Source: Macrostomum hystrix | Lineage: Eukaryota; Animalia; Platyhelminthes | Length of the DNA stretch: 64,000 bases | Direction: 5' to 3' | Assembly: GCA_950097015.1 (NCBI GenBank) | Contig: CATNEN010000025.1 | Span: 9,424,001 to 9,488,000, forward strand | Shown: positions 1 through 64,000 of the stretch, in pieces | Layout of the letters: every line of letters begins with the position of its first letter | Numbering within the stretch: the stretch's first letter is position 1 | Program-made: the position numbers and the translations under genes | Notes under the pieces: generated by a model | What the model saw: the letters and a program-made list of their open reading frames with translations, nothing else | Told to the model about the DNA's origin: nothing | Database searches by the model: none

Positions 1-399
1 TGCCTTGAAGCAAACGACCTTTGCGCCAACCACTAGGGTGTTCAAGCGCTTTTCTTCTCAACTAAAGACTGACCAAAATTATAAAATGTGAAAAAATGTT
101 TAGCCTTTGCCTCTGTACTTTGCTTACTGAGTATTGCTTTTGTAAGCAGCAGCAGCAGTCTTATGTAAGTCTGTCATTATCTATTTGTCTCTGATCTGTC
201 TCTGTCTTTGCTGCTTCTTGGCTTTTTGATCTTTTAGAAAACAGCATGCGCCTTATTGGCCTTTTATATAAAAGTTAGAAAGCAAGTAAAGCCAGAAATA
301 CTCCCAATTAACAATAAAACCTCCTAATTTAGAATATCTCCCAAGCAAAAATCTCCGATCCATAAAATACACGAAGCTAAAAAAACTCTTAGGTTTTAA

Positions 400-750
400 A
401 TATCCCAGGCTGGAAAATATCCCAAGCTGGAAAATATCCCAAGCTGGAAAATATCCCAAGCTAGAAAATATCCCAGGCTAGAAAATATCCCAAGCTGGAA
501 AATATCCTAGCTGAAAAATATCCCAAGCTAGAAAATATCTCAAGCTGGAACATATCCCAAGCTGGAAAATATCCCAAGCTAGAAAAATATCCCAAGCTAG
601 AAAATATCCCTAGCTGGAAAATATCCCTAGCTGAAAAATATCCCAAGCTAGAAAATATCTCAAGCTGGAAAATATCCCAAGGTGGAAAATATCCCAAGCT
701 AGAATATATCTCCAGGCTTGAAAATATCCCAAGCTGGAATATCCCAAGCC
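400..750. repeat. Tandem minisatellite, ~17-bp unit (tggaaaatatcccaagc), degenerate
   Basis: 'cccaag' recurs at 421, 438, etc. It produces the spurious ORFs 253..459 and 461..793. Confidence 0.95.
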
Positions 751-2701
751 AGGAAATCTCCGAATCAATAAAATCCCCATGTCCATAGACCAAAAATTGG
801 AAATTTCCCGAAGCTATAATCTAATCAAGTTAATAGTGAAGAATAAAAGTTACAGAGCTGTGTACAGCTCTTCAGTCCGCGGACCGGGGAGGCGGCCTCA
901 TCAAACCAATTTTCTACCCCTGAGACCTAATATAAATCTAGTATCTAGTGTGAATCTTAAGACTGTAGCTAGATAAAATCTGATAATGACTGGACCAGTT
1001 AGTAACCAAACATAGACCTAAGAACATACGCCAAGCCTAAACCTATAACAGAAGTTCTTTGAAATGAAGGCCAGACTTACGTGCGGCGCATAGGCAGCTA
1101 GCCAGGCCTGCTCAAGGTCATAGGAGGCGGACCGACCGCCCAGTGACGCAGAGAAGGGTGGAGATGGAGCAGCAGGTACTGTGCCACTGGGCAAGCGGGC
1201 ACAGCCGCACGAGAAGCTTCTAATTCTGCGGCGCGGCATGCTTAGGAAGGCTTTTGTCAGGCTTGTCTTCTACTGATTAAATTTGAATCTTATGTGGACT
1301 ATTTCATAGGGCTAGTGCAGGACAATAAGGAATGTTTTTCCATTTGGAATGTTATATGCAAGCTCAACGCTTGTATAAACAGGAAAAGGTGTCATGCATA
1401 ATTCTGAAACCCAGTCGCATAATTTCTGCATAACATTTTCTAAAATAATCTAGTAGAACTTTCAAACCTGTTTTGCACAGAACCAATGGTGTTTGAATTG
1501 GTCCGAATGTGCCTACTTTAAGTAGGCGTTATTTAGAATTGCTAGAAAATATGTATTAATCTAGAAAAAATTATACTTCACTATTATAAACTGGTTATTT
1601 GATCGATCGCCACTGAATTAAAGGAATTGAATCTACAGGAAAAAGTGTTTCTTTCGTTATTTAAAATACTCGTAGATAGATTATAAATACAAGTTATACT
1701 AACCCATTTCGGCCAGATGTACAGCAAGTGGCACACACTAGAGACAGATTTTCAGTCCATGGACTTTCGCACCGAACCAATTTTGATCCTAACTAATGCT
1801 GATACCAAGTGTCTTGATCAAGGACACAAACTATATTCTTAGCTGGGTTATACTAAGCTACAACAACTCCCACACTGGTTGGTTGAAAATATCTGCAACT
1901 TAAGACGTTTCAATTAAATGTGACATGGCTGCGAATGCGAACCTGGGACCTTATTATACGAAAAGCCACTCAGCTAATAAAGCCCAATGCTAACATGAAA
2001 GTGCACATAAGAGTTAACACATAAATCTTCAGTCTAGCAGATGTGAAAGCTGCAGACTCACAGCTCAAGAAACCAAAGCGGATTAACGCTCAGCTTCACT
2101 CCGCCCTGCTTTCCCGACTTCTTCTAGGGGAGACACGAAAACCCGTTAAGCCGATCTGACCTCCATATAGAGTCATAAGCTAGGTGATGCTGTTTTCGAA
2201 TAGAACTGGCGGTAACAGCCTGAAAACAGTCTGTCACCAAAGCAGGCGTTCATTCAGATTCGTCCGATATTTTTTTAAAGAATCCATTAGAATCGAAAAC
2301 CATTGCGTTTTTTTGAGACAAGAACACCATGTAGCTAGATAAAGAAACAGTCGTTGAAAAAGTGATGAGTTAATGCATTGCCCATGCTGCGCAAATAATA
2401 AAGGACACTGTGTTATTTATAAATACTTTTAGAAAAGACTGCTTTATTCAATTATATTCCACTCTTTACGGTGAACTAAATTTGAAAGCCGTCAAACGTC
2501 AGCATCCTCGAGATAATAAGCTATTCTTGTTCAAGACCCTGGTGACAAGGGCAGCGTACATTGCTCTGTAAAAACATCAATGACGAATCCATATTGTTTT
2601 AAATATACATATTGAACATTCTTTATGTTCTAACATGCCCTCTACCTGGGGCTGAGATTCGAACTCCCGACCATGCAAATAAATAAATAAAGTGTGCTCA
2701 C

Positions 2702-2962
2702 CAGTTCCCGATCGTCCAGCACGTCGGCAACCCGGTCGCCCCAGTCCAGAATGCCGCCATCCCTGGCTAGAGACACTCGCGCCACCGTGAACGACGGCGA
2801 AGAGGAAGCTGGCGATGATGAGGCAGGCGAAGCTGTGGCCGCGGCTGACGCGGCTGCCAAGTAGCGCCTGGCCGCCTTGTCTACCAGGCTGCGAATTGTG
2901 AGATCTCCGCTGCCGCAGGGCACCACCAGTTTGGTATCGCCGAAGCTCACTGTCACCTTCAT
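2702..2962 (-). CDS. par-3: Par-3/Bazooka, first coding exon (N-terminal PB1-like oligomerisation domain); the rest of the gene lies toward or beyond the left edge
   Basis: MKVTVSFGDTKLVVPCGSGDLTIRSLVDKAARRY...DGGILDWGDRVADVLDDREL matches the Par3 CR1 motif (MKVTVCFG..RVVVPCG...GGILD.DD...DV.DD). ATG at 2962; GTGAG donor at 2701 (phase 0, 87 codons). Confidence 0.9.
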
Positions 2963-5857
2963 TTGGTAGCTGAGCCGACCGATCTGAATGGGGTTTTGAT
3001 TTTTACTTCTCTGCTTTGGCGCTGGTTAAACCTGTTGTTTATGATCATGAGCGGCTGAGCTGCTGCTGCTGCTGCTGCTGCCGCGAGCCCGGCCTGAACT
3101 TTTCAGGCGTTCGCGCTGAAGTTCAATTGAAAACATATCTAATTTAATAAATCGACACAGTAAGTTTTCTGGTTGCTTGACTTTTAATTGTACTTTAGAG
3201 AGTTATAGAAGTACAGGCATTACATTAATCTAGCAAAAAAATGATGAAGAAAAAGGATTAAAAGCTCATAAAGCGTTCATTAATCTAAATGTACTCTTTA
3301 AACTTATAAAATATATATAATGCAAAATATGGTAAATTAGATTAATGGGTTAGCTGCATATTTTTAAAACAAGATTTGAATTAAAAAAATATTGTTAACT
3401 TTTTACTTTAGATTGAACTATATGGATACTAAGGCACATTTGGCAATGCAATAACTTTAAAAAAATAATAAACTTAGGCTAAAATTTGCACATAAAGTTG
3501 GTTTGTTTTAAACTGGCTGCAATCATATAAGAAAATACAAAATGAAATCCCACCATTAAGACAAAAATATTATTGCCAGACATTGACAATTTATATTTTC
3601 TTTAATGTCACATTGTCTTTCAAGTATAAAAAATCACATCTCACTAAGTAATGTGATTGATTTTATTACAGCGACTAAAAATTAGCTATTGATTTTATAT
3701 CATAACTAAATCAGTACTATTCACCAGTTCAAGCACCCATTACTTTTGTATAATACACTCCTAATGTTTCAACATGCACTCAAACACCTGAGACCTAGAT
3801 ATTGTTTATCTAGAGTTGCATAAAATAAATATGATAATCATTAAATGAAATGAAAAAACGAGAATAGAAAGTAATGCCAAATTGGGGTTGAAAGGAAACT
3901 GGAAATTTCTTTTTGTCTTTCATGAAACTTGAAAATTGTTTTTCTAAACCTAAATTATTTACTTAATTCCAATTAATGAAATAATTTTTGCCACCATATA
4001 ACAAACCAAAAAATGCAACACTAAACTTAAAGACAGGAAAATAAAATGACTAAATAATTGTCCTGAAAGCACAAAAAATAAAAAAGTACTATGCTGTCCA
4101 AGTTTAAGTAAGTAGGTTTTTTAGGCTTCATTTATCATTTTATCAATTTTTCAAGTTATAAATGCAAAAAATATTTATAAGGATAATAACAAAACTAAAA
4201 GTAAGAATGCTTATCTTATAAAACACAAAAATAAACTAACCTGTTTGCTCTCTTGTCCTGAATACAGAATGCTTAAAATTTGTAATAATATAAACCACAG
4301 ATTCATTTGTAACATTTATTTAGAAAATTCTCATTTAGCTAATATATTTAGATCATAAATCTAGTTTTATATCAAAGAATTTTCTGGCAATAGTACTTTT
4401 TTACAATTATTTAATGAATGACACTAAAATTATTCTTTCGAATCGCTAAAGTTAAACGTTGTTAATAATAGACTGTTTATAAAACAATTAACAGCAACTG
4501 TATAGCTCGAAAATGTTAAGCTTCGTTGTCGTTCAGTAATTACTAGTATCATTTGGCTGTTGGCTTTTGGTTGTAACGATCAGACTTGTGAGTTCCAGAC
4601 TTTCGCGAAACCATGAGGTTTTTTGCAAGCAGAGTCGGCCATAGCATAGCATATTAGTGTCAAATAGCTTTTTCCGATAAACTTGCTTAGTCAGTTTGTA
4701 CTACGTTCTCGATATTCTTGCACTACAAGATTAAAAATATATCTGCAAAATATTTCTTGGAATATTCAGGTTTAAAAGAAAAGAGCGATAAAAATGTCAA
4801 CTAAATAGATATGTATTTAACATTTTCTTGACATAAGAAAAATTAATTTTAGAAGTTTTTTTGCTGCGAATAAAATAGAACAGAAACATGAAAAGTTGCA
4901 GTTAGTCATTTTGTTTTATACAAAAACCCGTGACTTTTGTGTACGCTTTTAAATTATGATTCAATATTTTCATTGAATTTTTATCAAGTAACATTTCATT
5001 CTTTTAAAATACCTGGACCATAATAACACTGTGGCTACTTTTCCACTCTAATGTGTGCGTATTTTGTGTATATATTTACGTATATAAATACTAAAATTTA
5101 CAACTACGAGTTATAATGGTGGATGGGAACATTGGAACAATATGTTCCAGCATGCATTTATATTTTTGATTACTAATTTCCTGCGAAGCTTTTCTTGTGC
5201 CAATTTTATTGCTATGCGAAGTCCTGCACGTCAGCAAGTTCTTTTAAGATAATAAATTCTCTGATGTAAACTGTTTTAATCTTCTTTTTATTACATTGCA
5301 GTGCTTTTTGTTTTTTACATACAGCTTTACTAGAATGCTTTATACACACATTCTCGTGCTAAATAGGATATTTTTTACCCCGAGTAGAAGAAAGAAAAAG
5401 ACAGGAATTGCAGTATGCATAATGCTTGCCTTATATGTGTTTAACTTTTTAATTCTTAACTCTTTTAACGCACTTCTGCGCAAAGGAGAAAATCCTTGGA
5501 TAAAGGTATTAGAATCGGCTAATAGAGCCCAATAAAACATTTCTGTTTTTAGTGGGAGTGTGGCCTTTAATATAGCTTCCTTGCTACATAACAATTTTAA
5601 TAGGCAGTGTGACCCTCCAGAGGGAGACCTCCAGGATCAAAAGGTAGGGAAAAGTGGAGGGCTGTGGAGGGAAAAAATATCGAGTATGCTTCTTGTTTTT
5701 ATTTGTTCTCGAGAGATCGGGTTTTGCGCTCAATTATCATTCGATCTTTCATCGTTTCACAATGAAATCAGCTGTCCAAACGGAGAATTATTCGACTCGA
5801 TCGACCGGGGCAATCAAGAAGTCTGCAGACGCTTCCAAGACGCGTCATGGAGACGCG

Positions 5858-7701
5858 TCACATGACTCCAGGGACGCGCTGATCCACGTTGAACTTGAAC
5901 ACCTGGTACGCAGCCTCTGTGGGCCGCTCGCCGAAGCACTCTTCGTCGTCGCCGTCGCAAACAGCGCTGAGGCTGGACACCAGGACGAAGTCACCGCGTG
6001 GCGAAGCCGCCACACTGTGAGCATCGCCGAAACCCTGCATTGGAATCGACGAAGTTTTTGCTTATGTTAGGATTTTCGCCCGCGATTTTGTACGAAGGAA
6101 TCAAATTACCGATCTAGGAATCACGTGACTAATCATTTGAACCCTTGCGCACCACTGAGTCCTGGCTGTTGTCAGGCACGAAGGTGAATCGGGTGACGAG
6201 AGCGTCGGTCTCCGGCCGGTAAGCGCTAACCATGCTTACTCCGGAGTCCTCCTGATGGTGCAGGGCCAGCAGGTTGCCAGTCAGATCGAAGGCGACGTCG
6301 AACACTCGGCCGAGGTCGTCGCCGCTGCCAAGAGAGCGCACGAACTGGCCGAATTCGGCGGGCTTGCGCAATCCGGCGCGGAAGCACTGCACCCGGCGGT
6401 GCTCGCGGTCGGCCACGCAGAGCAGATCCAGCGACTCCAGCAGGGCCAGTCCCGTGCGGGATCAGCAATTCATCGTCGGCGATGGAAGCAGCGGAGGCTG
6501 CAGAATTTTCAGCATTTGCTACTGGTTTATTAGAGAATTGGGGCAATGAAGAGTGAGCTCAGGGGAATATATTTACCGGATGGCACCTTGCCGAACTCGC
6601 CGATGTACTTTCCAGTTGGATCAAACTTCATCACGCGACTATTGCAGTAGCTGCCAATGATAAGGAATGAATTGCTGAATTTGTTGGATTGAAATGCGCT
6701 GAATGAAGTTTAATTTATAGCGCATTACCCGTCAGCAACGAAAAAGAATCCGGTCGAAGCCACGGCCACTTTGGTCGGCTTGCAGAAATGGCGGGCGTCG
6801 TTGCCTGGAACGAACTTTTCACCAAGGACTAGGTCCGGCTTGTGAGTGTGCTTGTTTAGCCGAATCACCTGGTGCATGGCAACGTCAGTAGTCCACAGAT
6901 GGCCCTCTTTGTCCACAGTGATACCGTGAGGCAGATAGAAGCTAAAATGGACAGTAAATGAGGACAGAGAAAAATTAATAGTGTCAAACAGGATTGAGGT
7001 TTACCCAGCGAAGGCGCATTCGGAACCAATCAAGATAGGCTTGAGGTGGGTGTCAATTGGGGTGGACTTTTACGCAGCTAAGGCGTCAATTCAGATCCAA
7101 TCAAAAGATAGTGGGATGGCAGGGCGTGAGGTGGGTATCAACGGGGGTAGAGTTTAAGGAACGGAATATTTTGCGATGCCAATTACAATTTAAATGATTG
7201 AGAAGCAGAGTGGAAGTGGATAAAATGAATATTTGTTGCCAGCGCACGTGTTCTCTCCAAGCGACGAGACAAGTCGTCCAACAGTGTCGAGCTCGATGAT
7301 GGTGCTGACCGGAATCGGGCCGCGCCCAGCCTTGGTGTACCTGTTGTGCTCGTCAAAGTCACTGGCGGTTTAAAAAATTGTATAAATAACATTTTAGCCC
7401 GGATTGTATAAAGGCTCATTAAAAAGGGAGGAAGGGCAATAACTCACTCGACCTGCCACGGCCTGTCAGCCCGTTGGAACAGGTAGCTGCGGCCCCTGGC
7501 GTCGATACTGACTCCAGATACCTGGCCTAGCAGCTGGCGAATGCGCCAGTTGGGAAAGCCCTCCTGGAAGCTGACACTGAGGGCATTCTGCTGCTGCTGC
7601 TGCTGCCCTTCGTGGTGCGGCGTCGAGGCGAACACCGTGGCCAGAAGCGGCACGACAAGCACAGCCAAGGCGGGCACAAATTGAAGCCTGCCGCGGCTCA
7701 T
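5858..7701 (-). CDS. Pal: Peptidyl-alpha-hydroxyglycine alpha-amidating lyase (monofunctional PAL, NHL-repeat propeller), secreted; 6 exons, one apparent +1 frameshift
   Basis: Exons (minus strand): 7701-7448, 7361-7248, 6941-6729, 6650-6577, 6497-~6153, 6034-5858. Phases are consistent through exon 5; the exon 5 donor is uncertain. Signal peptide plus PAL motifs LGQVSGV, FYLPHGITVD, FCKPTKVAV, ADGYCNSRV (catalytic Tyr), IPHGL, CVADREHRRVQCF (catalytic Arg), AHSVAAS. Extra G at 6451-6453. Confidence 0.9.
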
Positions 7702-8918
7702 ACTTGAACAAGAGTTTAGATTGTTTCAGCTGGTTTAACTCGCTGGCTCTTCCTGCTGAAATGGCAAGGCTTTTCGAGCCGATTATCGACTGCAAAAGCG
7801 GGAGGGAGTGGGGTGTGCAATGTATTTATAGATCTAGAGAAGGTTTGGGTTTGGTTTCCGGGCTATAGGCCTAGGGGTAGCAAAGGAGTGGGCCCTTCTT
7901 ATCTGGTCGGAGCGAGTGTACGTGTGTTCGCCCCACCCCCAACCTCCCCAACTGCTCTCCGCCTCACAGTCCCTGCCCGACTGCCACAGATTAGCTTATA
8001 GCTGCTCAACCAGACTGATGCTTTCATCTCCTCACTCTCTCCGTAATCCTCATTCGTTCTCTTTCGCGTGCCTACCGGAGGATGGGCAGGTAGACCTGCT
8101 CTCTCTCTCTCTCTCTAATCTCGAGACTGAATCCCGCTTTAGTTGCCACAGTTCCTTCTGACTGTGGGGGGTGTGTGTGGGGAACTCTTTGCCGTGTACA
8201 GTTGACTCACCTCAACTACTCAGCAGCAGCACCCTCGCCTCCTGAGACCTTTACGAACAGATTATGGAAGAGATGAAAGAGGGGAAGAGAAAAAGTTGGG
8301 GAAGGAAACCGGAAAGCTTGGGGCTCCTCCAGAGGTCCTCCATATTTACCAGGAGATGAAAAGCAAGTGAAAAATCAGCGGCTGAGAATGAGCGCTGCTG
8401 CGGAGACGAGATTTTGCACGATTTGGGCTTAGAGCTACAGGGAGGTTGGAAAAAGTGAAAGATCTAGACTCGCAATATCGACCCCATCGGCCATTCGTGC
8501 ATCCCACATGTACGTGGCTGCAAATGTAGCTGTAAATGGCGGGCTGGTAACCATGGCAATGGCAGGGTACTGTAAATGTAATTCAGGGCTACGATGCAGT
8601 GATTCCTGTGCAGCTCAATGCAAACACAATGCATAGTCTCAGAGTCTAAAGAAATACAACTATTTTCTTAGATTATCTACTTCTCAAAAAATAAAAGTTC
8701 TTTTACTTATTTTCGAAGCCCTAGGGACTTAAAAACAAAGTCTACTAATAGTAGAATGACGCAGGACACTTTATTCGTAGAATTATTCGTTAAAGTCCGA
8801 TTTTCCGTTGAAAGATGCGTGAGGAGTTGATTCATTCATTGTCCGTTTTTAGCTACTGTGAGACATGTGATACACCTCGCGAAGTAAATATTTTATTGCC
8901 TCGTACGGGATTGTGTCA

Positions 8919-9270
8919 GGGGGTCGGTGGCAGAGCGGTTAACTCGTTTGCCTCTCGCACCAAGGTCCCTAAGTTCGATTCCGCGGCGAGGTCACATTCA
9001 TCTGGGGAGCAGCCGCGGAGAGAAGGCTTGGTGGCTTGTCGTGCAGTTTATGCCGTTGGGGGCCAACCTCCAAGGCTCAGTGAAAGTGTACACTGCCTGA
9101 CGATGAGAAATTCAGAGCTGATGTACACACCTGTGTGAGCGTGTGCCTGCGTACAGTATCTGTGTGCGTGTGTGCTCAGGAGTCAGCGAAATGGGCAGAA
9201 TTGCCTCCTCGCTCGCTGCAGGTCTAGTGTCACCAAATGATGTGCCAATGCCCACAGCCCTCATGCAATT
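8919..9270 (+). mobile_element. tRNA-derived SINE, full-length copy 1
   Basis: Pol III A-box (TGGCAGAGCGG, ~8928) and B-box (GTTCGATTCC, ~8972), then a ~270-bp body closely similar to 27821-28145. Confidence 0.85.
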
Positions 9271-9848
9271 ATCATTATTAAGATTCTGTCACTGATTTAG
9301 CAATGTCCTTTTAAGTTAAACTTTCCCTGAAACACAAATAGTACAAAATGAACGTATACCTTCTTGTTTTAGGCCTTAAGAAAGGAAAAAAATTACGAAA
9401 AAACGTTCTTATTGTCAAATTAAAATTTCTAAGAAATTAGTGAGATATTTTCTGAAATATTTGTTTTTTTAATTATTTGTGGTGATTTCCTTTTACTTTA
9501 AAATATTTTCAATTTTTTCTATTTTAAGCAATTTAATGTTTGTGTTAAAAAAGAATGTTAATGAAAAGCGCAAAATTTCAGTTTCATAATTAAATATCAA
9601 ATTATTTTGTCGTGCCAAGTTGATAAAAACAGTTGACTTGTCAACTTCATGAACAAATACGAATGCGGTGAATGTTTTTATTTGTTTTTAAATGAATTAA
9701 TTTAAATTAAACTGCAGTACAGCAGAACTTTAAAAAAATTCAGTTTTTTGTATAAAGCCGCTGTTTGGTATTGAATTAAAACAAGTTTTTTATTTTAGCT
9801 TTTGTTAATATAAAAAGTGAGGCCAGTTGACAAGATGCATGAATCCGA

Positions 9849-10514
9849 TCAAGTGGCATCGAGACAGCTGCAGTCCGCCTGTTCGGTCTGGCAATAGCTC
9901 GGTGGCATCTGCCAATCGTCGACAACATCGAAATAAGACGGCGGCGGTGACGGATACAGGGGACAGTCGCCGATGCAAATAGCATCTGGTAGACTGCAGC
10001 GCTGCTGTTGACGATTGAAATGCTGCTGCTGGAGTCTTTGCTGTCGAAGCCTCACTAACTGCAACTGAAGCTGCTGCCGATAGTCAGACATTGCTGGACC
10101 CGACAGGCGCCTCTGCCCTGGCATTTGTCTGTCAATAATCGACAACGAGATCAGATTAGTGCAGCAGACAAGCAGGGACAGGCCGGCCGCTGTTGCCATG
10201 GTGACCATCTCGAAGCTCACCGGAAGCAGAATCAATCTAATAACTAGAATAATGGAGACAAATAAGCAGACTGTGTTCATGGTCAAACTTAGCCACAGTT
10301 TGGCTGCCTGGCACACCGCCTGCTGAGGAGCGGCTGCAAAGAGGCTAGCCAGGCCAGCCAGAGCCAACAACATCCTCTGTGCCAGCTCGCTGCCAAATGT
10401 ACTGTCCTCAGCTGAGCTTGAATAGCGAATAGCGCTGGCCGCAATCTGGCAGATGCCAGTCAGTAACAGCAGCAGGCTGAAGAAAAGCGACATGCCTATC
10501 AGGATGGGTGACAT
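9849..10514 (-). CDS. Intronless 221-aa four-transmembrane protein with C-terminal poly-Q and two PPxY motifs (MS4A/TMEM255-like topology; family not assigned)
   Basis: ATG-to-stop ORF with four hydrophobic segments in the first ~128 aa, then a cytoplasmic tail containing PPPSY and MPPSY. GC-rich, coding-like composition within AT-rich flanks. Confidence 0.7.
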   Translation of the reverse strand: MSPILIGMSLFFSLLLLLTGICQIAASAIRYSSSAEDSTFGSELAQRMLLALAGLASLFAAAPQQAVCQAAKLWLSLTMNTVCLFVSIILVIRLILLPVSFEMVTMATAAGLSLLVCCTNLISLSIIDRQMPGQRRLSGPAMSDYRQQLQLQLVRLRQQRLQQQHFNRQQQRCSLPDAICIGDCPLYPSPPPSYFDVVDDWQMPPSYCQTEQADCSCLDAT

Positions 10515-11620
10515 TGCTTTTGGCTTGAGTTAAGCCGCAATTCTCTGTTTAAACGAGTTTCTGTCTGTCTATCGCATGAATATAAAATACGATTGCTTAT
10601 TTAATCGTAAAAAATTGTACTATTCTGAGCCGGGAATGTGTTGTCTATGGTAATTTTTGATGAGATTATTTGACAAAAACTAGGATATTATATCATATAA
10701 TCTCCTCGAAATAAGGAGCATTTATGGAACATTGAAGTGAACTTTGAATTCGGCTTTAACGTTTTGCCACCACTGACTGACTGGCTGCTTCGTGACTGTA
10801 TCTTCGTGAGAAATTTATTTTTTTGTCTATGGTCGGAATCAAATGGTCTAAACCTATCAATCAAATGGGATGCCCCCGAAAATAAGCAATCGAATTTCAT
10901 ATATGATAAATGCCGTTTAATTCATCATAGTCTATGGTTAGAATATCCTCGGCTGCATCAATGCTCACTACGTAGCTGCAGCTCGCTACGCTCGCCTCGA
11001 GACCATTAAACACAGTCCCGGACATTCTAACCACAGAATGTGAATTAAACGGCGTTTATCATTTACTTAACATAACTTTTGGCTTTATAAATTCGTCACT
11101 TCAGCGTTAGATTTCGTCCATCAAATGAACATACAAAGGCCATAGAATGCGATAGTGTGCCACTAAAAAAGGGGGAACTGCGTTTAATTTCGTCAACAGT
11201 AGCCATAGAACATGAAATGACAGCAAACTCATCGGTAAGCGCTAATCGGCAATCCGCGTTCAGCCGCCACGCGGAGCCATGCATAGTTCCTCAGACGAAG
11301 TCTATTTCACATCTCTTCAGATATCTCCTACTGGTTTGGCCATAGACAAACCTATTTTGCCTTCGCAAAAACATCATTTGATGTGAATGGCTTGATGAAA
11401 TAAAACGCTGAAGTGGCAAAATGCAAAAATTCAATCGGAAAATTGTATATATTAAGAAAATTGTTAAATTCAAAAGCACTAAATCGTGTTGTCTATGGCC
11501 GGGGCTGGTTCAATAAATCGTTCGAATTGTTTTCAAAATGATGCTCCGTAATCACTACTTACTTAGTACTTCAGAGATATTTTAATAATAGCATAATTTA
11601 AAAATAGCATCCTTAGTTCA

Positions 11621-12066
11621 CAGTGGCAGTATCCTGAGTGTTTCAGTGGCAGTATCCTGAGTGTTTCAGTGACAGTATCCTGAGTGTTTCAGTGGCCGTA
11701 TCCTGAGTGTTTCAGTGACAGTATCCTGAGTGTTTCAGTGGCAGTATCCTGAGTGTTTCAGTGACAGTATCCTGAGTGTTTCAGTGACAGTATCCTGAGT
11801 GTTTCAGTGACAGTATCCTCAGTGTTCCAGTGGCAGTATCCTCAGTGTTTCAGTGGCAGCATCGTCAGTGTTTCAGTGACAGCATCCTCAGTGACAGCAT
11901 CCTCAGTGACAGCATCCTCAGTGACAGCATCCTCAGTGATAGCATCCTCAGTGATAGCATCCTCAGTGACATCATCCTCAGTGACAGCATCCTCAGTGAC
12001 AGCATCCTCAGTGACAGCATCCTCAGTGACAGCATCCTCAGTGACAGCATTCTCAGTGACAGCATG
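11621..12066. repeat. Compound minisatellite: 23-bp unit (cagtggcagtatcctgagtgttt) changing to a 15-bp unit (cagtgacagcatcct)
   Basis: cagtgg at 11621 and 11644 gives period 23. From ~11875 the period is 15 (SDSIL/VTASS translation repeats). Confidence 0.95.
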
Positions 12067-12449
12067 TTCAGGAAAAATTAGGAAAAAAAAATTCGCATTG
12101 TAGATGCCAGTTTTTGCATTGAGTGACTCCGTTTTGCATATTTTTATGTGAAGTACAAGGATTGTCTTGTTTTTTTGTTAGAGAGCAAAAGAGAAAGTAT
12201 ACATTTTGGAGTGTACAAAGAAAGTTAAATGTCCATATGCCTCTACCTGTACTTAACATTAACCGAATATCGAAAATCACGAGTAGACAGACTGTTTTCG
12301 AAGTTACTGAACGCATAGTTTGAACACTCTACTGGCTACCTGGGCTAGCAGTAGTGCAGATCGTGTGTGATTATTCGAGTGCAAATGAAAATGTGCCACA
12401 ATCCTGTTGTTTGATTTCTTCCTAAACAAAATGCAAACGCTGGAGTTGA

Positions 12450-14003
12450 TCAGTCATCGCAGTAGTTGCTGCCGCTGCCGCTGTCGCTGTCCCAGCCGCC
12501 GTGCGACTCGAATTTGCCGACGCCTCCGCCACCAACGCCGCCAGCAGCTCCGCTGGGCAGGTGGACCTTCATGTGCCGATTTAGATTGCCGCTCTGCGAG
12601 AAGCGCAGCAGGCACAGCTGGCACTGGTACGGCTTCTCTCCGCTGTGCACCCGCAGGTGCTTCGTCAGGGTGCTGCTGTCTGAGAAGGCCTTGCCGCACA
12701 GCGGGCAGGCGTAGGGCCGCTCCCCGCTGTGAGTTCGCATGTGCGTAGTCACCGATGAGCTCTGCGAGAAACGCCTGTCGCAGATGCCGCAACGGAATGG
12801 CTTTTCACCGGAGTGAGTACGCAGGTGAGCGGTGAGATTTGCGGCCTGCGAAATTCGCGTGCGGCTGATAGCATGTAGCGTTGCCATGGTGGTTGCTTAG
12901 GGCTTGATAATCATTATTCTGAATTTCAAAAGCTCATCCGAATTTTTAAGACTCCGAAATTTAGAAGCTCTGAATAAAAAACCCGAATTTCAGAAGTTCC
13001 AAATTTAAGAAGTTCCGAATTTCAGAACCCCGAATTTCAGAAGCTCCGAATTTCAGAAACCCCGAATTTAAGAAGCTCCGAATTTCAGAAGCTCCGAATT
13101 TTTTAAGCTTCAACTTAGATACCTCTAAATATATATCGTTTTTTTTATAAACGCAAACTATTATTTTTTACCTGCGAGAAAGTCTTGTCGCACACGTGAC
13201 ACCGAAACGGTCTCTCGCCGCTGTGGGTGCGCATGTGTGTCTTGAGAGTTGAACTGCGCGCGTACGCCTTGCCGCAGACCCTGCACACATTCAGCTTTTC
13301 TGAGTCTGCGCCGCCGCCGCCGCTACCCGTGCTATCGGCGCGGCCTCCAGAAATCTCCGCTATTCCGTCGCCGAGTCGTTCGTTTCCATCGACTACGCCG
13401 CCATCTCCGTAGCCGTCGCCGCCGCCGCCGCTGCTGCCACCGTAGCCGATAAAATCGAAGCCGTGCTGTTGATGCTGGGCCAGCGAGCAGGCTCCGACAT
13501 CGTAGGCCTGATAGCCACCTCCGCTGTGATGGTGATGATGATGACTGTGTCGTGCGGTGGCCGCCGCTGCCGCTGCTACTGCTGCCGCCGCCGCCGCAGC
13601 AGCCGCCTGTGATGAGCTCGACTCCTCTAGCGGCTGCTGCTGCTGTTGCAGGTGCTGACTCGGACTCGTTGCCACGGGTGCATGTTGAAGTAGCATTGTG
13701 TGATGCTGCTCATGCGAATTGTTTCCATGGATTGAGAACTGCTGCTGCTGCTGCTGATGCTGCTGAGATCCAAAGTGGTCGTCTGAATTGGGGCACAGTC
13801 CAGCAGCCGCTGCAGCCGCCGCAGCAGCAGCAGCAGCAGCAGCAGCCGAAGCCGAGTCCTCGTAAGAGCTGTAATATTCGTAGGAGCTGTGCCACGCGTG
13901 ACTGGCTCCACCGCCGACGTAGCGCAAACTTGCTGACGGGGCCTGACAGACCATCGCTTCGTGCCTGGCGGAGATAACGCCTGCTCCTCCTCCTCCTCCT
14001 CCT

Positions 14004-14038
<35 letters not shown>

Positions 14039-14984
14039 CCGGCCACCACCGCCGCTGCAAGTGATTGAAGCTGTGGCTGCAAGTCCCAGGTTCATGTTCA
14101 TGTTCAGGTTGATGTTCATTGCTGGGTAAAAGCTTGGGGCGCCACCACCGCCTCCACCGCCAACGCCGCATCCGTAGTCGTGATAAGGTGACGACATGAA
14201 TGTCATTTCATGATCGGCATGAAAAACAGAGGAGGATGGAAACTCTGCGTGCTGGTGGTGATGATGATGGTGATGCTGTTGCAGCTGTTGCGGCTGCTGC
14301 TGCTGCTGCTGCTGCTGATGCTGCTGCGGAAGCTGATGATGATGCGACATGCCGAATTCAGCGACGGACGACTTCTCTCTTCGGCGCAGATCCACCGGCG
14401 GAGATTGGAAGGCCGGTTGGTGCCTGTGTGTTTTATAGAAAAGTTTTCTCATCTTCTGTTTCTGTTGCGAACTTCTTCTAATAGATTTAATTTGGTTGTT
14501 CCGAAAATAATACTCACCTGTGTCCCAAAGAATTCCCTGAGATTGAGGCGCCATAGAAAGACTGCTGCGGCTGCTGTGGCTGCTGCTGATGCTGATACTG
14601 CTGCTGCTGCTGCGGCAACAACAAATGCTCGACGTTTGCTGCTTGGGGTGTTGACGGAGAGCGAGGCGATGGTGACGACGATTGTGGTAGCGGCTGCTGC
14701 TGATGCTGATGAAAGTGCAGCTGATGCTGGTATTGCTGATGATGATGGTGATGCTGCTGCTGCTGCTGCTGCTGCTGTTGCTGGTAGTGCTGTTGGGCAA
14801 AGTGACCAGTAGCTGTGGCAGCAGCCGCGGCCGCCGCGGCGACAGCGCTAGCCGCAACTGCTGCAGCCGCCGAGGTGGCCGTAGCGGCCGATCCTCCGGG
14901 ACCCAGACCGCCGCCGCCGCCGCCGCCGCCGCCATTCTGAGAAACGTTCCGCTTGAATGCGGAATCAAAACGGCAGCATTCCAT
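12450..14984 (-). CDS. gl: Glass C2H2 zinc-finger transcription factor (5 fingers), ~704 aa, with a long low-complexity N-terminus
   Basis: Exons 14984(ATG; further acceptor at 15057)-14518, 14423-13172, 12845-12450; phases 2 and 0 consistent. Fingers [29 protein letters not shown] / SQAANLTAH / [16 protein letters not shown] / [14 protein letters not shown] / [21 protein letters not shown] are near-identical to Drosophila Glass as recalled. Confidence 0.92.
12935..13105. repeat. Intronic minisatellite, ~15-16-bp unit (ccgaatttcagaagct), in glass intron 2
   Basis: About 10 imperfect copies, directly visible. Confidence 0.85.
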
Positions 14985-15774
14985 CTTCAGCTGCTGACAA
15001 TGCGCTGACGTCAGGTGCGAGCTCTTGGTCGGCGATGACCGCTGACGGTAGTCAAACTGGAGTGTCCAAAGGAGCAGAGAAAGCTGCTTGATGGAAAGCT
15101 TCTCACTTGTCAACAGGTTGTTGGCTTCTTCTTTGGAGAAGAAGTCGAAAAAAGGTTACTTTTGCTTAGGGAGGGTTGGGTGCTCAACTAATAGGGAAGG
15201 GATGTGGGTTCGACTGTTTGCGGAAGCCCCAAATTCATTTAGAGAAATCAAAAAAGAGAAGTCATCGATAGAGCTTCTAGAAAACTCGAACCCGAAAAGC
15301 CTGCTCTGGGGGGATGGGGAGAATTTAATAGACTTTGGATTGGTTAAACAAAAACTAATTCAGTCCCAATGGCTAGAGCATAGATGTGGCGGTGAGCTAT
15401 TGCCACATTAAAAAATGCAAACTTTTGTAAGGATTCATAAATTTCTCACCGAATAAACACTAGCCTGAGAATGCATTGCACTAGAAGCCTCTTAAACTTG
15501 GTGACCGTGTGTTGCCAGGCTGTTTAGCCGTGTCGAGACGAGTTTTGAGAACAATTAATTGATTATTGATTTCAGTTCTTTTAATCGAACTGAGCAGATA
15601 GAAACAGGTATTGGAGAGGCGGTGACCCTAATATACGGCTGGGATGGGCGGGGCTATTGGCGGGCTTCACTCCGCTCGATCCCTCTCCCCAATTCCCCCC
15701 TCCGGATCTGTCTGTGGCCAAAAAATCCCTCCTTTGCCAATGCCTCACCTGTCCATTACCCTGGCGGGCAGTGT

Positions 15775-15950
15775 TTGATTTCTCGAAAATTTCTCGAAGA
15801 TTTCTCGAAGCGGGGCGGAGTCGGCGCGGCCTGATTGGGTGTGGGCGCCCCCCCCGGCCTCGGCTATGAGGAGGCGAAGCACCGCAAGTGCTCCGCCGCT
15901 GGTCTCCTTTGTCCCGTGTGCGAGTTCCAATCTTGACGTCGATTGGCTGA
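15775..15950. promoter_or_regulatory. Candidate promoter/enhancer cluster upstream of glass
   Basis: Three TTCTCGAA at 11-bp period (15780, 15791, 15802), GC-box GGGGCGGAG at ~15812, and reverse CCAAT (GATTGG) at ~15833 and ~15941 in a GC-rich island. Confidence 0.3.
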
Positions 15951-16579
15951 TCAAAACCGAGCCCTCCGCCGCCGCTGCATGCCGAATCTTCTTTGGCCTT
16001 GGAAGGTCTTCCCTATTTTCGAGGATATTTTCTCGTTCTCTCTCTCTTTCTCCAAGCCCTGTTTCGCCGTCAGTTGATGCCTCTTCCCGGGTCAGTGCAG
16101 TCACGCGTGGCCAGTGTGCTACAATGGAATGAAGGATTTTTCCGGAGGGGAGGGGGATTAAAATATCCCCTGCCGCAGTCCAGCGTAAGCTCGGCGGTGC
16201 AAATTCGATTTGTTCAACAGGTCTGAAGCAGCAGCAGCTGTCACGGAACCTTCAAGCGTGTACGCCTGACCCCCCGCCGCTCTCTTTCTTCTTGTGTTCC
16301 TTCTTAGCCAATTGAGCTGAAAAAAATTGTAAATTCAATTTCAGTAATGTGTATTGGCGTTATTATTCGCATATGAAGAGGAGTTTTGACAAGTTTCTCC
16401 TTCTACAGAAGCAGTTTAGCGAGAAAAAACTTCGAAAATGGAAATTATCCCATGGTGAAGGCAAATGTTAGCAACAGGTGTTACTAAAGACATCGACTTT
16501 GGTCTCTAATAGAGAAATCAGCAATATTTATATCGATTCAAATTCGAATAATTTGCTTATCGACATAGTTATCCCAATC

Positions 16580-17655
16580 TAATCTATTCAGTTTATCGAT
16601 TAAAATCTATTCAGTTTATCAAATCGAATCTATTCAGTTTATCGATTAAAATCTATTCAGTTTATCAAATCGAATCTATTTAGTTTATAAAATCGAATCT
16701 ATTCAGTTTATCAAATCGAATCGATTCAGTTTATCAAATCGAATCTATTCAGTTTATCTATTCAAATCGATTCAGTTTATCAAATAAAATCGATTCAGTT
16801 TATCAAATAAAATCGATTCAGTTTATCAAATCGAATCTATTCAGTTTATCTATTCAAATCGATTCAGTTTATCAAATCGAATCTATTCAGTTTATCAAAT
16901 CGAATCTATTCAGTTTATCAAATCGAATCTATTCAGTTTATCAAATCGAATCTATTCAGTTTATCGATTCAAATCGATTCAGTTTATCAAATAAAATCGA
17001 TTCAGTTTATCAAATAAAATCGATTCAGTTTATCAAATCGAATCTATTCAGTTTATCTATTCAAATCGATTCAGTTTATCAAATCGAATCTATTCAGTTT
17101 ATCAAATCGAATCTATTCAGTTTATCAAATCGAATCTATTCAGTTTATCAAATCGAATCTATTCAGTTTATCTATTCAAATCGATTCAGTTTATCAAATA
17201 AAATCGATTCAGTTTATCAAATCGAATCTATTCAGTTTATCTATTCAACTCTATTCAGTTTATCAAATCGAATCTATTCAGTTTATCAAATCGAATCGAT
17301 TCAGTTTATCAAATCGAATCGATTCAGTTTATCAAATCGAATCGATTCAGTTTATCAAATCGAATCGATTCAGTTTATCAAATCGAATCTATTCAGTTTA
17401 TCAAATCGAATCTATTCAGTTTATCGATTCAAATCGATTCAGTTTATCAAATAAAATCTATTCAGTTTATCAAATAAAATCATTCAGTTTATCGAATAAA
17501 ATCATTCAGTTTATCGAATAAAATCATTCAGTTTATCGATTAAAATCATTCAGTTTATCGATTAAAATCTATTCGATTTTATTAAATGAAATCCACTCAG
17601 TTTATTAAATCAAATCAATTCAGTTTATCGAATCAAATCATTCAGTTTATCGAAG
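16580..17655. repeat. Minisatellite, 23-bp unit (attcagtttatcaaatcgaatct), ~45 copies
   Basis: attcag at 16632 and 16655 gives period 23; several variant units. Confidence 0.97.
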
Positions 17656-18467
17656 CATTATGGTTCAATTTATTCCTTATGATTAGGTAATTCTTCGATT
17701 TAGTTGGCTAAACTACTGGTAAATTTACATTTGTTTTTTATGCAAAGCGATTAACATAACAACTTTTGCCAATTTCGACAGCGAAAAAAACAGCAGCCTG
17801 ATGGGGGGCATTGTTACCTCCGTTGGTAACCAATTTTCACTTCGTCAAATCATTCTACAACCAATTGGACCAACAGATCCGCATGAGATAGTAATCTTTT
17901 GAGCGAAGATTTCCTCACCACAAAGTCTAGATGCTCAATGAATAAGCCACTCTAGGCTGAGCTGTCCATCTAAAATGTAATGTGTCATTTTTAGCCCATT
18001 GACAAGCTGTGACAGTTTAGATAAGGGATCGGCGGTGGGAAACTGGCTGTTGTGTAGCGGCGCAACCATGCAACAATGCGGCTGTCGCTATAAACTAATT
18101 CGGGGTAGGACAATGAACCTTGGATTTGTCTGCCTGCAACAAAAAACACACTTGACACCTGTTTAATTATTTCTATATGTAAAAAGTTTGATAAGAAATC
18201 TGCTGCTTCCGGACTATCATAGCAACCAAGTAGACTAAGTTTGATTGGAAAAATGTTCCAGATGTGTCAAACTGGTTATTGACATTGATTAGAATTAGCT
18301 AAACACAAATTTTATATAAGAGTGAGCGTATAGACATTGAAGAGATAGAAAAGGAGAGAGGAGGACAACGAGAGAGCGAGACGGGGAGAATGGACAAAGG
18401 GAGAGACGGGAGAGCGAGAAAAGGGGGAGAGGGAGAGGGAGTGAGAGATGTAGAGAGAGAAGGGAGA

Positions 18468-19405
18468 GGTGGAAATAGGGAGAGAGGGAGAGATGGAAAT
18501 AGGGAGAGGTGGAAATAGGGAGAGAGGGAGAGATGGAAATAGGGAGAGATGGAAATAGGGAGAGATGGAAATAGGGAGAGGTGGAAATAGGGAGAGATGG
18601 AAATAGGGAGAGATGGAAATAGGGAGAGATGGAAATAGGGAGAGGTGGAAATAGGGAGAGATGGAAATAGGGAGAGGTGGAAATAGGGAGAGATGGAAAT
18701 AGGGAGAGGTGGAAATAGGGAGAGATGGAAATAGGGAGAGATGGAAATAGGGAGAGATGGAAATAGGGAGAGGTGGAAATAGGGAGAGATGGAAATAGGG
18801 AGAGGTGGAAATAGGGAGAGATGGAAATAGGGAGAGGTGGAAATAGGGAGAGATGGAAATAGGGAGAGGTGGAAATAGGGAGAGATGGAAATAGGGAGAG
18901 GTGGAAATAGGGAGAGATAGAAATAGGGAGAGGTGGAAATAGGGAGAGATGGAAATAGGGAGAGGTGGAAATAGGGAGAGATGGAAATAGGGAGAGGTGG
19001 AAATAGGGAGAGATGGAAATAGGGAGAGATGGAAATAGGGAGAGATGGAAATAGGGAGAGGTGGAAATAGGGAGAGATGGAAATAGGGAGAGGTGGAAAT
19101 AGGGAGAGATGGAAATAGGGAGAGGTGGAAATAGGGAGAGATGGAAATAGGGAGAGGTGGAAATAGGGAGAGATGGAAATAGGGAGAGGTGGAAATAGGG
19201 AGAGATAGAAATAGGGAGAGGTGGAAATAGGGAGAGATGGAAATAGGGAGAGGTGGAAATAGGGAGAGATGGAAATAGGGAGAGGTGGAAATAGGGAGAG
19301 ATAGAAATAGGGAGAGGTGGAAATAGGGAGAGTTGGAAATAGGGAGAGATGGAAATAGGGAGAGATGGAAATACGGAGAGATGGAAATAGGGAGAGATGG
19401 AAATA
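18468..19405. repeat. Polypurine minisatellite, 16-bp unit (ggaaatagggagagRt), ~58 copies
   Basis: The 16-aa periodicity in ORFs 18295..19626 and 18312..19529 equals 3x16 nt. Confidence 0.97.
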
Positions 19406-20924
19406 GTGAGGGATGGAAATTTGGAGAAATGGAGAGAGAGGGAGACAGATAGGAGTGAGAGTGGGAGAGTAAGACTGTGGAGAGGAAGATAAAAAGAGAA
19501 TAAGGGTGGAGATGCCAGAAAGTCAGCAATCAGCAAGTTGACAACACGCACAGACAACCTGTATGCTCGTAAAAGAACGGTAGTGTCGTGACGCAGATCA
19601 TAGGAAATAGGCTTTGCTAATCGCATGGACCATTAAATAAATTAATCTCCAAGGCCAAAGATTTCTTAGACAAATCTTCAAGGGGCTTCTCCGATCCAGC
19701 TCCATTTTTTGGGGAAAAATCGATGATAGGATATTGCGCCGGTCAGTCGGTTGCTGAGCACCTGAAGGCAATTTGGTAAATAGATAGAAGGCCGCAGTGA
19801 GAGCGACTGACTGACACGCAACTTCTCAGTGGAGACAAAGGCCGGGTGAACCTGGAGCTAATCTTTCGGGATTTTTATTATTTTTTTCTGCCCGAGAAAA
19901 AATAAGATACAGCACGCAGTGATACTTGGCAAAGAACAGAAGGGATAAATCACTGGGCCTAGAGGGTGATGAACCGCGAAAATTACCGCTTCGTGAATTG
20001 GGATTTAAATCGTTTGTCTTCACCCAAAACTTCACTTTCTCCTCATCTTTGTAAGTCAATGTAGGGTGAAAGTTAGGGATATTTCCCCCTAAACCCTCCA
20101 GTTCTAATAACTCCCCGCCGTGAGGGATTAGCCGATCGCGTGATCCCTGTTCACAAAGGGGGTTTTAGAGGATTAGCCCTTTCCCTCGCTCCCAGTCTGC
20201 CCTTCTGGTTTCTAAGAAGCCAAAATGATCATCTCCCGCCCCGGGGCAATGTCGCAAAAAGGCGTAACGGATGCGCCCTGTTCCTTGAATTCCTAGAAAA
20301 AAATTATGCTCACAGGTGTACGGCCTAGCCAATGCTTACGAAAGCCTTAACAGTGATTTCAAATATCCAAATTGTCTTTTTTTCTGTCTCCGAAAGTATT
20401 TAACCTATCGTCATGAAAATCCACGAGTTAAAATGTTCCTCTTTCATCCGATGAAACAACTTCCAGAATCACAAAACATCGACATCGTCGAGATATTCAA
20501 CGATTCTTGTCGGGGTGTTTTATGCAAAAATCCACAAATCCACAAACTATAAAAAACGGGCTTGGCAAATTGATTGAGCCGCGAATTTCGCTGCACCCGG
20601 TACTAAAGCAATAATTAAATATTTCGTTATAATTGTACTATACTTTGAGTCGCAATGCCAACACATTTTACATATTGGTTTTGTCTAGCAGTCGCGCATG
20701 AGGAGGTACAATAATAGGAAAGATTAATGCGCCGTTTATAGATTTCAAGGGCGATCGAAAAATCTTCAGCTAAAATTATTACAAGACGCTTCCCATTTTT
20801 CCCATTGGATAAAAAATCACTGTGTCAACGAATTATTTATAATACCCGAAAATAAAGAAATAATATATAACCCCCAACTAGCCTGACTCGTAAACTCCCG
20901 ATCACATTTCCCAAAATAAAATAT

Positions 20925-21180
20925 AAAAATCACATCACATATAATCCCATCACATAAAATCCCATCACTAAAATCCCATCACATAAAATCCCATCACATA
21001 AACTCCCATCATATAAAATCCCATCTCATAAAATCCCATCACATAAAATCTCATCACATAAAATCCCATCACATAAAATCCCATCACATAAAATCCAATC
21101 ACATAAACTCCCATCACATTAAATCCCATCACATAAAATCCCATCACGTCAAATCCCATCCCATCAAATCCCATTCCCAC
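20925..21180. repeat. Minisatellite, 15-bp unit (cccatcacataaaat)
   Basis: Directly visible; gives the MGFYV repeat ORF. Confidence 0.95.
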
Positions 21181-21186
21181 AGCCCC

Positions 21187-22655
21187 TCAGTCGCACAGCC
21201 TCATCAAGTAGTCGTGCTGTCCGGCAGTCAGCGGTTCGGTCAGCCAGTCCCAGACTTTGCGCCTGGTGGCTTCGTCGCAATATCCCGCGCCGACATGATC
21301 CGGCAGCGGGTGCCGCCAGACGCTGGGAGTTTTCACTCTGAAATCCTCGAAGCTCGCATAGCCGGACGAGGCCAGCGGAGTGCGCAAAGGCCGCGGGCCA
21401 CTCGAGAAGTCCTCATCGTCCTTTCTGTCGCTGTGACCGCCGTTTAGACGCGTAGTCGGCGGCTGATGCTGCGGCGTCGGCGGCGTCGCAGCAGGACGTC
21501 CGGCGGCCGCCTCCTCCTCGACCTCGGCCTGGGATCTGTAAGCGTCAGACAGGCCGACCTGCTGCAGAATGCTCATGGCCTGAGCCCTGGCCTCTGCCTC
21601 GGTGCGCGAGTGGAACCGGCCCGCCTGGGAGGCCAACGGAGTCGCCAAGCTGCGTCGGCGCGGATCGGCGAATGAGGTCGACGCGGCGAAGAGGGCCGCC
21701 GGAGAGCGCAGCGCGGGCGGCGACTGGGTCGGAGGCTGGCTGGTGACTGCCAGATGTCGCTGCTGCTGCTGCTGATGATGATGCTGATTCTCAGCATGCT
21801 GAGGTCTACGAGTTCTCCATGAGTTCGATCTGTAGGACGTGAAATTAATAACATTTTTTTCTGTCTAACAGTTTTTAATCCTGTCTTACTACTAGAACAA
21901 CAGTTTAGGTGTTCTGTCTAACAGTTGTTCTAACAGGTAGGTGTTCTCTATCTAACAGCTGCTCTAACAGGTAGGTGTTCTCTATCTAACAGCTGCTCTA
22001 ACAGGTAGGTGTTCTGTCGATCCTGTCTAACAGCTGGTCTAACAAGTAGATGTTCTGTCTAGTATTCAGGCCTATAGAAAACGCGGTGTGGTTAGCTTCA
22101 CCTCACAACAGTCCATTGCTGACGCCTTATTAGACCTTCGGGCTCCTCTTCGTCCACCGCGCCGTTGACGTCGTGTCGACGAGAAGCGCCGTTCCTATTG
22201 ACGCCGCTGTTCCGGTAGTCACCAACGTCGAGGTCGTCGTCATAGCCGAACGCCTCCGGTGTACTCGGCGCCACCCGACGAGCCGACTGCAGACTTCGCC
22301 GAGTTGCTGCATCCGTTGGCCACCTACCGGAGAGCGTCCTCTCCCTGTACTTGTCCACGATTCGCTGCGCCTCGGCGATCACCTCGCGAGTCCCAGCCGA
22401 GCTGAATGGCCGCAGATTCAGGCGGCTCAGCTCTGCAGCCGCGTCTGAGTCAAGGTCGCGTTGCGCCACGCTGAACGGCCGCTGAAAGCGCTGCCGCTGA
22501 TCGGCCCGATGCCCGCCGCCGCTGGCAAGGAGGTGCCGATCTGGTGGCAGATTGAACTCGCTGCTGACCGCCACGGTGGATCGCGACAGGGCGGCGCGGT
22601 AGCCGGGAAGATCCGGCAGGCCGCGGCCGAGGAGGCCAAAGTCCACGGCCGCCAT
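21187..22655 (-). CDS. Uncharacterised 398-aa protein, 2 exons; mostly disordered with a compact C-terminal segment (RRKVWDWL...YLMRLCD)
   Basis: Exon 1 22655-22102 (AG/GTGAAG donor, phase 2); exon 2 21829-21187 (tcctacag acceptor, phase 2). Total 1197 nt = 399 codons, open throughout, GC-rich coding bias. Confidence 0.72.
21870..22060. repeat. Intronic minisatellite, ~34-bp unit (ctaacagctgctctaacaggtaggtgttctctat)
   Basis: About 4-5 imperfect copies inside intron 21830-22101. Confidence 0.85.
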
Positions 22656-24482
22656 GCTTATTAAACTTTGTCTCCTAATGGCAGAAAGGCAGAACAGAAT
22701 GAGCTGTGGAGTTCTCTACGTAAAATGGCGAAGTTCTATTTAACTCTCAGACCAGTCCCTCTGCCTCTCTGTGCTACCCAGCCACATGCCATCTTCGGTC
22801 ATGTGACAATTAATAGGCAAGGTTGATGAAACTATAAGACCCACCTGCCGTTTCTGCCATTGCGGCACGCAGAGTTGATGAAAGCGAGACAATTAGAATG
22901 AAGAATATGGCCAAAGAGATAAAAGAGAAAAGATTAAAAGGTAGGAATTGTACACCCAAAGCAGCCAAGAATTCCCTCAGCTCTGTGAGTGTGGGGTACG
23001 GTTGGGAGACGGAAAGTGCACATTCTTAGAAAACTCGGAGCAGATATTTCATCTGGAACTATATAAAACTATATAACTGAGAGGTGGGGAGTGTGCTACA
23101 GTATAGCTAGCTAACCCCGTGACGCTAATGGAGTTTAATTGAAACCTAGAACAATATTGTCTATTACAATGGCCTATCTGTTAGCATTTGCGCTGTCTCC
23201 AAAGTAGTGAAGTATAGCGTATTGTACAGTTCTCAGATTTGCTAGAAATGCTAGCTTAGAAGACTCAGTGGATAATAGGACATTAAGATAATGGCTAAGG
23301 CAATTCACAAGGTGCTAATGCATCAGGCAGGTGGTGTGTCATATATCTGCCCTCTCAATATCACTTGCGTCACTAGACTTAGAAATTCTCTAGATGTAGG
23401 AAAAAATGAATGTCAACTCCCATTTAACATTTTACTCAAAATTTCGCTTTCTACTACTGTGTTTATAATCGACAGTAGTATGCTCAACAAATTTCTGACT
23501 TTTTTTAAAAGGTCAATTTTTAACAGAATGAATTTTCTGCGGCTGAAATGAGCTGTTTAGAAACGTCTTAAACTAGTATTCTGTCTCCAATTTAAAAAGA
23601 GATGTGAATTATAAAGAACACAAAATTAAAATCACGTAAATTTGTAAAATTATTTTTTTTTATTATTTAATTTTTTCAGTGCCAACAGGAAGCGATGTGT
23701 CATTGCTCGCCGCAGAGGACATTAAGTATCGATTTCTAATATGAAATCTTATATAGAATTCTAGATAAAGCATTTTTATACTCGCATGGCCATTTCACAC
23801 CTCTGTCCCTCCCCGTCTCCGTATTATTTTCTTCCAGTCTGTCCTTACGCAAGCCGTAATTCTGTCATCAATCATCCAAGCTGTGGCTGCCCTCCCGCTG
23901 ACGCGGCGCACGAATTTTCATTATACGAGTAACTGTAATAAAATGGTGCACTTCCTGAGAAAGGCGACACTCTTCAACAGAGACTGAGCTGATATTGCAT
24001 TTCCAATTCACCTATTTCAGCAGCAGCATCTCAATGCTATGCAGCGTCTCAATTCAAATTTTAAGGGCTTGGCTAGCCTGGGAGGTTACCGGTGGGAAGG
24101 GCAGAGAGTGGTTTCGCGGTTGCCTAGCAGCACAGAAAGGCTAGGAGAGAGAAAGAGAGTGGAAAGTGGATGGAGGTAGGGGAGGGTAGGAAGGGTTTTT
24201 GTGCGCAAGACAGGGTGACAGACACTGTGTGCCGCTCGGCTCTCCTCCACCTGCCGCGACTGTACAAAACGTCTTTCAGAGGCGTCTAGAAAGTGGCATT
24301 GTTTGTAGAACTCGCGACAGCCAACCCAAACTCCATCCGAGCGTTGACAGTTCGCGACAAGCCCACCCAGACCCGGTCCTCACTATAGATAGAGCTGCCT
24401 ATCCACTTGGTTGTGAGATTTTTCAAGTAAATCTTCTCAGTCCATTTCGTCAGTTCGCAGCCAGAGAAGTCCAATCACAGCG

Positions 24483-27400
24483 ATGGCAGAAGCAGCCGAG
24501 CAGGACAACAGCAGAAGCGGCACGGGCGGCGTCGGCGAAGACATCGATCCGGAGCTGTTCAACGAACCTGGCTCCGGTTTCACTTTGGACGAGCTTCGAC
24601 GCATTCAGCTGACCAGGGGCCGCAAGCCGTCGAATAAACCGCCGGACCCGGGCACCCGGCCTCTGCCGTATCCTAGCAACCGTTGTCGGGAGGATCTGTA
24701 CAATCTGTACAATCCAGAGGATCTCGCCAAAATTGGCACCCTGGCTCGTCAGGTAGTGCCAACCAAAGAGGACACGTGGGAAACCTTCACCCAGCGCCTG
24801 ATGGACACCTGCCAGTGCCGCAACCAGCTCGAGAAGGTGCGCGCAGCCTTTGAATGGGTTGGACAGGCCGACCCGGCGCGGGCGGGTCGCGACACCGAGG
24901 GCCGTACGCAGGACTCTCCACTGGACATTATGGCTCGCTGTCGTCAGGAGAAGCTGTTCTCGGCACTGTTCCAGAGAATCATTGCGTGAGTGCTCGGTGC
25001 ATCATTCAGCTATTTGTTTATGCTGGATCAGTCACAAGTCCTGGACTTGTCTATCGACTTGTCGTCTTTTACTCTTACCTATAGATGCTTATCTAATCAC
25101 CCTCCCGTATCTGTCCTCCCTTATCTGTCCTCCCTTATCTGTCCTCCCTTATCTGTCCTCCTTATCTGTCCTCCTTATCTGTCCTCCCTTATCTGTCCTC
25201 CCTTATCTGTCCTCCCTTATCTGTCCTCCCTTATCTGTCCTCCCTTATCTGTCCTCCTTTATCTGTCCTCCCTTATCTGTCCTCCCTTATCTGTCCTCCC
25301 TTATCTGTCCTCCTTTATCTGTTCTCCCTTATCTGTCCTCCCTTATCTGTCCTCCTTTATCTGTCCTCCCTTATCTGTCCTCCCTTATCTGTCCTCCCTT
25401 ATCTGTCCTCCCTTATCTGTCCTCCCTTATCTGTCCTCCTTTATCTGTCCTCCCTTATCTGTCCTCCTTATCTGTCCTCCCTTATCTGTCCTCCCTTATC
25501 TGTCCTCCCTTATCTGTCCTCCCTTATCTGTCCTCCCTTATCTGTCCTCCCTTATCTGTCCTCCCTTATCTGTCCTCCCTTATCTGTCCTCCTTTATCTG
25601 TTCTCCCTTATCTATCCTCCTTTATCTGTCCTCCACTTCTTTACCTGTTATTAAACACGTCCTCACCTGTCCTTCTATATTTTATCTGTTCTCCATTGCT
25701 GTATTGCTCTAATGTTCCTAAATTTCGTCTGTGTTGGGATCTTTGTTGATGTAGCAATGCACTTTCCCTACAGATAAAACTGAATCTTCCACCCTCCGTC
25801 GATCCATTTTAACATTGTCATCGAGATCCGACTAAAAGCAAATCGTTTAGTTTTATATCATCACCCACCCAAGGTGTCTGTCCAATATTTACTCACCCTA
25901 AGTCACTTTCCGTTTCATTTTTTTACTAAAATTCTACCCACAGTGCTTAGCTAAGCCAGTTTGAGATCCGGAAGCAACATAACTTTGGGATCCACTTTCA
26001 ACCCCCCCCATTTAGTCCACTGAGCTACTCTCTCTCTCTCGCCCTCATAGTTACGAGCTAACTGTCAGTTGCCAAGGGAAACGAGGCGTAATAGCCAGGG
26101 TGCAAAAAGAAGCGAAGAAGGAAAGCAGAAAAAGTAGAAGAAGAAGCAACGGCTTTCCATGCAAGCAGGCAAGTGGCCCTCTATTTTTTTTGGTCGCAAG
26201 ATTCTGTCGATGAAGAAACAGTTGACGTTATTGAGATCTCAACAGGCCGGTTGGAAGGGGGCGGACTTGGGAGACTTCACTTTTAATTGCAGCATTCAAA
26301 GTACTTTTCATATTTGAAGTAAACAAATGAGATAGCTCCAACTAGAACGGCTGGCAAAGCAGACATGAATGCACTGATAAAAAGCTATAAGCTTATAAAA
26401 GATAGTGCAGAACGCGAAGGATCTACCTAGTCTAGACAGTAATCTACCCAGTCTACTGGATAATCTACCAAGCATACCCGAAGATCTACAACCAAATCTA
26501 CCCGGCAATGCGCTCAATATAAGTGATAATCTACCCTGTCTACCCGACCTTATCTACCTTACCTACTGAGAAGCTACCTAGCTCCCTGGCTACCGGTACC
26601 CATTCTGTCAGGTACGCAGACTTGGACTACGAGCTGGTGCGGGGCTACAAGAAGGGCACATCATACCGTGTCGGCCAGCGAATCGATCCGGCTAGAGACC
26701 GCGGCCTCTGGTTCGCAGTGCTAATCGACGGCGAATGGCGATTCGTGGACGCCCACTGGGGCTGCTGTCACGTGTCCGGAGAGAACAGCGGCGAATGGAA
26801 CCGCATCCAGGAGGACGGCGGAGTTCAGACCGCATCCAAGACGCAGGGCACAGTGGTGTACTCCTGCAATGAGATCTACTTCCTCACGGATCCCTGGAAG
26901 ATGATCTTCAAACATTTCCCGGAGAGGCCAGAGTGGCAGCTGCTGGCGGAGCCGCTGACGAAAGAGCAGTTCGAGCAGCTGCCGTACCTGTTCCCAGACC
27001 TGGTGGAGGCATTCGGCCTGCGACTCGTCAGCCACAAGAAGTCGGTGGCTCTCGTGCCCCACTCCGGTCGGCTGTTAATCGAATTTGAAGAGAACGAGAA
27101 CGCCATGCACGAGTATTCGGCGCTTCTGTACATCCACTCCAAGGACACCGTCAGCTTCAAGAAGAAGCAGTTGAAACTCGCCAGATTCTTGGCCGTGAAA
27201 CGAGCCGGGAATCGAGTCGAAGTCGAGGTGTTTCCACCGAAGGCTGGCAAATATCTGCTGATACTGCAGGTGAGAAACTTGTCTGCTATAGCATTTGACT
27301 CTTGAGTCCTTCTGTGGCAGGCCTACTCTTGCTTAAATTGATCACGAAAATACACTAGCTCACTTTATACTCGTAGTTTTGCCTTAAAAGTCAGTCGGAG

Positions 27401-30400
27401 ACTGCAACTTTACACGCGAAAAAAACCGTAAACATAAAAGAAAAACTCGAAGCCAAATTTCTAAGAATTAAAAACAGAATTTCCAAGAATCAAACGCTGA
27501 ATTTTCAATAATTAGAAACTAAATTCTCTAGAATTAAAAACTGAAATTTCTTAAGAATGAAAAACTAAATTTCCAAGAATTAAGGTCATGGTATCTAAGA
27601 AAACAATTTTTTAACAAATCTTTAAAGATTTTCTTAAAATATGCTTGTGAATGATTTTGGGAAGCAAAAAATGTTGAAAGTAATTTACAAGTTAAAAAGC
27701 GTTTATTGCTTAAAAAAGGAAACATTTTTTAATGAAAACTCTATTTACTTTCACGAAGGTTTAGAAAGAGAAATCGAAGAAGAGAAATCGAAAATATATT
27801 TTAATAGCGCAGCGGTTGAAGGGGGTGGCAGAGCGGTCCAACGCGTTTGCCTCTCGCACCAAGGTCCCTAAGTTCGATTCCGCGGCGAGGCCACACTTTA
27901 TTTGCGGCGCAGCCGCAGAGAGAAGGCTTGGGGGCTTGTCGTGCAATTTACGCCATTGAGGGCCAATCTCCAAGGCACAGGGAGAGTGTACACTGCCTGA
28001 CAATGAGAAACTCAGAGCTGATGTACACACCTGTGTGCGTGCGTGCTCAGGAGTCAGCGAAATGGGCAGAATTGCCTCCTTGCTAGCTGCGGATCCAGTG
28101 TCACCACGTGATGTGCTAGCATTCACAGTCCGAATGCCATTAGTAAAAATGGATTTTTTTAAGAAATTGTGTACCGCCGAACACCGGCAGGGCCACAGCG
28201 ATGGCAGTCCGGCTGCGGGCGGCAGCGCGGCGGCCGGCCAGCTAATGGACCTGGTCCACTATGTTCTGTACTGCCGCCGGGCCAGCGAGTTCGTGGAGCC
28301 GATGCCGGAGAGCCAGGCCGACGAGTGGGGCCTCGGAGCGCGGGCCGAGAAGATTGGCGTCGAGGCGGTCAGCCATCGGGACGCGGAAATCCGGCTAGTG
28401 GACGGTGAGCAGACACTTAAACTGCGTTCGCGCAATACCAAACTCGAGTACCGCTGCGAGCTGCGGAATCAGCTGGACTCGCAGCCGCTGACCAACTACG
28501 AGCCGATCGTCTGGCACCAGGACGGCTTCGACTACGTCCACGTCGTGGTGCCAGGCGCCGGTCGCTACGGCCTGGCGATTCAGGCCAGACGAAGCTCAGA
28601 CTTTAAGGGCGGTGAATTCGAGGCGGTTTGTGACTACCTGCTCGAGTCGGAGGTCGGCGCCGACGGCTCGGAGGATCCGCTGCCCCCGATGCGCCTCATT
28701 GGCAGTCTGGCCTGCCCGGACGTGGCGGCGGCGGAGCAGTTGACGGCGATGGCCACCCAGCCGGAGCCGGAGATGCCTTACATCAAGGCGACAGAGCCGG
28801 AGCTCTGCATCACTTTGCGGCACCGGCCGACTGAGAAGCCTCTCAGCGCCGAGCTCTATCGCTACGACTCTGACGGTGGGTCGATGCGTCGCCAGCCAGA
28901 CAGCCGGGTGTTCCTGCAGGGCACCGAGGCTGCCGATGGCACCGAGTTTCGGCTACGCTTCGCCGAGAATGGCAGCCACCTGCTCCGCCTGTATGCCAGC
29001 GCCGATAATGGCGGCAAAGCGCTGGTCTTCACCTATCTGATCCGCTGCTGCGCCCGCCTACCGGGTCCGCCGATGGCGTTCCCGACGCTCGGAGCTGCTT
29101 GGAGGCCGCCCAGATGTCGACTCGTTGGGGGCAGTGCCGGCCTCGATGGTGAACTTCCACCGGGCTCCTCGGCGACCATTCGACTGCGCGTCGGCGGCTA
29201 TGAAGACGGCGATGACGACGATACCATCGAGATGTTCGCCGGAGAGACGCAGCTGCTGCGCCTGGACGGTGGCGATTGGTCGGGCGAGCTGCCCACCCAA
29301 ACGGAGGGCAGCAGTTTTGAAGTGCGACGCGCTGGCCAGTCGCTGCTGGCTTACCGGGTGCTGACGGGGGTGGAGATGCGCCGCCGGAGCGAGGCGGGCG
29401 GTGAGGAGGCCAAGGAGCGCAATCGACGTCAGGAAGAGCAGCGCCAGCAACGCGAGGCCGACCGTCAAGAGCGTCAACGCCAGGAGGACGGAAGGCGTCA
29501 GGAGGCTGCAGCGGAGGCTGCCAGAGTCGGTGGAAATCAGCGTCGGGCTGGCGGCTCCGCAGCCTCTTCAAGGGCTAGCCTTCGCTCGGCGTCGAAGCGA
29601 GACGGCGGCGGCGCCGAAGAGAAGTCTTCGTCCCAGTCGACGTCGCCGGGGAAGCAGGGGAGCCAGGCAACGCCCGCCGCGGCTCGCAAGGAGGACGAGT
29701 CGGCGAAAATATCTCGCTCAACTTCTGGATCCCGATCCAGATCCAGATCAGGTTCCCACTCTAGGTCCCGGTCACGCAGTCGATCCGGATCTAGATCCGG
29801 GTCGTCGGACGCTGGCAGGAAAAACGGCGGACCGGGTGGCGGCGGGAAGGGACGGGCCGAGACGAAGGAGGAGCAAAAGGCCAGGAAGAGGGGCGAAAAG
29901 GAGAGGCGTAAGTGGCAGCAGATTTCTCTAATCACTCCCTCTGTGCCATCTCTTCCCCCATCTCATCTTCCCCTGTCTCATCTTGCCATGTCTTATCTTC
30001 CCATGTCTCATCTTCCCCTGTCTCATCTTGCCCTGTCTTATCTTCCCATGTCTCATCTTCCCCTGTCTCATCTTCCCATGTAATTTCTTCGCAGGTGAGC
30101 TAAAGAAGTACTGCCGGGCCCAGCTGATCGAAGCTCTGCAGCGAAAGAAGATGAAGCCGCTGCGCCAGGCCCTAGACGAATGGGCGGAGAACGGCTTCCC
30201 GCAGAACAATGAGCTGTTTGTCTATTGCATGCGCTTCTACAGGATGCTGGAGCTGCGAGAGAGTGAGTTCGCTCAACGGGGTTGCTAGGGGTAATCAGGG
30301 ATAAGTCCCACTGCTTCCCAGCAAAAAAAGAATCATTTATTACAACTGTTCCGATTGGGTCACATGTGCAGCCTCGCATCTGCAGCCTGCTTATGGTAGT

Positions 30401-32781
30401 TCAGTCTATGGACTGGGTGGGGGACGCCACAAAACCCTTAATTGCCCCAGCTAATGCTGGGAAATTTAAAAGCTGTCTCATCGTCATTTATTGTATATTT
30501 TTATTGTGCCTTGGAGGTTTACCCTCACATGTAAATTGTAAATTGCACGACAAGCCCCCAAGCCTTCTCTCCGAGGCCGCGCCCCAAATGAACGTGGCCT
30601 CTGAATAAACTATAGCGTTTGTATTTTTAAAGCGTCGTGATTATACGAGCGTAAAACGGTGGTTGCTATGCTATCGATTGGATAGCAAATCAGCACTCAC
30701 TGTGTCCTGCTCCGCAGAGTTAAAGAACAGCGTCATGGAGGCCAAGGCGCAGCGTAACAAAGAGCGCATCGAAGAAGTGCTTAACGAGATCAAAGAGGAG
30801 TTCTTCGTGGAGGACATCTATGCGGAAATCGAGCCGGACATTCGCAAGGCGTCGGAGGTCTATCGAAGATTCGATAGAATCGACAAGATCACAATTAAGC
30901 CGTTGAATCTGGACGACAAGTCCAAGCTTGAGTTGGCCTCCTACGCCAGCCCGGACCCGTGCGTGCACGCCACCTGCATGTCCGTCCTGCTAGTGATGGG
31001 CTACTATGAGAAACGAACTCGGGTGAGCTGCTCACCGATGTCACTGCTAATCCGTTAAGCCTAAATCCCCTGTTTCAATTCGCTAATCCTAGTTAGTCCG
31101 CTAATTTCAATTCGCTAATCCTAGTTAGTTCGCTAATTTCAATTCGCTAATCCAAGTTAGTTCGCTAATTTCAATTCGCTAATCCAAGTTAGTTCGCTAA
31201 TTTCAATTCGCTAATTCTAGTTAGTTCGCTAATCTCAATTCGCTAATCCAAGTTAGTTCGCTAATTTCAATTCGCTAATTCTAGTTAGTTCGCTAATCTC
31301 AATTCGCTAATCCTAGTTAGTTCGCTAATTTCAATTCGCTAGTCCTAGTTAGTCCGCTAATTTCAATTCGCTAATTCTAGTTAGTTCGCTAATCTCAATG
31401 CGCTAATCCTAGTTATTTCGCTAATCTCAATTCGCTAATCTAACTAAAGACCTTTAACCGAACGAAAGCCTGCTCTGAAAAAAGTCTAAAACGATGCAGA
31501 AACTGCAACATTCTTCAGAAGTGGCGCCGTTGCCAGCCGCTGATCCGGGCGCTGAAGGTGGACGACTTCAACCGGCTGAGTCCTAGCTCCGTGAATCCGT
31601 CCATTGCGGCCAGGGCGCGCGAGCTCGTGTCCAACCTGGACATTAGGGAGGTGGCTTTGAAGAGCGCCGCCGCGGCCGCCTTCTTTGACTGGGTACGATA
31701 TTGTACATCCGGGAGATCAGGGCAAATATTAGATTCCTCACACTGAATTTCATACACTGAAACTGGATTAGTTCCTCACACTGAGGATTTGGGAACAGGA
31801 TTAGTTCCTCACACTGAGGATCTGGGAACAGGATTAGTTCCTCACACTGAGGATCTGCATGGAACAGGGTTAGTTCCTCACACTGAGGATTTGGGAACAC
31901 GGTTAGTTCCTCATACTGAGGATTTGGGAACAGGATTAGTTCCTCACACTGAGGATTTGGGAACAGAGTTAGGTCCTCACACTGAGGATTTGGGAACAGG
32001 ATTAGTTCCTCACACTGAGGATCTGGGAACAGGATTAGTTCCTCACACTGAGGATCTGCATGGAACAGGGTTAGTTCCTCACACTGAGGATTTGGGAACA
32101 CGGTTAGTTCCTCATACTGAGGATTTGGGAACAGGATTAGTTCCTCACACTGAGGATTTGGGAACAGGATTAGTTCCTCACACTGAGGATTTGGGAACAG
32201 GATTAGTTCCTCACACTGAGGATTTGGGAACACGGTTAGTTCCTCATACTGAGGATTTGGGAACAGGATTAGTTCCTCACACTGAGGATTTGGGAACAGA
32301 GTTAGGTCCTCACACTGAGGATTTGGGAACAGGATTAGTTCCTCACACTGAGGATTTGGGGACAGAATTAGTTCCTCACACTGAGGATTTGGGAACAGGG
32401 TTAGTTCCTCACACTGAGGATCTGGGAACAGGGTTAGCTCCTCACACTGAGGATCTGGGAACAGGGTTAGTTCCTCACACTGAGGATCTGGGAACAGGGT
32501 TAGAACGCAACAAACGGGGGCTTTTGTACTCTCGTTTGCATGACGCTCAGTATCCTGTATGCAATTTCCCAACTCAGACCCTCAACGTAGTGAAGGCTGT
32601 CGGCGATCTGAATGACGACGATGACACGAAGCCGGCGACCATCAAGAAGCAGAAGAAGCTGCTGCGTGTCTCGGCAGAGGAGGACGCTGACCTGGACTGG
32701 GAGGACAAGGGCAAGCGGGCCCAGACGGCTTCCAGCGGTTCCAAGAGCGGCAGGGGTCGCGGCAGGCCAGCAAGGAAATAA
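24483..32781 (+). CDS. KY/hillarin/LTD-1-like transglutaminase-fold protein (predicted inactive), 1242 aa, 7 exons, with C-terminal dynein-stalk MTBD-like domain
   Basis: Exons 24483-24985, 26612-27269, 28191-29907, 30095-30262, 30718-31022, 31519-31692, 32578-32781. All GT-AG, phases 2,0,1,1,0,0; sum 3729 nt = 1243 codons. KY-family motifs LEKVRAAFEW, LVRGYKKG, WFAVLIDGEWRFVDAHWG, YFLTDP...HFPERPEWQLL, and three P..G.Y.L.I beta-sandwich repeats. Confidence 0.88.
25105..25640. repeat. Intronic pyrimidine-rich minisatellite, 14-bp unit (ttatctgtcctccc)
   Basis: About 38 copies in intron 1 of the KY-like gene. Confidence 0.97.
27821..28145 (+). mobile_element. tRNA-derived SINE, full-length copy 2 (in KY-like intron 2)
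   Basis: Same A-box/B-box head (ggtggcagagcgg...aagttcgattcc) and body as 8919-9270. Confidence 0.85.
29945..30080. repeat. Intronic minisatellite, 15-bp unit (tcttcccctgtctca)
   Basis: About 9 copies filling KY-like intron 3 (29908-30094). Confidence 0.92.
30525..30602 (-). mobile_element. SINE fragment (same family), reverse orientation
   Basis: gcacgacaagccccaagccttctctcc...gcgccccaaatgaacgtggcctc is the reverse complement of the SINE body. Confidence 0.75.
31070..31445. repeat. Intronic minisatellite, 32-bp unit (caattcgctaatcctagttagttcgctaattt)
   Basis: cgctaatcc at 31081 and 31113; about 11 copies in KY-like intron 5. Confidence 0.95.
31765..32502. repeat. Intronic minisatellite, 33-bp unit (ctcacactgaggatttgggaacaggattagttc)
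   Basis: About 22 copies, two with a 3-nt insertion, in KY-like intron 6; gives 11-aa repeat ORFs on both strands. Confidence 0.97.
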
Positions 32782-33404
32782 GCAGCCGATGAGGCGCCGG
32801 ATGAAGCAATAAATGTGTCTGCAAAATTGTCGGTCACCAGGTTCTTCGACAAGAACCGCTGAATATCTTCCAAACTCAGATCTGTTTGACGCATTGTGCT
32901 TATTAAACCTATGGCATTCGCTGTTTCATGTACTTTTCTGTTTTTGATTTAAATTTATTTTACACGTAATTAGTTTTTTACTAAGTGAAAAGTTTGCATA
33001 TTTTTTTGGCCAAGAGAAGAGCTAGTTTCTTCTTGGACTTTAGTGAAGCATTCTATTTATTATACTCACGGCACAGATAATGATATTTCTGCTTACAATA
33101 CACTACATTTATTGTTTCCACTTACAGCGCACACTTCACATTCACAGATAGATAATGCCATATGATATGAATATTATGTACACATTTAAATGTTCTAATG
33201 CATACTTAGCAACAGGAAAATTATAATACGAACCAAAACACGAAAATTCTGATTAGAGGTCTGAGCAATGGGCTTGTAAGACTTAACAAAAATACTGAGT
33301 TTGTTTTTATAAATCGGACCCGTTCTTGAGTGTTCAAAGCTCGAATGCAGTAACTTAATCTTAATCAGTACTTAAAAATCTACGATGACTGGTGTAATGA
33401 AGGA

Positions 33405-34790
33405 GCTGAAGTATAGGGTGTGAAACCTAGCTGAAGTACTGGGTGTGAAACCTAGCTGAAGTACAGGGTGTGAAACCTAGCTGAAGTACAGGGTGTGAAA
33501 CCTAGCTGAAGTACTGGGTGTGAAACCTAGCTGAAGTACAGGGTGTGAAACCTAGCTGAAGTACTGGGTGTGAAAACTAGCTGAAGCACTGGCTGTGAAA
33601 ACTAGCTGAAGTACTGGCTGTGAAAACTAGCTGAAGTACTGGGTGTGAAACCTAGCTGAAGTACTGGGTGTGAAAACTAGCTGAAGTACTGGCTGTGAAA
33701 ACTAGCTGAAGTACTGGGTGTGAAACCTAGCTGAAGTACTGGCTGTGAAAACTAGCTGAAGTACTGGGTGTGAAACCTAGCTGAAGTACTGGGTGTGAAA
33801 ACTAGCTGAAGTACTGGCTGTGAAAACTAGCTGAAGTACTGGCTGTGAAAACTAGCTGAAGTACTGGGTGTGAAAACTAGCTGAAGTACTGGGTGTGAAA
33901 ACTAGCTGAAGTACTGGGTGTGAAACCTAGCTGAAGTACTGGGTGTGAAAACTAGCTGAAGTACTGGGTGTGAAACCTAGCAGAAGTACTGGCTGTGAAA
34001 ACTAGCAGAAGTACTGGCTGTGAAAACTAGCAGAAGTACTGGCTGTGAAAACTAGCTGAAGTACTGGGTGTGAAAACTAGCTGAAGTACTGGCTGTGAAA
34101 ACTAGCTGAAGTACTGGGTGTGAAAACTAGCTGAAGTACTGGGTGTGAAAACTAGCTGAAGTACTGGGTGTGAAAACTAGCTGAAGCACTGGCTGTGAAA
34201 ACTAGCTGAAGTACTGGCTGTGAAAACTAGCTGAAGTACTGGGTGTGAAACCTAGCTGAAGTACTGGGTGTGAAAACTAGCTGAAGTACTGGCTGTGAAA
34301 CCTAGCTGAAGTACTGGGTGTGAAACCTAGCTGAAGTACTGGGTGTGAAAACTAGCTGAAGTACTGGCTGTGAAACCTAGCTGAAGTACTGGGTGTGAAA
34401 CCTAGCTGAAGTACTGGGTGTGAAACCTAGCTGAAGTACTGGGTGTGAAACCTAGCTGAAGTACTGGGTGTGAAACCTAGCTGAAGTACTGGGTGTGAAA
34501 CCTAGCTGAAGTACTGGCTGTGAAACCTAGCTGAAGTACTGGGTGTGAAAACTAGCGGAAGTACTGGGTGTGAAAACTAGCTGAAGTACTGGGTGTGAAA
34601 ACTAGCGGAAGTACTGGGTGTGAAAACTAGCTGAAGTACTGGGTGTGAAAACTAGCGGAAGTACTGGGTGTGAAAACTAGCTGAAGTACTGGGTGTGAAA
34701 ACTAGCTGAAGTACTGGCTGTGAAACCTAGCTGAAGTACTGGGTGTGAAAACTAGCTGAAGTACTGGGTGTGAAACCTAGCTGAAGTACT
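33405..34790. repeat. Minisatellite, 25-bp unit (agctgaagtactgggtgtgaaacct), ~55 copies
   Basis: cctag at 33426 and 33451 gives period 25. Confidence 0.97.
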
Positions 34791-35654
34791 GATTGCGGAC
34801 ATTAATAGCAATCAGTGCTAGTCAATGCTTAAATAACAAAGGAAAACATTTCAATAAGATTTTTACACGTTTCAGACACGAGGCTTGTAATATAGACTTT
34901 TATCTGCATCACAAAGATAGTTATATTTGATTAACATATTCTTTTTCAATGCATACAGGACATAGAAGTATGAGTTCTGTATATTAGAAAAAGTTTATAA
35001 AAAATCAATCTCCACTTAAAACATTACTATTACTATACATACACAACACGATTTTTTTATCTATCCAAGTCTTTATTGCTACAATGAAAGCTAAAGACAA
35101 AAAGCATTATCAAGCAAGTTTACACATAAGCTTAGATAATAAGTGTTAATAAAGTTATCAACAATAAGACAAACGATAAATTGTGTGTACTGAAAAATCA
35201 CACTTTAACAAATGACTATATTTAACAAAACAAATCTGTTTACGAGATTATGAGAATTATAACTGCTTCGTTAGATATTTGAAGAACAGGAAAGCGAATG
35301 AGTACAGTTAAAAACAAAAATTATTGATTATTACAACCATTAAAGAGTTATTTATTCATCTGCTCGAAGTTAAAGTGTACACAACAGCCAGAGTTCAGAA
35401 TTAAAATTAAATACTTTATTTGAAATTGAATGTTTATTTAAGAAATATGTAACCTACTTTCAAAATAAAATCAATAATATTTGAATATTGGGGATGGACA
35501 AAGCGGCAGGGACATCTGTACCTTGCAGGCGAAACACACTCTAAGGTTAATTAAAAGATACGGTCAGAACTAAGAAAGTTGCCTTCTATTTAAAAGCAAC
35601 TCAACTTTTGCAACATATTAGGGCAACGATGCAGATGATAGGTAGGAAAACTAT

Positions 35655-35705
35655 TGAACAGACAGACCAGAGAGACAGACAGACTAGGTGTGAAAACCAG
35701 TTACT

Positions 35706-35781
<76 letters not shown>

Positions 35782-36160
35782 CCCAGCACAGACAGACAGA
35801 CAGACAGACAGAGAGACACCCAGCACAGACAGACAGGCAGACAGACATAAATGTTGTACAGACAGAAAGACGGACAGACAGACATGTTGTACAGACAGAC
35901 ATGATGTACAGACAGACATGATGTACAGACAGACATGTTGTACAGACAGACATGTTGTACAGACAGACATGTTGTACAGACAGACAGACGGACAGACAGA
36001 CAGGTTGTACAGACAGACATGTACAGACAGACAGGTTGTACAGACAGACATGTTGTACAGACAGACAGGTTGTACAGACAGACATGTTGTACAGACAGAC
36101 AGACAGAAGACAGACAGACAGACAGACAGTCAGACAGACAGACAGACAGACAGACAGACC
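35655..36160. repeat. (GACA)n microsatellite mixed with catgttgtacagacaga units
   Basis: Directly visible; gives QTDR/SVCL ORFs. Confidence 0.96.
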
Positions 36161-36309
36161 GCTAAAAAGACAACGAGAAATGCACTTACGCTGCTAAAAC
36201 TTAAAAGTGTAACGATAAAAAAGACAAAATGAAACAGAGACAATCAGGTTATTTTTAGCTGGCAATTTTCAACTGCAAGCAATCAGTTCCATCGACTATC
36301 GGCAATCTC

Positions 36310-39300
36310 TCATAGCACCTGCTCGTGCGGCAGCTTCACCCTGGGTGGATAGAAGGTGTGGGTCAGCTTGTAGTTAAGCAGGTTGGTGATGGAGGACATA
36401 TATACGTCGGCGTAGCGAGCCAGACGGCGACAAAAGAATGAGACGTGATTGTGGGTGCGAAATATGGACCCGAAGTAGATGTTAGTCATGCCGGAGATGT
36501 CTTCAAGTAGGTGGCGCCGCTCTTCAAGCCAGAGATCCAGCAGGCCGCGACAATCCGGATGGCTGTCGTACACCTGCGATTAGTTTAGAAGCGTGAGAAC
36601 CATAGTTGAACTCTTTGTGCAGAAATCTCATTCCAATGGATTGATTCAATTATGAAATCTCGGAGTGAGATATGGCAATTTAGATGTGAGATATGGATTC
36701 TCAGAGTGAGATAAGACAGTAGCAAAGAATCTCAGGGTGAGATAAGACAGTAGCAAAGAATCTTAGGGTGAGATAAGACAGTAGCAAAGAATCTCAGGGT
36801 GAGATAGGACAGTAGCAAAGAATCTCAGGGTGAGATAGGACAGTAGCAAAGAATCTCAGGGTGAGATAAGACAGTAGCAAAGAATCTCAGGGTGAGATAA
36901 GACAGTAGCAAAGAATCCCATGGTGAGATAGGACAGTAGCAAAGAATCTCAGGGTGAGATAAGACAGTAGCAAAGAATCTCAGGGTGAGATAAGACAGTA
37001 GCAAAGAATCTCAGGGTGAGATAAGACAGTAGCAAAGAATCTCAGGGTGAGATAAGACAGTAGCAAAGAATCTCAGGGTGAGATAAGACAGTAGCAAAGA
37101 ATCTCAGGGTGAGATAAGACAGTAGCAAAGAATCTCAGGGTGAGATATGATCAGTTGATACATAACATGGCTGTGTCTGTGTCAGCCCACACCTGCATCT
37201 CGGAGATGAGCTTCTCCAGCTGGTCCAGCCAGTACACATTCTCCCTATAGCGCTCCGAGGACATTGAGCGCAGCTCCTGGGCCAGCTCGGGAATGACCGC
37301 CCCGGTGCGCCAGCCGTGCTGCAGAGAGGCGTCTAACAGGTCTGAGGACACGTGATCTCCGCAGAACAGGGTCCGCTCACCCTTCCACTGGGTAAGCTGG
37401 CGCAAAGCGGTAACATTGCCCTCGCTATAGACACAGTGCGGCTCCAGAGATTCAACGGAGTGCCACGAGGGCAGGCCGCCCACTGTGCACAGGTGGCGAA
37501 ACGGCCTGGCCAGGAGGGAAAACAAATAAGCAACTAAGAAAAATAGTTTACACTCGCAATTCGACTACTAACAGTAGCCGAGCTCAAATCTCCCTAGATA
37601 AAAAACGACACTAATTTATCTAAAAAACATTGGATCATAATTTCCAGCACTGTTTCTTTCTGGATTACACATCACACCACTTGACCCTTTTGCCATTCCT
37701 AATCCAACCTTCCCATTCCTAATCCAACCTTCCCATTCCTTATCCAACCTTTCCATTCCTTATCCAACCTTTCCATTCCTTATCCAACCTTCCCATTCCT
37801 TATCCAACCTTTCCATTCCTTATCCAACCTTCCCATTCCTTATCCAACCTTTCCATTCCTTATCCAACCTTTCCATTCCTAATCCAACCTTCCCATTCCT
37901 TATCCAACCTTCCCATTCCTTATCCAACCTTTCCATTCCTAATCCAACCTTTCCATTCCTAATCCAACCTTCCCATTCCTTATCCAACCTTTCCATTCCT
38001 TATCCAACCTTTCCATTCCTTATCCAACCTTCCCATTCCTTATCCAACCTTCCCATTCCATATCCAACCTTCCCATTCCTTATCCAACCTTCCCATTCCT
38101 TATCCAACCTTCCCATTCCTTATCCAACTATCCCATTCCTTATCCAACCTTTCCATTCCTTATCCAACCATCCCATTCCTTTTCCAACCTTCCCATTCCT
38201 TATCCAACCTTTCCATTCCTTATCCAACCATCCCATTCCTTATCCAACCTTTCCATTCCTTATCCAACCATCCCATTCCTTATCCAACCTTTCCATTCCT
38301 TATCCAACCTTTCCATTCCTAATCCAACCTTCCCATTCCTTATCCAACCTTCCCATTCCTTATCCAACCTTTCCATTCCTAATCCAACCTTTCCATTCCT
38401 AATCCAACCTTCCCATTCCTTATCCAACCTTTCCATTCCTTATCCAACCTTCCCATTCCTTATCCAACTATCCCATTCCTTATCCAACCTTTCCATTCCT
38501 TATCCAACCATCCCATTCCTTTTCCAACCTTCCCATTCCTTATCCAACCTTTCCATTCCTTATCCAACCATCCCATTCCTTATCCAACCTTTCCATTCCT
38601 TATCCAACCATCCCATTCCTTTTCCAACCTACTAACTTTTTATCCAGCCTTCAAATTCTTTATCCAGCCTTCGAATTCTCTATCCAGCCTTATTCCAGCA
38701 ACAATGGGCCTAAGCGCTCACTTGGAGGTGCTAGTGAAGAAGAACGGCTTCCTAGCCTGAACCACAATCAGGTCGAAATACTGGCGCCAGTCCTTGCCTA
38801 GCAGGTAGGTGAGGCCGCCATTGCTGAAATTTTGCACGTGGTTTCGGAAAAGAATTGATTCTGCCCACAAGAAAAATGCAGCAATGCAAAAATGAAACAA
38901 TCTCATTAATATGACTTCCTTTTTAAGTGGGATCGAATGGTTTTTAAGCGGAAACAAGACTTGCATTAAATGCTCACATAAAATTATAGTTGCTGTTAGA
39001 CACCAGGAACACCTTCTTGCCGTTTCGCTGCAGACGCGCAAGAAGCGGCTCCAGCCGGCTGTCGCGCCGCAGATAGCGCTCCGGGTCACGCACAATCTCG
39101 TCGTGCAGCTTGCCGCTGCGATGCAGCTGTTCCATGCTGGCGCGCACATCGGCGTGAAGCTGCATCGGGTCGAACTGGATGTTGCGCAGCTCCAGGTACT
39201 GCGGGCGTAGTAGTAGCAGCAGCAGTAGTAGTAGCAGTAGTAGCAGCAGCAGTAGTAGTAGCAGTAGTAGCAGTAGTAGTCGTAGTAGTAGCAGTAGTAG

Positions 39301-42300
39301 TAATAATAGTAGTAGTAGTAGTAGCAGTAGTAGTAGCAGTAGTAGTAGCAGTAGTAGTAGTAGTAGCAGTAGTAGTAGCAGTAGTAGTAGTAGCAGTAGT
39401 AGTGGTAGCAGTCGTAGTAGTAGTAGCAGTAGCAGTAGTAGTAGCAGTAGTAGTAGCAGTAGCAGTAGCAGTAGTAGTGGTAGTAGTAGTAGCAGTAGTA
39501 GCAGTAGTATTAGTAGTAGCAGTAGTAGCAGTAGTAGTAGTAGTATTAGTAGTAGCAGTAGTAGCAGTAGTAGTAGTAGTAGTAGTAGTAGTAGCAGTAG
39601 TAGTAGTATACCGAAAACTTAACAAAAACAGTTTTTACCTCTATCAAATAGGCAAGCAAGTTCATTTCCGGCGCGGCAAATGAGTCGTTGAGTTGTACCA
39701 TGTATTCACTCTGAAATTATTTATCACCGTTCAACACGCTTTAATCTGGCAGTATATCTACTTACAATCTAGCTATAGATGTGGCTAAAATCTAGTTAAG
39801 CAATTCACTTAGATTCGACTTTGATCTCATTGTACAGTTGATTAGAATCTATGACAGTGTAGACGTTACTTGTAATTGAAAAAAACAGTTTTTAGTTACT
39901 GGCGATACAAACTTAACATTTCAGCTTGCAAGTTTATCCCAGTATTTTTGTCCATATTTTGGCAGTTTTTTAAGTAGAAGATAAAGCCATGCTGTATCTT
40001 ATATAAAACATAGATACCAGTGGCGTTTCTTCGGGATTATATTGAAGCTGAAATATAATCCCGGAGCGCGACTGTCTATGGGCAAACTCGCGCGCGTGGA
40101 GAGAGAAACGAGCCGGAAATATAATCCCGGAGAAGCCCAGTCAGTGTCTATGGCCCATATCGTTGGTGAACATTTGAGGGAGAGACGAGCCTGTTTGGCT
40201 GAGGAAGAGGGTAGAGCGGAGCGGACGAGCAAGTAACGCCCATACACAGTCAAACGCAAATCGCTAAAATGCGTAGAGTGATAAATCCGCTTGTGGATTA
40301 TTCGAAAGATTTTGTTGGTAACTTTGACCCGAATGTGTTGCCAGCCGCGTTCGTAGCGTCCGTAGAGTCACACCCTGATCGCGATATGCGTGAACATCAA
40401 TGGCTGGCCGCTGCGATGAATGAACAGCGAGAATTGGAGCTTGAAGATCTAGAAGGAGTAGTGCCAATCGACGGCGCGCTGAGAGAACTGGAAGGCACGG
40501 ACGGAGCGGTGAAAAACGGCGAGGCGGATGGCAGGCGTTTCGCTGTAGTCGGCGACATTGGGGTGTTAAACCAATCTGTTCGTCCGAGGGGCACTGTCAA
40601 TCGCAACAAGTGGGCCCTGCGAATCTTCCAAGAGTGGATAACTGCGCGTGGTAGCACCGTCACCGTGAAGCCCATCACGGAGTTCACCATCGAGGAGATT
40701 AATACGACGCTGGGCCGTTTCATCCATGAGGTGCGAAAAGTGAATGGCGACCGATATCCTGGCGGTTCACTCGTGTCAATCGCCGCTGGACTTCAGGCGG
40801 TCATTCGCGAGGCCAATCCGACTGTTGATCTGTTCAAGTCTGCGGAGCTGCGGCCATTCAGAGACTCCCTGGACGCGGCCATGAAATTGTCAACCGCAGC
40901 TGGTTCGTCGCTCAACGCTAAGCCTGCTGGAATCCTCTGCGTGTCCGACGAGGAGAAGATCTGGCAGTCCGGAGTTCTCGGCGTGGACGATCCCGTCCGG
41001 TTGACGAAGACGCTCTTCTTCCTCAAAGAGTGCCTTGTTTACAAGGAGGCAACGTCAAAGACCAATCAAGGTGGCCTCAATGACAAACGGCACAAACTAG
41101 TGGACCGGGTATACGTCCCATCTACGTCCCATCTAGGCAACCGCATCTGCCACCTGACAGCGTTCAAGAAGTTTCTGAAGGTGCGACCATCAGGTGTGGA
41201 GAGGTTCTACCTGCAGCCAGCTAAGAACTGGGAGAGCAACACGGTGTGGTTCACATCCAGACCGATTGGCAAGAACCAATTGTGCAAGATGATGGCCGAC
41301 ATCACCACCGACTCTGGCGTGCCCAAGCTGACCAACCACAGCCTGAGGGCAACATGTGCGACGCGCCTGTACCAAGCCGGAGTGGACGAGCAGATTATCA
41401 TGGAGCGCACGGGACACGGCAGCGTAGAAGGCGTGCGCGCGTACAAGCGGACATCGATGAATCTGATCAAGACGTCAAGCCTGGTGGTCGACGGCAAGGT
41501 GGTCCCGGAGGTGGCAAGTGATTTGCGATGCGGCGGACACACGTTCGTCTTCAATAACTGCACGGTCGTGCAGAACATCGGGCCAACGAACGTCGGAGTG
41601 TCTTCTGATGGGCCTGTGTGAAGTATCCGCTGTATGAAACTGTGTTTCTCTGCCGCAAAGACTGTTTTGCATATCTCCCTGTCACCCTTCATATCGTTGT
41701 ACTTTTGTTTTTTCATTACTGGTTGTCGCTCACTGCTATTGAATGACGTTGAGTGGGTTTGCTTAATATCGTCTATGGCTGTAACCCAGCCAGGACTACA
41801 AAATAAAATCCCGGAGAGCGCCAAGTTACAGCGCCATATAATAACTCGCATCCCGCATAATTCGACTGGAAGTTCTTATAACTATGTTTTATATAACTAT
41901 AATAACTGCGCATTTTAAATGCCAATTCGTGGCGACGCCAACCCCAGGTTGTTAGGGTTATGAATGGCAAGGAACGTCGCATTGTTGAAATACTCAGTCA
42001 TTTAAATGCTCACTCTATAGCGTAAATTACATAGGGCTGACTAGCTGGTAGTCAGCCGCTTACTTTAGAAGCCTCACGACAAAAAATTGAATATAATCTA
42101 CATGCCTGTTCTCATTAAAAGCTAATTTGACCAATTGATAGATTTCTTATTAAAGCAAGACGGATCGGCAAAGGCTTGAACGCAGATACAATGCAGCTAA
42201 CAGGCTACTCCTTCTCCTCATGCCCAGGCTTTTACAAATCCCCAAAACCCAGCTAACTAATGAGCAAATCCTAGTGTTTATTATTCAATCCAGCACAGGA

Positions 42301-45300
42301 CAAGGAAATAAATTTCAGATAAAAATCGCGCAGCGCGCGTAGATGTAACTTCAACGAGAAGCAGTTGAGCACTAAAGCAGACTTTTTCAAGCTCTTTAAA
42401 TCTAGAATGCGTCGCTTTTCCATCGCGGATGCATTCATTTGGACTCTTTTAACAGCAGCGGCTGCAGACTCGGCCTGGATGCTCCAGCGAGACATCCTCG
42501 ACGAGTACAAGATGCTAGCAGTGAAGCCGGCTCTGAGCGACAGGCATTGCACAATTCTAGCCGAAAATGCGGATGCCCTGCAATTCGATCAAACAACCAA
42601 GACATGCAGCCTGCTGATCTGTAGTCGGGGAGCAAGTGGCTGCAGAAAGTGCCGACACGCTAGCAACTCAAGCCTTCCGCAGCTCTGTGCAAATTCAAAC
42701 AAAATTAATTTCCACTTAATGGGATTGTGTGCTCAAGGATGATGAGGAAAGCCAGGACAATGTACATTATGCGATTGTGTACCCAAGAATCATGACATAA
42801 GCCAGATCAATGAACACTGTGTGATTGTGCACCCAAGGATGATGACAGAAGCCAGGACAATGTACACTGTGCTATTTTGTACTCAAGGATGATGACATTG
42901 GCCAGGCCAATGTACATTGTGCGATTGTGCCATCAAACCACCATGTGTGAAATGGACAAAGTTGCCTCCTCGTTGGCTTTGAATCAAGCATAGCCAATCG
43001 ATTCTCTGACTTGTTATTTTTTATTTCGCGTTTCAGATGAAAGAGCCGTCACGCTGCTGGCGCACCTTCCAGCACCGAGTGGACGGTTCCATTGGCTTTA
43101 ATCGCAACTGGTTGGAGTACGTGAACGGATTCGGTCAGGGCGAGGACCTCAACTACTGGATGGGGCTGGAGCAGTTGCACCAGATCACCTCAACCGGGCT
43201 TTGGAGAGTTCGATGGGAGTTTTCCGTCTGGAACGACACCTGGTACTGGGCTGAGAATGCGCCGTTCTCTGTTGGCCCAGCGTCAAGCAAGTACAGGGCC
43301 ACAATGGGACAGTTGGATTCGAGCAGGTCCAACATTGGCCAGCAGACTAATGAACCTTGGTCGCCGAATAACAAGCAGTTCAGCACGCTAGACGCTGACA
43401 ATGATGTTTGGGACGGCGGCAGCTGCGCACAGGAAAGATCGGCTGGCTGGTGGTACGGCTGGTGCACCTTCATTGACGCGAATGGCATCTACAAGGAATA
43501 CCCGAATGTCTACTCGGGAGGCATTGTGTATTATCTAGACAACAATGGACCCTTGTTTAATAACTAATACTCTTTGAAGAGCTTCGAATGTCTGGTTGGC
43601 AACTGAATGCGATGACCTCATTTTTGGAATCCAAGTTTCAGGAAATACAATGGATTCTAAGGAGTGAAGGCCCGGGTTTCAGGAAATACAATGGATTCTA
43701 AGGAGTGAAGGCCCGGGTTTCAGGAAATACAATGGATTCTAAGGAGTGAAGGCCCGGGTTTCAGGAAATACAATGGATTCTAAGAAGTGAAGGCCCGGGT
43801 TTCAGGAAATACAATGGATTCTAAGGAGTGAAGACCCGGGTTTCAGGAAATACAATGGATTCTAAGGAGTGAAGACCCGGGTTTCAGGAAATACAACGGA
43901 TTCTAAGGAGTGAAGACCTGGGTTTCAGGAAATACAATGGATTCTAAGGAGTGAAGGCCCGGGTTTCAGGAAATACAACGGATTCTAAGGAGTGAAGACC
44001 TGGGTTTCAGGAAATACAACGGATTCTAAGGAGTGAAGGCCCGGGTTTCAGGAAATACAATGGATTCTAAGGAGTGAAGGCCCGGGTTTCAGGAAATACA
44101 ATGGATTCTAAGGAGTGAAGACCCGGGTTTCAGGAAATACAATGGATTCTAAGGAGTGAAGACCCGGGTTTCAGGAAATACAACGGATTCTAAGGAGTGA
44201 AGACCTGGGTTTCAGGAAATACAATGGATTCTAAGGAGTGAAGGCCCGGGTTTCAGGAAATACAACGGATTCTAAGGAGTGAAGACCTGGGTTTCAGGAA
44301 ATACAACGGATTCTAAGGAGTGAAGGCCCGGGTTTCAGGAAATACAATGGATTCTAAGGAGTGAAGGCCCGGGTTTCAGGAAATACAATGGATTCTAAGG
44401 AGTGAAGATGAGGGATTCAGGAAATACAACAGATTCTAAGGAGTGAAGGCCCGGGTTTCAGGAATACAATGGATTCTAAGGAGTGAAGGCCCGGGTTTCA
44501 GGAAATACAATGGATTCTAAGGAGTGAAGGCCCGGGTTTCAGGAAATACAATGGATTCTAAGGAGTGAAGGCCCGGGTTTCAGGAAATACAATGGATTCT
44601 AAGAAGTGAAGGCCCGGGTTTCAGGAAATACAACGGATTCTAAGGAGTGAAGACCTGGGTTTCAGGAAATACAATGGATTCTAAGGAGTGAAGGCCCGGG
44701 TTTCAGGAAATACAACGGATTCTAAGGAGTGAAGACCTGGGTTTCAGGAAATACAACGGATTCTAAGGAGTGAAGGCCCGGGTTTCAGGAAATACAATGG
44801 ATTCTAAGGAGTGAAGGCCCGGGTTTCAGGAAATACAATGGATTCTAAGGAGTGAAGATGAGGGATTCAGGAAATACAACAGATTCTAAGGAGTGAAGGC
44901 CCGGGTTTCAGGAATACAATGGATTCTAAGGAGTGAAGGCCCGGGTTTCAGGAAATACAATGGATTCTAAGGAGTGAAGGCCCGGGTTTCAGGAAATACA
45001 ATGGATTCTAAGGAGTGAAGATGAGGGATTCAGGAAATACAATGGATTCTAAGGAGTGAAGGCCCGGGTTTCAGGAATACAATGGATTCTAAGGAGTGAA
45101 GGCCCGGGTTTCAGGAAATACAATGGATTCTAAGGAGTGAAGGCCCGGGTTTCAGGAAATACAATGGATTCTAAGGAGTGAAGATGAGGGATTCAGGAAA
45201 TACAATGGATTCTAAGGAGTGAAGGCCCGGGTTTCAGGAAATACAATGGATTCTAAGGAGTGAAGGCCTGGGTTTCAGGAAATACAATGGATTCTAAGGA

Positions 45301-48300
45301 GTGAAGGCCTGGGATTAAGGAAATACAATGGATTCTAAGGAGTGAAGGCCCGGGTTTCAGGAAATACAATGGATTCTAAGGAGTGAAGGCCCGGGTTTCA
45401 GGAAATACAATGGATTCTAAGGAGTGAAGGCCCGGGTTTCAGGAAATACAATGGATTCTAAGAAGTGAAGGCCCGGGTTTCAGGAAATACAACGGATTCT
45501 AAGGAGTGAAGACCTGGGTTTCAGGAAATACAATGGATTCTAAGGAGTGAAGGCCCGGGTTTCAGGAAATACAACGGATTCTAAGGAGTGAAGACCTGGG
45601 TTTCAGGAAATACAACGGATTCTAAGGAGTGAAGGCCCGGGTTTCAGGAAATACAATGGATTCTAAGGAGTGAAGGCCCGGGTTTCAGGAAATACAATGG
45701 ATTCTAAGGAGTGAAGATGAGGGATTCAGGAAATACAACAGATTCTAAGGAGTGAAGGCCCGGGTTTCAGGAATACAATGGATTCTAAGGAGTGAAGGCC
45801 CGGGTTTCAGGAAATACAATGGATTCTAAGGAGTGAAGGCCCGGGTTTCAGGAAATACAATGGATTCTAAGGAGTGAAGATGAGGGATTCAGGAAATACA
45901 ATGGATTCTAAGGAGTGAAGGCCCGGGTTTCAGGAATACAATGGATTCTAAGGAGTGAAGGCCCGGGTTTCAGGAAATACAATGGATTCTAAGGCGTGAA
46001 GGCCCGGGTTTCAGGAAATACAATGGATTCTAAGGAGTGAAGATGAGGGTTTCAGGAAATACAATGGATTCTAAGGAGTGAAGGCCCGGGTTTCAGGAAA
46101 TACAATGGATTCTAAGGAGTGAAGGCCTGGGTTTCAGGAAATACAATGGATTCTAAGGAGTGAAGGCCCGGGTTTCAGGAAATACAATGGATTCTAAGGA
46201 GTGAAGGCCTGGGATTAAGGAAATACAATGGATTCTAAGGAGTGAAGGCCTGGGATTAAGGAAATACAATGGATTCTAAGGAGTGAAGGCCCGGGTTTCA
46301 GGAAATACAATGGATTCTAAGGAGTGAAGGCCTGGGATTAAGGAAATACAATGGATTCTAAGGAGTGAAGATGAGGGTTTCAGGAAATACAATGGATTCT
46401 AAGGAGTGAAGATGAGGGTTTCAGGAAATACAATGGATTCTAAGGAGTGAAGATGAGGGTTTCAGGAAATACAACGGATTTACAGCCACAAAACGAATAC
46501 TAATATTCGTCATTAAGGTTAAATTGTAGAGAGTTGAATTTCGTTTTTTTCTTAATCCTCTTCCTTATTTTCTAAGAAAACTCTCTGCTGAGTGAGAAGA
46601 GTGAGAAGTGCTCACATCTCCGAACTCTTTCAGATAGCTGTCCGGAATTCGAGTGCCCTTGTAGGTCTGGACAACCTGGTCGGCGCTGAGCGCCCGCAGG
46701 CCTCGGTAGACAGTGCCCGGCTGTATATTGTGCACGGCGTCAGTTTTCAGAAACAAGCCCCGCTTGATGTCGAAGTGCATGCCCCTGGCGGCGAAGCTGG
46801 GATTATAGAGAAAGTGCAACACGTTCCTTGGATAATTGTAGCGCTGAACTAGATGCCTCTTAGCCGATTCGAACATGAACGCGGCAACATTGTCGTTATA
46901 GTTGGCCAGAGTAAAGTCGTAATCAAAGCCATAGACGTCTATGTCCTGCAGTGAGACCTCCGTGTTGGTGAAGATCAGCGTGGCCCAGTTGCGATAGTCC
47001 GTTCGAGGTCGCTTTGATCTAAAGGGAGATTTGCACTGTTGCTATGGTAAACGAAAAAATGAGAGCTACAATAAAAACAGCACAGGCGCTGAAGATAACT
47101 ACTTAAAGGTTTCCTGAAGTGATAAGAAAAACTTTGCTGAAGAGCAGTAGGGGTCCGTGAAGAAGTCCGTGTCATTTTCATAACGGACTTCCTATTTAAG
47201 GATTTACATAAAGAACACTTGCATTTCTTTGAAGAACACTAGGATTTCCCTAAAGAACCGTAGGATTTGACTAAAGAACCGTAGGATTTTCCTAAAGAAC
47301 CGTAGGATTTGCCTAAAGAACCGTAGGATTTTCCTAAAGAACCGTAGGATTTGACTAAAGAACCGTAGGATTTTCCTAAAGAACCGTAGGATTTGCCTAA
47401 AGAACGTAGGATTTCCCTAAAGAACCGTAGGATTTCCCTAAAGAACGGTACGATTTCACTAAAGAATCGTAGTATTTCCCTGAATAACCTTAGGATTTCT
47501 CTAAATAACCGTAGTATTTCCTCCCCTAAAGAATCGTAGGATTTCCCTAAAGAACCGTAGGATTTCCCTAAAGAACCGTAGGATTTCCCTAAAGAACCGG
47601 GGGATTTCCCTAAAGAACCGTAGGATTTTCCTAAAGAACACTTGCATTTCTTTGAAGAACACTAGGATTTTCCTAAAGAACCGTAGGATTTGCCTAAAGA
47701 ACCGTAGGATTTTTCCTAAAAACCGTTGGATTTCCCTAAAGAATCGTAGGATGTCCCTAAAAAATCGTAGGATTTCCCTAAAGAACCGTAGGATTTTCCT
47801 AAAGAACCGTAGGATTTCCCTAAAGAACCGTAGGATTTCCCTAAAGAACCGTAGGATTTCCCTAAAGAACCGTAGGATTTCCCTAAAGAACCGTAGGATT
47901 TCCCTAAAGAATCGTAGGATGTACCTAAAAGACAGTAGGATTTAACTAAAGAACCTTTGGATTTCTCTGTAGGACTATCAGATTTCCCTAAATAATCGTA
48001 GGATTTCCCTAAAGAACCATAGGATTTCCCTAAAAACCGTTGGATTTCCCTGAAGAAGCGTAGGATTTCCCTAAAGAATCGTTGGATTTCCCTGAAGAAG
48101 CGTAGGATTTCCCTGAAGAAGCGTAGGATTTCCCTAAAGAACCGTTGGATTTCCCTGAAGAAGCGTAGGATTTCCCTAAAGAACCATAGGATTTCCCTAA
48201 AAACCGTAGGATTTCCCTAAAAACCGTAGGGTTTCCCTAAAAACCGTACGATTTCCCTAAAAACCGTTGGATTTCCCTAAAGAATCGTAGGATTTCCCTA

Positions 48301-48942
48301 AAGAACCATAGGATTTCCCTAAAAACCGTTGGATTTCCTGAAAAAACCATAGACTTTTCGAAGAGGGGCGGAGAAGCCCAGGATTCTCCTGAAGAATCAT
48401 GGGCCTGCCAGAGTGGCTCTCGCGTTTGCATCTCGCACTGAAGTCACTGAGCTGGAATCCACGGCGATGCCACATTCATTGTAGGTGGCTTGTCGTGCTT
48501 TACGATCTTGAGAGCCAACAGCCAAGGCTCTCAGCACCCACAGGTTCAATAAAAAAAACGCAAAATGTTCTCTAATTCGACTAATCTTCTAGTAAAAGAC
48601 TGTTGGCAAATACTTGCGCACACACCTGAATTGAGAATACTGCTTAGCCGCAGAGTACTTTTCCTGCATCAGATCAAACAGTGACATCTGCACATCCATG
48701 GTGCGCGCGGCGGCAGATGCGGCAGCGGCGGCTGCCTGAGCCGTGGAAGAGTCGTACGACGCCGCAACTTCGGCTAGGGCCGGAGAAGATCGGGCAATAC
48801 GCAGCGGCATCGATGTCTGCGGCTTGGCTTTGGGCACGAACTCGCTAGAGAAGCAACGCCTACGGAGCATCAGCAGAAGCGGAGGGACTAACTTTTGCCG
48901 GCGGCTTCTGCCCAGAGACGGAGCGCAATTGCAGTGATGCAT
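36310..48942 (-). CDS. NT5DC2/3: 5'-nucleotidase domain-containing protein (NT5DC2/NT5DC3-like HAD hydrolase), 563 aa, 7 exons, probable mitochondrial presequence
   Basis: Exons 48942-48626, 47018-46616, 39710-39639, 39198-38978, 38823-38722, 37505-37193, 36573-36310; phases 2,0,0,2,2,0; sum 1692 nt = 564 codons. Motifs IDVYGFDYDFTLANY (HAD motif I), FLVSNS, DWRQYFDLIVVQARKPFFF, GDHVSSDL, GWRTGAVIPEL, FGSIFRT, RRLARYADVY, TFYPPRVKLPHE. Confidence 0.93.
36710..37146. repeat. Intronic minisatellite, 31-bp unit (gagataagacagtagcaaagaatctcagggt)
   Basis: agcaaag at 36721 and 36752; about 14 copies in NT5DC intron 6. Confidence 0.97.
37690..38690. repeat. Intronic minisatellite, 20-bp unit (ccattccttatccaaccttY), ~48 copies
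   Basis: Register repeats every 20 nt in the listing; NT5DC intron 5. Confidence 0.97.
39207..39608. repeat. (AGT/AGC)n trinucleotide microsatellite filling NT5DC intron 3
   Basis: Directly visible; gives poly-T, poly-S and poly-V ORFs. Confidence 0.97.
39999..41896 (+). mobile_element. Crypton-like tyrosine-recombinase DNA transposon (~1.9 kb) bounded by 15-bp terminal inverted repeats
   Basis: TTATATAAAACATAG at 39999-40013 and its exact reverse complement CTATGTTTTATATAA at 41882-41896. Subterminal motif aatataatcccgg (40031-43 inverted, ~40052, ~40108, variant ~41802). Single internal YR ORF. Confidence 0.75.
40269..41621 (+). CDS. Tyrosine recombinase of the Crypton/DUF3504 type (ZMYM/KCTD1/QRICH1-related), 450 aa, apparently lacking the box-I arginine segment
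   Basis: NKWALRIFQEW, LGRFIHEVRK.NG..YPG.SL, KTNQGG, WFTSRPIGKNQL, TNHSLRAT (H-x-x-R), RTGH and RAYKR (catalytic Tyr). Intronless. Confidence 0.85.
   Translation: MRRVINPLVDYSKDFVGNFDPNVLPAAFVASVESHPDRDMREHQWLAAAMNEQRELELEDLEGVVPIDGALRELEGTDGAVKNGEADGRRFAVVGDIGVLNQSVRPRGTVNRNKWALRIFQEWITARGSTVTVKPITEFTIEEINTTLGRFIHEVRKVNGDRYPGGSLVSIAAGLQAVIREANPTVDLFKSAELRPFRDSLDAAMKLSTAAGSSLNAKPAGILCVSDEEKIWQSGVLGVDDPVRLTKTLFFLKECLVYKEATSKTNQGGLNDKRHKLVDRVYVPSTSHLGNRICHLTAFKKFLKVRPSGVERFYLQPAKNWESNTVWFTSRPIGKNQLCKMMADITTDSGVPKLTNHSLRATCATRLYQAGVDEQIIMERTGHGSVEGVRAYKRTSMNLIKTSSLVVDGKVVPEVASDLRCGGHTFVFNNCTVVQNIGPTNVGVSSDGPV
42407..43567 (+). CDS. Secreted fibrinogen-related domain protein (signal peptide, Cys-rich PAN-like N-terminal exon, FBG domain); possibly pseudogenising
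   Basis: ATG 42407 with hydrophobic leader; exon 1 donor not resolved. Acceptor tttcag at 43036. FBG motifs FQHRVDGSIGFNRNWLEYVNGFG, YWMGLEQLH, FSTLDADND, CA...AGWWY..C...NG. TAA at 43565-67 is followed in frame by YSLKSFECLV. Confidence 0.7.
42723..42930. repeat. Degenerate 50-bp tandem repeat, ~4 copies
   Basis: gattgtg at 42723, 42773, 42823 and 42923. Confidence 0.85.
43634..46480. repeat. Satellite, 41-bp unit (gggtttcaggaaatacaatggattctaaggagtgaaggccc), ~69 copies, with higher-order structure
   Basis: aggaaatac at 43681 and 43722 gives period 41. Variant 'aagaagtg' recurs at 43782, 44601 and 45460 (20 and 21 units apart). Confidence 0.98.
47210..48355. repeat. Intronic minisatellite, 21-bp unit (ccctaaagaaccgtaggattt)
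   Basis: 7-aa periodicity (ISLKNRR) in ORF 47652..47945; NT5DC intron 1. Confidence 0.96.
48480..48535 (+). mobile_element. Degenerate SINE fragment (same family)
   Basis: ggtggcttgtcgtgctttacgatcttgagagccaacagccaaggctc resembles the SINE core ggtggcttgtcgtgcagtttatgccgttgggggccaacctccaaggctc. Confidence 0.55.
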
Positions 48943-50187
48943 TGCCCGCAGAGTCTTAGTTCACTTCGGCTAAGACAGCTGGGACTCTAGGGCTTGAATT
49001 TAAGAGAAGTTTTAGCGCCAAGCAAGTTGAGGCGGCGGCGGCAATGTTCTTCTCTTCTGCCTCTTCTTTAAAGTTTTTTAGCTGTCTAGTAGCGAGGTTT
49101 TAGACTGTAAAAATGTTAACAGAAAATTGTAAGAAAATTCGGGTGTCTTCCAAGTCACGTGACTAGTGATAAGCTGATTTAGTGGAATGAACTAGCAATT
49201 AAAGTCCCCATTCTGTGGGGCAGGAGTGCAGTAAGTTTATGAAAACTTGCCTTAACGTCCCAAAATTGCAACCAACAGATTGGATTTATATCCATTTAAT
49301 AATGTCAATAAAAAAATGAAAAGTCTAATACTTAAAGAATGAAGTTTGATTATAATGTGTTTACAGCTAGGAGAATTTCACTGAGTAGATAGAACACGCT
49401 CTCCCAGCCCAAGGCAGTGGGGTGCGGAATATTTTAAGGCCATTCCAGGCGTACACAGAAAAATTCACGCAAACACACGCTTGTGCGTGTTAGCCAGGCT
49501 CAATGAAGAGGGTGGACAGGCAGATCGGAGGGGTGAGTCGCTAACAGACAAAAAAATACCCAATAACGAATAGGACAACAAACAGCGCTCCTGCTGGGGC
49601 AGCGGGGAAGTCAGCACTAATTAACAAGTCGCCCAGATTCATCAGATATAGTTGATCTATAACAAATTCACAAAAATATGCTCAGCAAATAGAATTTGAA
49701 AAAGAGGAATTTGAAAGAGGAAAGAGTCAATTTTAGACGAGACGAGATAGCTATTGACTGGCTATTGTGCTTCATGATAAATAAGTGAGAAGAAAATAAA
49801 GAATAATTATTCATCAATGAAGCTTCTTAAAATTAAATCTCTTTAAAGCTTTTACTCAAGGTGCTCACAGTAAGTGATTTAAAAAGAACGGGACGATAAA
49901 TTATTTGCACTACATCATATACCAATTATCGCCAATGCAAGGTCTTTCTTAATATAAGTATTAATAGTCTCGACAAAGAGGTGATACTTGATGTCAAATC
50001 GTGGCTTTTGCAGACAGCTTTTACCATAGAGATTGGAGATATATTATAGCTACTAGCGGTCGAATCTTCTCACAGCGCTTAAGTCGCTTTGTAATTAAGA
50101 GCGTACAAAAAGTTAAGAACGATTCACGAAATTAATTCTTAAAATAATGTAGTAGCGTTTGCACCGGACAGTTCGTAAAAAAACGTA

Positions 50188-52051
50188 ATGACTGGCAGAG
50201 CTAATCGGGCCGATGTGTTGCAGAAAGCTCTCGACAATGATGAAGCACATCAAAGACAGGATATCTATCAAGAATATAAAAAACAACATATTGCGGCCCA
50301 CAGACTGAGTAGTGACACCAGTCAGCGCGATATACTCAATAAGATCGAGTGCCTGCGCGATAAGTGGAAACGACAAGCCATAGACACTCAATCTGATAGG
50401 CAACCTGTGCCAAGTTCCAATAACAACGAACAGACGATGCTGAACTACGAGGCCACATCCGGAAAGCTTTGCGATCGTAGCGGAAAATATTTGAAGGCCA
50501 ACTTGGCTGAAGAGATTCAGAGCATACGATCTGTAGTCAAATTTAGCTATAATGATGAAATAGGAGACAAAGCAAATAAAAAGCCCGAATTGCAACACAG
50601 CAGAACAGAACAGAGTGGAAATCGGACTCAAGGTCGACAGAACGAATGGGACCAGAAGCAAAATAAGGTTCGGAATCACACTAAGCAGCAGCGTCGTGAT
50701 AGCCGAAAAAAGATCGATGTCATCAATACGGAGCAACCGTCAGCAAAGCTACAGGAGAGCAAGAGAAATCTGAACAATCCCGATCGCAAATCAGTAAAGA
50801 ATAGCGAAAGCAAAACTGAGTTAACAGAGCAGTCCAACATATTCGAGACAGAGATTCGTGCTGGTGAGTCTAATGCGGTGCAACTGGTCACCATGCGCAT
50901 GCAGAGTCCGGCTGAGCAAACCAAAAAGCTGCACAACCCAGTCGTATGGCTGATGAGCATTAAACAGTCAGTTGCTGAACGGGAAGCGCATTTAAAAGAT
51001 GATGCAACGAATAGAAACAATAGGAGTCGGAGAAGGCGGACTACTGACAATCAATTCGTTTCGAGTGCAACTTCCAGATCAACACCAATTATAAGAAAAA
51101 ATAGCGGAGCAGCTTATCAACGACTGGAGAGCTCAACTGATCCGACAATGATGGCATTGAAGACAAGCGATAGCGAGAATGATGTGAATGCTCAATGCCA
51201 TATTGCTAAAGAAATGCGATCGGCACGCGTATCGAGAACTAAGCCGACCATCTACCACAGAATCAAAATTCTTAAACAGCCAGAAGTAAGAATGCATTCC
51301 AATTCCATGCGCAACCGGTCCCTAGACGAGGATGAAGAGAGCGACAACGAACAAGAACTCATTCACGGGGACTGAGGAGATCAGCGAGGAAAGCATTGAA
51401 AATGTTACTCGGCTGATCCAGGCTGAAGTGAAGAGGGTTGCTCAGCGGATAGCAGCCGAGGGTTTAGCTAATTTAGTAGGAGCTCGAAAAAGCAAACAGG
51501 CTATTGTTAGCACAGCGAAAAACATTGAAGAAACTCAGGACTCAACAACGGATGACAAAGAATTTGACAGAGGATTAAAAAATAAAGAAAGGATGAACTC
51601 ATTCGAAGAACTAGATGAAAGCAAAGAATATGATACTAACCGTGGATACAGAAAGAATAGACGCAAGCTAAGCGCAGAATCAGAGACTGGGTCTTTTTCA
51701 CCAGCTCTGAACAAGGATTGCCATCGGGGCGGGTGGCAACAGTCAAAAGGAGGCAGCAGAGACCAATGGAAGGCAAGCCCAAATAGATGGCACCAAGGCA
51801 GCTGCACAAGTCAGTCCCACAGACAGCATAGGAGATCAGACACAGTGGGAAAATTGTTACCAATGGAGCACTGCCCAACAACGCGACACAGCATTGAATG
51901 TTTTAAGACTCGGTCTGGTAAATTCAAGTGTTACATGACAGCAAGGCACCCAGTGAAGTGTCATGTTGAAAATGGTCGCATATTGTGTAAGCCAACAATC
52001 AATGCCTACACCAGTGATCTGCCATCTTCATGCACTGCTACATGGTTATGA
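50188..52051 (+). CDS. Uncharacterised hydrophilic low-complexity protein (~620 aa if two ORFs are joined across a +1 frameshift), with a small Cys/His-rich C-terminus
   Basis: ORF 50188..51375 (395 aa) overlaps ORF 51332..52051. Removing one G from GGGG at 51367-70 gives continuous ...IHGTEEISEES.... No family recognised. Confidence 0.5.
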
Positions 52052-55000
52052 GGCTCCATAGAGTCCCCATTTGTAATTACATGTTTTGGGAACATGTCAG
52101 AAGAGCCAACTAGTTTGGACAAACTATTTTATTTCAGGGCTAAGTGCAAACTGCCTACAATATGGCCACAAGCACAGAATATTTTTCATTATTGACTGAA
52201 TTGTTTTGTTGACTTAATTACTGCCATACATGCAACATGGCATTTCTGTATTTCCTAAAAATAAATTGATTTTTCAAATAAACATAAAAGATTCCTTCTA
52301 AAAAAACTAGAAATTTATTTTCAAATGGCTGCTTTTATTGGATATTTGAAATGATCTAAAAAATACATAAGAATATTATATATATTTAGCTATAAGATAA
52401 AAGTTAGTAGATAGACACCAATAAACTGTTAGTATAATTTATTACATCAAGAAAATTACTTACATACAGAACAGCTGACCACAATCATATGACCACATGT
52501 TGTCACAAAGTTAAGGAATATAGCAGCAAAATCAACAAGTAACACAGAAGACAATATCAATCTGAAATTTGAAGATTTTGTTCAAATTTATTGATAACTC
52601 TATGCCCAAAAAAGGATGACCAACACACAAAAATGATACACAATTCTAGAAAAGGAGAATTGAACAACTATGTAGTCAAATAAATATATATTAAATGCCT
52701 AGATACAACTTATTTGAAAGGTTGGTGGCTATAAAATACAACTGATATGAATGTAAATAGTCATATTACAATAAAGTGGACTATCAAAAAAAGAGATCAA
52801 ACACTACTGCTTAATACACATTTATTAAAAAAATTCTGAATAGGCCCATTATATATTATTGAGATAGGCCACGTTTTATTCCTAGAAATATTTTCCCGCG
52901 AAATTAGTATTTTGTTTGTTTTAATGCACCAAATTTGTTTAAATGCGCCAATTTGTTTAAATGCACCGAAAATAAAATGTTTTAATGAAGTCGCAGAGGT
53001 GAGGAGGAGGAGAAGTTTTACTATAAATACACAAGCAGACTAAAGCGAATAACCAACTCGTACCACCTTGATTGGGAAAAGAGTTCAAAGTAAAGAAAAG
53101 CTTGAATCTTGAAGTGTTTGTGTTAAAGTTACTTGAGAAAGAAAATTGCAAAAGAAAAGTGAATAGAGTGAAGAAAAAGCTGTAAATCTAGATCCACTGG
53201 TAAAGCCCAGAAGACTGACTGAAGAGTAAATTGAAGGTTAACTGAATAACAATTGAAGAAGTGATAAAGACTGATAAAGATGGATAAAGACTGATAAAGA
53301 CTGATAAAGATTGATACAAAGTACTTATAGAAATAATACAGTAAAGTTATAAGTAGAAGGGAATATAGAAGAGAGATACTGGCCATACTGAAAGTATAAT
53401 GCTACCATATTGAAAGTATAACGCTACCATATTTGAATACATAAATGCTACCAATTGAATTTGAAATAAGAAAGTGCATAAAGCGAATAAAGTAAAGACA
53501 TTTATAAGATTGACATTAGATCTGATAGTACTTGAATAAAGTGTATCAATGTATCAAGTTGGACAATATGACAACTTTGGTGGCATATTAAATAATTAAT
53601 AATACAACTTTGGTAACAGCAGTTGGATCGTTAATTTCCACCTGCAACAACTTTGGTGACATTCAGTGGAATCTTAAATATTATAAAAAAGCCCTACAAC
53701 ATTATTTTTGTTGTTTGTTGCTATAAGTACAATGATGCTAATTACTCTTTAGGTTCTCTAGCTAAAGCATAAAAATACACAAGTGTTTTAAGTGCCTAGC
53801 TCCTAGCCTACTAGCTGCACATATTATAAGAAGTAAGTTTTCTGTCCAGAAACATTACAAAGCTAAAAAAGGATGATGTTTGTAAGCCTGCCCCTTGTAT
53901 GCAGCCAATAGCTAATACTATGACTACCTATGAGTATATATTTCTATCTAAATTTTATTATAGACCTATTATATTGTGTACTTATGAAATGCTAAAGACC
54001 TACTAAAAATGCAGTCATTAGGCCTACTTACTTCCATTATATTGCGAATTATTTATTATTGTAAAATTCTAATGGTCTCATATTCATAATATAAAAAGTA
54101 GTGGATAAAACTAAAACTAAAGTGTTCAAACAGTAAAAATATATTTAATTCGTAGTATTTGTAGGCTTAACAAATTAATAAATGGAGAAAAAGTAGTTGG
54201 AATACATTGCTTGCTCTCAGATTACTTTTATAGTCTAGCTAGCATACTACGAACGAAAAATAATAGCTTTTACAATAGTACAAAAATATAGAGTGGCGCT
54301 TCTGTGCCATAAGTACAACTTAGATAATAGTTCTTTTTTAGATAAGAAAATTCTGAAAGAAACACAACTCCATTTATACCATTTAATTTTTACTAGTCAT
54401 GTTTGTATATAGAGTCTTCGTTAGGATAATTAGCATAGCCATACACATAAAACAACAACGGTTTCCTTGAAATTTTCTTGACTATAAATTCGTGCCAAAT
54501 TGTCTAATTTACAAAATCACAAACAAAAGCATATAATATTCCTTTCCCAAAAAGCTGACTTGGCGCAAAGTATTAGGTGTTGCAATTAGACTCAGCAGGC
54601 TTTAGACACCAAATAAATGAGAGCGTTATGCTTTATTTCATAAAAAATCAATCAATAAAAATATTGCGCACTAATTTTTAATATGTTCTCGTAAGCGAGA
54701 ATGGATTGATTGAAACTTATTTCCAAGCTCTGAAAATTGTGCAGCAAGAAGAAATGAAAGAGAAATTGTGTGACTATTTTGAGATAAATATACGAAGTAC
54801 CTTACTTCAATCAAGTGACCTTTATTAGTCTCCTTTGCTCTAGTTTTAACGACGTCGTTATTTGTTGACTTTAAATGAACTCTCGAATCTTTTGTTACTG
54901 ATTGCTCAGTAGTATGCTAAAGCGATAATTCAAACTGAGTGTCGGCCATGTTTAAATAATAACAACTATTTCCTGAGGCTACGTAAGTAGTATAATTAGT

Positions 55001-55670
55001 CTCTTTTTAATGTATCATGCGTTTTGTTGGTTTTCCTCTTTCGCTTACAATAGAGGACGCTTAGTTCATTACCATCTCGTTATAAATAAATTTAATTTAT
55101 TCTTTTTATATTATTCACTGTTCTCTATTCTAAATGAGCCTAATCTTAACTGCTTTATAAGCTATATGTTCCTTTTCTAGCTCTGTATGTTGAACTATTT
55201 TTAGTAGTATATTTTCTTTCTATTTTTCAAGTTCGTTCACATGCATTTTGCAGACTTTATTTACATAGATAATAAAGTACTAAGCACATGTAATCATGAT
55301 TTACACAATTCAAATGTTGCACTTTCAGAAGATGGTGTCATTGTCATTTATCTTCTTATTAAGTTCTGTATGATAATATTAGTTCTATGTAACTATGTAA
55401 TAGGCCCTAATATAGCTAGCTAGCTAATAAATTTTTGTCATTGGTGATTAGGTCGCAAAATACTACCAATTGGCAATAGCTAATAATCTGGCAGTTAAAT
55501 TAAGTATAGAGAAGCTAGACTCTTCCTCTTGCCTAAGCCTAGTCTTTGTCTAGCATTTATGTAAAATTGACTTTTATAAACCATCTGTAGTAAAGGTATG
55601 ACCAAGCTAGCTATCATTAGGCCTAGGCTATGTTATATGTATGAAGCTAAGTCACAAGCTATGTGATCTA

Positions 55671-55924
55671 AGCTTAGAAACTTTGTCTGACTTGGAATAT
55701 TCCAACACTTATTCGGACAGTTAATGTGTTATACATAATACATTACCTGTTGAAATATTCCAACAGTTATTCCGACTCAAAATGAACTGTCTGAGAGCTT
55801 ATTAGATGTATGTATATAATTTCAGGTCGGAATAACTGTCAGAATATTCCCAGAGGTAATGTATAACACATTAACTGTCAGAATAAGTGTTGGAATATTC
55901 TGAGTCGGACAAAGTTTCTAAGCT
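55671..55924. mobile_element. MITE (254 bp) with 66-bp terminal inverted repeats and an 8-bp target-site duplication
   Basis: Arms 55671-55736 and 55859-55924 are reverse complements with 4 mismatches. Flanked by the direct repeat GTGATCTA at 55663-70 and 55925-32. Confidence 0.88.
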
Positions 55925-57283
55925 GTGATCTAGCATCTATTTTTATTGTAGCAGTTATATGCCTGTTTGTGAATTGTGACTAGGGGCCTATGCTATCCCT
56001 GTGAGTCCACAAAAGTCCATATCCTGCTACAGATTAGCCCTGATCACATGTGTCCAGCAAGTAGCAGGTACAACTGTCTCAGCTTGTGTGAAACCACATC
56101 AGTCATGTTTGCCTATACAGGGAATCAGTGTCTTGTTTTGTAGGCCATGGCAGATGCCAAATGCATTGCAAAGTAGGGCTACATGCATCTCTTTGATCCT
56201 AAGATTGTGTTGGGGCCTAGTGGCCTACTTATGTTGTTTTGCTCCCTGCTAATAGTAAGTTAAGGCCACATGTACCATGCTGAGCTGCTGCTTAAGTTAA
56301 TTTATCAGTGTCCAGGTCTCTCCATTGTTGAGTAATACAATCTTAATGACTGCATGTAAAAGCTGTAACCTATTGCTATCTATCAATGTGCCTAAAAGTA
56401 GCATCATCTGTATTGATCAAAAGATAGTTCAAGCATTACCTCACTGTCTCACCAAATTGTTGGTCATGTCTGGCACAAGTGAGATTAACAAACTGGTCGC
56501 ACCTTAGGAACAGGGTCCCATAGCTGTTGTTGTCCCATAGCAGAATCTTGACTAACAGATTTTGTATACTGTCTTAAAATGAATTGCCAAGACTAATTGT
56601 GCACTATCTAAGCACTAATTCTACATCATCTCTAAGTCTCCATACTATAGTGCCCTTAGTTTGTGCTTAGGAACCTTAAGTGTGTACTATGATTGTGTAG
56701 TGCATGTGTCTCATTTAGGCTCTGCTTATAACAATGGCTAGTGTTTACAACAGTGTTTTTATTTATTAACTAATGAGATTTTAATAGTTCCTAATCAATG
56801 CACCTACTTGAAACTATACATTGTACATTTCACATATTTTTATTCTACAAGATATCAGTTTATTATAAATTAATTGAAGGATTAGCTAAGAAAAAATCAT
56901 TTTTTTTCATATGAATAAAATATTGCTTCACCTGCATGTTATTTAATATTTATATAAATGCAGTAATACTGTATAAGATAATAAAATATACATTTAATAT
57001 TAAATTTAAGTGGCTAACTATATATATATATATGTCAAAAAGGAACAGTTTAATTCAAATTTTATATTTGTTTATCAAATATACTAAAGTTAAAATTTTC
57101 AGTGCCCTCTAAAATCACAAAAACTATTTTGTTAAGGAATGATATAACCAATTTAATTACAATACAATCGGCTCCACACCATACAATTTGCAGACTGAGC
57201 CTCACAACATCCCTGAAATCATCAGAATTGATAACTGAGTTAGGAAGAATTTACAAAACTAAGTCTCATAGCACAGCCTATCA

Positions 57284-60200
57284 ATGACGGACAGCAAGCC
57301 AGTGTCGGGGACACGCACTAGATCTGGACGATTGTCACGTAAGGTTAAAGAGGATGTGCCACTCGACACTCCAAAAGGCATTGATGAAAGCAGCAGTGAA
57401 GACGAAGAAGTTGTCGTTCGAGTTGGCCGCGGCTCCAGCGCCGCTGCTGCCCTCTCCGCTGAAGAGGACTCTGACTATGAGCCAGATGCTCCAACGCGTC
57501 ACCAGAGTCGAGGCGCCTCGGCTAAGCGAACGCCAGGCAGGCGCGGCGGCAAGACTGCTGGACGGCCGTCAGTTGGACGACGCAGCACCGCCGCCAATGG
57601 CTCCGGTGCTAGGGCCGACCTATTTGAAGAGGACGACGACGATGAGGTTGGCGCTAGCGGCGTTAAACGCGACATCTATGACTTCGACGCTCAGAGCATC
57701 ATTTCGGAGGATCAGAGGCGAACACCGGCCTCCGGTCAAAAGCGTCGCGGACGACCGCCGTCGTCAGCTCGTCGTGGTGGCGATGCTGTTGATGACACCG
57801 TCCGCAACGGCGACCCCGTCCGCTTCGGCGGCAGCCAAGACCAGCTGGGGCTCTAATATTTACAGCAGCATCGCCTACGGCACTGAAGAGTCGCGCCGAT
57901 CTAGATGTCTATACTAGCTTCTTAAAGAGCTCCGTGCGCAACGATGAACTCGACGCTCTGTACACGGAAGTCTGCAAGCCTGGAAACAATCATGCGTCTA
58001 TGTTCTATGGCCCCAGCGCCGCTCTGCAGAGCATGATGTCGCGCATCAACAATCACGACAAGATTATTGAAATATTGCGCAATCTAATGTCGCGCGACCT
58101 CGACGGCTTAGTGAATCGCGCCATTTATCTAGTGCCCATCGTTCAGCAGCCTCTGCTTAGCACCGAGTATTTGCCGCAGATTGGGCGCCATTCTGGCGAT
58201 CAACAGCTTCGCGTAGACTGCGGCTACAGTCTAGAGTCGGAGGTTAACCTACTGTCCGCTAAATTTGATCTTGGCTACAAGTCTGGCGGCATTTCAACTG
58301 TTGTAGTTAGCGACGCATTCTTTCAGCGCCTATTTAGCGCCATTCAGAGCGGCGAACCGGACGAATGCCGCCTGCTTGTGGCCCTAACCGACGATAATCA
58401 ACTGGTGGCTATTGCTCTAGTGCGTCCAGACGAAGCCACTGCTGTGCCCTACAAGCTGAAGAAGCCAATCTTCGAGGCCTCGGTAGATGTTGATGAACAG
58501 CCGCAACCGCCCCCAGCTTCGCAGCCTCCACTGCCGTCGGCCAGCCAAGCTGAAGCTGGAGCTTCCGCCCGACGCTCCGCTGAATGGCTTCAACAAGCCG
58601 ACGCTGTTGATGCGTCATTCGGAGCCGCCGCGTCTGCCGACAGCGCATCGCCGTTGCGCCTACTCGACGCTGTAGTGCTAAAGCCCAACGGCAAGCGCGA
58701 CGTATTGCTGCTGTTCACCGGACGCAAACCGGATGGTCACATTTTCTGCATCATCGACGAGCATCGGTTTATGTATCAGAGATTCGGCTTTTCCAAAGAG
58801 GTGCCCATCAGCTTGGAGGGCATGGTAACGGCCTATCCGGAGGACCTACTATCTGAGAAGAGCACTCTAGTAGTGCCGGACGCTATGTTTAAATCCTTCA
58901 AGAAGCTTCTAGCTAAGAATGTAGCATCTGCTCCGGCTTCGGTGTCGTCTAAGTTTGTCCTGCTAGACACGTTTAAAAAGACTCCACTTGGTGTTGTCAT
59001 GACAGCCAATGCGACTCTGCGCGTGCCGGAAATTGACGCATCGGCTCCGCTTAGCCTAGTCAGTCTTAACGGCCTTTTGTACGCATTCCGCATCGACAAT
59101 CGGGTAGTGTCTAAAGCTGTTGGCATTCTGCCGCTGCGTCACTTCTTGCGCAGCTGGTCGCCTAGCATGACTCAGCCTACTATGGGCAGCTACTGGGAGG
59201 CCGAGGGTCGGCAGGTAAGACTTTCTTCGAGACTATTACAAATTGTAGTATTGGGTACAGCATATGAAATTTCTCTCCCCTATGGATACGCAGAGCATAG
59301 ATAGAGGTAATTTGCTAGATGTACATGCAACTAGTGGCACAGCTGCTATTCCTGCTTACGGACCACCAAAACTATATACCTCAGCTTCCTGGGAAAACCA
59401 TTTAAGAGCTTTGAGTAACTTATACTAATGGTAGTTAACTGTCTTGCTCGTTTAGAAGCAGATCACTCCGTAAACTCTGTGCTACTATCACCAATAATCT
59501 GATCTGAATCTGTACTTACTCATGATGATACGAGTATTACAGATCAAGAAACTCAAACTGCTGCACATGAGCACTTCAATATTTGACAAACTTATTATCC
59601 TCATTTCTTTATTATATTCAGGTAACCGTGGATTTGGAGGGCGATCCGTCCATCGGCGGCCAATCGACTCCAGCCGCGCTCTACGATCGTCACGCTACGC
59701 ATGAATGGCAGCGCGCTCTAGATCGCTTCGTGGATGACTTCCTTCAGCGCAGTCTGGCCTCCCCGGTTGAAGTCAGCCTCTACGATCAGGTGTTCCGCAT
59801 GGCCCAGGCTAGCACGCCTGAAGTTGTTGAAGTACCTTCGTCCTCGGCTAATCAGTCAGCAGCACCTGCCACCGCTGCCGGAGATTCAACGATAGCCGAT
59901 GGCCAGCCAGCCGCCACGGCCCAAATGGAACAATGGGGCGTCTGCAGCATCTGCGCCAAAGAATTGAAAGCACTCAGCTCGCTATTCGATCACGAGATGC
60001 GCCACCTTGGCTGCAACAAGTTCTCTTGCAGCGAGCACACTGATCACATATTCCACGATCGCAAATCCTATCGGGCCCACATGGAGGAAGCCCACGCTGG
60101 TCAGAAACTAGCCGACGAAGACTCCGACTTTGAAGAGGACGATATTGAACGCCTGCGCCAGACTATCGAGCCGCAGCAGTGCTCCAGTTGTAAGGATTAT

Positions 60201-63200
60201 TTCCCAAATCCGCAGGCATACGAGTTGCACACCGCCTCGTGCGATGGCGCCTCGTTTCAAACGCGAACTCCTCTAAATCGCGGACTGGTTGATCAGCGCA
60301 ACAATCCCTATGTTGTTGTGTGCGGCATGTGCGGCTATTCGTTGTCTTCGCGCGATCGTCTAAAGCGACACTTTATTAGCATGCACATGCAGTGCGCAGT
60401 CTGTCAGGCCACGGCCGACACCATGGAGGGCATGTCGCAGCATTATAAATCTCATACTGAGACTGGCATCAATACGGCTGGGCCGCGCAAGATAATTAGC
60501 TGCGAAATGTGCGGCGACTTTCATGTAAGTGCCAGATTAAGTAGATTTCCAAATCTAAAAGATCTTCAGTTGAATATGTAGCTATGTATAGTGTATATAG
60601 TTTACTTCGAACAGTTCCTAGGTCTAACATTAAAGTTCTCCATCTGTACGATTCCATAATCAAACTTCCAAGTCTAGCACTGAGTCCGCTAGTGTATATA
60701 CTCGTACATTTGCTTTTAATAAATTTGCGGCACTTTTGGCACGATTCCTTCAGCGATTCCACACTTTGTGTGGCAGAATCAGAATACTGCTTTATTAAGT
60801 AGAGGCTATATGCTTCTTCAAATTTCTCCGAGGAGAGAAGCTAAATTATTTATTTCTACAAGGCGAATAATTATTTTATATTTTCTTGAAGAAACTTCAA
60901 CCCGAATCGCTTTCCCGCTGTTTCAGGGCACCAAGCACAACTTCTACTTCCACCAATGGGCTGAGCATGGCCTAGCCCCCACAATCAAGACCGACGCGTC
61001 TGGCGAAGGCAAGAATCGAAAGCGGCGCAGCAAAGTACAAGTTTCCAAGGATCAGCTGTCATATCAGGCTACGGGTAATAAGAAATTCAATTGCAAATTC
61101 TGCAACACTGACATTCGTGTCACTGGCCAGGAATATGTTAAGCATCTGACTACTAAGCACGGACTAAATAATGTTGACATTAACAACATCTGCCGCTGCT
61201 GCGGTGAACTCTGCGAGAACACCGACCGCCTCTCCGAGCACCTGAAGGATGTCCACGTGTCTGGTGGCGAATATGTCAATGCCGGCATTCAGACAATCTT
61301 CCAGTGCGACGCCTGCCCATTCTGGGGCTTCCTGCGCGGTGTTATGGAGCACTCTAGGTGAGGCCGGAGTTTTTGTATTGTTACAAATCGTTAAAAATAC
61401 AAAAATAGTAGTTGAGATTCGACGTCTCTATGTTTTACATCGAAAATGTGTTAAGCACTGGCACATCATTTTGGTGACAGTAGACCCGCAGCCTGCGAGG
61501 TGGCAATTCTGCCCATTTCGCTGACTGCTGACACGCAGATACCGTACGCAGACACACGCTCACACATCATCGTCAGGCAGTGTACACTTCACTGTGCCAT
61601 TGAAGGTCGGCCCTCAATGGCGTAAATTGTACGACAAGCCCCCCAAGCCTTCTCTCCGCAACTGCGCCCCAAATGCATAACATAAGAAGTAAAAAAAAAT
61701 TTCTGTGAGGTGAAAACAAAGCATATTTTGATTAGTGTACGCATCACATAACAAATCCCAGGATCGTGCACAAGGACAACAACCCGTCTGTGTACCAGTG
61801 CCACCACTGTCAGGAGCGCTTCTCCGATCGCAAACTGTGGCGCACCCACCTGGACAAGCACAACATGGCCATGTGTCACCAGTGCGACTATTGCGACAAG
61901 ACCTTCCGTATGCGCACCTCCCTGCTGCAGCATGTGCGCAATCACCACAGCGAAGGCGACGACGAGCCAGTCAGCTGCGAATACTGCGGCCAGCAGTATC
62001 CAAAGCAGGCGGCCCTCAAGGCGCACATCTTTCGCATGCACTCGCTAGAAGGCCAGGAGATGAAATTTCAATGCGAAGTCTGCGAGCGTCGCTTCCGTCT
62101 GGAGCCGGAGCTGAGGCGCCACATTAAAGAGATGCACAGCGGCCAGATTGAGTGCGACATCTGCGGCAAAGAGTGCCCGAATCTGCGCTGCTATAGTCAG
62201 CATAGGCAGAAGCACTTCCGCACTAAGATCTTTCAGTGCACTGATTGTCAGGCCACCTTCAAGTCCAAGATGGCCATGAAGCGGCATATTCGCGTTGAGC
62301 ATCTCAACCTGGGACCTGAGCGCTATGAGTGCCAGATCTGCGGCAAGGTTGGTCTTTTCGCTTTCAGTGCGGACGATCCCCTACATCCCTGTATTGCCTA
62401 CTCATTTCTTCCTTATCTTTTCCGTCTCTCTACCTTCACTCCCTGTCTCTCTACCTTCCCTCCCTGTCTCTCTACCTTCCCTCCCTGTCTCTCTACCTTC
62501 CCTCCCTGTCTCTCTACCTTCCCTCCCTGTCTCTCTACCTTCCCCCCTGTCTCTCTACCTTCCCTTCCCGTGTCTCTCCCTTCCCTCCATGTATCTCTGC
62601 CTAACCTCCCTGTCTCTCTACCTTTCAGTTTCCTATCTCTCACCTTTCCACCTCCTCCATTGTCTCCCCCTTATACCATCTCGAACATACTGGTAATTTT
62701 GATCAACTTAAAAAAACTCCCCCAGGTGGTGACCCAGATCGCTATGCACATGCTGACGCATAAGGAGGCCAAGTACGAGTGCGACGTATGCGGCAAGCGC
62801 TTCACCAAGTCCACCTATTACAATGAGCACGTGCGCATTCACAAAGGCGAGAAGCCTTTTATGTGCCACCTGTGCGGTCGCCGATTCAACAAAAAGTCCA
62901 ATCTTAATGTGCACGTCCGCTTCCACGAGAAGCACCGCGACAAGGACGGCAACTACCTGGAGCTAAAGAATCAGAACCGTGGCACCTATCCCACCATCTT
63001 GGTCCAGTCGCCAGTCCGACGTACCCCGTTGCGACGCCGTGACCGACACGCACGACGACGCCGACGCCCGGGCCATCCTCGGTCTGGAGGCTGGCGCCGC
63101 CTGCGACACCGCCGATCTGGCCGCTTTCGTTGAAGATCCCGCCGGTGCTGCCGCCGCTGCCGGCCTGCGCGTCCTCGTCGCTCGCCGCTCCATTGACGAG

Positions 63201-63302
63201 CCCGTGTTCAAGAAACCCAAGATTGAGCCTAAGCACGCCTCGGCTGCCGCCGCCGCTGCCGCGTCCTCCTCCGCCTCCTCATCTAGCGCCGTTACTGACT
63301 AA
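57284..63302 (+). CDS. Multi-C2H2 zinc-finger protein (~18 fingers) with acidic N-terminus, AT-hook and a duplicated unknown domain; 5 exons, two apparent frameshifts
   Basis: Exons 57284-59214, 59622-60524, 60927-61357, 61762-62347, 62726-63302; phases 0,0,2,0 consistent. AT-hook KRRGRPP. Fingers such as [70 protein letters not shown]. Frame switches near 57847-50 and 63024-27. Confidence 0.8.
61525..61680 (-). mobile_element. SINE partial copy (same family), reverse orientation, in ZF-gene intron 3
   Basis: catcgtcaggcagtgtacacttcactg...ggccctcaatggcgtaaattgtacgacaagccccccaagccttctctccg is the reverse complement of the SINE body. Confidence 0.8.
62420..62600. repeat. Intronic minisatellite, 21-bp unit (ctccctgtctctctaccttcc)
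   Basis: tccctgtc at 62461 and 62482; lies in intron 62348-62725 and gives the false LSTFPPC insert in ORF 61766..63133. Confidence 0.93.
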
Positions 63303-64000
63303 TCTAGTTGAAAGTGGCTTTTAATATGAGGAACTAATTTTTTTATTCTTGTTTTCTTCGGAAAGCAATCTTAAAACTGACTTATAACTTTAAAATTTTC
63401 ATCTGACCTTATGGAAATCCCACTGGATTCTTAGAGTCCAAATGTCGAAAGTTTCTTAGAGACCATAAAATCCGAATGGTCCGAACTTGTTCTCACCATA
63501 TCTCAAGCACGTATTTAGCTCCCTATTTCTGTTGGTAAATCACACTTTAGTGTTGCATTATACTAGCAAATTATTGTTTATCATTCTATAGCTTCTGTGG
63601 TTCTTTTAGCTTCTCTAATCTAATTAGTTTATAGTCAAATCTCATTTCTTGTCTGAAATAAAAAAACGTCTTTTTGTGTCGTTATGTGTGTCTAAAATCA
63701 GTTGGTGAAGTCATTATGTGTCCTCACTTAGTCTCTGTTATCCATGTGTAGTTTTTAGTTTATTTTATTTACAACATGCAATTTAATATTAACTATCGAT
63801 TGGAATGCACAGAGTAGCAAAAAGTTGACTCGGCTACATTTTACTTGCAGTAATATATGACGGAAGGGCATATCCATATTGGACTGCTTCTTATATTGTG
63901 CACTTTAAAATAACCGGCTTGTTTTCGAATTCGCTAAATTTCTTATTTATAAGAATGATTAACGTTTTAAAGCATAAACCCGGTCCATTGTGTCTCGAAA

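What the first reader, a model, noticed from the sequence alone, without database searches (positions are those of the whole stretch)
30900..32610. Dynein-stalk microtubule-binding-like domain fused to a KY-like protein
Splicing exons 5-7, which the ORF track shows only as disconnected pieces, gives LDDKSKLELASYASPDPCVHATCMSVLLVMGYYEKRTRKWRRCQPLIRALKVDDFNRLSPSSVNPSIAARARELVSNLDIREVALKSAAAAAFFDWTLNVVKAV. This follows the dynein heavy-chain MTBD pattern (El.s...Pp..v..v..av..llg....W...k.ll....F...l..f....i.......l........v...S.Aa..l..Wv.a), preceded by a helical segment like a stalk. There is no AAA ring. A non-motor protein combining an inactive transglutaminase scaffold with a detached dynein-type MTBD would be a candidate microtubule linker for cilia, muscle or cytokinesis. 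I recall similar uncharacterised C-termini in lophotrochozoan proteins but know of no functional description.
Basis: partly seen in the sequence, partly recalled or inferred. Interest (0 to 1): 0.75.

Follow-up and report, generated by a model that had tools for sequence, protein, structure and literature searches.

The report
Motor-less dynein foot on KY-like protein
A flatworm gene for a KY-like (dead transglutaminase) scaffold protein ends in a true but diverged copy of the small domain that dynein motors use to grip microtubules, with no motor attached; two sea snails show the same layout, and whether the domain still binds microtubules is untested.

Summary
Observation confirmed. They close a seven-exon, 1,251-codon KY-like gene (24483-32781).

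Interpretation supported for homology and fold.
- A profile of a motor-less family, built without this gene's subfamily, scores exon 5 at 36.9 bits and exon 6 at 20.7 bits (shuffles at most 5.7 and 1.6).
- That same profile finds only dynein microtubule-binding domains (MTBDs) in the PDB (41 hits, best E 9.7e-10).
- An AlphaFold model of the collinear Macrostomum lignano relative (pLDDT 90) aligns to the mouse dynein MTBD at Z 14.9. Unrelated chains reach only 3.9.
- There is no AAA ring.

The KY-then-MTBD order recurs on one strand in Elysia and Batillaria.

Not shown:
- Microtubule binding. Four of five basic dynein contact positions, as I recall them, are changed here, and the second boundary proline is missing.

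No Pfam threshold is met, which explains the lack of annotation. My paper searches found no description.

The scan had already flagged such modules on other pieces of this same genome.

Verdict: real; a new variant of a known domain.

The parts
24483..24985 (+). Exon 1: ATG plus an N-terminal region with the first half of a degenerate transglutaminase-like core
   Evidence: The ORF starts at the ATG at 24483. The donor gtgagt lies at 24986, phase 2. No Pfam hit at E<0.1.
26612..27269 (+). Exon 2: second half of the transglutaminase-like core (Leu where I expect the catalytic His) plus the first Ig-like_KY domain
   Evidence: Acceptor cag at 26609-11, donor gtgaga at 27270, phases fit. Ig-like_KY E 2.8e-9. 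tblastn to the Batillaria KY exons gives E 5e-27.
28164..29907 (+). Exon 3: Ig-like_KY domains, then an E/R/Q-rich helical stretch and an RS-rich low-complexity linker
   Evidence: Acceptor tttttttaag ends at 28163; donor gtaagt at 29908, phase 1. Ig-like_KY E 1.8e-15, two stretches.
30095..30262 (+). Exon 4: helical segment upstream of the module
Evidence: Acceptor cag at 30092-94; donor gtgagt at 30263; phase 1 on both sides. Collinear with the start of P0001. The end of this exon is conserved in L004.
30718..31022 (+). Exon 5: helical region, CC1-like helix and MTBD helices H1-H2 (the part aligned in the domain alignments starts near 30831)
   Evidence: 36.9 bits to the family HMM, positions 6-70. 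66 % identical to P0001. The intron after ...EKRTR sits at a position shared by many family members.
31519..31692 (+). Exon 6: MTBD helices H3-H6, ending at the conserved Trp
   Evidence: 20.7 bits to the family HMM, positions 93-133. 72 % identical to P0001.
32578..32781 (+). Exon 7: short CC2-like helix (TLNVVKAVGDL), acidic patch, conserved EEDADLDWEDKG motif, basic RG tail, stop codon
   Evidence: Acceptor cag at 32575-77. 62 % identical to P0001. tblastn to L004 gives E 1e-8.
32808..32813 (+). AATAAA polyadenylation signal 27 nt after the stop codon
   Evidence: Read directly from the sequence.
31073..31440 (.). 32-bp minisatellite in intron 5
   Evidence: TRF: 11.5 copies, 93 % matches.
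31761..32503 (.). 33-bp minisatellite in intron 6; it produces long spurious ORFs on both strands
   Evidence: TRF: 22.3 copies, 92 % matches. ORFs 31643-32572 (-) and 31789-32781 (+).

Best explanation
The last three exons of a seven-exon, 1,251-codon gene on the + strand (24483-32781) encode a diverged but genuine homologue of the dynein heavy-chain microtubule-binding domain (MTBD). It is a small six-helix bundle carried on a short antiparallel helical stub (CC1-like and CC2-like). It sits at the C-terminus of a KY-like protein. That protein has a degenerate transglutaminase-like core, three stretches matching Ig-like_KY, and a long charged, RS-rich linker.

The domain belongs to a motor-less MTBD family that public annotation does not name. 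The family is found in molluscs, an annelid, flatworms and Ciona. The KY-plus-MTBD layout is shared with at least two gastropods.

Most likely working (inferred, not shown): with no AAA ring to shift the stalk register, the module acts as a passive, ATP-independent docking foot. It would hold the KY-like scaffold and its partners on a microtubule-based structure, either cytoplasmic microtubules or axonemal doublets.

My odds: homology and fold about 0.95; one gene with the KY part about 0.8; the docking target being tubulin or a microtubule-based assembly about 0.45.
For: Gene model: all six introns are GT-AG, phases fit, and the total is 3,753 nt = 1,251 codons. AATAAA lies 27 nt after the stop.

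Joins of exons 4 to 7: the collinear M. lignano protein P0001 and scaffold L004 with the same intron positions.

Homology chain:
- Window exons against an HMM of the family built without their own subfamily: 36.9 and 20.7 bits, shuffles at most 5.7 and 1.6.
- Own subfamily against that family by hhalign: probability 99.9 %, E 1e-34 over 131 columns.
- The family profile against the PDB: 41 hits at E<=0.001, all dynein heavy chains at the MTBD, best 9.7e-10. With the own subfamily included, the best is 1.2e-11.
- The own subfamily alone: 14 of 15 hits are dynein MTBDs, but at E 0.03-0.35.

Language-model neighbours: 27 of the 30 nearest Atlas clusters carry PF12777.

Fold:
- AlphaFold2 model of P0001:62-212: pLDDT 90.1, pTM 0.78.
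- Foldseek ranks 1-37 are dynein stalk or MTBD entries, apart from 7jtk_C at rank 16, with TM up to 0.68.
- VIA-align gives Z 14.9, rmsd 3.3 A over 146 residues to 3err_A. Thirteen chains score Z 7.8 or more; the next scores 3.9.
- All thirteen come from microtubule-based machines: eleven dynein entries, one radial-spoke chain and one Toxoplasma intraconoidal-microtubule chain.

Architecture elsewhere:
- Elysia marginata: the annotated KY gene (Transglut_core weak, Ig-like_KY) ends in an exon 48 % identical to the N-helix of the module. A mariner fragment sits in the intron, and the rest of the module follows on the same strand.
- Batillaria: Ig-like_KY (E 3e-28) lies 4.6 kb upstream of the module gene on the same strand.

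Charge: the window's core domain has net charge +4, with a basic H3 (WRRCQPLIRALK).
Against: - P0001 starts inside exon 4, so it does not show the KY link.
- No Pfam PF12777 match at the gathering score for any exon or family member; the best is 16.7 bits against a cut-off of 24.
- The model is of the M. lignano relative, not of the window's own protein.
- Microtubule binding is doubtful on sequence. At the positions matching mouse dynein K3298, K3299, R3337, R3342 and R3382, the window has D, D, Q, R, L and the family mostly has K, Q, Q, G, D. The residue numbers are my recollection; they fit the sequence in the alignment, and K3299 and R3337 are named in PMC6629372.
- The second of the two prolines called universally conserved in PMC6629372 is Ala.
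- Net charge of the core across the family ranges from -7 to +6, so a common basic microtubule face is not evident.
- No X-box lies near the promoter.
Confidence: 0.5

Rival explanations
1. The domain is a true MTBD homologue but no longer binds tubulin. The family would have re-used the fold as a protein-protein docking module, for example inside an axonemal or cortical complex. The KY-like protein would then be recruited through that partner.
For: Four of the five basic dynein contact positions are changed in the window's protein, and the family has its own near-invariant surface pattern (Q at the R3337 position, SAGAATFYVW). Several family members have strongly acidic cores, -5 to -7. Dynein MTBDs themselves also bind proteins, for example light chain 1 in 6l4p. 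A radial-spoke chain, 7jtk_C, has the same fold.
Against: Every solved chain with this fold sits in a microtubule-based machine. The window's own domain is basic (+4) with a basic H3. No alternative partner is known.
Confidence: 0.33
2. Two genes, not one. The KY-like gene would end in or after exon 3, and exons 4-7 would form a separate small gene for a stand-alone MTBD protein like the roughly 200-aa molluscan and Ciona proteins.
For: Stand-alone members of about 200 aa exist, including a RefSeq model in Ciona. The M. lignano model P0001 begins with a Met inside exon 4. There is no RNA evidence for the exon 3-4 join.
Against: Exon 3 has a consensus donor (gtaagt) whose phase fits the exon 4 acceptor. 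Exon 4 has only one in-frame Met, at KKMKP, upstream of the residues where P0001 starts. Elysia's annotated KY gene runs into the module's N-terminal helix. Batillaria has KY exons on the same strand just upstream.
Confidence: 0.15
3. Chance or convergent helical resemblance, with no common descent from dynein.
For: Single-exon searches of Pfam and the PDB gave no dynein hit. Helical bundles often give middling structural scores (note).
Against: Profile hits are exclusively dynein MTBDs at E down to 1e-11 and cover the whole domain. Z is 14.9 against 3.9 for the first unrelated chain. The core residues shared with dynein are kept: Glu and Pro at the start of H1, Trp in H3, and Ser and Trp in H6.
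Confidence: 0.02

Closest known systems
Dynein heavy chain microtubule-binding domain and stalk tip (Pfam PF12777 MT; structures 3ERR, 6RZB, 6KIO, 5AYH)
   Same: Same fold and helix order, on an antiparallel helical stub: Z 14.9, rmsd 3.3 A over 146 residues. Significant profile similarity over the whole domain. Shared core residues, including the Pro at the CC1-H1 border and the Trp residues of H3 and H6.
   Different: No AAA+ ring, linker or long stalk. The stub is about 25 residues (CC1 side) and about 12 (CC2 side). The second boundary proline is absent. Most basic microtubule-contact positions are changed. All scores are below the Pfam gathering cut-off.
Motor-less MTBD proteins of molluscs, an annelid and Ciona, mostly named uncharacterized or hypothetical in their sources (e.g. 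P0016 Mytilus coruscus, P0021 Tegillarca, P0023 Ciona LOC100182150, P0033 Ridgeia)
   Same: Same module: hhalign probability 99.9 %. The intron position after H2 is shared, seen as read-through V after ...EKxxK/R in many genomic fragments.
   Different: Most are short (about 200-350 aa) with only a helical N-terminus. Some carry an N-terminal MG..C motif that suggests a lipid anchor. This gene's subfamily is a long separate branch with YEKRTRKW(K/R)RCQP and a conserved EEDADLDWEDKG tail.
Molluscan KY-like genes followed by the module (Elysia marginata BMAT01007500.1; Batillaria attramentaria JACVVK020000338.1)
   Same: KY-like exons (Transglut_core remnant, Ig-like_KY) lie upstream of the MTBD-like module on the same strand. 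In Batillaria the catalytic-His position of the core is also substituted.
   Different: The module sequence is only about 20-25 % identical to the window's. The public gene models are split or lack the KY exons. A single origin of the fusion is compatible with the tree but not shown.
Vertebrate KY (kyphoscoliosis peptidase), a muscle Z-disc protein
   Same: Ig-like_KY domains and a transglutaminase-like core; a cytoskeletal scaffold role (the vertebrate role is my own knowledge).
   Different: As far as I know, vertebrate KY has no MTBD-like C-terminus; I did not test this here. The core of the window's protein gives no Pfam Transglut_core hit.
Non-dynein chains with an MTBD-like fold in solved microtubule machines: 7jtk_C (Chlamydomonas radial spoke 1, residues 435-590) and 9ya2_L (Toxoplasma intraconoidal microtubule)
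   Same: Same fold without a motor, Z 11.5 and Z 7.8.
   Different: No detectable sequence link in my profile searches. I could not establish the identity of these chains with the tools.

Membership tests
Dynein MTBD (PF12777 / solved MTBD structures) | Six-helix bundle at the tip of an antiparallel CC1/CC2 pair | tested here: met
   AlphaFold2 model of the collinear relative P0001:62-212 has pLDDT 90.1. VIA-align gives Z 14.9 to 3err_A and 14.8 to 5ayh, 146 residues aligned; the next unrelated chain scores Z 3.9. The window's own exons could not be joined and folded.
Dynein MTBD (PF12777 / solved MTBD structures) | Significant sequence-profile similarity to dynein MTBDs | tested here: met
   The family profile A6 finds 41 PDB sequences at E<=0.001, all dynein, best 9.7e-10. 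The window exons score 36.9 and 20.7 bits against A6. hhalign of A5 against A6 gives 99.9 %. The own subfamily alone reaches only E 0.03.
Dynein MTBD (PF12777 / solved MTBD structures) | Pfam gathering score for PF12777 | tested here: not met
   No hit for the exons or P0001. The best family member scores 16.7 bits against a cut-off of 24.
Dynein MTBD (PF12777 / solved MTBD structures) | Two universally conserved boundary prolines (PMC6629372, citing Imai 2015) | tested here: not met
   The first Pro is invariant (YASP here). The second (CGP in dynein) is Ala in the window and in 29 of 30 family members.
Dynein MTBD (PF12777 / solved MTBD structures) | Basic microtubule-contact residues on H1, H3 and H6 | tested here: inconclusive
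   The equivalents of mouse K3298, K3299, R3337, R3342 and R3382 are D, D, Q, R, L here (mapping from the alignments). H3 is still basic and the core has net charge +4. The residue list is partly from memory.
Dynein heavy chain | AAA+ ring, linker and long stalk in the same polypeptide | tested here: not met
   The upstream exons are KY-like. The stop codon lies 67 codons after the domain. No AAA+ match appeared in the Pfam scans of this gene's exons.
Dynein MTBD (function) | Binds microtubules | not testable with these tools
   Needs co-sedimentation, TIRF or cryo-EM with recombinant protein.
KY / transglutaminase-like | Ig-like_KY domain (PF23265) | tested here: met
   Exon 3 E 1.8e-15, two stretches. 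Exon 2 E 2.8e-9. Both exceed the 27-bit cut-off.
KY / transglutaminase-like | Transglut_core (PF01841) with a Cys-His-Asp triad | tested here: inconclusive
   No Pfam hit at E<0.1 for exon 1 or exon 2 searched separately; the core is split by intron 1. By eye, the H-x-W motif reads GLWFAV (Leu for His) and the Asp is kept (VDAHWG). Batillaria has GEWNAV. The motif itself is recalled from memory.
Motor-less MTBD family (not named in public annotation) | Full-length profile match and shared intron position | tested here: met
   The intron after H2 is at the same position in the window, in L004 and in many genomic fragments.

The most novel reading that the evidence does not exclude
Animals, at least spiralians and tunicates, have an old family of motor-less dynein feet that work as stand-alone or fused microtubule or axoneme anchors. 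In one branch, shared by flatworms and gastropods, this foot tethers a catalytically dead KY/transglutaminase scaffold to microtubules. That would be a new class of microtubule-associated protein derived from dynein's own binding domain.
Probability: 0.35. Interest if true: 0.8.

Novelty: new variant of a known kind. Interest (0 to 1): 0.62.

Why it matters
- As far as I know, the dynein MTBD is treated as a part found only in dynein motors. A conserved family that keeps the foot and a stalk stub but drops the motor shows the domain can evolve and be shuffled on its own.
- If it binds microtubules, it adds a new type of microtubule-associated protein.
- Without an AAA ring to shift the stalk register, such a foot would be a natural test case for how stalk register relates to binding affinity.
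- It would link the KY-like scaffold family, known from vertebrate muscle Z-discs, to microtubules or cilia in spiralians.
- If it does not bind microtubules, it shows the MTBD fold re-used for another partner, which is also new.
- Practical point: Pfam PF12777 misses the whole family at its gathering score. A dedicated profile such as alignment A4 would let these proteins be annotated.

Tried and rejected
Searches that gave nothing useful:
- Single-exon Pfam scans: no dynein hit, only chance rows (TraF, NCD2, DUF7939).
- Single-exon phmmer against the PDB: nothing for exon 5. For exon 6, only artificial alphaRep repeat proteins through a summed 15-residue motif, which I discard as an artefact.
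- Word search with exon 3: no hit.
- Word search with P0001: only itself.
- Atlas search with exon 5 alone: uninformative.
- P0002 from the big search is a bacterial GA-like repeat protein matching a 30-residue helical stretch 23 times; spurious.
- The first AlphaFold run on a shallow 11-row alignment gave pLDDT 45-60 in the domain. I did not use it for the fold.
- The look-up of encoding contigs had no record for P0001 or P0005. L006 has no room upstream for KY exons.
- X-box (RFX) scan: 6 matches in the window against 4.2 expected, none near the promoter at about 24.4 kb. This gives no support for a ciliary-gene promoter.
- Ten paper searches found no description of KY plus MTBD or of motor-less MTBD proteins. 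The only hint is that a protein annotated as KY falls together with a radial-spoke head protein when the ciliated velum regresses in Babylonia larvae (PMC5908917). That is weak, because molluscs have many KY paralogues.

Steps not taken:
Exons were searched one by one by reference, and the natural contiguous relative P0001 stood in for the joined product.
Full report
**What is there.** The window is eukaryotic. Its closest protein relative comes from the flatworm Macrostomum lignano, and other notes of this scan call the genome Macrostomum (I did not check that). A seven-exon gene lies on the + strand:

| Exon | Coordinates | Content |
|---|---|---|
| 1 | 24483-24985 | ATG, first half of a degenerate transglutaminase-like core |
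| 2 | 26612-27269 | rest of the core, first Ig-like_KY domain |
| 3 | 28164-29907 | Ig-like_KY domains, charged and RS-rich linker |
| 4 | 30095-30262 | helical segment |
| 5 | 30718-31022 | helical region, CC1-like helix, H1-H2 |
| 6 | 31519-31692 | H3-H6 |
| 7 | 32578-32778 (+TAA) | CC2-like helix and tail |

AATAAA lies at 32808-32813. Every intron is GT-AG, the phases fit at each join, and the coding length is 3,753 nt = 1,251 codons. Introns 1, 5 and 6 hold minisatellites of 14-, 32- and 33-bp units. These explain the broken ORF track and two long spurious repeat ORFs.

Two independent sequences support the joins:
- The 250-aa M. lignano protein P0001 is collinear with the end of exon 4 and exons 5-7. 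Identity over exons 5, 6 and 7 is 66, 72 and 62 %. The exon borders fall precisely at YEKRTR|KW and FFDW|TLNVV.
- A 928-bp metagenome scaffold, L004, carries the same four exon pieces. Introns are 61-67 nt, at the same positions and phases.

They were searched one by one by reference, and P0001 served as the natural contiguous stand-in.

**Is it a dynein MTBD?** Single exons are too short and too diverged. Pfam and PDB sequence searches gave nothing real, and the word search with exon 3 was blank. I therefore used the one big search.

- The big search with exon 5 gave 8 hits.
- An alignment of those hits then found 141 proteins in the word search. They are 200-350-aa proteins, mostly named uncharacterized or hypothetical, from bivalves, gastropods, the annelid Ridgeia and Ciona. 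None carries a precomputed Pfam domain.

From these I built three alignments:
- A6: that family alone, 30 rows.
- A5: this gene's own subfamily, 8 rows.
- A4: both together.

The results form a closed chain:
1. An HMM of A6 scores exon 5 at 36.9 bits on profile positions 6-70, and exon 6 at 20.7 bits on positions 93-133. Three hundred shuffles of each reach at most 5.7 and 1.6 bits.
2. hhalign of A5 against A6 gives 99.9 %, E 1e-34, over 131 columns.
3. A6 against all PDB sequences gives 41 hits at E<=0.001. All are dynein heavy chains, all at the MTBD, and the best is the yeast cytoplasmic dynein MTBD at 9.7e-10. A4 reaches 1.2e-11.
4. A5 alone also finds dynein MTBDs in 14 of its 15 hits, but only at E 0.03-0.35.

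Language-model neighbours agree: 27 of the 30 nearest Atlas clusters carry PF12777.

**Fold.** With A4 as the alignment, AlphaFold2 models P0001:62-212 at pLDDT 90.1 and pTM 0.78.
- Foldseek ranks 1-37 are dynein stalk or MTBD entries, except the radial-spoke chain 7jtk_C at rank 16. TM reaches 0.68, although the best E is only 1.4e-3.
- VIA-align gives Z 14.9 (3err_A, rmsd 3.3 A, 146 residues), 14.8 (5ayh) and 12.7 (6rzb_C, microtubule-bound).
- Thirteen chains score Z 7.8 or more. The next scores 3.9.
- The model has a long helix before the bundle and a shorter one after it, paired like a stalk stub.

There is no AAA ring. The upstream exons are KY-like (Ig-like_KY E 1.8e-15 and 2.8e-9), and the gene stops 67 codons after the domain.

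**Differences from dynein.**
- No member reaches the Pfam gathering score (best 16.7 bits against 24). That is why the family has no Pfam annotation.
- Of the two boundary prolines called universal in PMC6629372, the first is invariant and the second is Ala.
- I mapped the dynein contact residues through the HMM alignments. The equivalents of mouse K3298, K3299, R3337, R3342 and R3382 are D, D, Q, R, L here, and mostly K, Q, Q, G, D in the family. The residue list is partly from memory. K3299 and R3337 are named in PMC6629372.
- The window's core is net +4 with a basic H3, but the family ranges from -7 to +6.

Microtubule binding is therefore an inference from ancestry, not from conserved contacts.

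**Is it fused to KY?** Inside the window, the evidence is the consensus donor of exon 3 (gtaagt) and matching phases. Outside the window:
- In Elysia marginata, the annotated KY gene (Transglut_core weak, Ig-like_KY) ends in an exon 48 % identical to the N-terminal helix of the module. A mariner transposase fragment lies in the next intron. The rest of the module follows on the same strand, annotated separately as 'kyphoscoliosis peptidase'.
- In Batillaria, uncalled exons with a transglutaminase-core remnant and an Ig-like_KY domain (E 3e-28) lie 4.6 kb upstream of the module gene on the same strand.

A tree of the module puts the flatworm subfamily on a long branch. It neither shows nor excludes a single origin of the fusion.

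**Mechanism.**
- Shown: the gene structure, the homology, the fold and the recurring architecture.
- Inferred: a passive docking foot that holds the KY-like scaffold on a microtubule-based structure. The support is that every solved chain with this fold sits in such a machine, together with the basic H3.
- Main rival: the fold now docks on another protein.

**Novelty.** Ten paper searches found no description. This scan had already flagged MTBD-like modules on other pieces of this same genome. One follow-up there reached the same view of the family. My tests here were made independently on this locus.

Noticed in passing
window 27897-28008 and 30476-30592: Inverted copies of a dispersed repeat (55 nt at 91 % and 52 nt at 73 % complementary) sit in introns 2 and 4, bracketing exons 3-4. 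A similar peptide signature appears near 61.6-62.0 kb. Such pairs can favour back-splicing or exon skipping.
   Followed up: partly
window 32650-32778 (exon 7); P0001 residues 225-237; L004 770-815: The C-terminal motif EEDADL(D/E)WEDKG is conserved between the window, M. lignano and the metagenome scaffold. In the window a basic RG tail with an RGRP core (GRGRGRPARK) follows. Its function is unknown.
   Followed up: no
model m8198bb9643cd against PDB chains 7jtk_C (residues 435-590) and 9ya2_L (1207-1457): Two non-dynein chains in solved microtubule machines have the MTBD-like fold: one from Chlamydomonas radial spoke 1 (Z 11.5) and one from the Toxoplasma intraconoidal microtubule (Z 7.8). 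I could not establish which proteins they are.
   Followed up: partly
P0028, P0029, P0032, P0036, P0037 (scallops, pearl oyster and an unnamed Logan run): A subgroup of motor-less MTBD proteins has an acidic core (-5 to -7). At least two of them have an N-terminal MG..C motif that suggests lipid anchoring (MGGACSSS, MGCGTSKQ).
   Followed up: no
Atlas by shape, row 1: A 751-aa molluscan cluster contains the same fold (TM 0.76), and 16 % of its members carry EF-hand_6. This is another architecture for the module.
   Followed up: no
window 40269-41621 (+): An intact 450-aa single-exon ORF with DUF3504, the Phage_integrase C-terminal part and a QRICH1 domain. It looks like a Crypton-type tyrosine-recombinase element or a gene domesticated from one.
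   Followed up: partly
window 43037-43567 (+): An exon encoding a fibrinogen C-terminal globular domain (E 3.9e-29).
   Followed up: partly
window 12450-14968 (-) and 59583-63133 (+): C2H2 zinc-finger genes. The one at 13145-14968 has very long Q, A, G and H runs.
   Followed up: no
window 10192-10205: A perfect palindromic X-box-like site (GTCACCATGGCAAC) lies inside ORF 9849-10514 (-), which looks like a multi-pass membrane protein. The count of such sites in the window is not above chance.
   Followed up: partly
L002 8572-9200 (Elysia marginata): A mariner-type transposase fragment (Transposase_1, E 5.8e-8) in an intron appears to have led the annotators to split one KY-MTBD gene into three gene models.
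   Followed up: yes
window 18295-19626, 25101-25634 and 35601-36085: Further minisatellite arrays produce long repeat ORFs on both strands.
   Followed up: no
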